DNA of 52,259 bases from the NCBI GenBank assembly GCA_002269645.1, contig NIVC01004270.1:1-52259 (forward strand). Reading direction: 5' to 3'. Under the pieces are notes generated by a model. It did not search any database, had not been told where the DNA came from, and saw only the letters and a list, made by a program, of their open reading frames with translations. How positions within the stretch are numbered: the first letter of the stretch is position 1; each line of letters begins with the position of its first letter. The translations under genes and the position numbers were made by a program. This DNA is from Macrostomum lignano (taxonomy: Eukaryota). This document shows positions 1-52,259 of this stretch, piece after piece.

Positions 1-1
1 A

Positions 2-532
2 ATCCGGACTGAATCCGACCGATCAGGTGCGGGACCAGACCTCAGCAGAAAGTCGGGCGGATCGTCTGTGTGTGGCGCCGCCGCCAACGCAGCCGCAGCA
101 GCAGCCGCCACCGCCACCAGCAAAGCCGAAGCCTCAACCGCCGGCCTCCGCTGCAGGAGTGGCGCTTCGCGTCCTCTACTGAACGGCAGCCCGCCGCTGC
201 CGCTGTCGCCGCGAAGCAGAGCAGTCGGCTCGGCGGAGTCGTTTAAAACAAAAGCCGAAGAGTTAGACTGGCTATTCTCAAGCAGAAACAGCTGCAGCAG
301 CAGAAGCAGCAACAGTCGCCGGCACCACCAGAAAATTTTCGCGACGACACAGCGGCCTCCACGCACCAGCAGCCTCGCAGGGGCTTCTTCATCGGGTCGA
401 ATTCATCTGCGAAGTTGTAAAGCGCCGTTTAATTTTCGTTTTAAATTTGCTTTTTTCAAAAAACACTGCTGTTTTTATCATGGAAATGCAAACCTACGTC
501 GGTTTTTTGTATTTGTCCTCCTCTGCTTTTAG
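2..532 (+). CDS. Possible 3' coding exon of a gene entering from the left (low-complexity Ala/Ser/Arg-rich); unassigned
   Basis: Frame 2 is open from base 2 to a stop at 530-532; GC-rich to about 420, then AT-rich. No recognisable domain; could be UTR. Confidence 0.25.
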   Translation: MRTESDRSGAGPDLSRKSGGSSVCGAAANAAAAAAATATSKAEASTAGLRCRSGASRPLLNGSPPLPLSPRSRAVGSAESFKTKAEELDWLFSSRNSCSSRSSNSRRHHQKIFATTQRPPRTSSLAGASSSGRIHLRSCKAPFNFRFKFAFFKKHCCFYHGNANLRRFFVFVLLCF

Positions 533-2807
533 CCGGCTCAATTTTTTATTTGATTGGCGTTGCTTTATTTGCTTATTTATATACGTCGTATTTAAATATT
601 TCGCTTCGCTAAGTAGCTCTTTTGTTTCATTGCCAATTGTTTATTGTCTGGCCTCGCCCGGCGCTAACTGTTAACGAAATATTTCAACTCGTTTAAAAAT
701 CTTTTCCGGGTTTCATACAATTGTGTACTTTTCCTTCGAGATTGTTTTGTTAATTTACATTGCAACTTTTCGACTTTTCTTTCAAACAAGGATTTGGCTA
801 GAGCAGTGCTATATGCAGGTGAAGGAAATTTCAGTTAATCGCTTTCATTGAGCATTGTTGAAATAAGTTTATAGGTGATTTTAAATGCTTTATTCTCATT
901 TTGTTACCTTTTATGCTCGTAGCTAAAAGGAGCCAAGGTCACTCAATGATGCCTTTTGAATATCTAAATTAAAATTTCAGCTATTTATGTAGCAATTTCT
1001 CTTTAAGAACTCTTTCACACCGCTGAATTGCTGTGCCCAATTTTAATTCGACTTCATTCCAATTCCAAAAACAGATATTAAAGCGCCCCGCCAAACTTAG
1101 TTGTTTAGTTGTTTACTAAGCAACTCTCAGTGCCACCCACAAAAATATTTACTCAAAATCGGGATATTTTATCTATGCCTGCAGTTAATGCCTTAATTCA
1201 GCAATAAAGAGCTGAATTTGTTATGTTAAATTAAAGTTGATATTTTTATCCAAAATTATTTTGTGATTAACTCTTCAAACGCAAACATTCCCAGCTATAC
1301 TCTTCCGTACAGTTTAAAACTTAAATTTATTTTTAGTTTTGTTTTTTAACTACCCTCTCTCAGAATTATTTGCGACTGTGATACAGATTCTTTGATTAAC
1401 TTTTTTGCTTAAATAGAAATTAGTAATTACTTCGTTACTGGATTACTAAAGCCGGAAGATTTCACGCTTGAGCATATCGACAGTTTGTTCTCTGAAAGCT
1501 ATATGTTGTGTATTTTTTCTAACAGGCGTTAACTTTTCAGAAAGATTCAGATTCAAGCGTGAGTGTAAGCTCATTTTTTTCAGACAATTCAAATTTAAAC
1601 AAACTTTGTGTAATATATAAAATCTGCATCAACTTGTAAAATCCTGAAACGACTCCGTATTAAAACTGTAATTAATGTTTTTGGCTGATAATGAAAATAC
1701 AACTATTTTATATTATGTATGCCTATTACTCGTAAAATAGCAGTCTGCACACACTGTAATCTGCACTCCTACAAACTGATTTTGTCGATCTGCTTGATTT
1801 GAAAACAGGTTTTTTATGAAAAATAACTCGATAACAATTGCGACATTGTATTTTTTTGACGCGATCATAACATCTCTACGCTTCATATACAACCAACGAT
1901 ATGGCTGTGAGTAGTAGCTAATGCTTAGTGTATTTTTTCAGATTGTCTGATTGCGCGCGTTATAATATATAGTGTTTCAAAATATGTGATATTACATATT
2001 ATCTGCATGCGGTACATTGCCTACAGCTAGTAGTTACTAGCACTTGCGCACATAACCTCGTATTATTTGTTAGTTTGCAGTGCATATGCAGTGCATCAAT
2101 TATATAGGTAATTTCTAGCTCTGCTCATCCATGGCAAGGAATGCTTTCATTTCGCTTGAAAATACAAACAATAAAACTTTTCATGTCGCTTTATATATAC
2201 ATGTGCATGTGCATGTATTACGCTTTTGTGTGTGATCATGTCACCCTTCCTGTTGTAGTTGTTACTGTAGCTGCTTTAACAAGTTTGAAATGAACTTGCG
2301 TTTTCAACACTGAATTATGCGGGCGTGTACAAATTTGTATGTTTAGACATCTGCAGCTCGATCAGAGTCCAGACAGATATCTACATGTATAATAATGGCA
2401 GAAGTTACATGTAGAGCATGAAAGCTCTTAGCTATCGTGCATGTGATATCCTGGAAGATTATGCGCGACCTTTGGTTAATAATTTACATTCACATTATCC
2501 AAACTGCAAGGACAAGGTGGCTTAGACATAAAGATGTCTTGGTGTTTCTAGACATCATAAAATTTATTTGATGAGGTGCTGTAGGATTTGTGACTTACGG
2601 GCCAAATAATCGTCAGTGTTTTTAAATATTGGCCTCAAAATATATGTATATACATAATTGGTCTTCAAGTGGGTGGGATCAGTACAAGGACGATTGAAGT
2701 AATCTGGGCCTTTTGAATCCCAAAGTAAGGCGAAGTGAGTGGAATTAAGACATACGTTGCGTTTTTTCGTTCGTCTCAGTCATACCGCGAGTCCTTGTCG
2801 GTTCCAG

Positions 2808-3098
2808 TAATAATAATAAAATTTGATTACACACCCAGCTGCCTCAATAGGCAGATGTGCAACCGACAGCTCAGCCGCAGCTATTGCGCGGCGCATCTGA
2901 AGGCTGCGTACGGCTGTTCAGTCCAAGGACTGGAAGGTCGCCTCGCTAATGCTGGCACCCATTTTACAGCTGGGTGAACTGAAGCAATTCAGAGCTAAGC
3001 GTCTTGCTCAAGGATACAAATTGCTCGTAGTGAGTCGAGAATCGAACCCTCGACCTTTCAGTCGTGAGTCCGAGGCTCTAATCACAAGGCTACAACCC
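2808..3098 (-). mobile_element. tRNA-derived SINE with CORE-like central domain
   Basis: Minus strand: tRNA-like head at about 3098-3027 (A-box-like TAGCCTTGTGATTAG, B-box GGTTCGATTC), then TCCTTGAGCAAGACGCTTAG...CACCCAGCTGTAAAATGGG resembling the CORE/MIR-type domain, ending in a (TTA)n tail near 2808-2820. Confidence 0.7.
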
Positions 3099-3558
3099 AT
3101 TTTTTCAGGGAAGCCTTGGAATGCAGTCGATGTTGCTTTGTCAAACCGCTCGGAGGCACGAGGAGAATCATATGGGCAAAGTCATCTTCTTATCGCATAC
3201 AAACTTACTCGAGTTTTACTAGTCACAGTTGGGAACTGCCTCCCAAACTATAGGGAATTTGACAGGAAGGAAGAAAGAAAAAAGAAGACAACGGAAGACT
3301 TGCTGGGATGCAACAATGGCAGGATTTTTGGTCTCTACTGGATAGAAGTTGATGCGATCGATGATGCTGCAAACGGAAAAAGCATTGTTTTTTGCTAGGA
3401 AGTTGCTTCGACCGACGCAATACACAGACACAGACGCCTAGCGAGAAGGCTTTTCTTAAACAATTCGCGCGGTAAGAAGGGAGTAACTGCATTTGAATAA
3501 AGTTATAAATAAAGCAAGATGAGACTGATGAAATTTCGATTTCGCGCTAAGTCCTGGC

Positions 3559-4308
3559 ATGACGGTTCGTACCACTACTTTGGCTGCTGTCGTCTTGGCG
3601 GTTTGCCTTGGATCTCTGCCTCCACTGCTTGCTCTGCTGTCGTGTCCTTCTCCATTCTACCTCGAGGCGGGCAAGTGCGTGTTCGTCAACACAGCGCACA
3701 GCTACACATGGTGCGAGGCCAACCGTATCTGTGCCTCAATGGGTGGTGAGTTGGTCAACTCGCACGAGTCCGTGAAGCTGGTGGTTCTTCAAAAAATTTC
3801 AAGTGTTGACCGCGAATGCCAGTTGTGGGTCGGACTGAGCGACCTGGCAGATGAGAAAGGCACTAGCAGGGCTGGCTGGCATAGAATAAATGGCAAAGGC
3901 CTGCTTCCGGTAGACCAAATTTTGTTCTATCCAGGCGAGCCAAGTGGGGACAACTGCCTACGCAGCTTAAAAGATACTCGTATAGGCCTGGCTGACGGAT
4001 CTTGCAACTCTCGCTTCGGTTTTGTCTGCGAGTTTTCTAACGAGCCGACTACATGGACATCGACTTCTGGCTTTTGGATGCGTGATAATTTCAAGCGCAT
4101 GCAGTACAACTCCGACTACTGCTTCACCAGCGTGACGGACCTGAGCAGCGCTGTGGAGTGCACAGCGGCCGCCATGCAAAATGGAAACTGCAGACACGTG
4201 CTGTACAACAGCAAGCTGAGAACCTGCCGCCTGCTGCTGTTCACCGACGCTCAGGTGGAGGCGGAGATCGAGACGAGCGCCGACTGGGTCAAGTACCGAC
4301 TCAACTGA
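3559..4308 (+). CDS. Secreted C-type lectin domain + C-terminal PAN/apple-like domain protein, copy 1 (249 aa, intronless)
   Basis: Hydrophobic signal peptide; CTLD pattern CP..F...C, W.EA...C...GGEL, LWVGLSD, GEPSG..C, D.SC...FVCE; second Cys module EC...C..VLYN...C.L; TATAAAT at 3504-3510. Confidence 0.85.
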   Translation: MTVRTTTLAAVVLAVCLGSLPPLLALLSCPSPFYLEAGKCVFVNTAHSYTWCEANRICASMGGELVNSHESVKLVVLQKISSVDRECQLWVGLSDLADEKGTSRAGWHRINGKGLLPVDQILFYPGEPSGDNCLRSLKDTRIGLADGSCNSRFGFVCEFSNEPTTWTSTSGFWMRDNFKRMQYNSDYCFTSVTDLSSAVECTAAAMQNGNCRHVLYNSKLRTCRLLLFTDAQVEAEIETSADWVKYRLN

Positions 4309-4923
4309 ATTGAAGAAACTTTTGACAGTGCAAGAAATCGATTTGGAATGGTCCTCTAACACAGAAACAATTTTTCCTGTTAAGATGAATAAAACACAAG
4401 CTCTGTGGTTCGGTCTATTCTCTGGCATTCGATCAAGCAAATTAAACGAACTGTGTTATCGTCTGAGTCATTTAACAGGGCCTGTTTGTTCTGTTGAACT
4501 GTATGACTGATGTTTCTGTTCTCATGGCCAACTGGCTGAGTTTCATGAGCCCATTGTGCTACAAAAGACATTTTAGACTTCGAGGCTTGTCAAGGTATTT
4601 TTTCTAATGATGAGGCGCCTAATTTAAGCCGAGTCTCGTGTGAAAGTTTCGCAGCAGATTTGAGTTCTTCCAAGAAGGGGAGAACTAGAAATCAAACCAG
4701 ACACAACCTCTGCAAACAATTGCCATTCATGTTTAAGGGGCTTCCAATATATGAAAAACTCCACCATGCGCATGCTAGAAGCCTCCTTTTTACCTGCCTA
4801 ATTAGCTAGTTAGGAATTTTGCCCCGGAATTCTGCGCATATAAAGCGACAGGCAAAGATGCGATTAGCGCCAGGCTTGCTCAGCCTCTCGCAGAATCGTT
4901 AAAAAATTTGGCTTGTCAAGCAA

Positions 4924-5640
4924 ATGCTCCTACTGCTCCTGTTCTACCTGTGCAGCCAGCCTGTGTTGCTATGGGCTCAACCGTGCCCAGCTCCATTCAA
5001 ACTCGAGGCAGAAAAATGCCTGTTCGTGAGCACAGCTCAGAGTCACAGCTGGTGCGAGGCCAACCGGCAGTGCGCCGCGATCAAGGGCGAGCTGGTCAAC
5101 TCGTACAGCTCGCTGCAGCTGCTGGCTAGCAACGAAATTCCGAGCGCCAACTGCAACCTGTGGATTGGAGTGAGCGACCTGCCGGATGAAAGAGGCCACA
5201 GCAGGTCCGGCTGGCAGAGGGTTAATGGCAGAGGACAGCTTCCGGAGGACAATTCCGTGTTCAAGTCGGGTGAGCCAAGCGGAGACGACTGCCTGCGACT
5301 GTCCGATACCTCCGGCCGACTTGCCGACACATCCTGCAGCTTCTCTGCCGGGTTTGTCTGCGAGTTTGCTAGCGAGACGAGCGTCCGAAAGCCGTCTGTC
5401 GCCATCTGGAGAGCCGCTGAGTTCAAGCGAGTGCAGTACAACTCCAAGTACTGCTTCAAAGACGTGACGGACGTGAGCAGCGCTATCGAGTGCACAGCGG
5501 CCGCCATGCGCAATGGAAACTGCAGACACGTGCTGTACAACAGCAAGCTGAGAGCCTGCCGCCTGCTGCTGTTCACCGACGCTCAGGTGGAGGAGGAGAT
5601 CGAGACGAGCGCCGACTGGGTCAAGTTCTGTCTCAACTAA
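4924..5640 (+). CDS. Secreted C-type lectin domain + PAN/apple-like domain protein, copy 2 (238 aa, intronless tandem paralog)
   Basis: Same architecture and Cys spacing as 3559-4308; signal peptide MLLLLLFYLC; TATAAAG at 4839-4845. Confidence 0.85.
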   Translation: MLLLLLFYLCSQPVLLWAQPCPAPFKLEAEKCLFVSTAQSHSWCEANRQCAAIKGELVNSYSSLQLLASNEIPSANCNLWIGVSDLPDERGHSRSGWQRVNGRGQLPEDNSVFKSGEPSGDDCLRLSDTSGRLADTSCSFSAGFVCEFASETSVRKPSVAIWRAAEFKRVQYNSKYCFKDVTDVSSAIECTAAAMRNGNCRHVLYNSKLRACRLLLFTDAQVEEEIETSADWVKFCLN

Positions 5641-6540
5641 CTTAGTAGAAAATTTTCGGACTATGCGAGAAAAACATTGAAATTTGCATGTAGCTCCAAC
5701 ATGAGTGTGCAGTTCCACGTTGGGGGCATGAAAGTCGCTTGTAGAGATGGGGATATTCTATGTAGGAACAGTGGAAGTAATGGGCAAGGTGACCTTACTG
5801 AAAGCTTTACAAAGAAGATAGGTAGATGAAGGTGCAAGAATGAGACCATGCGAGATGAGATCAGTTTTCGAAGTTTAGAGTAGGTAAATACAAAAGGAAG
5901 TTTTTTCTTGCAGAAGTGCTTGTCAAAATACATGTATGGACTAAAAGAACGCCCGGTAGGTAAGTCTGCCATGCCTGAAATACCAGACAATTGCTTTCAA
6001 ATTTCAAGCCTTTTTCTCTCTATTTTTATTGCTAATAATTAGTGATCAAACAAGCAACCTAGCATGAATAAAGAAATCAGCTTTTAAAACCCAGCTAAAA
6101 ATAGTACAGCGCACCAAATACACTACTTTACACGCTTCTTAAGTAGTGAACACCTCGAAACAATTACAACGTACAGCAGAATCTAAAGCAACCAGTTAAA
6201 ACGGTAGTGTCCCTACTGCTAACTAATTGTCACACTGTCATATTGCTGCCTTTCGAAACAAGAAAAATTATTAAATCCTCATTTTTTGACTGCATCAAGC
6301 AACATTTCGATTTGATTTTCAGAAACACCTCTGCATAGAAGAGACAAACTAAACCACTGAAAATGTTTTAATCCCAGCAGATTAATTCTTTTGCAAAACG
6401 AATTGAAATGCATGCTGGGGGTTGGGGTTGCAATTCTTAAAATATTCAGCGGTGCTCACCCTTTGGCTCAAAGCTTGTGTAGAAGAGTCACAGCAAATGG
6501 GCTTGATTTTTCACACTGCCTAGGACTTGACAACCAAAGC

Positions 6541-6888
6541 CCTCAGTTGCTGAGCTAGCCTCCCAGATCCTCAGTTGCTGGGCCAGCCTCCCAGATCCTC
6601 AGTTGCTGGGCCAGCCTCCCAGATCCTCAGTTGCTGGGCCAGCCTCCCAGATCCTCAGTTGCTGGGCCAGCCTCCCAGATCCTCAGTTGCTGGGCCAGCC
6701 TCCCAGATCCTCAGTTGCTGGGCTAGCCTCCCATATCCTCAGTTGCTGGGCCAGCCTCCCAGAGTGTCAGTTGCTGGGCCAGCCTCCCAGAGTGTCAGTT
6801 GCTGGGCCAGCCTCCCAGAGTGTCAGTTGCTGGGATAGCCTTCCAGATCCTCAGTTGCTGGGCCAGCTTCCCAGAGTGTCAGTTGCTG
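6541..6888. repeat. 28-bp minisatellite (CTCAGTTGCTGGGCCAGCCTCCCAGATC), about 12 units
   Basis: Direct tandem units visible; later units carry a CAGAGTGT variant. Confidence 0.95.
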
Positions 6889-6893
6889 TGTCG

Positions 6894-6965
6894 GCGGGAA
6901 AACCTCGCAGCGGCAAAACCTCGCAGCGGGAGAAACTCGCAGCGGGAAAAACTCGCGCGGGAAAT
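6894..6965. repeat. Short array of about 18-bp units with a GCGGGAAA core
   Basis: gcgggaaaacctcgca / gcggcaaaacctcgca / gcgggagaaactcgca / gcgggaaaaactcgc / gcgggaaa. Confidence 0.8.
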
Positions 6966-9900
6966 TCTCATAGACTCATCTTTTGCCTTGTTTGAGTTAG
7001 AGCGATTGGCGGAGGTGAGTTATGAGTCCTTTTCAATTTTCTGCTCCTTTGCTCAGGAACTTCTGCGATATAAATTTACCGGTAAGTTAATATCGCAGAA
7101 GTCCCTGCCTTGCTGCGCACCCGCCGGCCTAGCCCCTCGGTTGCTATGCTATTTACCATTGCCATCTTGCCTTGTCTTGTATTTAGAATTGGATGGTGGC
7201 TGTTACATGTATATTGTTATCAGGACATGTTTCCCAGCTGACCTGACCTTCTATCGTTTCATTTGTTTGAGTTATCTTTTTCGTGTAAATTCGATTGCTG
7301 TGTTGCAATTTCAGAATTATTCTGTTTTTTTTTTAGGCCAGTAATGGTATAAAGTATTTCACTTTTGAGGATAATTAAATCGCACCGAGGATTCCCGGCT
7401 CAGAATTATAGAATTAAACAACCCTAAATTGTCAATCGTGTTTTACGTAGTGATCAACCTGAACTGATGGTGCTCAAGGAGCTTAATGAGAAGAGCGAAT
7501 CGGATCTGAAATTTCCATACCATGCCGGCCATAGACATTTGACGCGGACAAGTGGGGACCCGGGCAAGAGACAGGTGGCGCTCCCAAGTGACAGGAGGCG
7601 GTTCCAAGAGATAGGAGGACAGGTCGAGGTCGAGCGCCCACCCCACCGCAAGAGAGAAGGGGTGCAGCCACCCTAGACATCATTTATACTATTGGCGCCC
7701 CTTTAGGATTGCTTCCGGCATTAATTATTACATGTACCATTACATGTTTTGCCTCATTGTTTTAAATGTCAGAATGTAATAGCGTACATGCATATTACAT
7801 GTACTAATTGTATACAGCTGGCAGCACAGAACCTCTACCATGTAAGATAAGATATATACTCTACATGTAAAGCTTTTACCAAAGCGTCAAATAGGAGTTC
7901 GAGGTTGTACATACTGGTTTTCATGCATGTAAAAAGAGCTATTCAATTCAATTAAATTCCAATATTCAAAAATGCACCATACGCAAGCTATATTATCTGG
8001 GTCTCAATATAACAGGTTTTTAAGGGCTAAAGCCCATGTCATATACTTGGCATGTAAAGTGGGCAAGTACATGTCACCTATTCGTGAATCAAATGCACAG
8101 ATACAGTAGGAGCCCGAACCCATGCAGTAGATTGTAAGTCTTGAATTTTCAATCGAAACAACTCGACTTATGTCGTCCTGGAGTCGCTCTTATAGCGACG
8201 CGCCTTCCTACCAAGGGGCGATTTATGTAGTTTCTGCTTGATATTTTTCTCAATCCCACAGTCTGTATGTGTCGCGGGAAAAAAGTTTTATTAAAAAACC
8301 GCGTAAAACTTTTGTAAAGTAAAATAAAATGATTAAAAATAATTAAATAATTAACTATTTCGCAATCTTTCTTATAATAAATTATAATTTTTTTAATTGT
8401 TTCAAACTAGAGTTATTTATTTAAAAAAGTCTCTCTCCACTGAATTGGTTCGCATCGACGCCACCTTGCACTAAGCGCGTTCTTCCACCACCTGTCATTC
8501 TTAGAAAGAAGACACTCCCCCGCGCCACACCCACCCACGCAACGACGGTAGGCCTACACCTATACAACTTCCTATCTATCTTTTGGTCTGAGACTGATAG
8601 TGATTGCGTTTACTTGCGGATGCAACTGCTACAGAATAAAACACTACGACTAAAGTGACCACGTTATCGCCAAGTTTTATTTCCTGCAGCTAAATCTCAA
8701 TAGCTAGGAAATAATAATATAGAACTAGGCCCAAGCCTACTTAAACAGCTAACTGGATCACGGTTCAAGAAAATACTGGTCATTATTACCCGCATTAGTA
8801 ATATTAATAATTATATTATTAGTATTTATAAAAGTGTTATTAATTTAGTATTTACCAAATTTTGGATAGACCAAAACTAAAAAGCAGGCAGATCAAGATC
8901 ATTTGATATTAGGCCCTATGATTAGGCTCTAGCTCGACTAGGCCTATATAAAATTAAAAACTAGGCCCTCTGTCAATTAAATTAAATGTATTTTTTCCTA
9001 TATTTTAACAATAAGCCCAATAGGGCCTACCAATTAATTCATTAATTCAAACTGGAAAAACTGCTGGTCAATGGTCAAGGTCTAGTAGGCATAGTCCAAA
9101 TAAACTTATAATTATTATTAGGGCCTACGCCCTACTATTTAGACATGTTAGTCTAACTATATATTATAGCACATGATGTCTTAATTTTATATTCATTTTG
9201 ATAACCTTAGCCTAAGGCTTAGGTTGTGAACTTGACCTTTCTAGACTAGACTTAGAAAGACTGATAACTAGGCCTTGTCTATAAAGCTAGGCCTATTTAA
9301 TATTTTAAAACTCATTAACTAGGCCATTAAGTCTAATATTTGAGTTTTGCCATAGCCAATTTTTTATGCCTATATCTATATCTGTAACTAGGCCTATAAT
9401 GACCTAAGTATAATACAAGTATTAAAATTACTTAGGCCTAACATAAGCGAACTTTCTAGAATTTAATTTGCATTCTAGGCCCCTTATGGAGAAATTTCTA
9501 GAAATAAATAAGTCATACTATATCAAACTTTCACAAAGGTCACTATATAATATAACATAGGCCTAACTATATCCTGATTTTTTTCCTATAATATATCTAT
9601 ACCTATATCCAATCAATAGGCTAGCCAATAAAATTTTTATAACTTTCCTGCTAGGCATATATTTGCAATATGCCACCTGCTAGCAACACTTGGCAAGAAT
9701 GCCATAGATAGGGCACTGGGACTTTTGCTATTGGCTATTATATGCCTAGTTGCAAGAATGCATAATGAAGTTTTGAATGGTATTATATAGATGGTGCAGA
9801 ATGTATCTATGATATTCAATGTCTAATGTCTATCAACTTGATCATTCTTTTCCCTTTTCCCTTCTTATTTCTTTTCTTTTTCTTCTCTAATCTCTCTTCT

Positions 9901-11794
9901 TTTTCCATTCTCCCTTTTCTCCTTTTCTCTCTCTTTTTTTTCCTTGTCTCCCCATATATCTGTTCTTGTAATGTTTAAGTAAAGTAAAATAATGGCCTGC
10001 TAATCAGTTGGTTCCCAGGAAGATTGGGCAGCAAAAGGCTCTTGAATTTTTGTAGTTTAACCTTCGTTGATGGTGGCAAATACTAGGCAGCTTTTTATTT
10101 GCTTAATTTAGCTTAACTTGAGTCTTTACTATCTTAACTATAATGTGTATTTGGTGTCAAACATCTCTATTGCTTGAATCCCCCACCCTAGGGACTTATG
10201 AGCTTCCTTCACATTGAAAATAAAGACATTCATCTTAACTTTAACCCCTACTAACCCAACAACAAAATGCATTTATTTTCAAACATCTATATTGCTTGAC
10301 TCTCTAAGTTATTGAGTGGCCTCAATATAAGAACTAGATATGGGAAATATTTGTTCCTATAACCATATCTGTATCTATATGTTCTATCTAAAACTTCTAT
10401 ATCCATATGCTTCCATAGCCATATTCATAACTATGAAAGAGTTTGAACTCTTCATTTTGAACTCTATTCAAAATGAAAAGAACAATAGAAACAAAAAGAG
10501 ATAGAAGATAAAAGAGGAATAAAGAAAACAACATTGGGAAATCATTGCTATTTCACATAAAATTATTGTAAAAATAGGCCCATTTTTAGAATTATTCATA
10601 TCAATATACACCATTCTATACACCAATCAAATAAATTTGTATATATAAATTAATTATAAACTTTCAATTTCATGTCCTTGTGATCTATATATTCTATTTA
10701 ATAATCAGCTTGAAATCTCTGCACTTTGGAAAATGTAAGTTATTGATTAATTGGTTGCTTTTTAAGGTTACTATCTGACATGCATTTCAGCTAGCAAAAT
10801 ATTTATAGTAGATAAAAATTGCACTTTAAATAATCTTAGTTATAAATTTACCATGCAATCACTAATGCAACTATTAAATTAAAATTAACAAATCAATTTA
10901 AACAAATTTTTTTATCATTGTTTGCTTTGCCACCTGATTATTTTCAGCTATACTGACTCAGCAATCACTATTCTATATAATATATTCCCCCTAAGTTATT
11001 GAAGTGAGTAATAATTATGTTTAGTGCCTATCTTTGGGAAGTTAGTTGTTTCCTCTGACCTGGTGCCTTGGTACAGTTAGGGTCAGGTAATTTCTCTATG
11101 AAATTAGTGTTTTTAATTAAATACTTTGTCAAATATGCATTCAAATATGGCCCAGAATTTCTAATTAGTGCAGGCATGTGAACTCTATGCCTTGGGGTTG
11201 GTCCTCAGGAGTGTAAATTGCACAGTGACCCCAAAATCGAAGAAGCCCCAATATTCCAGCAGCTCATATCTCAGAGATTACAGTTAATTTATTAAATAAT
11301 TAAGCTAAAAGTTGGTCTGAATATAACAAGTGTGTCTGTGCGTGTCTGTGTGCCCTAACACAGTACTAAATGTCTGTGCCACAACGCAGTATTAATTTCT
11401 CACGAGCTTACTTGTATTTTCGTCTGCAACATAATACCAGGCCTGAAAGGGCAACGAATCATTAAACTGCCTAATAGTTGGTTTGCGTGTGTCTACTGCA
11501 AAACATTATTTTGTTAGCAGGTTAAACACCTTGCCCAGTGTCTTACAGTAATCTGCAACAGTTTGTCTGCACTAAGTAACTCGCAGTTATTGATAGTCTG
11601 TCTGTCTGTTCCGATTATTTTGTATGAGCAGCTCAGTGCCTATGCGCAAAGTGTACTGTGTCGCATTAACTTAAATTTCGAAGTACAGTGAAGCATTTTG
11701 TCAGCTTCATTTTTAATCCAACTACAACCATAGCAGTTTTGTTGTAATTAAAATTATTGTTTACATAATGATTTTCAGGAGGAACTACAACGGT

Positions 11795-14700
11795 ATGGAA
11801 GTGCTGGAAACACACAAGAAAACTCCCGAGCTGCCAGAAAAGGTGAGATTAAAAATCTCTTAATGGTGCTGTTAATTTTGACTATGGCATCAGTTTCCTA
11901 TAATACAAGCTGTCTATGACACATCAGTATGACACAAGCTGTCTATGACACATCAGTTCCCTATATAACACAAGCTGTCTATGACACATCAGTTCCCTAT
12001 ATGACACAAGCTGTTTATGACACATCAGTTCCCTATATAACACAAGCTGTTTATGACACATCAGTTCCCTATATATGACACAAGCTGTCTATGACACATC
12101 AGTTCCCTATGACACAAGCTGTTTATGACACATCAGTTCCATATGACACATCAGTTCCCTATATGACACAAGCTGTCTATGACACATCAGTTCCCTATGA
12201 CACAAGCTGTTTATGACACATCAGTTCCATATGACACAAGTTGTCTATGACACATCAGTTCCCTATATGACACAAGCTGTTTATGACACATCAGTTCCCT
12301 ATATGACACAAGCTGTTTATGACACATCAGTTCCCTATATGACACAAGCTGTTTATGACACATCAGTTCCCTATATGACACAAGCTGTTTATGACACATC
12401 AGTTCCCTATATATGACACAAGCTGCCTATTCTATGACACATCAGTTCCCTATATAACACAAGCTGTCTATGAAACATCAGTTCCCTATATAACACAAGC
12501 TGTCTATGACACATCAGTTCCCTATATATGACACAAGCTGTCTATGACACATCAGTTCCCTATGACACAAGCTGTTTATGACACATCAGTTCCATATGAC
12601 ACATCAGTTCCCTATGACACAAGCTGTCTATGACACATCAGTTCCCTATGACACAAGCTGTCTATGACACATCAGTTCCCTATATGACACAAGCTGTCTA
12701 TGACAGTATGACACATCAGTTCCCTATATGACACAAGCTGTATATGACATCAGTTCCCTATGTATGACACAAGCTGTCTATGACACATCAGTTCCCTATA
12801 TGACACAAGCTAGTTGGTTACTAACAAATTTTTGTTACAACTTACTGTTTATACAAACTAAAGGAACTATATCATGTGACTAAGTCTGTGTTACGCAGAG
12901 TTTAATGGTTTGTGGGCGAGTTGTAGGTTTTTTTAACGTCCTTTTTGTCAATTAGTTGGGTAGGTACTACGTGTAAATGAAGTTTATCGAAGTCGGAATT
13001 TTCTTAAAAATAGATTCCTCTATCAAGCTGAGGTCTGTACCGGCAGTTAAAACAGGTTTTAGACCTTTGCACCCACTCAAGATAAGAGTTGGAGTTTTAT
13101 TATTGGTCATACATTGACAGACATCATAAAAAAAGAGTCTAAAGTCTAAAGATTGTTTTATTATACGTGTGTGATTGTACCTTGCCTTTTCCAGGCTGAT
13201 AAACAGACCTGTTAATTGGGTTATTTTTAGAATGCGAAGTCACTTACATGTTTATCTATTGTCAGTTTTGCGTTTTACGTACATTTTGCCACTTAATGAT
13301 TCGGGATCTTGTCACTAGAGGATTCGGGATCTTGTCACTAGAGGATTCGGGATCTTGTCACTCGAGAATTCGGGATCTTGTCACTAGAGGATTCGGGATC
13401 TTGTCACTAGAGGATTCGGGATCTTGTCACTAGAGGATTCGGGATCTTGTCACTCGAGAATTCGGGATCTTGTCACTAGAGGATTCGGGATCTTGTCACT
13501 AGAGGATTCGGGATCTTGTCACTCGAGAATTCGGGATCTTGTCACTAGAGGATTCGGGATCTTGTCTCTCAAGGCTTTGGAATTTGGATCTTGTCATTCA
13601 AGGCTTTGGATCTTGTCTCTCAAGGCTTTGGGATCTTGTCTCTCAAGGCTTTGGATCTTGTCACTCAAGGCTTTGGGATCTTGTCATTCAAGGCTTTGGA
13701 TCTTGTCATTCAAGGCTTTGGGATCTTGTCATTCAAAGCTTTGGGATCTTGTCTCTCAAGGCTTTGGGATCTTGTCATTCAAGGCTTTGGATCTTGTCTC
13801 TCAAGGCTTTGGGATCTTGTCATTCAAGGCTTTGGATCTTGTCATTCAAGGCTTTGGATCTTGTCATTCAAGGCTTTGGATCTTGTCTCTCAAGGCTTTG
13901 GGATCTTGTCATTCAAGGCTTTGGGATCTTGTCTCTCAAGGCTTTGGGATCTTGTCTCTCAAGGCTTCGGGATCTTGTCATTCAAGGCTTTGGGATCTTG
14001 TCAGATTCTCAGTAGCGGGCTTCGGGATCTTGTCACTCACTCAAGGAATACCTGTCCAACCCGCTTACCCGCACAGGCCCGCTCCATCATAGCCAGTCTC
14101 AGTCTGAGCACAGACGATTACAAAGCCATCGGCGACCTGATGGCGTCAAGTTTCGAAGCCGGACTCAAAGCCTCGGGCGGGCCGAAGCCGGCCGTGAAAA
14201 TGCTCTGTTCCTACGTGACCAAACTGCCGGCTGGTAGCGAGACTGGCGACTACCTGGCGCTAGATTTGGGCGGCACAAACTATCGCGTGCTGCTGGTCCG
14301 ACTGCGTGGCAGCGACCAGGAGCCGGAGATACTCGAAGACGTGTACGCCGTTCCGCAGGTGCGAACTCGCAAACTAGCTAGTCATGCATGTCTACTTTCA
14401 GTAGCTTACAATTTTAGAGCTTCAATTAATTTTAGCTACTATATTTTTTCAGTTTTTATTTCTAGAATGTTTTCATTGCTACTTGAAGTAGCATAAATAG
14501 ACACTCAACTTAATTTTATATCAAACTCTCAGGAGCTGATGCTCGGCGATGGTGCCGCCCTTTTTACCTTCATTGCTGGAACTCTTCGGGATTTTTTGCA
14601 AGCTAATCAACTGTCTGCCGGACCTGATGGCGAGCGATTGAAGCTGGGCTTCACCTTCTCCTTCCCTGTTGAACAGCACGGGCTGAGCAGCGGCAGTTTG

Positions 14701-17700
14701 ATTATGTGGACTAAAGGCTTTGCGGCTAAAGGGGTTGTGGGCCATGATGTCTGCAAGCTGCTGCAGGTGAGCGAAACCAATTTTGCAGATTTAAGCTTAA
14801 TCAGGATCAGAATCGGGATCAATATGATTAGAATCGGGATCAACAGGGTCCGAATCGGGATCAACAGGGTCATAATCGGGATCAACAGGATCAGAATCGG
14901 GATCAACGAGATCAGAATCGGGATCAATAACATCAGAATCGGGATCAATAACATTAGAATCGGGATCAATAATCAGAATCGGGATAAACAGGATCAGAAT
15001 CGGGATAAACAGGATCAGAATCGGGATAAAAAGGATCAGAATCGGGATAAACAGGATCAGAATCGGGATAAACAGGATCAGAATCGGGATCGACAGGATC
15101 AGAAACGGGATAAACACGATCAGAATCGGGATCAACAGGATCAGAATCGGGATCAACAGGATCAGAATCGGGATCAATAGGGTCAGAATCGGGATCAACA
15201 GGGTCTGAACTGGGATCTCGATTACTAGTAAACATTTAGTTAAATCCGGCAAACTTTCCAGGAAGCCATCGACAAGGCAGCTTTGCCGATCGTCTGCGTC
15301 GCTCTGGTCAACGACACGGTCGGCACGCTGGCCTCCTGCGCCCTGGAAGATCCTCGCTGCCAAATTGCAGCCATCGTTGGCACGGGCTCCAATGCCGCCT
15401 ACGTTGAGAGACGCTCGTCTATGGAGCGGTACTCGGACAGTCTGGCCGGAGTGTCCGACGGCGGCCCGGACGGTCCGGTGGTTGTCAACACAGAGTGGGG
15501 CAACTTCGGAGCCGACGGCTGCTTGGACCGGTTCCAAACCGACTTTGATAGGGAGATCGATAAGAAGAGTCTTAATCCGGGGTTTCAGGTGCGTGTAGTT
15601 TGGGATTCCACTGCGGGGATTTGGTATGTCCCCATTTAACCTCTTCGCTGTACGGGATTCTGCTGTGGGGATGTGGGATTCTGCTGTAGGGGTGTGGGAT
15701 TCTACCGTAGGGATGAGATTCTACTGTAGGGATGTGAGATTCTACTGTAGGGATGTGGGATTCTACCGTAGGGATGTGAGATTCTACTGTAGGGATGTGG
15801 GATTCTACCGTAGGGATGTGAGATTCTACTGTAGGGATGTGGGATTCTACCGTATGGATGTGAGATTCTACTGTAGGGATGTGGGATTCTACTGTAGGGA
15901 TGTGGGATTCTACCCTAGGGATGTGGGATTCTACCGTAGGGATGTGGGATTCTACTGTAGGGATGTGGGATTCTACTGTAGAGATGTGGGATTCTACCGT
16001 AGGGATGTGAGATTCTACTGTAGGGATGTGGGATTCTACCGTATGGATGTGAGATTCTACTGTAGGGATGTGGGATTCTACCGTATGGATGTGAGATTCT
16101 ACTGTAGGGATGTGGGATTCTACCGTAGGGATGTGGGATTCTACTGTAGGGATGTGGGGTTCTACCCTAGGGATGTGGTATTCTAATGTTGGGATGTGGG
16201 ATTCTACTTTGGGATTAGGGATTCTACTGTGGAGATTTAAGTTTTTCTGAGTACTTTTGGATATGGGATTCTACTGTGGGGATGTTTGTTTCTACTTTCC
16301 AAATTTGTATTTATGTTACTTAATAAGCCTGTTCGAACACCCCCCATTCCTTTCCAACTCAGGTGTTCGAGAAGCTCATCAGCGGCATGTACCTTGGCGA
16401 AATAGTTCGCTTAGCTATCAAATCCCTAGTGGATGATGGCATCATATTTGGCGGCCGCATGCCCGAGTCCCTTGTACAGCCCATGACCTTTCTGACCAAA
16501 TACCTGAGCGAGATTGAGAGAGATCCGCCAAAGCACTACTACAGCACGGACCAGCTGCTCACTGTTGACTTGGGCTTGAAGCTTGTCCATCCCATCGAAG
16601 CTGTCATCGTTCGGAGCATTTGCGAGGCCGTTTCGACCAGGTCCGCTTTTCTGGTTGCTACGGGCATCGCCTCGTTGTTGAAACGGATTAAGCCTAGCGG
16701 TCACGTGACTGTTGGCATCGACGGATCGCTGTTCAAGTTTCATCCGCACTTTCCCGAGCGAATGACACGCAAAGTGCAGGAATTGTGCCCCGATTACGAG
16801 GTGAACTTGAGGCGCTTTTTGCTGCCCTTTTATAGCTTGAGAAATGTATCAGCTGAATCCCGATTTTCAGCATCTGAATCCCGATTCTCAGTACCTGAAT
16901 CCTGATTTTCAGCATCTGAATCCCGATTCTCAGTACCTGAATCCTGATTTTCAGCATCTGAATCCCGATTCTCAGTACCTGAATCCTGATTTTCAGCATC
17001 TGAATCCCGATTCTCAGTACCTGAATCCTGATTTTCAGCATCTGAATCCCGATTCTCAGTACCTGAATCCTGATTTTCAGCATCTGAATCCCGATTCTCA
17101 GTACCTGAATCCTGATTTTCAGCATCTGAATCCCGATTCTCAGTACCTGAATCCTGATTTTCAGCATCTGAATCCCGATTCTCAGTACCTGAATCCTGAT
17201 TTTCAGCATCTGAATCCCGATTCTCAGTACCTGAATCCTGATTTTCAGCATCTGAATCCCGATTCTCAGCATCTGAATCCTGATTTTCAGCATCTGAATC
17301 CCGATTCTCAGTACCAGGGAATCCTATTGGCTCGCTGCGCTCCCCAGGAAGCGACACTGAAAAATGGGGTCTACAAGTTGAGGCCCAAGTCCCCTCCCCA
17401 TTCCCCCAATTTCTTGCCTGGTTAGCATGCCTTTCGCATAAGAAATCGTTGAAAAGAAGTAAACAAAAATAATTAAGACAGTTTCGAAGAAAATATTCGC
17501 TGCATTAATTTAATATATATGTTCTATATTGCTCAATTTTGGAGAATAAATCAATATAAAAATCCTCCATTGCACTGGCAAATGACAGGCAAGAACTCCC
17601 ACTGAAAAGCAATTCTTCAAGACTCATTGACTCCAGTAGGACTACAGACAGACTCACTCACCCGATAACTTTACCTTCTTTCTCTTTAAAGCTTTCTCGT

Positions 17701-20700
17701 TCTTCAAGTTGTCGTTGGTCTCATTCACGAAATTCTTCAGATAGATTCTTGACTGCTGGGGTGAGGATCCTGGAGGAGAAAATAACCCCAGGTCTTCCGC
17801 AAGGACACTTCTGTTTCAGCATGTCGCGGAACTCACCGGATCTGCTGATGCAATCTTGGTAAAGCTCCACGATACTCTGAATGGCTCCTCCTGAGTACAG
17901 CAGATCAGCAGTCAGCAAACTCTTATCCTTCAGGTGGCCGAACACGAAGTAGGATACCTTCATTAAAAGAAACAAGAAGTCACTGGGGCACTTCAGACCA
18001 CAACGATCACGCATCTGGATCAAGGCAAAATCCTCAGCGCGGGCCTCATCATCGGATAGGATTAGGAACTCCAAATAGTCGGCAGTGACCAGGAAGTTCC
18101 TGCAATCCTGGCACTTCAGCTGACCACACAGAGACTTCGCGACATACCCACCAAGATAGGAGCACAGGTTCAGATCAGTTGATGAAAGAGCAGCACTCAG
18201 ATGCTCCAGGCCAGGCAGCGACAAAGACAACAGTTGGCTTGAGAAGTCAGACGGATTTCCTTGATAAAGAATTTGAAAGTCCCTCAGCTTAAGTCCATGA
18301 AACTTGAGCAAGATCGAGATGCGGATCTTCTCCGCCTGAAAGATCTGACGCACGGAAATGAAGAAGTTGCCACCGTGAAATTGGCGGTAGCGACCGAAGC
18401 GGCGCTCAATCCAATCGCTGACAATGCAGCCTGTCAAAACGGAAGGAAACGAATGCTTGGCCAACAGGTGCTCTGTGAGGTCAGCAAGAGTGAGGCAGCA
18501 GGATCTCACGGCTAAGAATGTAGGAGCAGTCAAGCCAGGCAGCTTTGACTTCTCCCATCGATGAAAAAAAGTGGCAAACTGGCGCAGCTTTGAGAGCCTT
18601 GGATCATTTACAACCAACGGAGCAGCGTCCGGAAGCCGCTTCTCCTTTGCCTTCTTCGTGGTCCTAACATTCCACATCGTCCACAGACTCAAAATGAGCT
18701 GTAAGGTGATCAGACCGATGGGAAACCTGTGGAACTTGGCAGCCTCCACTGTGGACTCGCTGAAAACATTGGTATCGTGCTGGACGTTTGTCTCCTCCAG
18801 GTTTGTCGGATTCTGTCGCTGTTGCTTCTTCCTCGCACCGCCTCGTGTCGTTCTCCCGGCGGGTCTCGGCCGATGCCAGCTGAGTGGGGCGCTCCTCAGT
18901 GATGGTCTTGTTCAGGTAGGAGGGTGCATTTGGGAAGATGCAAGGCAGGGCATCAGCGGCTAGACGCCGAAGCTTTAGCTTGCCTGCAGGCTGACCATCT
19001 GCTTCGGTCCGTTTGCGGTGGGGATTGGAGTCCTGAGAGTTGATCACGAAGTACTTCTCAGGGAAGTGAAGCGAGCAGACCCTGTAGCTGTGGTTCGGGT
19101 TTGTTCTCAGCTGCTCCAACTCGGAATCGGTCCACACGCTTGGAATGGCCGTGATCCACTTATTCAGGAGCTCCAACTGCGTAGATGATGGAAAATTGTG
19201 GATAGTCACGGTTGGATTCTTCTCATAGCGAGCATAGTTGATGACGCAGAGGAACGCAGCACTTGTAGCCCATAGTGGGAACGATCAGGTAGTTTCAAAA
19301 TGCGATAGAGTGGAATTGAGAAGACTGCGAGTCAGTGCCCTTCGAGACAAACTCGCAATGTATATAGGGGCAAAGAACAGTGAATAATATGCAGTAGAGT
19401 ACAGTGTGAGGGAAGAACGCACATTAGTTTTCCTATGCACTTCCGTCCCCCAGGAAAGGCTCTTTGTTTCACGAACTCGTACACAGGAGCGCAGCGAGGA
19501 TCTCCTGCCCATTCAGTTTTTTACTGTGCACATAAACTTCGATGTCCTTATTTTTCGTCCCCATTTGTGGGAACCCTCCCTACAAGGAAGGGTTTACTCA
19601 CAAAAACTCCCGCGTCTCTAAGGCTCGAAGGCTTGGGCCTCAACTTGTAGGGGAGGTGGGGTGGGGCGGGACCAGTGTCGGTTCCTGGTGAAACAAATAG
19701 GATTCCCTGTCAGTACCTGAATCCTGATTTTCAGCATCTGAATCCCGATTCTCAGTACCTGAATCCTGATTTTCAGCATCTGAATCCCGATTCTCAGTAC
19801 CTGAATCCTTATTTTCAGCATCTGAATCCCGATTCTCAGTACCTGAATCCTTATTTTCAGCATCTGAATCCCGATTCTCAGCATCTGAATCCTGATTTTC
19901 AGCATCTGAATCCCGATTCTCAGTACCTGAATCCTGATTTTCAGCATCTGAATCCCGATTCTCAGTACCTGAATCCTGATTTTCAGCATCTGAATCCCGA
20001 TTCTCAGTACCTGAATCCTGATTTTCAGCATCTGAATCCCGATTCTCAGTACCTGAATCCTTATTTTCAGCATCTGAATCCCGATTCTCAGTACCTGAAT
20101 CATTATTTTCAGCATCTGAATCCCGATTCTCAGCATCTGAATCCTGATTTTCAGCATCTGAATCCCGATTCTCAGTACCTGAATCCTGATTTTCAGCATC
20201 TGAATCCCGATTCTCAGTACCTGAATCCTGATTTTCAGCATCTGAATCCCGATTCTCAGTACCTGAATCCTGATTTTCAGCATCTGAATCCCGATTCTCA
20301 GTACCTGAATCCTGATTTTCAGCATCTGAATCCCGATTCTCAGTACCTGAATCCTGATTTTCAGCATCTGAATCCCGATTCTCAGTACCTGAATCCTGAT
20401 TTTCAGCATCTGAATCCCGATTCTCAGTACCTGAATCCTGATTTTCAGCATCTGAATCCCGATTCTCAGTACCTGAATCCTGATTTTCAGCATCTGAATC
20501 CCGATTCTCAGTACCTGAATCCTGATTTTCAGCATCTGAATCCCGATTCTCAGTACCTGAATCCTGATTTTCAGCATCTGAATCCCGATTCTCAGCATCT
20601 GAATCCTGATTTTCAGCATCTGAATCCCGATTCTCAGTACCTGAATCCTGATTTTCAGCATCTGAATCCCGATTCTCAGTACCTGAATCCTGATTTTCAG

Positions 20701-22102
20701 CATCTGAATCCCGATTCTCAGTACCTGAATCCTGATTTTCAGCATCTGAATCCCGATTCTCAGCATCTGAATCCTGATTTTCAGCATCTGAATCCCGATT
20801 CTCAGTACCTGAATCCTGATTTTCAGCATCTGAATCCCGATTCTCAGTACCTGAATCCTGATTTTCAGCATCTGAATCCCGATTCTCAGCATCTGAATCC
20901 TGATTTTCAGCATCTGAATCCCGATTCTCAGTACCTGAATCCTGATTTTCAGCATCTGAATCCCGATTCTCAGCATCTGAATCCTGATTTTCAGCATCTG
21001 AATCCCGATTCTCAGTACCTGAATCCTGATTTTCAGCATCTGAATCCCGATTCTCAGTACCTGAATCCAGATTTTCAGCATCTGAATCCCGATTCTCAGT
21101 ACCTGAATCCAGATTTTCAGCATCTGAATCCCGATTCTCAGTACCTGAATCCTGATTTTCAGCATCTGAATCCCGATTCTCAGTACCTGAATCCTGATTT
21201 TCAGCATCTGAATCCCGATTCTCAGTACCTGAATCCTGATTTTCAGCATCTGAATCCCGATTCTCAGTACCTGAATCCTGATTTTCAGCATCTGAATCCC
21301 GATTCTCAGTACCTGAATCCTGATTTTCAGCATCTGAATCCCGATTCTCAGTACCTGAATCCTGATTTTCAGCATCTGAATCCCGATTCTCAGTACCTGA
21401 ATCCTGATTTTCAGCATCTGAATCCCGATTCTCAGTACCTGAATCCTGATTTTCAGCATCTGAATCCCGATTCTCAGTACCTGAATCCTGATTTTCAGCA
21501 TCTGAATCCCGATTCTCAGTACCTGAATCCTGATTTTCAGCATCTGAATCCCGATTCTCAGTACCTGAATCCTGATTTTCAGCATCTGAATCCCGATTCT
21601 CAGTACCTGAATCCTGATTTTCAGCATCTGAATCCTGATTGTCAGTACCTGAATCCTGTTTTTTAGCATCTGAATCCCGATTCTCAGTACCTGAATCCCG
21701 AGTTTCAGTATCTGAATCCCGAGTTTCAGTACCTGAATCCCGAGTTTCAGTATCTGAATCCCGATTCTGAGTATCTGAATCCCGATTCTCAGTATCTGAA
21801 TCCCGATTCTCAGTACCTGAATCCCGATTCTCAGTACTTGAATCCCGATGTCAGACATTTAAATCCCGATTTTAAGTTGTAACTTGTAAATCCCAAGTCT
21901 AAATACCTGGATTCATAATTCTATGCTCAAGACACTTCAGCAGATCCAATGTATAAAAAGGCTTGGATCTTCTCAGACAATCACCGATTTTATTCCCAGA
22001 ATACACAATGGAAAGCCCTCTTGCATTGAATTGCAGTTCACCCTGAAGCTGTCAGAGGACGGCAGCGGCAAAGGGGCGGCTGCTATTGCTGCTCTGGTCT
22101 GA
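11795..22102 (+). CDS. HK: Hexokinase, single-domain about 50 kDa type (464 aa), 6 coding exons
   Basis: Exons 11795-11842, 14077-14358, 14533-14766, 15262-15588, 16363-16800, 22037-22102; all GT-AG and in frame. Motifs [80 protein letters not shown]. The first exon is the least certain. Confidence 0.95.
11884..12811. repeat. About 36-37-bp minisatellite (ATGACACAAGCTGTCTATGACACATCAGTTCCCTAT) in hexokinase intron 1
   Basis: About 25 tandem units, each with an internal ATGACAC duplication. Confidence 0.95.
13298..14040. repeat. 22-23-bp minisatellite with two successive unit types (GGGATCTTGTCACTAGAGGATTC then GGGATCTTGTCATTCAAGGCTTT), hexokinase intron 1
   Basis: Tandem units; type switches near 13560; array ends about 35 bp before the acceptor at 14076. 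Confidence 0.95.
14800..15215. repeat. 21-bp minisatellite (GATCAGAATCGGGATCAACAG) in hexokinase intron 3
   Basis: About 19 tandem units between donor 14767 and acceptor 15261. Confidence 0.95.
15600..16290. repeat. 21-bp minisatellite (GGGATTCTACTGTAGGGATGT) in hexokinase intron 4
   Basis: About 30 tandem units with degenerate edges. Confidence 0.95.
16850..17314. repeat. 42-bp (2x21) minisatellite CAGTACCTGAATCCTGATTTTCAGCATCTGAATCCCGATTCT, left part, hexokinase intron 5
   Basis: About 11 near-perfect units ending at the transposon target site. Confidence 0.95.
17315..19709 (-). mobile_element. P-superfamily (THAP9/Galileo/1360-like) DNA transposon, internally deleted, 2395 bp
   Basis: 14-bp TIRs CAGGGAATCCTATT (17315-17328) and AATAGGATTCCCTG (19696-19709); 7-bp TSD TCAGTAC at 17308-17314 and 19710-19716; encodes a THAP domain and the transposase C-terminal part. 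Confidence 0.9.
17721..19273 (-). pseudogene. THAP-domain transposase pseudogene (frameshifted, central region missing)
   Basis: ATG at 19273: MGYKCCVP, frameshift, then HNFP...KW...RVCSLHF...ALPCIFP (THAP). Near 18812 it joins, in another frame, [11 protein letters not shown]...VFSEST...WNVR...[18 protein letters not shown] (P/THAP9-type C-terminal region with the catalytic Glu). Confidence 0.8.
19710..21870. repeat. 42-bp minisatellite, right part (about 50 units), hexokinase intron 5
   Basis: Same unit as 16850-17314; degenerates into 21-bp units after about 21660. Confidence 0.97.
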
Positions 22103-22954
22103 GCGAAGCGAGTCTGTTGCAGCAAATGCACACCTAACACTATTAGAACCGTTGATCAAATAAGTCTGTTTGGTGTCTTGCTTTAATCAGACATTGGTTA
22201 ACCAGATGAATGAATATTCTGCATAAAAGGAACCTTCGGAAGAAGCCGCTCAGCATGTTTGCTAAGGTAAATGCACTATAGCCTTCTTTTTAATAGTTCT
22301 TCAATGCATAATTTTCAATAGATTTGTTTAAGAAGTAAGTATAATCTCATCCGCGGTGTTTTGTGTTTAAAATTTTATTTAGTTACTATTACATATGTAT
22401 CTGCTGTGGATCTGTCTGTCTCCCCTCTGCTGGCCTTACTAACCAACCAATTATATATCAGTTTTCTCTGTTTTTCGGCAATTAATTTTGTATCATTAAC
22501 TTCTCAGCTGGGGTAGTTTAGCCTGCGGGTGCTTACACAGGTTTTGCACCCTTCACTCTATTTTGAATGCTATTTGAAGTTTTGAATACTTTTTTGACGT
22601 TTTTTACAATTCCCTTATTAGATAAAAAAGTCCATTGTTTTTAGTAGCCTACGTGTCAGTGATGCAGCGTTATTTTTTAAACAAATATATTTTGGTTGTT
22701 TGTTAATTTCTTGTTATTACTAAAATTGTTTCTAATCGTGCCTCATTTTGCGTTTGCTAAGTTGCAGAAAGTTTTTTATTATTGAGTAAAGTTTTTGTTT
22801 ATTTATTGGCTACTTTATCTGGGTTGTGATCATTTGTTAGATTTTTATATTCACTAATTTGCGTACGTCTTGTCCCTTTGCTATTGATTCCAAGATTGAA
22901 ACGATTACTACTACAGTCACTAAAAAGTAAGAAATGATTCATTTTATTTTAACT

Positions 22955-23590
22955 TGCCCCGCCCCCACAGCCAGCTGGTTCTGACCCCACCCCACAGCCA
23001 GCCAATTCTAACCCCACACCACAACCAATCAAATCCAAGCCCCACCCCACAGCCAGCCAATTCTAACCCCCACCCCACAGCCAGCCAATTCTAACCCCCA
23101 CCCCACAGCCAGTCAATTCTAACCCCACACCACAACCAATCAAATCCAAGCCCCACCCCACAGCCAGCCAATTCTGACCCCTACCCCACAGCCAGCCAAT
23201 TCTAACCCCCACCCCACAGCCAGCCAATTCTGATCCCCACACCACAGCCAGCCAAACCCCACCCCACAGCCAGCCAGTTCTAACCCCACCCCACAGCCAG
23301 CCAAACCCCACCCCACAGCCAGCCAATTCTAACCCCCACCCCACAGCCAGCCAATTCTAACCCCACCCCATAGCCAGCCAATTCTAACCCCCACCCCACA
23401 GCCAGTCAATTCTAACCCCACACCACAACCAATCAAATCCAAGCCCCACCCCACAGCCAGCCAATTCTGACCCCTACCCCACAGCCAGCCAATTCTAACC
23501 CCCACCCCACAGCCAGCCAATTCTGATCCCCACACCACAGCCAGCCAAACCCCACCCCACAGCCAGCCAATTCTAACCCCCCAGCAGCCA
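22955..23590. repeat. C-rich about 27-bp minisatellite (CCCCACCCCACAGCCAGCCAATTCTAA) with an about 290-bp higher-order duplication
   Basis: Tandem units; the variant GCCAGTCAATTCTAACCCCACACCACAACCAATCAAATCC recurs at about 23109 and 23401. Confidence 0.9.
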
Positions 23591-24253
23591 TCCATTTAGT
23601 CCACGGCTTTAAATCTAAGAAATGACACGGTTTAAACAGCAATTACAAAAAATTCCAGCTGTATTCTCACATCTAAACGCCGCCATGTACTGCTGCTTCA
23701 GTTCTGCGATTTTATTTACCAAACCTCTTCGCTGTAATCCAGGTTTATTTTGGTCCAAAGACAAGTCAAAGTGCTAAAAACTAAACATGGATTGCTAATT
23801 TTTTATGCCAGTCAATATATTAGCGGCGCGTGTTTTCATTTTCTGCGCTGCTTAGCCAGTAAATAAAAAAGTATTTTAGTAGCTATTCTTTGCCGTATTT
23901 TTGTCTCTTCACAGTAAGCCTCATTGCTATCTGGTGTCAGAATTTCTGGTTTGTTTTGAAATGCTTGAATTGAAAGCCACCCCAAATCCCCTTCCCTCGG
24001 ATCTGTTTCTTTAGCTCTGTTCCAGAAAATTCCGCGCTTATAATCTTGTCTGTTTTATACAGCAATGATACTGACTAAATCTTTTGAAGAGTTGAATAAA
24101 CAAAAAAGAACAGTTTGATATTGATATTAAAAATGCTTTCTAGCAAAATAACGCATCGTTTGCTGTGATTTTAATTTTTTTTATTAGTCAATAAAAATAA
24201 TCAATTTCTACTCTACGAATTTAGTCCTTGATTAAGTGCGAATTTTTGCAGCA

Positions 24254-25920
24254 TCAATCAACAAAGATCAAGTCTCTACTAAGAGACGAAAACACGCGCG
24301 TAGTGCAGATTTGTTCCTCTTCCTGTTGCTGCACGTCTTTAGCTGCATGCGACAGGCAAGCCGGGAGATCAATCCGATGCGGATCTGCCGTGATTCGATT
24401 CGCCAGAGCCTTCAAAACCTTCAAACAACCGCAGCAATCGTCACCAGATTCCGCAGTCTCTAGGGAGTAGCCGTAATGGATAAATAAATCTTTGTTCAGG
24501 CGACCTGCACTACTCAAATGATCCATTGGCAGCAGAGCATTCGGGTTTTCAGTTTCGTCGTGTTGCAAAATTAGCAAAATTTTCGGCTTCCCGTTGAGGC
24601 TGCAGCAGTCGATGAGCGGCTGGAGCAGGGCGGCGGGATTGGCAGAAATCTGGGCGATGGCAGGGGCGGACCTGTGCAGTAGCAGCATCACGGCTAGACA
24701 GTCTGTCTGGCTGTGTTCCACACTGTCTACTATAAGTAGGAAAATAGGATTGGTAGAATAATGAATCACGAAATTCTAATCTAGATGATGCGAAAGGTGT
24801 GCTAATCTAGATGATAAAGGAGTGCCAATTTAATCTAGACGATAAAGGTGTGCTAATCTAGATGATAAAGGAGTGCCAATTTAATCTAGACGATAAAGGT
24901 GTGCTAATCTAGATGATAAAGGAGTGCCAATTTAATCTAGACGATAAAGGTGTGCTAATCTAGATGATAAAGGAGTGCCAATTTAATCTAGATGATAAAG
25001 GAGTGCCAAATGATCGCCCATGTACTAGGCAAAAATTTAGTATTGTGGACTAGCACAGTGCCCCCCACAGAGTTCTCACCTGCCCGAAGCTCGCTCAGGA
25101 TGTCATCCAACTTATCGAGATTAAAAAACGAGTGCGTGATAAAGCCGAGACCTCGAAGCAGGTCACGAGCGGCGCGTTGTGCAGCCGAACTGCTTGTCGA
25201 TTCAAATTGTTGGTGAAAGAAGCAAAATACCAGAGCATAACGGCGCCGGCTGCTTCTGCTGATGGTGGCCTCCTGAGCACTCGGTGCGGATGGCGGTGTG
25301 CATGTCTTCTGTGAACTAAAAAACGTTTTGTTTTATTGAAATGCAATTTAGGAAACACGCATAAGAAAGGATGCAGCATACTGTCGACTGTACATGTACA
25401 AGTATGTGAGATACATGTACCTGGTAATGGCTTCTGTCTGTTTAATTTATAAATAGCAACTGCCCTGTAGTATTCGGTGCCATTTTCGCACAAGAGTAAT
25501 AATTAATTTTTCAATTTTTCGATAATAATAATATCAATAATATTAATACCTTGAAAATCTTCTTTGTTTCTACGTATACAATACATGCGATTAACGCTCA
25601 CCAACTCAGGCCTAAATTAGCACCATTAGTAACGGTCGAAAACACCTGCTGAGATCCAGCAGTGTCGCAGTCGCCAACATCGAAGCCACCTCGTTTCTGT
25701 CGCCCTGACGACCAGCAGGTACAGGCAAACAGCCTCTTCATCTTGGCTATCGCTAAGACAATTGTGTTGAATAAACGATAACTGCAGGGAAAACTTTCGC
25801 TTTAAGAAACGATATTATACGATTTTATATCTGCACTTATTTGTTACATATCCATGTATATATAGACGGAAGAGCGGCGTCACACACGCACACACACAGA
25901 AAGACCTACATGAAATCCAT
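24254..25920 (-). CDS. Caspase-fold (peptidase C14-like) protein lacking the catalytic Cys; putative pseudo-caspase, about 300 aa, 4 exons
   Basis: Exons 25920-25910, 25781-25602, 25315-25080, 24729-24254; GT-AG, phases compatible, 903 nt with no internal stop. Caspase landmarks in order: RRYALVF, DLLRGLGF...FNL, DCLAVMLLLH, LNGKPKILLILQ, DLFIHY, SSLSRDLIF. The two 5' exons are less certain than the last two. Confidence 0.7.
24777..25010. repeat. 51-bp (28+23) tandem repeat AATCTAGATGATAAAGGAGTGCCAATTT/AATCTAGACGATAAAGGTGTGCT in the caspase-like gene intron
   Basis: About 4.5 dimer units between donor 25079 and acceptor 24730. Confidence 0.9.
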
Positions 25921-26195
25921 GATGAGTTTATCTTAATCTACGTAAACAGCTGTTAGAAAAACTGGCTTCCTGTGTTGTTGAGAGAAATTAAAAGTTTTTG
26001 CCAATCGAATAAGCTACTTCAAGTATAAACAAATTATTTTTAGGGTTTGCATTTGTCATCGCTATGAAATTAGAAACGAACAAAATGCACTGCCAGTGCA
26101 AGCTTTTCTCTGTGGCGAGAAATCACACGTAGAAGCGATGGATCTACCAGCACTTATTTATTATATTTACAAGCAATTTGCACAGATATTGTAAA

Positions 26196-26490
26196 CATAC
26201 ATGCGCAACCTCCAAAATTCGGTCGGCCGTGCGACTTAGTTTTTAACAAAATGCGACATAGTTTTTGGCCAAAAATGCGACTTACATGTGAAAAAACCGT
26301 AAAGCAAATTTAACGCAACTTTGGGTAAACGGCAGAAGTAACTATGACTGTCTTATTAAGCCAAAATGCCTCGTCAGCTACTTAGTACTACTTAGGAATT
26401 TTTTTGGGTGGGCATTTTTGCGACTTCCTTGGTTGGCCGCCAAATCGGTCGGCCGGATCGGCCGACTCGGCCGACTGTTGCGCATGTATG
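26196..26490. mobile_element. hAT-type MITE, copy 1 (295 bp)
   Basis: 14-bp TIRs CATACATGCGCAAC / GTTGCGCATGTATG; 8-bp TSD ATTGTAAA (26188-26195, 26491-26498); no ORF; second copy at 40482-40772. Confidence 0.85.
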
Positions 26491-26624
26491 ATTGTAAACC
26501 AGGTGCGAAATGCATTAGTCGTAGCGCAGAACAAAATAATGAAACATTATATCCAATAAAAGCTCTATATCAATGACTGCCTGATTGCCTAAGAAAGCGC
26601 ACCCTCGTTTAAAGCACGCCAACG

Positions 26625-27250
26625 CCCTAATCTAAAACCAGAAGACACCCCAATCTAAAAGCAGAAGACACGGCCCAATCTAAAAGCAGAAGAAACCCCA
26701 ATCTAAAACCAGAACAAATCCCAAACTAAAAGCAGAAGACACTCCAATCTAAAACCAGAAGACACCCCAAGCTAAAAGCAGAAGACACCCCAATCTAAAA
26801 GCAGAAGACACGGCCCAATCTAAAAGCAGAAGACACGGCCCAATCTAAAAGCAGAAGACACGGCCCAATCTAAAAGCAGAAGGCACCCCAATCTAAAACC
26901 AGAAGAAACCACAAACTAAAACTAGAAGACACCCCAATCTAAAAGCAGAACAAATCCCAAACTAAAAGCAGAAGACACTCCAATCTAAAACCAGAACAAA
27001 TCCCAAACTAAAAGCAGAAGACACTCCAATCTAAAACCAGAAGACACCCCAAGCTAAAAGCAGAAGACACTCAATCTAAAAGCAGAAGACAGCCCAGGCT
27101 AAAAGCAGAAGACACTCCAATCTAAAAGCAGAAGACACTTCCAATCTAAAAGCAGAAGAAACACCAAACTAAAAGCAGCAGACACTCAATCTAAAAGCAG
27201 AAGACACGCCAGGCTAAAAGCAGAAGACACTCCATCCAAAAGCAGAGAAA
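26625..27250. repeat. 22-24-bp minisatellite (CCAATCTAAAAGCAGAAGACAC)
   Basis: About 27 tandem units immediately 3' of the methyltransferase stop codon. Confidence 0.93.
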
Positions 27251-27262
27251 CAGCGGTTCACA

Positions 27263-30200
27263 TCAAGCCACCAGGACAAGAAACAATTTCACACCTCTGT
27301 TCAACACCGGCCGACAGTTCACCAACATATGCGGCCTATCAGTTAGCGCGGCGGCATTCATCACCATGGCAACCTGTTCCACACCAGTAGGATAGAACTG
27401 CATAACAGTTAAACCGCCGGGTCTGACAATTCCTGTAGCATTGCTTAGCAAAACAAAGGCCGTTGATTGTCCCCCGCTTAGCAGGCACTGCATCGCGGAC
27501 ACTGAGACTGCCGAGTCAGCCATCCCACGCCTGACAGGCCATTGCTGTTTAGTCAGATCGCAGCGGACCTGATAATAGCAATTGCCAGCTAACAGGGTCT
27601 TTGTTGGTCTTTGTTGTTGTTGTTGTTGGTTAAAATCGGCAGGCAAGCAGAGATCCAGGCCCAGCACTGGTAGTTCGGGCGGCAGCCGAGCCACCGGGCC
27701 GCAGCCAATGTCGGCCACAAGGTGGTCGGACGGAACTGTCCGAGGCACCCCGGCAAGTGCCAAGGCCGTGGTGTACAGCGGCTGTTGAATCCGCTCGACT
27801 CTGGTTGATAAGCTGCCGTCGCTTGCAATGGCACAGGCTTGGAGAGGATCTGGAGGTAAAATCAATTCATTATCGAAAAATAGATAATTCGCGACTGGCA
27901 ATGATTGGCGTTGGCAGGGGCAGAGCGGTCAATTGAGTCGCCTAGGCGTGCGGAAGGTCCCGGGTTCGAGTCCCGAATAAGTGATTTTCTGGCGATTCTT
28001 GGAGTGGTTTGTGGGGCGATTCTTGGTGGTTTGTGGGGCGATTCTTGGGGTGGTTTGTGGGGCGATTCTTGGGGTGGTATGTGGGGCGATTCTTGGAGTG
28101 GTTTGTGGGGCGATTCTTGGAGTGGTTTGTGGTGCGATTCTTGGAGTGTTTGTGGGGCGATTCTTGGAGTGGTTTGTGGGGCGATTCTTGGGGTGGTTTG
28201 TGGGGCGATTCTTGGAGTGGTTTGTGGGGCGATTCTTGGTGGTTTGTGGGGCGATTCTTGGGGTGGTATGTGGGGCGATTCTTGGGGTGGTATGTGGGGC
28301 GATTCTTGGGGTGGTTTGTGGGGCGATTCTTGGGGTGGTATGTGGGGCGATTCTTGGAGTGGTTTGTGGTGCGATTCTTGGAGTGGTTTGTGGGGCGATT
28401 CTTGGTGGTTTGTGGGGCGATTCTTGGAGTGGTTTGTGGGGCGATTCTTGGAGTGTTTGTGGGGCGATTCTTGGAGTGGTTTGTGGGGCGATTCTTGGTG
28501 GTTTGTGGGGCGATTCTTGGAGTGGTTTGTGGGGCGATTCTTGGAGTGGTTTGTGGGGCGATTCTTGGAGTGGTTTGTGGGGCGATTCTTGGAGTGGTTT
28601 GTGGGGCGATTCTTGGTGGTTTGTGGGGCGATTCTTGGAGTGGTTTGTGGGGCGATTCTTGGTGGTTTGTGGGGCGATTCTTGGAGTGGTTTGTGGGGCG
28701 ATTCTTGGTGGTTTGTGGGGCGATTCTTGGAGTGGTTTGTGGGGCGATTCTTGGAGTGGTTTGTGGGGCGATTCTTGGTGGTTTGTGGGGCGATTCTTGG
28801 AGTGGTATGTGGGGCGATTCTTGGGGTGGTATGTGGGGCGATTCTTGGAGTGGTTTGTGGGGCGATTCTTGGAGTGGTTTGTGGGGCGATTCTTGGAGTG
28901 GTTTGTGGGGCGATTCTTGGTGGTTTGTGGGGCGATTCTTGGAGTGGTATGTGGGGCGATTCTTGGGGTGGTATGTGGGGCGATTCTTGGAGTGGTTTGT
29001 GGGGCGATTCTTGGAGTGGTTTGTGGGGCGATTCTTGGTGGTTTGTGGGGCGATTCTTGGGGTGGTATGTGGGGCGATTCTTGGGGTGGTATGTGGGGCG
29101 ATTCTTGGAGTGGTTTGTGGGGCGATTCTTGGAGTGGTTTGTGGGCGATTCTTGGAGTGGTTTGTGGGGCGATTCTTGGAGTGGTTTGTGGGGCGATTCT
29201 TGGAGTGTTTGTGGGGCGATTCTTGGAGTGGTTTGTGGGGCGATTCTTGGAGTGGTATGTGGGGCGATTCTTGGAGTGGTTTGTGGTGCGATTCTTAGGG
29301 TGGTTTGTGGGGCGATTTTTGGAAGGGAACTGGTTTGTGGGCGATTCTTGGAGTGGTTTGTGGGGCGATTCTTGGAGTGGTTTGTGGGGCGATTCTTGGA
29401 GTGGTTTGTGGGGCGATTCTTGGAGTGGTTTGTGGGGCGATTCTTGGAGTGGTTTGTGGGGCGATTCTTGGAGTGGTATGTGGGGCGATTCTTGGAGTGG
29501 TTTGTGGGGCGATTCTTGGAGTGGTTTGTGGGGCGATTCTTGGTGGTTTGTGGGGCGATTCTTGGAGTGGTTTGTGGGGCGATTCTTGGAGTGGTTTGTG
29601 GGGCGATTCTTGGTGGTTTGTGGGGCGATTCTTGGGGTGGTATGTGGGGCGATTCTTGGGGTGGTATGTGGGGCGATTCTTGGAGTGGTTTGTGGGGCGA
29701 TTCTTGGAGTGGTTTGTGGGCGATTCTTGGAGTGGTTTGTGGGGCGATTCTTGGAGTGGTTTGTGGGGCGATTCTTGGAGTGTTTGTGGGGCGATTCTTG
29801 GAGTGGTTTGTGGGGCGATTCTTGGAGTGGTATGTGGGGCGATTCTTGGAGTGGTTTGTGGTGCGATTCTTAGGGTGGTTTGTGGGGCGATTTTTGGAAG
29901 GGAACTGGTTTGTGGGCGATTCTTGGAGTGGTTTGTGGGGCGATTCTTGGAGTGGTTTGTGGGGCGATTCTTGGAGTGGTTTGTGGGGCGATTCTTGGAG
30001 TGGTTTGTGGGGCGATTCTTGGAGTGGTTTGTGGGGCGATTCTTGGAGTGGTTTGTGGGGCGATTCTTGGAGTGGTTTGTGGGGCGATTCTTGGAGTGTT
30101 TGTGGGGCGATTCTTGGAGTGGTTTGTGGGGCGATTCTTAGGGTGGTTTGTGGGGCGATTTTTGGAAGGGAACTGGTTTGTGGGCGATTCTTGGAGTGGT

Positions 30201-30514
30201 TTGTGAGGCGATTTTTGAGGTTAAGACTAGAAGGAGGAACTCTAAACTGTCTCAGAATTTACACAGCAATAGTGAAGCTGCATGAAAAAGACCAACACAA
30301 GTTTTCGATCGTCAGCCACACCTGGAACTCGGTTCTCCGGTCGGCGCGGACTTCTAATCCGCCGCAGTCCGCGCACAACCTGGCGCCAACAGGGCGCCAG
30401 ACAGACCGGCGCCATCAGAGACAAATGGCTGCGCAGTCGTGTCAGAGCAGACATCAATTGCGGATGAGGGCCCGAAGGCATTGCCGCCAATGCCTCAACC
30501 TTCTTGACAACCAT
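27263..30514 (-). CDS. BUD23/WBSCR22-like class I SAM-dependent methyltransferase, about 259 aa, 2 exons
   Basis: Exons 30514-30322 and 27849-27263 (donor CCAG|GTGTGG, acceptor TTTTACCTCCAG|; phase 1 on both sides). Motifs RRPE, ERIQ, VADIGCG (motif I), GLDL, DSAVSVSAMQCL, VMQFYP...EQ, KLFLVL follow the BUD23 order. Confidence 0.75.
27907..27979 (+). pseudogene. Degenerate tRNA-Pro(AGG)-like sequence or SINE head, antisense in the methyltransferase intron
   Basis: TCGCCTAGGCGTGCGGAAGGTCCCGGGTTCGAGTCCCG aligns with the anticodon and T arms of eukaryotic tRNA-Pro; B-box intact; D arm and acceptor stem do not pair cleanly. Confidence 0.5.
27985..30215. repeat. 24-bp minisatellite (GTTTGTGGGGCGATTCTTGGAGTG), about 90 units, in the methyltransferase intron
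   Basis: Tandem units with 22-24-bp variants; the variant block TTTTTGGAAGGGAACTGG recurs at about 29316, 29891 and 30159. Confidence 0.97.
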
Positions 30515-31441
30515 TGGCGACTGGTTGATTTATTGGCGTATCTCTGCACCATCGATCAGCAAACGGGGACTGAATGAGAAAAAAAGAAACATAATAATAT
30601 GCTTCTAGTATTACTACTTACTCCAGTATACTACTTACTAAGTAGATCTTTATGCTGTTCTTGGCCAGTTTACACCTATGGCCCGATCACTTTGGTTCAT
30701 TTTGTTACCGAGATTTTGTCTTTATAGTCAAAACCGACATACTCGTATGAACACGCAGCAACGAAATATGCGTTTACTAATTTACAATATGTTCAATAGG
30801 GGCCAGTTTCATGAGAAATCTACAAGCACCAAGGGCAAAGGACGCCAGATCAGCGAGCAATGGGGCGGGCGATCCTACAAGTGAGATGGATGCTACAATA
30901 TGTCTATGGTGTAAACTGGTGGCAAAGGAAAGAAAAGGAAAGATTGGCTAAACTTCAAAGCTTTAATATAGCATTTTTCAAGCCAATTGAGGCTAGGAGC
31001 AAGAAATTAAATCCTTGGAGGGGAATTAAGCTGTTGAAGACTTGCTTTTTATTGTCTATGGCCCGACCCGAGAGGGGTCTATGGAGCTTGATTCTCCCAA
31101 TAAGGATTAAATTGCTTGCTCCTAAGCTCAATTGGCTTGGAAAATGCTATTTCTCTTTCTTGGCTTCTTTTGTTGATTCTAAATGACGATTTACGATTAG
31201 CTATAGAACTTTTTAGGTGTTGTTTTTGGCTGTTACTTGTTATAGTTGAGTGATTGAATTGAGTACTTGACCGTACGTACTTTCGTTTAAATTGCTTAGT
31301 GTCTTAAATTCAATGCTCTGCATGTGTCTGCGCCACAGACTATTCGCAGTGTTTTGACCATAGACGAAAGTAGAAATATTGATTGAATATGATTGGCAGT
31401 GCCTGAAAAGGAATTCTCGAATTCCTAAAATTAACCTATGT

Positions 31442-31517
31442 ATAAGATATTCTATGGGATTGAGGTCGGTAGGTGATTAAGTGAAATACCGACCGAAAAA
31501 CCCATAGAATATCTTAT
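31442..31517. other. 76-nt inverted repeat / hairpin
   Basis: ATAAGATATTCTATGGG (31442-31458) pairs perfectly with CCCATAGAATATCTTAT (31501-31517); inner GGTCGGTA pairs with TACCGACC. Confidence 0.8.
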
Positions 31518-32769
31518 TTAAACTACTTTAATTCTGCGGGATGTATTCAGATAAATCCTGGAGCCATACTTGTATTTCTATGGTTGAATTTGGTGATGGG
31601 GGTGTGGTGGCGAAGCCCCCACATTCTGACCATAGAAAAATTTCATTAAGAAATTTCTTGAGTCACGAAGGAAGAGAAGAGAGAAACTCGCTTATTTAGA
31701 TACATACAATAATCCTTGCAACATGTCCGGGAAAGTGATCGATTAAATCCCGCAAAATAAAATCTATGTCAATAACCTCCCTGAAAGTGAGCTTTAAAGT
31801 GGTTTAAAATAAGATATACATACATAGGAGAGTTACGGGTGAACAGAGTTGAATCTTAGGCCCAATTCACAATTTCAGCAATTCAAATAAGTAAGCAAAA
31901 TTATTTTTTTTTCAACTCAAAACAGAGTGCACTGACTCAATCAATTTTATTAATTTTTTGAAAAAGAAATTAACCAAAAAATCATCCATTCAGTAATGTA
32001 AATAATTAAATAGCATTAATTTTTTAGCATGAAACCATCTTTTATTGGCTGGCACCAGATCAAAACAAGTACACTGAGGAATTTCTTGACAAAGCATTGA
32101 AACAGATGCAAGAATAAAAGAAATAAAGTATAACTGTAAGTGACCCAAGACAATTACGAAGGCACAGTGGCAGCTAAAAATGAAGAACCTATGAAATCTA
32201 TAAAAGCATAATTGAAAATTCATTAAATGTGCATTTTTATCTGGTGAATAAAATAAAGTACAAGAAAGCACTCCCAACACCTGTAAACTGAATTGGATGA
32301 AATAGATAATAAAAAACTAAATTGCACCAAAAACTTGACAATATTTCTATTAATAATATTAGGAAGACAAAATAAAAAAACTGACAAAACTTGCTAAACA
32401 TTCTACTGACGCAATTAAGTGGTTATTAAGTAGTAAAATGAGTAAAATTCCTATTTTAACACGAAGCAAAGCGCTTTATAATTTATAATTTATTAATTAT
32501 CTTTATTTTAATGGCACTAATGATCTGGCAAGAGAGCTAAATTAGAGAATTCAGAGACCGATGTCGATTGCAGTTGGTGAAGGTCAGAAATTATGTTGCT
32601 AAATAAAACTACCATTTAAGGAATTTATATCAAACTGATAAATTGGGTTAACATACTTTATAGCTCTGAGTAGCTGTGACTTCTATACGTGATGCAAAAT
32701 TCTCAGGGAAAGAGATGGTGACAGGAAGAGAGAGAGGGGGGACGGACAAGACAGAATTGGAGAGTACGA

Positions 32770-33680
32770 AGAGGAGGGAGAGGAGGAGAGGAGAGGAGAG
32801 AGGGAGAGAGGGGAGAGGAGAGGAGAGGAGAGGAGAGAGGGAGAGAGGGGAGAGGGGAGAGGAGAGGGGAGAGGAGAGAGGGGAGAGGAGAGGAGAGAGG
32901 GAGAGAGGGGAGAGGGGAGAGGAGAGGAGAGGAGAGGAGAGAGGGAGAGAGGGGAGAGGGGAGAGGAGAGGGGAGAGGAGAGGGAGAGAGGGGAGAGGAG
33001 AGGAGAGAGGGAGAGGGGAGGAGAGGGGAGAGGAGAGGGGAGAGGAGAGGGAGAGGAGAGGGAGAGAGGGGAGAGGAGAGGGAGAGAGGGGAGAGGAGAG
33101 GAGAGAGGGAGAGAGGGGAGAGAGGGAGAGAGGGGAGAGAGGGAGAGAGGGGAGAGGGGAGAGGAGAGGGAGAGGGGAGAGGAGAGGGAGAGAGGGGAGA
33201 GGAGAGGAGAGAGGGAGAGAGGGGAGAGGGGAGAGGAGAGGAGAGGAGAGGAGAGAGGGAGAGAGGGGAGAGGGGAGAGGAGAGGGGAGAGGAGAGGGGA
33301 GAGGAGAGGGAGAGAGGGGAGAGGAGAGGGAGAGAGGGGAGAGGAGAGGGAGAGAGGGGAGAGGAGAGGAGAGAGGGAGAGAGGGGAGAGAGGGAGAGAG
33401 GGGAGAGGGGAGAGGAGAGGGAGAGGGGAGAGGAGAGAGGAGAGGAGAGGGAGAGAGGGGAGAGGAGAGGAGAGAGGGAGAGAGGGGAGACGAGAGAAGA
33501 GAGGGAGAGAGGGGAGAGGAGAGGGAGAGGGGAGAGGAGAGGGGAGAGTAGAGGGGAGAGGAGAGGGGAGAGAGGGGAGAGAGAAGAGAGGGAGATGATA
33601 GGAGAGAGAAGAGAGAGAGAGGGAAGAAAGGAGAAGAGAGGGAGAGGGGAGAGGACAGAAAGGGAGGGAAGAGAGGAGAG
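32770..33680. repeat. Polypurine (GA-rich) low-complexity tract, about 0.9 kb
   Basis: Almost only G and A on the + strand (GGAGA/GGGGAGA units). Confidence 0.97.
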
Positions 33681-33815
33681 GATTAGGGGGTAAGTAGATT
33701 GAAGAAACTAATTGAAAAAAGCAGCAAAAATGAATACACAAATTACAAAAAACAAATACCCATCAGAGCAAGCAGTCAAGCTAAACCATATCCCTTAGTC
33801 ACACGATGACAGATG

Positions 33816-35272
33816 TTAAAATCGTTTTTTCCTCTCGTCCAGACTGACTCCGCCAGGTCCCACGGCCACCACAAGCAGCAGGCCGCCAATAACCGACATA
33901 GTCTGGAAGAAGTCGAAGCGCATCACATCACGCCTAGTAGACGTAGCCGCCAAACTCCACCAGGGATTGGCAATCAAATTGATGATTAATAATTTCAACG
34001 AAGCAGCCAGTGCGCATAATTTTGTCTTATAACCGACTGCTATGAGTAGTACTAGCAGCAGGTCAATGCCGAAATTCAGCATGTAGACAGCGGTGTCAAA
34101 CCTGGCCAGGGTGGCCAGCATTAGCAGGACCAGCAGGCGACCAGACAGCAGCAGCCAACGGCGGTGCCGGCCGCCTTCGCCTGTGCTGGGCAATCCAGCA
34201 AACAGGGAGCGGGCCTCCACCCTGCCAGGGGGGAGACAGGTAAGTGTACAGCTATGTTATTGGAATAACTTGTTGAGGCAAAACTTAGACAGAATTTAGG
34301 CGCTCAAATCGTCATAGTATAAATCCATGAGTTACAAGATTTCAGTGGGATCCCCTCTGTGGAACCCTCCAGTAGAATCTCCCTTAAGTAGAATATTCCC
34401 CCTCCAGTGGAATATCCCCATCCAGTGGAATATTCCCTCCATTGGAATATCCCCTTTAATGGAATATCCCTCTTTAGTGGAATATCCCCTCACCTACAGC
34501 GAAATATTTCCACACAGTGAAATATTCACCTCCAGTGGAATATCCCCTCCAGTGGAATATCCCCTCCAGTGGAATGTCCCCTCCAGTGGAATATCTCCTC
34601 CAGTGGAATATCCCTCTGATGGAATATCCCCTTTAGTGGAAAATATCCCCTCCAGTGGAATTCTCATTCAGTGAATCAACTCTTAGAAGAATTCCCTTCA
34701 AATTTAACTTCCCTTTTAATGGAATCCCCCCCTAAGTTGAGTTCCCCTATGGTGGAATCAACAATTAGTAGAACCCCACATCAGTGGAATCCCCTTCAGT
34801 GAAATCCCACTCAGAAGAGTGAAATTTTACACAATTGAGTCACTTTCTATCAGCATCTGTTTCATTTAGATAAGCAGCTAGTCAAGGAGCAATCTTTCCC
34901 AACTAATGCCACTCACCTGGACTCAACAAAGAGAAGCAGAACGCCACCGCCAATGGCCAAATTTCTCAATAGAAAATTGGACTCCCACAGAATCTGGTAG
35001 GCAACAGACTGCAGCAGCAGTACAGAGGCCAGCATAGCGCAAGCAATTTCAACGCGACACCGGAGCAGCACCATAGCACAGCCAGCCAGTTGCAAAACCA
35101 TGTTGGCAATTACAAAACTGTGCCCAGCAACTGCCGGAGCATTCCACTGGTGCTGAATGTACTCAGCCTGATCAGACCACTGCACCCACATTCGAATTCC
35201 ATCTTCTAAGTAGGTGCTAATTAGGCATAGGCGAGCCACAGTTGGTATAAGATGTTTGCTTCGGCGTAGCAC
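33816..35272 (-). CDS. SURF4: Surfeit locus protein 4 (ER cargo receptor, Erv29 family); first short exon not located
   Basis: Exons 35272-34917 and 34221-33816 (phase 2, R codon split). VARLCLISTYLEDGIRMW.QW, RNLAIGGG.LLL..ESR, GYKTKL, DFFQTMSVIGGLLLVVA.GPGGVSLDERKKRF with C-terminal di-lysine motif. Confidence 0.93.
34345..34815. repeat. 17-19-bp minisatellite (GGAATATCCCCTCCAGT) in the SURF4 intron
   Basis: Degenerate tandem units between acceptor 34222 and donor 34916. Confidence 0.85.
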
Positions 35273-35907
35273 CTGTTGTAATATAACAAAATTAATCTTT
35301 GTATTGAATAATAACTAATTAATTAACAAGCTTTTGCTAGAAGGTACTGCCACGTCATATATGCGCAACACCCACTTGATCTGGTTGGCTGGTGAGGGGC
35401 CCAGCTAAGTTAAGGCACCTTAAACATAGTGGGCCATTCCATATAATTATGGTTGTAACATGACAGACTATTTTTACGTATAAAATGAAATCTAATAATA
35501 GAATATACTAAACCAATATTTTGAATGAAAGATTATTTTGTCAAGAATATGTTTATAAAGTTTCATATAGATACATCATTAGTATAGATGCTATTAAACC
35601 TTGAATGGCACTTATGGTTGTAACAACAGGATTTTTGACATATAGAAACTAAAAGGTAAAAGTCTTATAACATTTTTCATTTTTGATATTTTGCAAAAAT
35701 TTTTTTTTAAATTTGACTAAGAACATCTTTAGAAGTCATACTCTTTTATTAGAATATATAAACTCAAAAAGGCAACAAAGATACAAAAGAAAAGGCAGCC
35801 TTATGGTTGTAACATTATGGTTGCTAATGTTTTTAGCTGATGATACAGGTACTATAATTTTATTTATAGTTTGTTTTAACCTTCTAAAGCTTTCTATTTG
35901 TTTTTAA

Positions 35908-37754
35908 GGCAACCAATCAAAAGGGCGACAGATGAAAAGGGCGACAGTTAAAAGGGCGACAGTTAAAAGGGCGACAGTCAAAAGGGCGACAGGGTATTAG
36001 ACCAAGAACTACTTAAGTGGAAGGACGGGAAACCTCGTTTCTTAGAAAATCTTAGAATCTTAGCAATAACAATTTTTGTGCTGACAATTTGTACTTGCAT
36101 GTTAGAATGGGGTTCTAATATTTAATGTACCCTCATACATTGTACATTGAAACATAGATCAGTAGGGTTTATTTATTTCATTCACTGAAATCACCATACC
36201 ATATAAGTGCTGAGTGTGGTTGCCACGCCTGAATTTAAAAAAGCTGCTCTCTTACAATTACTGTCTTAAGTTTTTTGTTGGCACCAAACTAGGACTGTGA
36301 AATTCTATTTATTGTTGATCTAATGATGTACATTTTTTGGGGGGAATAAGGGGATAGGTAAGGGCCGTGTTGAGCTTGAGTGTATACATGTAGCCATTTG
36401 GTTTAGTTGGGTGCATATATAGCTACATGTAGTTATGCTCGTAGAAAGCTGATGGAAGCAGGCTGTATATTGATTTCTTTAAAATGGATAACTCATGCAT
36501 AGTATGTGAAAATGAGGTCCGCCAACGTCAGCAAGGCTTGAGGCTGCAGTTTGGAGAGCCATCCAAACTGTCTTCCCACAAGCATCTATTCGCGGATGTG
36601 TCTTCCACTACACGCAGGCTGTTTGGCGTCACATTCAGCAGCTAGGCTTGCAGCCAGCATACTGTGACGATGATGGAACTCAGCGATTCTGCCGAAAGCT
36701 GATGGCGCTCCCCTTCCTGCCACCTCAGCATATCGCGATAACATTTTACCGTCTCCGCGTTGAGACTACTCTAACACCTCTCCTGTCTGCCCTGTGCGAC
36801 TATGTCCAAGTGACGTGGATCACCAGCTCCATCTGGAACGTCCATGACATCTCCGTATACAGACAGGTGAAGTTATGAAAAAAATCTGTTATATACCCGG
36901 AAAAATATCATTGCAATCTTGGAGAGAACTTGGAAAAGACAGTACAATGCATGTAAAAAGTACATGTACAAGTAAAGTGCACATGTAGGAGTAAAAGTGC
37001 ACATGGACGTAGAGTACTAATTAAGGTGCATTTTTATGCATATCATGGTGTACACGTATATGTACCTGAAAATGTGTACTTTCCATAGAAAAAAATGAAA
37101 AATCAAACTCGACGGGGTGCGCGCGCCCTGTGCGCCGCCCCTTTTAATCCGCTACTGCTAGGCAGCCAGAAAAAATATATTTTTCTTTACTTCAACAGGC
37201 GGTTAGGACCAACAACAACTTAGAGAGCTGGCATCGCGCTCTAAACTACAGAGCCCAGCGAGGAAATATCCAATTCTACCTGCTCATCAAGCTCCTATTC
37301 AATGAAGCGCGAATGATCCCCGTAGAGGTGCAGCTCCTCTCCCAAGGAGTAATGCGCCGCGTACAGCGCAACAGATACCGAAGTATGCAGGCCCAGTACT
37401 TCAAATACTGGAGAGAATTCAGGCGTGGCAACCGCTCGGCGGATGATCTACTGAAGGCGGTTAGTGAAATAAATGGACCTCACTGAACCACATTTTAACA
37501 TTTAATAGTGTGTCCAATACGTGTCCAGCTTTTATGCAACCCCATTTTAACTGCTCGTACAATTTTAACAACGCATTTTAATAAATACAAGTATGATACA
37601 TGTTTACTGCTTTTAACAAATACTTTTAATGTACGTGGAACTCGTATTTTCAATATAAATACACTGTAACTGTCGCCCTTTTGACTGTCACCCTTTTGAC
37701 TGTCGCCCTTTTAACTGTCGCCCTTTTGATCTGTCGCCCTTTTAACCTGTAGCC
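35908..37754 (+). mobile_element. Mutator/MULE (Phantom-like) element with foldback-type repeated termini, 5'-truncated transposase
   Basis: Five 15-bp AAAAGGGCGACAGTY units at the left end, five inverted units at 37667-37745; ends GGC...GCC; MULE transposase fragment inside. No convincing TSD seen. Confidence 0.8.
36537..37486 (+). pseudogene. MULE transposase C-terminal half with one intron
   Basis: 36537-36866: EAAVWRAIQTVFP.ASIRGCVFHYTQAVWRHIQQLGL...LMALPFLP (CxxH motif). Intron 36867-37198 (GT-AG, phase 0). 37199-37486: RTNNNLESWHRALN. In-frame stop upstream; N-terminal half absent. Confidence 0.8.
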
Positions 37755-40481
37755 GATTTAAAAAGTACATAAACTTAATGATGACTTTTGCTTAGAAAAT
37801 GTCCAATTTTTTACAAAAATAACTTTTTGCCAATTGATAACATACTAATCCAAAATTTTATCATTTATTTATTCATAGATTGTATACATTACATATAAAA
37901 AGATTTGGTAAAAAAATTGGCTGATAAGGCAATGACAAGCAAAAATATAGACTTTTTTCTATTTTCCAAATATGTCTATCTTATATGGAATGGGCCTAGT
38001 ACTAATTAGATGACAAGGCATTTCATTTTTTGTTTGAATTATCTGTTTGAAGGAAAAATATCTGTTGGGAGAATATTTAAAGAGCCTACACATGTGGTAG
38101 TGGCAGAAAGCAATAGGAGATGCAGTGTGGCAAAGCTTTATAATACTTTTACACTTTGTATAGGCCTTTTGAATTCAATCTCACTCAACTGTACTTGAAT
38201 TCCAAGTCCATTTTTTTAATTTTGAGAATTTCTTAAAATGACCTAAAAAAGACCAAGTCTTGAAATTTTGTCTTAGAGATTGAGACTAAGATCAAGATCT
38301 TAGTTAGACTCTAGCTATTAATCTAGTAACTAGATGAAAAATAGCATTGCAATTTGTCTAGTTACCAAACAAATAATAACTACCTTGTTCTTATTTTAAT
38401 TCACTAGTCAATTGCTATATGCTATAAACTATAGAACTAGGCTTGCATGTTGCATCTTATTATTTATCTATTAAAAGTTTTTAGTCAGCCAGCAAACAAA
38501 AAGGTGGCAGAAAAAATCATTGCATACCATACTAGGCTGGCTATTAGGCACTAGTAAAAGTAAAAGTAAACACTAGTAAATACCTAGGCCTAGCCTAGTA
38601 AGCACTGCACAGATAGGCCTAATTTAATAGTTTACAAACCTTGTCTGCAATATCTTCTAGATTATCCAGGAAATCAGTTTTGCCTTTATTGTAAACAGAC
38701 ATTCTTTAAAACTTTAAGATAGGCCTAGCTGGCTCAATGCTAAAATAGCTATTTAGAAGACAATGAAATTAAAAGTAGGCCTAAAAGAAATATGCAAGTT
38801 CTAATTCTAATCCAAAATTTAATAATTTATAGAAAATCGCAACTTTTCCCTTACAAAAGAGCTATCTAGTATATGACTACTTTGTAACTTCTTTACACTT
38901 CGTCAGATAACTGCTTTAGATTCTAACATTAGGCTAGTTATGTGTCGTGGGTGGTGATACGTTAGGGCCTAGTGGGTTAGTAGGTTAGTAGGAAAGAAAA
39001 CGTGACTTACTAAATAAAAATAAATTGAAAATACTCAGTTCTTTTTTAGTTAAAACAAAACGTACACTTTTCAAATAACAGAAAGAAAATAGTAATTGAA
39101 CTTTTTTAATTTTTTTCAATGAAAGTATACATGTATATATACAAATACTTTATCTGATATTTTTAAGGAGGCATCACATCGCGGTTATTCAATTTTTTGC
39201 TACTTTTAATTAGCCTAGCCTTAAGCCAGCTGTTAAGCGCGCAAGCAAGAGTTAACGACTGTTGGCGTTATATTAACAATGCAAATCAATCAGCCGTCTT
39301 TACTAATATGAAATATTAGAAAACATTCAGACGCATATGATTCAGAGTAATTCGATCTATATTACCGTATTACTAAAAGAAAAGTAGTTTTTACTCTTAT
39401 TTATTTTAATATTTTATTGCAATACCATTGTCAGCTGTCAGAATCGAACCCATGCCGATCATCGCCATGGCCATATCTAATTCAAGTTAAAATTGATGCG
39501 TGTATGATTTATAATTTATTGTCCACACACAGATAGACAGAGTTTTGATTTTTATATGTAGAGATGTAATTTAAATGTACTATAAACATAGTACTATAAT
39601 TTTCAGGGGCATAGCCAGGAATTTCCTATTGGGGAAATAATGTGTTATGTGACTGCTGATTTAGTAGAATTTAATATATTTACTCTAGACTATATAATAT
39701 TTTTTACTTTGTATTCTCTAGGTGGTGACTAATAAGAGTATATAATAGCAATATATTCCAGTAGCATTTATAGGCATTGGAACATTTTAAAAAGTTAGTA
39801 GGGAGGTACTATTGATACCCTTTAAAATGGAAAGGCATGCCTCTGCCTTGCCCATAATTTGGAAGACAATATATATGCCAGGATTTCCCAGTGTATAACA
39901 AGGGTCTTATTATTTGTAGTAGGCCTATTAGAGATTTAGGCCTAGTATATTTAGATATATTAGGATATATCCCAGCATACATGATATAGCAGATACATTG
40001 TATTAAATAACAATTTTCTCATATTAATATACAAACCTAGCATACAAGGTCTTGTCATTTCTTCTAGCATTAAACGTGGTGTACACTAATGCACAATCTA
40101 AACTATGGTGCCTTGCCCTCCTCCTATTTGGGTGCCACCAAATTTGTTAACATCTAATTCAGTAACTCTATTGACAAATTCAGCTATTTTAATAGACACT
40201 ATTGATGAATTCAGTTATCTGCTAGGCCCGAGCAATTGCCCAATTTTTTTATTGCATGGATGTACATTTACAAAGTCATATGAAGTCTAAAAAATACTTT
40301 TGTTTTTTTGGTCCAAAGTCAAAGAACTATTGAAGTATGCTCATCTTAACAAATAGTAGGAAATAGACATTGTCAGAGTCAATTTAATTCACCTTAATTC
40401 AATATGGTCATTATATTTAGGAACAACAAACTTGTGCTATCTTAAGCATCAAATTGATATATGATATGTATCATATATAAT

Positions 40482-40772
40482 CATATATGCACAACAGTTG
40501 GCCGAGTCAGTCAATCCGGCCAACTGATTCGGCAGCCAACCAAGAAAGTCGCAAAAATGCCCACCTGAAAAAATGGCCAAGTAGTAGTACTAAGTAGCTG
40601 ACGAGGCATTTTGGCTTAATAGGACAGTCATAGTTACTCCTGCCGTTTATCCAAAGTTGCATTAATTTTGCTTTAGGGTTTTTGTAAGTCACATTTTTGG
40701 CCAAAAACTATGTCGCATTTTTTTTAAACTAAGTCGCATGGCCGACCGAATTTTGGAGGTTGCGCATGTATG
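40482..40772. mobile_element. hAT-type MITE, copy 2 (inverted relative to copy 1)
   Basis: Reverse complement of 26196-26490 with scattered substitutions; 8-bp TSD TATATAAT (40474-40481, 40773-40780). Confidence 0.85.
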
Positions 40773-42169
40773 TATATAATGTAATAATATTAAAATATAT
40801 AATATGATATATATGATATATTGATATATTGATATTTAAATTGGTGTTCATATTGAGTGCCTCCATCAGCTCTATCTCACCACTAGCCTCCATCTCACCA
40901 CTGGCCTCTGTCTTGCCACCGGCCTCTGTCTTGCCACTAGCCTCCATCTTGCCACTGGCCTCCATCAGCTCCATCTTGCCACCGGCACCCAACAGTTTAC
41001 TGGGGCCGTAAGTGGCGATGCGGTTGAAATATAGCAAAAGATGGCTTGGGTCTAAGCCATTAGATTGTACAAAGTTTATGATAGCCTCTTTCTGCATTGG
41101 GTCAACGGCTGACCGGTTGGTGCATTTTTTTACTTTTCATCCTTCCTAGATGCACATCTGAAGCTGCTCCTCAGAAAAGACAGCCTGCAGGATAGTGGTG
41201 AAAATGGCGCCAAGTAGGCACTTTTGTTGCCCTACTTCCTTGGCATTATTGCATTTCTTTATGGCTTTTTCAATTCTGCACATGCTGTCTTCCGTCACTT
41301 TTACAGTGGGGAACTAGTCAACAAGGGCGACATTTTGAAGCAAAGACAGTGGTTTTTTGATAGTGGTGCTGCCGGAACTATCATCCACACAACTGTTAAT
41401 AGCCATGGTGATGCCTAATGACTCCACTTTGGTGGCCATGAAGGAGTCATTGGTTGTAGCTGGAGAGTCTGAGCACAATTCTGTCAGCTTGGCAATCTTG
41501 TTGCAAGCATGCGCATATATTGTATTTGTGTCCTCTAGCATTTTATCCACTGATGAAATGATCCTCACCAAGTTATGGAAGGTACTGCAAGTCTGCCTAT
41601 ACTCCAGGGCAAGCTGGTACAAATCAGCCTTCAGGTTAGATATTTTTCCCTCGACAGTCTGCACCTCTGTGTCATAGTCATGTGAAAGCTGTGACAGCTT
41701 TCTGTCGTGCTTGCCCAATGCCGTCTGAAGCCTCTCCTTTTTTTCTACAATTGCTGTGCATTTCTCTCTTTCTTTTGAAACCTGGCGTCACAAGATTTCA
41801 TTTGCTTCACAAAGGTCAGCAACCTCCCTTCCAAGGTTTTTGCAGCAGACGCAGCTTTCTAGCAAATGTACGGCAAGTGCAGGAGTCAACATGCGGTCTG
41901 CTGCTCTCTGGCCACTGGTCAACATGTTGTGCATGACCTTGTCTGCCTCCTTGGCATCACTGTAGGGGCCGGCCACAGTAGTTGCCAGGTACAGTTTTGT
42001 GTCTGGCTTAATGGATGATTTTTTGATGCATGCAATATGTACCTTGGCACTGATAGCAAGAGGTAGTGGAGCTGGCTGCTGGATATTTACTGCCAGCCGG
42101 ACCTGCAACCGCTTGGCCTCTTTGTGCAAGTGAAACATCAAATGCATCTTCTTTAGGTCCAGAAATGCA

Positions 42170-42510
42170 GGTGAATTAACTTTACTGCCCAATCTAGTCT
42201 CAAACAGGCCAGCCAACTGCTAAAAGATGGGGCCAAAGGCTAGTGCCAACTGTACAAGGTGCTTGCAAACTTGGTGGGCATTGTACGTGATGGCAGCAAC
42301 AGAGTACAGCATGGGGAGGTACTGGAAGAACTGTCGAACTGTTGTGGTCACACACATGAACTCCGTAAATGAGGCTCCTTTGTAGAATAGCCAGAACAGC
42401 ACCGAGGATAGTGCCATAAGGTGCTGGTAGCATATGGGTGGCAGGATCCCTTGCATAGTCATAGGTCCGATGACCAGCAGCCAGTAGGCAAATTCATGCC
42501 CAGTGCCCAT
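42170..42510 (-). pseudogene. Degenerate CMC/CACTA (EnSpm-like) transposase fragment
   Basis: HEFAYWLL...GILP...YQHLMAL...F...L..LY......YNAHQV.KHL..LA..FGPI*...FE resembles the conserved EnSpm-type C-terminal core; premature stop; no termini found. Confidence 0.45.
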
Positions 42511-45500
42511 AGCACCTATCTTAGTGGCTGGATATGGATACCACTATGGGTGGCCATAAGTAGGTGTTGCCGTGCAATGCACAGGCTGGCCTCCAGCAAT
42601 GCAATCGTTTGCTGCATGGCTAGCAATTCTTGCTGCTGGTCTACTGGCATATTTACTTCCTACATTGGCATGAAAGGGTTGAGAGAAGCATTAATTATAT
42701 ATCAGATATACATGTAATCCATTATAAGAATAATTAATTATAAAACTGTACCTGAATAGCCAATTCAGCTTGCACCACTGTGGCATGGCACCTGGCTTCT
42801 AATATGGCATCTTGGTTGGCTGCTTGGTCAGCACCAGCAGCGCTGGCCTTGGACACATCTACAGCGCCAGCCAGATGCAAACTTCACTGTTTTGTGACCA
42901 TGTTGTGGAGCCATTCATTCTCAATTGGCTCAGGGTCTTTCAAAAGCCAAGTCTTTTTTTGGCGCTGGGCCATTGTCAGCTTGGGTTTTATCAATTTTAG
43001 GTAGATTTAAATTTTTTTTATGTGTATCCAATGTTTGTGGTGGCGCCACTTTAGTGCCTGCAGTTGACTTTTTGGACAGCCAGGGAGTCTTGAGCTCCAT
43101 GCAGGCAAGCTGAAACATCCATGAAAGAACTTTTTTATGCAATCTGCTAAAACAACCCATTAATCTTTTAGTATCACCATCATGCCTATATTTTTACGGA
43201 AGCTGTAGCCTCCAAGTTTATACTTCTTTAAAATTACATTACTTCTAATCCTACAGCTTCTAATTATGACTTTCAATGTAATTTTTCAGTGCTCCTTTCA
43301 GAATGTTCTATCCCTATTGAAGCTATATGAATACTTTTTATGGCACGCAGAAGGATGTGCCTATTTTATCGTAATACTCGTAATTATGTCATCAACATTA
43401 TGGGGTTATATAATCATAATTCAAATAACAGTCGAAGACAAGTTACTGTAAGCTGGAATAACGAAATATATTTAATTTATATTACAAACAATATGCATAC
43501 TGTTAAAGCTATAAAGTTCTACGCAAAAAATTTGCAGCCTAATCGCAAAGTTCTAAGCCCTAAATAATTATTTAAGCGTAATTTGAATTAATTAAAATAA
43601 TAAATAATGATATATGGAATTATGAAATATAACTTATCTGCCATGCATATATCTGGATAGTATATTTTCTCTCCTTAAGATATAGTGCACACAACATATT
43701 TGCTTATATAATAGGCCTTCAGTTTTTATAACAATTTCCTAGAAAAAGTTGCATTTCAAAATTGTACTACTGTTGTTATACTATGCAAATATTAAAAAAA
43801 TTTCTTATATGCAAAATATTCTAAATATTCTATGTATTAATACTTTGTTTTAAACACTAGGGAAAATTTTACTATAAAATGGAGTCAGCTAAGAGCCAAA
43901 ATAAATAACTTGGTTCAACCTTGTTCACCTGTTGGCCTTGTTCAACCTTTTCACCTTTTCTTGGCTATTAATCAAGCTTCAAATCAGCCTTGGGCTTGTA
44001 ATCACTCGTGTTACTTATTTCGAGTAAGTAGATAGTGACTTAGGAGTTGCCCCAAGAGTGAGAGTTCAGTCCGTTCTCAGAGAATGAGAAATCCTAGACT
44101 TAGGAGTCTAGTAACCCACCTTTAGAAGGCAGGAATCCTACCACAGGGTAGAGAAATCCAGGCTTAGAGTCTGAGAAACCCGCATCAGGGTAGAAACCCA
44201 GCAAAGTGCGCTGTGACCCTCTGATCCCGGGAACGCCCAGGACTGAGAGAATAATATCTTTAGAGTATAGGAATAGGATAGACAGTGCCATTAGACCACT
44301 CAGGCCAGAAAGTACAATAGAAGTACAGATGCTACCAATAAAAGTACATGCGCTACCAGTAAAAGGCAATTAATAACCAGTAAGATTGTTAAGAAGAAAT
44401 AACCCCTGTAACAACTTGGTGGCAGCGAGTAAGACCAATAAAAGAATAATTAAGAGCCCTGAGACAACTTTTGGTGGCATTTAGTGGGATTAAAAATTGA
44501 TAAAGTAGGAGGTAAAAAGCACTTTTACAGCTTTTGGTGACAGCTTTAAGACATTAGGAGATAGAAAAGTAGCCCTATAACAGCTAGTGACTTAGCAGTA
44601 GAATTTATTAGAGAGAGAACAGCAACCCCTGTAACAACTTTAGTGTCAGCGGTTGAGATTTAAATAGAGAGCCCTGTGACAACTTTTGGTGGCTAATCGG
44701 TGGGATTTTGTATCGTACAGGAACACCCCTGGTACACTTATACAGAGACGGGTGTCTTACGGGGTACAGGCTAGTATATACGAGGTGTATTCAAAAAGTT
44801 CTTTTCGGTGCCCTACAAAACTGAACACAAAACAACTGGAAACATGAAAACACTTTTAGATTGCTTAAAATGATTCTGTCACTCAACATATTCACCACCA
44901 ATGTCTTTGCACTTCTGCCAGCAATTTACTAGGCCTCTGATTCCAGAACTCACACCACTCGCGACCATTTGGCGAACAGCTTGATTGCAAGCAGCTTTGA
45001 TGTGCTCGACGCTGTCGAATCGAATGCCCCAAAGGGGCCTCTTCACAGATGGAAATAAGAAGTCGCATGGCAATAAATCAGGCAAATAGGGTGGATGTTG
45101 GAGCACTTCCCAGCCCCATTTGCTTCCCATCCACGACGTTGTGCTTGCAATGTGCTGGCGCATTGTTGTGCAGCAGGATCACGCCAGATTCCAGCAGATC
45201 AGGGCGCTTCTTTTGTATTGCTAGGCGCAACTTCTCCTGCAGAATCCACTTGTAGTAGTCCCCATTGACAGTGGTTCCTTGTGAGACTGCCCAGTTCAGC
45301 AAGATTCCTTGGGAATCAAAAAACGACGTGCATGATCTTCATCGCGCCCTGCTTCCTGATGGCCTTCTGAGGTCTTGGAAAATGTGCTGGAAGCCATTCG
45401 GCAGACTGGGCCTTTGTCTCAGGATCCCAGCTATAATCCCACGTCTCGTCTCCAGCAACAATTCTTGATAGAAAATCCTCCCCTTCTCGATGGAACCGAC

Positions 45501-45849
45501 GCAGGTGGCTGCTTGAAGCCACAGTTCGCTGCATCTTTTGCTCACCTGTCAGCAGGTGTGGCACCCACTTGCAGAACTTTTTCTGTAGGTGAAGATGCTC
45601 CGTCAGAATGGTATGGACACTTCTTACTGACACACCAACGTCTTCTGCCAACTCTTTGCAAGTCCATCACCAATCATCATCCAGGAGCTCTTGCACTTTC
45701 TTCACAACAGTCTCATTTTTTGCAGTCACGCCAGATCGAAAATGGTCTGGAATGCCAAAGGCCTTTCAGAGCGATCATTGTCCTCAACGCTCTCTCTTCT
45801 CTCAGCGAACAGCCGGTACCATTTTTGAACTGTCTGCTCAGTTGGTGCA

Positions 45850-46049
45850 TGTAGATTTGTTTTAGGGGTAAGAAAAGGCTTGGCCACTGCGCGGCCTTGA
45901 GCGCCAATATATATATTTAGAAATCAATATTTGCGTAGGGTGGAGTTGCGCCTGATAAACAAGAAGCGTGCAAGCTGATTGGCTGCAGAGCGACGGGGGC
46001 AGGCATTGTACACTTGAGGGTCAGAGAGTTAAACGGTGTACGGCCAACA
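45850..46049 (-). repeat. 3' LTR of the Gypsy element
   Basis: Matches 50584-50783 with 5 substitutions in 200 bp (manual comparison). Confidence 0.95.
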
Positions 46050-46269
46050 TCCTTCCCCAAGCGGATAAAAGTTAGGAGATAAGAGCAAATGGGAAGCTAA
46101 GTAAACATTTCGAAGTGGGAATCAGAGGGGAATGGATGTGAGTGAATAGTATGAAATTATACGGATATGAGAGCGAATATTCATTAGGGCATAAACACAA
46201 ATATGAGCATGGATAAGAGTTTAAGCATTAGTTACGATCAAATGAGCATTACTTATGAAAATAGACATG

Positions 46270-46430
46270 AGCATTAGTTTTGAATATAAATACGACATTA
46301 GTTTTGAATATAAATACGACATTAGTTTCGAATATAAATACGAGCATTAGTTTCGAATATAAATACAAGCATTAGTTTCGAATATAAAGCGAGCATTAGT
46401 TTCAAATATAATTACGAGCATTATTTGCGA
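46270..46430. repeat. About 24-25-bp tandem repeat (GAGCATTAGTTTCGAATATAAATAC) in the Gypsy 3' untranslated region
   Basis: 6-7 units between the integrase stop and the PPT. Confidence 0.85.
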
Positions 46431-46587
46431 ATATTTGGCCTTTGAAGCAAAAGCTAAAAGCTATGCAGCTGAAGATTAAAAAATAAAATGAGACCGGCAG
46501 GGACACCCCTTTACCAAAAATGGGAAGCGCTCAGTTTGCTTGTAAAATTTAAAAGATCAATCAGTTTCTTGCAGTCAGTCAATTAGC

Positions 46588-49500
46588 TCACTGGTTTAAA
46601 CTCATTGGTCGGCTTTTACACACACGTGGGTGAGCCCGCAGCGCGATGGACTCGGGTGACTTCGGCTTGCCTTCGGTCGGTGGCGGCGTGGGCGGCGGTG
46701 GCGGGAAGTCGGCCGTCGGCAGGCGCTTGAGGTCCGTGATGTGGCGCATGCAGGACTCGTGCGCTCTGCGCAGGATGAGGGAGTCGCCTTTAACCTCCTC
46801 GACGACCCACGGCTCTGGCTCGAAGGGTGTCTGCATTTTGGAGGCAGGGCGCCGCCTGCGCAGCACCGAGTCGCCTGCCATGATGTTGTGGCTGGCGGCT
46901 CTTCGGCGCTCATCTGCATGGCGCGCCATCCGTTGTTTGGCGGCGCTGTCGCGAGCCTTGACCGCGGCCAAAGTGCTGGGCACTCGGCTGCGCTGCCGCA
47001 TGCTGGGGGTGCAGTCTTGCACCTGTCGCTGGAACATCAGCTTCGCAGGGGTGGCTCCAGTGCTGCTGTGCGGCATGTTGCGGTAGGCCTCCAGCCAGTC
47101 TTCGAGTGCGGCCTGCCAGTCGGATTTCTCGATGCTTGCGATGCGGATGATCTTGTTAATCGAGCGGTTGATGCGTTCGGTGACTCCATTTGCTGCCGGG
47201 TGGTACGGAGTGATGGAGCGGTGCTGCACACCGTTGCTGTGGAGGAAGTTGTGGAAGGCTTGCGAGCTGAATGGGGGCCCGTTGTCTGAGACGAGCTGCG
47301 CTGGTCTGCCGAACGTGGAGAATAGCTTCCGGAGCTGCTTGGTGACCGCCTCGGCTGTCATGGACGACATGCATGACTATCGGATAGCGGGAGAAATGGT
47401 CAACTATGACGAGTAGATGCTTGTTTTGCACTGGCCCGGTGAAGTCGATGCCCAGGGTGTGCCAGGCATGTGGTGGCAGTGGTGTGGCTTGCAGCGGCGC
47501 TGTTGGAACTTTGGCCTGATGACTCGCAGCTTGACACGGGAGGCAGACGTTGCACATCCGCTGCGCCTGTCCTGCCATACCGGGCCACCAGACCTTCGCC
47601 GATAACCTCGCCTGTGTCTTCTTTGCTCCCTGGTGTCCTTGGTGAGCGAGCCGCAGCACCGTCAGCTGCAGCGCTTCGGGGACGACGATGCACTGGCCTC
47701 TCAGTAAGATTCCGTCTGCTGCGGAGAGCTCCTGCTTGACTGCGTGCAGCGACCGCAGGGTAGCCTCTCGGAGATCCCACTTGCCGCCTCGGAGTGCTGA
47801 GATGGCTGCTTGGAGGGCTCCATCTCTCGCTGTTGCATCCTTAAGCTGTTGCAGCGCCAGTCCCTTTGGGGTCGAGTCCTCGGCAATGCTGTTGATGTAG
47901 TGGTTGTCCCTGGTTGCTCCGGCGCTGGAGACTGCTGATGCTGGGAAGATTTGCCGGCTTAGCAAGTCACTGGGATTGGTCGAGCCTGGCCTGTACATTG
48001 TCTCGAACACCAGGTCCTGGATGCTCAGTGCCATCCTCTCGATTCTTGGTGGCGGATGCAATCCTGGCTTAAATAGGTGCACCAGCGGCTTGTGGTCAGT
48101 GACGACCCGGAAACCGGACGAACCACTGAGGTAATGGCAGAAGCGCAGGCAACCGAATTTGACGGCAAGGGCTTCTCTTTCCGTCTGAGAATAGCGCGTC
48201 TCCACCGCTGACAGTGCGCGGCTTGCGTAGGCGATCGGTCGCAAGCTGCCGTCTGGCTGCTATTGGCTAAGGATCGCTCCGAGTCCTGTCGGGCTGGCAT
48301 CCACGATCACTTCTGTGGGTCTGCGCTTGTCAAAGAATGCCAGTGTGCTGCTCGCGGAGATCGAGTTCTTGATGGCGCTGAAAGCAGTCTCCTCAGCCGC
48401 TCCCCAGGACCACGGCGCATCCTTTCTGGTCAGATCTCGCAGGGGCTTGGCCATGTCTGACAGGGCTGGGATAAAGCGACTGACAAAAGCCACAAGGCCA
48501 AGAAAGGACCTCACTTCGGACGCGTTTTTCGGTGCTCTGAATGCTTTCACAGCGCTCACCTTCTCGTCTGTCGTTGGATGCCCTTCTCGGACAGGCGCAT
48601 AGCGAGAAACTTGGCCTCCTTGATGGCAAACTTGCACTTTGCCAGATTTAAGGTGATGTTGTGCTCTTCTAGCCTTTGCAAGGTTGCCGCTAGCCGCTGG
48701 TTGTGCTCAATGATGGAGCTTGCATAGATGATAATGTCGTCATGTACCCAGCGGACTCCTGGAAGCCCGCCGAGCACGCTGGTCATGACTCGTTGTAGAA
48801 TCTCAGACGCTGACGTAAAGCCCATGCACAGGCGTGTCAGTCTCATGAGACCCTTCGGCGTCAAAAATGTCAGCAGATGGCGCGAGTCTTCTCGGACGCG
48901 GATCTGGTGAAACACCTTGTTGATGTCCAACTCGGTGAAGTAGCGCGCACCGGCCATTTCATCAGTGACCTCTTCAAAAGTTGGTATGGGCTGTTTCTCG
49001 GGCACTACGAACTTGTTCACATCTCGCAGATCTTGGGTAATGCGCACTTGGCCAGGCTGCGACTTCGGGACAACAACTATTCATGCCACCCATTCGGACG
49101 GTCCAGTCACTTTCTCGATTATTCCAGCCTGCAGTTGATCGTCGAGCTCGCGCTGCGCAGCCTCCCGCAGATGCACGGGGATGCGACTTGGCAGATGGCA
49201 GACCGGCACGGCTCCGTCTTGCAGGTGGATGCCGACTTCAACGTCCTTGACGCACCCAATTCCCACAAATCGCTGCCTGAAGGTCTTGATAATGTTGCTG
49301 AGGCGCTCATGCTGTGGCATTGCCTGATCGTCTGCCTCCGTCGCTGCGGCCGCCAATGCAGCGCTGAGTGGCTCATGAAGCTCACCAGAGTCTTTCAGAT
49401 GACAGACGCTGGGATTGCTTGGTCTGATGCGTAGGATTCCCAGCTCCTCGCTGGTTTAGCGGCCCACGATCGTCGTGCCCGTCTCCTTGACGATGATGTA

Positions 49501-50562
49501 GCTAATGCTGGCGCTGACGTCATAAACGGCGGTCCGGAGGGTCGCTTTGCCAAGAGTAGTGAGGGGTTCACTGGAGCCGAACGGGAAGACCCACTGCTTT
49601 GACGCACAAAGGTCGTCTGCCATGCCTCCGATGGCCTTGAATGTTTTTGAGTCCATTAGATTGCAGCTGGCGCCGCTATCGATTAGCAGGTCTGTGGCGT
49701 GGCCGTTGATGTCTGCTTTAACGAGCGGCAGTCGCTTACGCTGTGGCGTCAGGCAGAACACCTCGCAGCTGCTGTTGCTGTCTTGCTGTTGCTGATCACT
49801 CGGCTGCTCCTCAGCAATGGCGTGCACCTTTCTGGAGCTTGCGGGTTTGGACAAGCACGCTTTTGCCAGGTGGCCGACCTTGTTGCAGTTCCGACACGTC
49901 TTTCCTTTGGCCGCCTCGCACGTTCGGTGGCCCGACTCTCCACAGTGGATGCATTTTGTTCTGGTTCGCTCCGGTCGGTCTGGCTTCTCGATACGCCGCA
50001 TTGCGTTCACTGACTCGCTTTTCCGCGCTTCGATGACTGCAGATTGAAGGTCGGCCACCTCGAATGCCCTGGCTTGCTGCAGCGCTTCTTTGAGCTGGAT
50101 ATTAGGTGTCTGCAGCAACCTGCGCCGGAGCTGGTCTGACTGGCAGCCGGCGACAATTTGGTCTCGGGTGATGAGATCCCGCTGAGTCTCGAATTCACAT
50201 CCTTCTGCAGCCTTGAACAGCCGTTGCACCCAGGTGTTGATGGCTTCACCGGGCTGCTACGTGCAGTGTCAGAATTTATATCGCACGAATACCGGGTTGT
50301 GCCTGCTCTTGAAGTGCTCTTTGAGGGCGTCCAGGAGCTCTTCGAGGGTCTTGCCTGGCCTCGTGAGTTCTGCGTACACTTCAGCCACCTGTTTGCCGCC
50401 GACGTAAAGTAGAATCTCTCGTTGTTGACTTGCATCTGTTATGCCGCTTGCAGTCACAAAGCACTTGAATCGGTTGGCCCATTCTGCCCACCATGCTGAG
50501 AGGTTGTGTGGCTCTTTCTGAGTATCGAAAGGCTCAGGCAGGGGCAGTTGTAGAGGCACAGA
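46588..50562 (-). pseudogene. Gypsy gag-pol pseudogene
   Basis: Gag (WAEWANRF, RDQIVAGC, two Cys/His knuckles), protease LIDSGAS, RT (DLRDVNK, ELDINKVFHQI, VHDD), RNase H (VDASPTGLGAIL, YSQTEREALAV), integrase (HQGHQG...C..C, GIDFTGP, SDNGP, ERINR); split over several frames. Confidence 0.9.
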
Positions 50563-50583
50563 CATTCCTGCTAGCGATGCCAA

Positions 50584-50783
50584 TGTAGATTTGTTTTAGG
50601 GGTAAGAAAAGGCTTGGCCACTGCGCGGCCTTAAGCGCCAATATATATATTTAGAAATCGATATTTGCGTGGGGTGGAGTTGCACCTGATAAACAAGAAG
50701 CGTGCAAGCTGATTGGCTGCAGAGCGACAGGGGCAGGCATTGTACACTTGAGGGTCAGAGAGTTAAACGGTGTACGGCCAACA
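50584..50783 (-). repeat. 5' LTR of the Gypsy element
   Basis: Direct repeat of 45850-46049; PBS adjacent. Confidence 0.95.
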
Positions 50784-51184
50784 GTGCACAGTTGCCAAGC
50801 ACTTGCTGAAGCTCCCTAAACATATCCGGTGGCTTTTTTCCTTGCAGAAACTGAAACTTCATCAAGCTTCGAATGTCAGGCTTTGAAAATGATTCAGCCA
50901 TGGCCAAGAAATTGAGTGGTAGCTGATAGAAATGTTCGCTGCTCTAACATAGTTGCAAACTGAGGCTTAAAACCCTAGGAACGTTTAGTCCATAGACATA
51001 ACTTAGTTAAATTGCTAAAATTCTGTTTACAACGCTTTCTAAAAATAAATGCCAAAGGACCAAAAAGAACTTTTTGAATACACCTCGTACAGAGTTCACA
51101 TTTTTGTGGGATGGATATTTGCTCCTCTATTTGCAAAAGAGCTGCAGTCACACACCATTAAGCCTCCAACTTGAGCTTCTCTTC

Positions 51185-51620
51185 TAGCCTCTAATCCAGC
51201 CTCTAATCCAACCTGTAATCCAGCCTACAATCCAGCCTCTAATCAAACCTCCATTCCAGCCTCTAATCTAGCCTCTATTCCAGCATCGAATTCAACCTTT
51301 AATCCAGCCTATAACTTGCACATCGAATCTAGCCTCTATTCCAGCCTTGAATTCAACCTCTAATCTAGCCTCGAATTTAGCCTCTAAATTAAACATCAAA
51401 TCCAGGCTCAAATAAAGCCTCTAATCTAGCCTCAAATTTAGCCTCTAAATTAAACATTAAATCCAGGCTCAAATAAAGCCTCTAATCTAGCCTCAAATTT
51501 AGCCTCTAAATTAAACATTAAATCCAGGCTCAAATAAAGCCTATAATCTAGCCTCGAATCGAGCCTCTACTTCAGACTCTAATTTGAACCTCTACTGTAG
51601 CCTCAAATCCAGCATCAAAT
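51185..51620. repeat. Degenerate 12-bp (TCCAGCCTCTAA) array evolving into an about 59-bp higher-order unit
   Basis: CCTCTAATCTAGCCTCAAATTTAGCCTCTAAATTAAACATTAAATCCAGGCTCAAATAAAG repeated about 3 times at about 51357-51540. Confidence 0.85.
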
Positions 51621-52259
51621 ACAATCTCTTTTAATGCTGAAGATTATTTTTTAGGCTAGCATCAAACCAGCCTCAAAAAATCTGCTTTGAGGTTCATTCA
51701 AGGCTGCATTTGAGGCTAGGGTAAAAATTAAAGGCTGCCCTTTTCCCATTGGGTATTATAATGAAAAAAGAGCTTAAAAATCTTGGTTATTCAATAACTA
51801 TAAAACAAATAAGAGTCTACACATTTATGAGTATATATGAGTATATTATGAGTACATATTTATGAGTATATAAGTTGCATACACTTAGGTAAATATTATA
51901 ATTATACATACTAAATATAATTATAGCTATGTTACTCATTTGACTGAGGGCTGGGGCTATCACTGACTATTCCAAACTTGTCACTGAGGTATCTAAACTT
52001 GTTACCAAAATGTCTTGTTACCAATTTGACTAAAGTAACTATAATTTTATATATAATAATTTATAGTAATTTGATGTATAGGCTTTTTATTGTGTTTTTG
52101 TTTAATTTGTTCATTTTGTTGTTCTCTTTGTCAAATGACTAACTCTTTTATCATGTCACTAATAAGTTATTGATTACCTTTCAGCCATTTGAAATAATAA
52201 TAATTTCAAATATTTATTCAGTTATACACAATGGCAAGTGAAAATGCAAATCCATTGCG

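What the first reader, a model, noticed from the sequence alone, without database searches (positions are those of the whole stretch)
24254..25920. Intact spliced gene for a catalytically dead caspase-fold protein
Seen: four GT-AG exons splice into a stop-free ORF of about 300 aa; the ORF track shows only the last exon in the right frame. Caspase p20/p10 landmarks are in order, but SHG reads LHR and QACRG reads LQHDE, so the nucleophile Cys is absent. The N-terminus shows no recognisable CARD or DED. Known: c-FLIP and C. elegans CSP-2/CSP-3 are inactive caspase homologues that regulate active caspases. Inference: a lineage-specific caspase inhibitor or scaffold that automated annotation could easily miss. 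Best candidate for a new regulatory component in this window.
Basis: partly seen in the sequence, partly recalled or inferred. Interest (0 to 1): 0.75.

Follow-up and report, generated by a model that had tools for sequence, protein, structure and literature searches.

The report
Dead caspase paralogue in a flatworm
This is a real, transcribed, spliced gene of the flatworm Macrostomum lignano that encodes a very diverged caspase-fold protein with no catalytic cysteine; it is one of several such dead copies in a genome with well over a hundred caspase domains, it is already in the databases, and nothing yet shows that it does anything.

Summary
The window is a whole contig of the Macrostomum lignano genome. 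Minus-strand GT-AG exons splice into a stop-free frame with caspase p20 and p10 landmarks. SHG reads LHR, QACRG reads LQHDE (Cys to His), both S1-pocket arginines are gone, and there is no CARD or DED.

Corrections:
- The 11-nt first exon is unsupported. The database models start at ATG 25741, giving 283 aa, or 266 aa with an alternative junction.
- The gene is not unannotated. It is NCBI PAA89807.1 (BOX15_Mlig030275g2, a model derived from RNA-seq) and UniProt A0A1I8G143 ("CASPASE_P20 domain-containing").
- It is the second gene of a two-gene transcriptional unit, downstream of a methyltransferase-like gene.

Homology to caspases is secure (hhalign 96.4%, caspase-6 E=4.6e-6, Foldseek hits are effector caspases), although the Pfam score falls below the curated cut-off. 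The protein is an extreme long-branch orphan with no orthologue outside this species. It is present in all three subgenomes.

Recent evolution looks unconstrained: 8-9 nonsynonymous against 2 synonymous changes, omega about 1.2, compared with 0.05 for neighbouring SURF4. One copy has a 94-nt out-of-frame insertion under the RNA-seq junction. Yet the open frame cannot have survived such deep divergence by drift.

Verdict: a new member of the known pseudo-caspase kind. A regulatory role is possible but untested.

The parts
25602..25741 (-). Coding exon 1 of the supported model. ATG at 25741-25739 (MKRLFACTCW...). It ends before the donor GTGAGC at 25601. An alternative in-frame donor (CAG|GTGTTT) ends the exon at 25646.
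   Evidence: The UniProt model P0002 starts at this Met. NCBI model P0001 reads through it.
25742..25784 (-). 5' leader with candidate (trans-)splice acceptor AGs. Further AGs nearer the ATG differ between the three copies.
   Evidence: The annotated C137 mRNA starts right after a copy-specific AG, and the gene is '.g2' of a transcriptional unit.
25910..25920 (-). Not supported as coding sequence.
   Evidence: Absent from both public models. Its downstream acceptor is mutated in C926.
25316..25601 (-). Intron 1 (286 nt, GT...AG). The alternative intron is 25309-25645 (337 nt).
25080..25315 (-). Coding exon 2: low-complexity linker, then the start of the caspase p20 region (RRYALVF... to ...SELRA). 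It includes ESTSSS, where the S1 arginine (caspase-6 Arg64) is replaced by Ser.
24730..25079 (-). Intron 2 (350 nt, GT...AG). It contains a 51-bp tandem repeat of 4.2 copies at 24793-25006.
24254..24729 (-). Coding exon 3: the rest of p20, the linker and the p10-like region. TGA stop at 24256-24254.
   Evidence: The splice sites are identical in all three genomic copies.
24668..24685 (-). LLLHRS, the counterpart of the (L)SHG motif. The catalytic His is retained (His144 of the 283-aa model). The following Gly is replaced by Arg.
24554..24568 (-). LQHDE, the counterpart of QACRG. Gln becomes Leu and the nucleophile Cys becomes His182.
24443..24490 (-). DLFIHYGYS-LETAESG, the counterpart of DFLxxYST..GYxSWR. 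There is no Arg or Trp, so the second S1 arginine is absent.
24180..24185 (-). AATAAA polyadenylation signal, 68 nt after the stop codon.
   Evidence: sequence. Its function is inferred.
27263..27928 (-). Upstream cistron of the same transcriptional unit: a methyltransferase-like ORF (BOX15_Mlig030275g1).
   Evidence: 97% identical to the NCBI g1 protein on C137, and a paralogue is named 'Methyltransf_11 domain-containing'.
26625..27246 (.). 23-bp minisatellite (about 27 copies) lying between the two cistrons.

Best explanation
The locus is gene 2 of the two-gene transcriptional unit Mlig030275 of Macrostomum lignano. It has three coding exons on the minus strand (25741-25602, 25315-25080, 24729-24254) and encodes 283 aa, or 266 aa with an alternative in-frame junction.

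The product has a ~70-residue disordered N-terminus followed by a complete p20 plus p10 caspase fold of the short-prodomain (effector) type. It has lost every residue needed for aspartate-directed cysteine proteolysis:
- nucleophile Cys to His;
- the Gln of QACRG to Leu;
- the Gly after the catalytic His to Arg;
- both S1 arginines absent.

It therefore cannot be a caspase enzyme (shown from sequence). It arose inside a very large, species-level caspase expansion and is by far its most diverged member.

Inferred mechanism: if it acts at all, it acts by binding. The most likely mode is pairing through the caspase dimer interface with an active short-prodomain paralogue and tuning its activation. 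This is what the Aedes decoy CASPS18 does to CASPS19, and what FLIP(L) does to caspase-8.

I put about 0.9 on the identity (a transcribed pseudo-caspase). I put about 0.3-0.35 on it still having a selected regulatory function. The stated confidence blends the two.
For: Organism and gene identity:
- The only close hit is M. lignano PAA89807.1 (96% identity).
- The contig belongs to the 764-Mb assembly, which matches Mlig_3_7 (PMC5730564).

Transcription and splicing:
- NCBI BOX15 models derive from a genome-guided RNA-seq assembly cut at trans-splice and poly(A) sites (PMC5730564).
- g1 and g2 are adjacent on the same strand.
- All GT-AG sites are conserved in the three copies.
- AATAAA lies 68 nt after the stop.

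Caspase homology:
- phmmer against caspase-6, E=4.6e-6 over 163 residues.
- hhalign 96.4%, E=1.4e-9.
- AF2 with a caspase MSA gives pLDDT 80-93 over residues 79-290.
- The top 50 Foldseek hits are all caspases, nearly all effector-type (Sf-caspase-1, caspase-7/-6/-3, a coral caspase), probability 1.0.

Dead site:
-.
- There is no Cys in the 30 residues after GKPK.

Long-term coding constraint:
- The terminal branch is 5.35 substitutions per site, against 1.74 or less for 59 other caspases.
- Simulated neutral substitution keeps the frame open with P=0.005 at only 0.2 substitutions per site.
- The ORF is intact in 2 of 3 subgenome copies under the RNA-seq junction, and in 3 of 3 under the alternative junction.

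Precedents for the binding mode:
- CASPS18 is a decoy that enhances CASPS19 (PMC4840389, citing Bryant et al. 2010).
- FLIP(L) (PMC7586951).
Against: There is no evidence of present purifying selection.
- Window versus C137 gives Sd=2 and Nd=8-9, omega 1.2-1.4.
- Omega of 0.2 or less is rejected (P=0.005-0.011).
- SURF4 in the same synteny block has omega 0.05.

Other points against:
- The C926 copy carries a 94-nt out-of-frame insertion in exon 1 under the RNA-seq-supported junction, and it has lost an upstream AG.
- No orthologue or close paralogue is known, so conservation across species cannot be shown.
- The Pfam score (19.6 bits) is under the curated cut-off of 21.4.
- The fold model was built on a caspase MSA, so it is not independent. 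The single-sequence model failed (pLDDT 36).
- No partner, expression pattern or phenotype is known.
- Dead caspase homologues can lack any detectable phenotype. The reported CSP-3 role was not replicated (PMC3591282).
Confidence: 0.55

Rival explanations
1. An expressed relic in decay. This caspase paralogue once evolved under selection, perhaps as a regulator, but is now drifting towards pseudogene status in a genome that has been triplicated and already holds dozens of caspases. Transcription is a by-product of lying downstream in a polycistronic unit.
For: - Omega is about 1.2, with 8-9 nonsynonymous against 2 synonymous changes, exactly the neutral expectation.
- C926 has a 94-nt frameshifting insertion and has lost an acceptor.
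- C137 has a 6-nt indel.
- The candidate 5' acceptor AGs turn over between copies.
- The upstream cistron g1 also shows omega of about 1.
- There are no orthologues.
- The gene has the longest branch in the family.
- It falls below the Pfam cut-off.
Against: - Only 10-11 substitutions are available, so omega of 0.5 cannot be rejected (P=0.15-0.2).
- The window and C137 copies are fully intact, with every splice site and the poly(A) signal.
- All three copies are intact under the alternative junction.
- The core fold elements and hydrophobic pattern are still recognisable.
- The depth of divergence with an open frame needs long past constraint.
Confidence: 0.38
2. One reading: four coding exons and 300 aa, with translation starting at ATG 25920 in an 11-nt first exon that is cis-spliced to 25781.
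For: The frame is open, and GT (25909-25908) and AG (25783-25782) are present in the window and in C137.
Against: - The RNA-seq-derived model starts 17-19 nt downstream of that acceptor, directly after a different AG.
- The UniProt model starts at Met 25741.
- The acceptor reads CAA in C926.
- The gene is the downstream cistron of a transcriptional unit whose members are separated at trans-splice sites.
- An 11-nt initial coding exon is found easily by chance.
Confidence: 0.05
3. It is still a hydrolase that uses a non-canonical nucleophile or dyad, for example His182 together with His144, or a distant Cys.
For: The catalytic His is kept. A His sits at the nucleophile position, next to Asp-Glu.
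Against: - No Cys lies within 30 residues after the beta-strand that carries the nucleophile.
- Both S1 arginines and the Gln of QACRG are lost, so the Asp-binding pocket is gone.
- From general knowledge, no clan CD peptidase is known to work with His as nucleophile.
Confidence: 0.02

Closest known systems
Aedes aegypti CASPS18 (caspase-like decoy; Bryant et al. 2010, as cited in PMC4840389)
   Same: A short-prodomain, effector-type caspase paralogue. It lacks catalytic capacity, is lineage-restricted, and arose by duplication within an expanded arthropod or flatworm caspase set. It is the best architectural analogue.
   Different: CASPS18 has an identifiable active sister (CASPS19), which it enhances and with which it is co-expressed. 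The flatworm protein has no recognisable sister: its best identity to any caspase is 21%. No partner is known. The two arose independently.
FLIP(L) / CFLAR, the human pseudo-caspase (PMC7586951)
   Same: A full p20 plus p10 caspase-like domain with the nucleophile Cys replaced. It acts by heterodimerising with an active caspase.
   Different: FLIP(L) has tandem DEDs and derives from the caspase-8/-10 initiator lineage. The flatworm protein has no DED or CARD. Its closest matches by sequence and fold are effector caspases.
C. elegans CSP-3 and CSP-2 (PMC3591282)
   Same: Caspase homologues without protease function, proposed to restrain CED-3.
   Different: CSP-3 lacks an active site altogether, and its anti-apoptotic role was not reproduced. 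CSP-2 retains a VCCRG motif (PMC3591282). I recall that CSP-3 resembles only the small subunit, but I did not verify this here. The flatworm protein keeps both subunit regions.
Other dead-site caspases in the same genome (L040/L044, QTSQK; L075, QTHRD)
   Same: Same species and same family. The nucleophile is lost, and L075 has the same Cys to His change.
   Different: They still score above 88 bits on Pfam Peptidase_C14 and sit within ordinary clades on short branches. The window gene is not specifically related to them.

Membership tests
Caspase family (MEROPS C14A / Pfam PF00656 Peptidase_C14), as a homologue | Significant sequence similarity to the caspase domain | tested here: met
   phmmer against caspase-6, E=4.6e-6. 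hhalign 96.4% probability, E=1.4e-9. phmmer against 1.84 billion representatives returns only caspases.
Caspase family (MEROPS C14A / Pfam PF00656 Peptidase_C14), as a homologue | Score above Pfam's curated gathering cut-off (21.4 bits) | tested here: not met
   19.6 bits, E=8e-4, covering only profile positions 2-125.
Caspase family (MEROPS C14A / Pfam PF00656 Peptidase_C14), as a homologue | Caspase-hemoglobinase alpha/beta fold with both p20 and p10 regions | tested here: inconclusive
   The MSA-based AF2 model has pLDDT 80-93 in the core, and Foldseek returns only caspases (TM 0.6-0.7 normalised to target). But the MSA consisted of caspases, and the single-sequence model failed.
Active caspase (cysteine-dependent aspartate-directed protease) | Catalytic Cys in QACXG | tested here: not met
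   LQHDE, with His at the Cys position. There is no Cys within 30 residues.
Active caspase (cysteine-dependent aspartate-directed protease) | Catalytic His in SHG | tested here: met
   The His is retained (LHR), but the Gly is replaced by Arg.
Active caspase (cysteine-dependent aspartate-directed protease) | S1 pocket Arg (p20), Gln (QACXG) and Arg (SWR) that bind the P1 Asp | tested here: not met
   The p20 Arg is Ser and the Gln is Leu. There is no Arg in the YSLETAESGDD segment.
Pseudo-caspase regulators (FLIP(L)/CASPS18-type) | Caspase-like domain lacking catalytic residues | tested here: met
   See the rows above.
Pseudo-caspase regulators (FLIP(L)/CASPS18-type) | Physical pairing with, and modulation of, an active caspase | not testable with these tools
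   No complex prediction or experiment was available, and no candidate sister caspase could be identified.
Pseudo-caspase regulators (FLIP(L)/CASPS18-type) | Evolutionary constraint on the non-catalytic protein | tested here: inconclusive
   Omega is about 1.2 on 10-11 substitutions between homeologues. However, the open frame has been retained across a 5.35 substitutions-per-site branch.
Initiator caspases (CARD, DED or ANK prodomain) | Recognisable recruitment prodomain | tested here: not met
   Pfam finds nothing in residues 1-88 even at E of 10 or less. The N-terminus is predicted disordered.

The most novel reading that the evidence does not exclude
The protein is a functional, Macrostomum-specific caspase-fold adaptor or decoy. 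It is co-transcribed with a methyltransferase-like gene and kept in all three subgenomes. It tunes one branch of this flatworm's exceptionally large caspase repertoire, for example in stem-cell turnover, regeneration or immunity. Its omega of about 1 would then reflect rapid adaptive change rather than decay.
Probability: 0.2. Interest if true: 0.5.

Novelty: new member of a known kind. Interest (0 to 1): 0.3.

Why it matters
Pseudo-caspases are few but influential regulators of cell death; FLIP(L) and CASPS18 are examples. A flatworm example would extend the idea to a regeneration model with a very large caspase family. Cell-death control there has been little studied and differs from that in flies, nematodes and mammals (PMC11463336).

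On present evidence, however, this gene is an already-annotated, species-restricted and apparently unconstrained family member. Its main value is as one data point showing that dead-site caspases arise repeatedly in the M. lignano expansion. At least three independent lineages were seen here.

Tried and rejected
- I used the 96%-identical public paralogue P0001 instead.
- **Single-sequence AF2.** Uninformative, pLDDT 36.
- **Contig look-up.** The look-up of encoding contigs for P0001 returned nothing; records of the window's own genome appear to be withheld.
- **Orthologue and paralogue searches.** These covered 5.8 billion clustered proteins, 1.84 billion representatives and the organism's own genome. 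They found only the three genomic copies and generic caspases.
- **Frameshift idea.** I considered that LQHDE might be a frameshift artefact hiding QACRG. The other two frames of that stretch give a stop and FANFATRRN, so I rejected it (read from the sequence).
- **C926 as a plain pseudogene.** I considered this reading, but the UniProt junction places its 94-nt insertion inside the intron, so I left it open.
- **Gene conversion.** I considered that the low divergence of the 24.2-28 kb tract shows gene conversion. The published genome-wide subgenome divergence is 1.9-2.4% (PMC10733133), so the tract is not exceptional, and I make no such claim.
- **Invalid row.** The lectin1 row compared paralogues (wrong HSP) and should be ignored. 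The first hexokinase segment includes non-coding sequence.
- **Literature.** Look-ups for Mlig030275 in papers and held supplements found nothing.

Full report
**What the window is.** The 52,259-bp window is the whole of contig C4270 of a 764-Mb, 5,269-contig eukaryotic assembly. The only close protein match to the finding is a Macrostomum lignano entry. The assembly size and contig count agree with the published Mlig_3_7 assembly of this free-living flatworm (PMC5730564).

**Checking the observation.** Each is bounded by GT...AG, and together they give 903 nt, or 300 codons, with no internal stop.

The product is a caspase homologue:
- Pfam Peptidase_C14, E=8e-4. At 19.6 bits this is just below the curated 21.4-bit cut-off.
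- phmmer against PDB chains gives about twenty caspase-6 sequences at E of about 5e-6 to 2e-4, over residues 88-250. Weaker hits follow to insect effector caspases and reconstructed ancestral effector caspases.
- Profile-profile comparison with a nine-sequence caspase alignment gives 96.4% probability, E=1.4e-9.

**The catalytic residues.** All three alignment methods agree on the following.
- LLLHRS lies on (L)SHG. The His is kept and the Gly becomes Arg.
- GKPKILLILQHDE lies on GKPKxFxIQACRG. The Gln becomes Leu and the nucleophile Cys becomes His.
- MAFFT on a larger set instead gaps the loop. That does not matter, because there is no Cys in the 30 residues following GKPK.
- The p20 S1 arginine is Ser. 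The YS-WR segment reads YSLETAESG, with no Arg.
- No CARD, DED or any other domain is detected. Residues 1-70 are predicted disordered.

**Correcting the gene model.** Two public models exist.
- NCBI PAA89807.1 ('hypothetical protein BOX15_Mlig030275g2, partial', 292 aa) is the copy on contig C137.
- In C137 that start point lies immediately after an AG preceded by a pyrimidine-rich run.
- UniProt A0A1I8G143 ('CASPASE_P20 domain-containing protein', a 107-aa fragment) starts at that Met. It joins GSQQ|KTCTPP, using donor CAG|GTGTTT after 25646 and acceptor TTCACAG| before 25308.
The acceptor that exon needs reads CAA in the C926 copy.
- BOX15 models come from a genome-guided RNA-seq assembly (StringTie/TACO). 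Transcriptional units in it were cut into genes at mapped trans-splice and poly(A) sites (PMC5730564).
- The ORF immediately upstream on the same strand (27263-27928) is BOX15_Mlig030275g1, a methyltransferase-like protein.

The best-supported anatomy is therefore a downstream cistron of a two-gene unit with three coding exons. It encodes 283 aa, or 266 aa with the alternative junction, and has AATAAA 68 nt after the stop. The gene is transcribed and spliced, and it had not been missed by annotation.

**Copies and constraint.** The genome holds exactly three copies: the window, C926 and C137. This fits the three homeologous subgenomes described for the sequenced line, which differ by about 1.9-2.4% in single-nucleotide changes (PMC10733133). 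The window is collinear with C137:194.8-233.1 kb.
- Window and C926 differ by one amino acid. C926 also has a 94-nt insertion flanked by a ~25-nt duplication. This insertion is frameshifting under the RNA-seq junction but intronic under the alternative one.
- Window and C137 differ by 2 synonymous and 8-9 nonsynonymous substitutions plus a 6-nt in-frame indel. That gives pS of about 0.010, pN of about 0.013 and omega of 1.2-1.4.
- This is exactly the neutral expectation. Omega of 0.2 or less is rejected (P=0.005-0.011). Omega of 0.5 is not rejected.
- As an internal control over the same pair, SURF4 has pS 0.067 and omega 0.05. The clean hexokinase exons are 98.5-99.4% identical in protein.
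- The co-transcribed g1 also shows omega of about 1, on four substitutions.

**Deep history.** I sampled 58 caspase domains from the more than 160 Peptidase_C14 matches in this genome.
- Nearly all keep the Arg, the His-Gly and the Cys-Arg.
- Exceptions are L040/L044 (QTSQK) and L075 (QTHRD, with SHG reading GCG). Dead sites therefore arise repeatedly here.
- The window gene is not specifically related to those copies.
- In a maximum-likelihood tree its terminal branch is 5.35 substitutions per site, against 1.74 or less for all others. No supported clade holds it, and its best identity to any sampled caspase is 21%.
- Simulated neutral substitution keeps this frame open with probability 0.06 at 0.1 substitutions per site, and 0.005 at 0.2.

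So the divergence must have accumulated largely under selection for an open frame. The gene was a functional protein-coding gene for most of its history, whatever its status now.

**Fold.** With a 58-sequence caspase MSA under the C137 protein, AlphaFold2 gives pLDDT 80-93 across residues 79-290. The model shows the alternating strand-helix pattern of a caspase. Foldseek against the PDB returns only caspases, led by Sf-caspase-1, caspase-7, -6 and -3 and a coral caspase (probability 1.0; TM 0.6-0.7 normalised to target). This is supportive but not independent, because the MSA was made of caspases and the single-sequence run failed.

**How it most likely works.**
- Shown: it cannot perform caspase chemistry.
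- Inferred: any activity is by binding. The closest architectural precedent is Aedes CASPS18, a prodomain-less decoy that enhances its active paralogue CASPS19 (PMC4840389). FLIP(L) pairs with caspase-8 in the same way (PMC7586951).
- I consider pairing with an active short-prodomain paralogue through the dimer interface the most likely mechanism if the gene is functional.
- The serious rival is that it is now an expressed relic. The C. elegans precedent shows that dead caspase homologues may have no reproducible phenotype (PMC3591282).

**Comparison and novelty.** It is a homologue of family C14 but not an active member. It is a new, independently derived member of the known pseudo-caspase kind. 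No paper in the searchable library mentions the gene. The lophotrochozoan apoptosis survey that included M. lignano returned no passage about pseudo- or inactive caspases in a term search (PMC11463336).

**Verdict.** The claimed gene start and the 'unannotated' claim are wrong. Interest is modest, about 0.3. The family-level picture is arguably more interesting than this single gene: a very large caspase expansion with recurrent catalytic death, and a possible ankyrin-caspase.

Noticed in passing
G000 genome-wide (table): There are at least 162 Peptidase_C14 matches in the assembly. Most are complete caspase domains in single uninterrupted ORFs. Even allowing for three subgenomes, this is a very large caspase repertoire for a flatworm.
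   Followed up: partly
L040/L044 (G000:C1680:29738-30421 and C1035:214896-215579); L075 (G000:C166:137364-137906): Other caspase paralogues have dead active sites: QTSQK (Cys to Ser), and QTHRD (Cys to His) with GCG in place of SHG. They are otherwise well conserved and unrelated to the window gene, so catalytic loss is recurrent in this family.
   Followed up: partly
L002 (around G000:C59:26450-27154) and L005 (around G000:C3507:86748-87452): A 305-319-aa ankyrin-repeat ORF abuts a caspase ORF (QACRP) on the same strand. This suggests an ankyrin-prodomain caspase in a free-living flatworm. PMC11463336 reports ANK caspases as restricted to parasitic flatworms.
   Followed up: no
window 27263-27928 (-): The upstream cistron BOX15_Mlig030275g1 is methyltransferase-like. 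A 73%-identical paralogue is named 'Methyltransf_11 domain-containing', but this ORF has no Pfam hit at E of 1e-3 or less. It too shows omega of about 1 between homeologues (1 synonymous and 3 nonsynonymous changes).
   Followed up: partly
L015 (G000:C926:329500-334500), exon 1 of the C926 copy: A 94-bp insertion flanked by a ~25-bp direct duplication (GCAGGTGTTTTCGACCGTTACTAATG). It is made of short TAATG/GTTAATG-like units. It is absent from the window and C137 copies.
   Followed up: yes
window 23000-23581, 24793-25006, 26625-27246, about 19600-21900, about 27900-30250, about 32650-33760: Many minisatellite arrays with periods of 23-51 bp, some with extreme strand skew. They produce long spurious ORFs in all six frames. 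One sits inside intron 2 of the gene, and others fill the hexokinase introns.
   Followed up: partly
window 46588-50256 (-): Long ORFs whose sequence looks like retrotransposon Gag-zinc-knuckle, protease, reverse-transcriptase and integrase regions, suggesting an LTR (Ty3/gypsy-type) element. This was judged by eye from the translations and was not searched against any library. It is absent from the syntenic C137 block.
   Followed up: no
window 3532-4308 and 4903-5640 (+); 13990-16905 (+); 33816-35314 (-): Neighbouring genes: a tandem pair of C-type lectin genes (one with a weak PAN match), a hexokinase, and SURF4. SURF4 is strongly constrained between homeologues (omega 0.05).
   Followed up: partly
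window 17721-19284 (-): Two long ORFs (396 aa and 206 aa). Pfam finds nothing in the 396-aa one. It is absent from the aligned C137 block (no megablast match for 17.3-19.7 kb), so it is possibly a mobile-element insertion.
   Followed up: no
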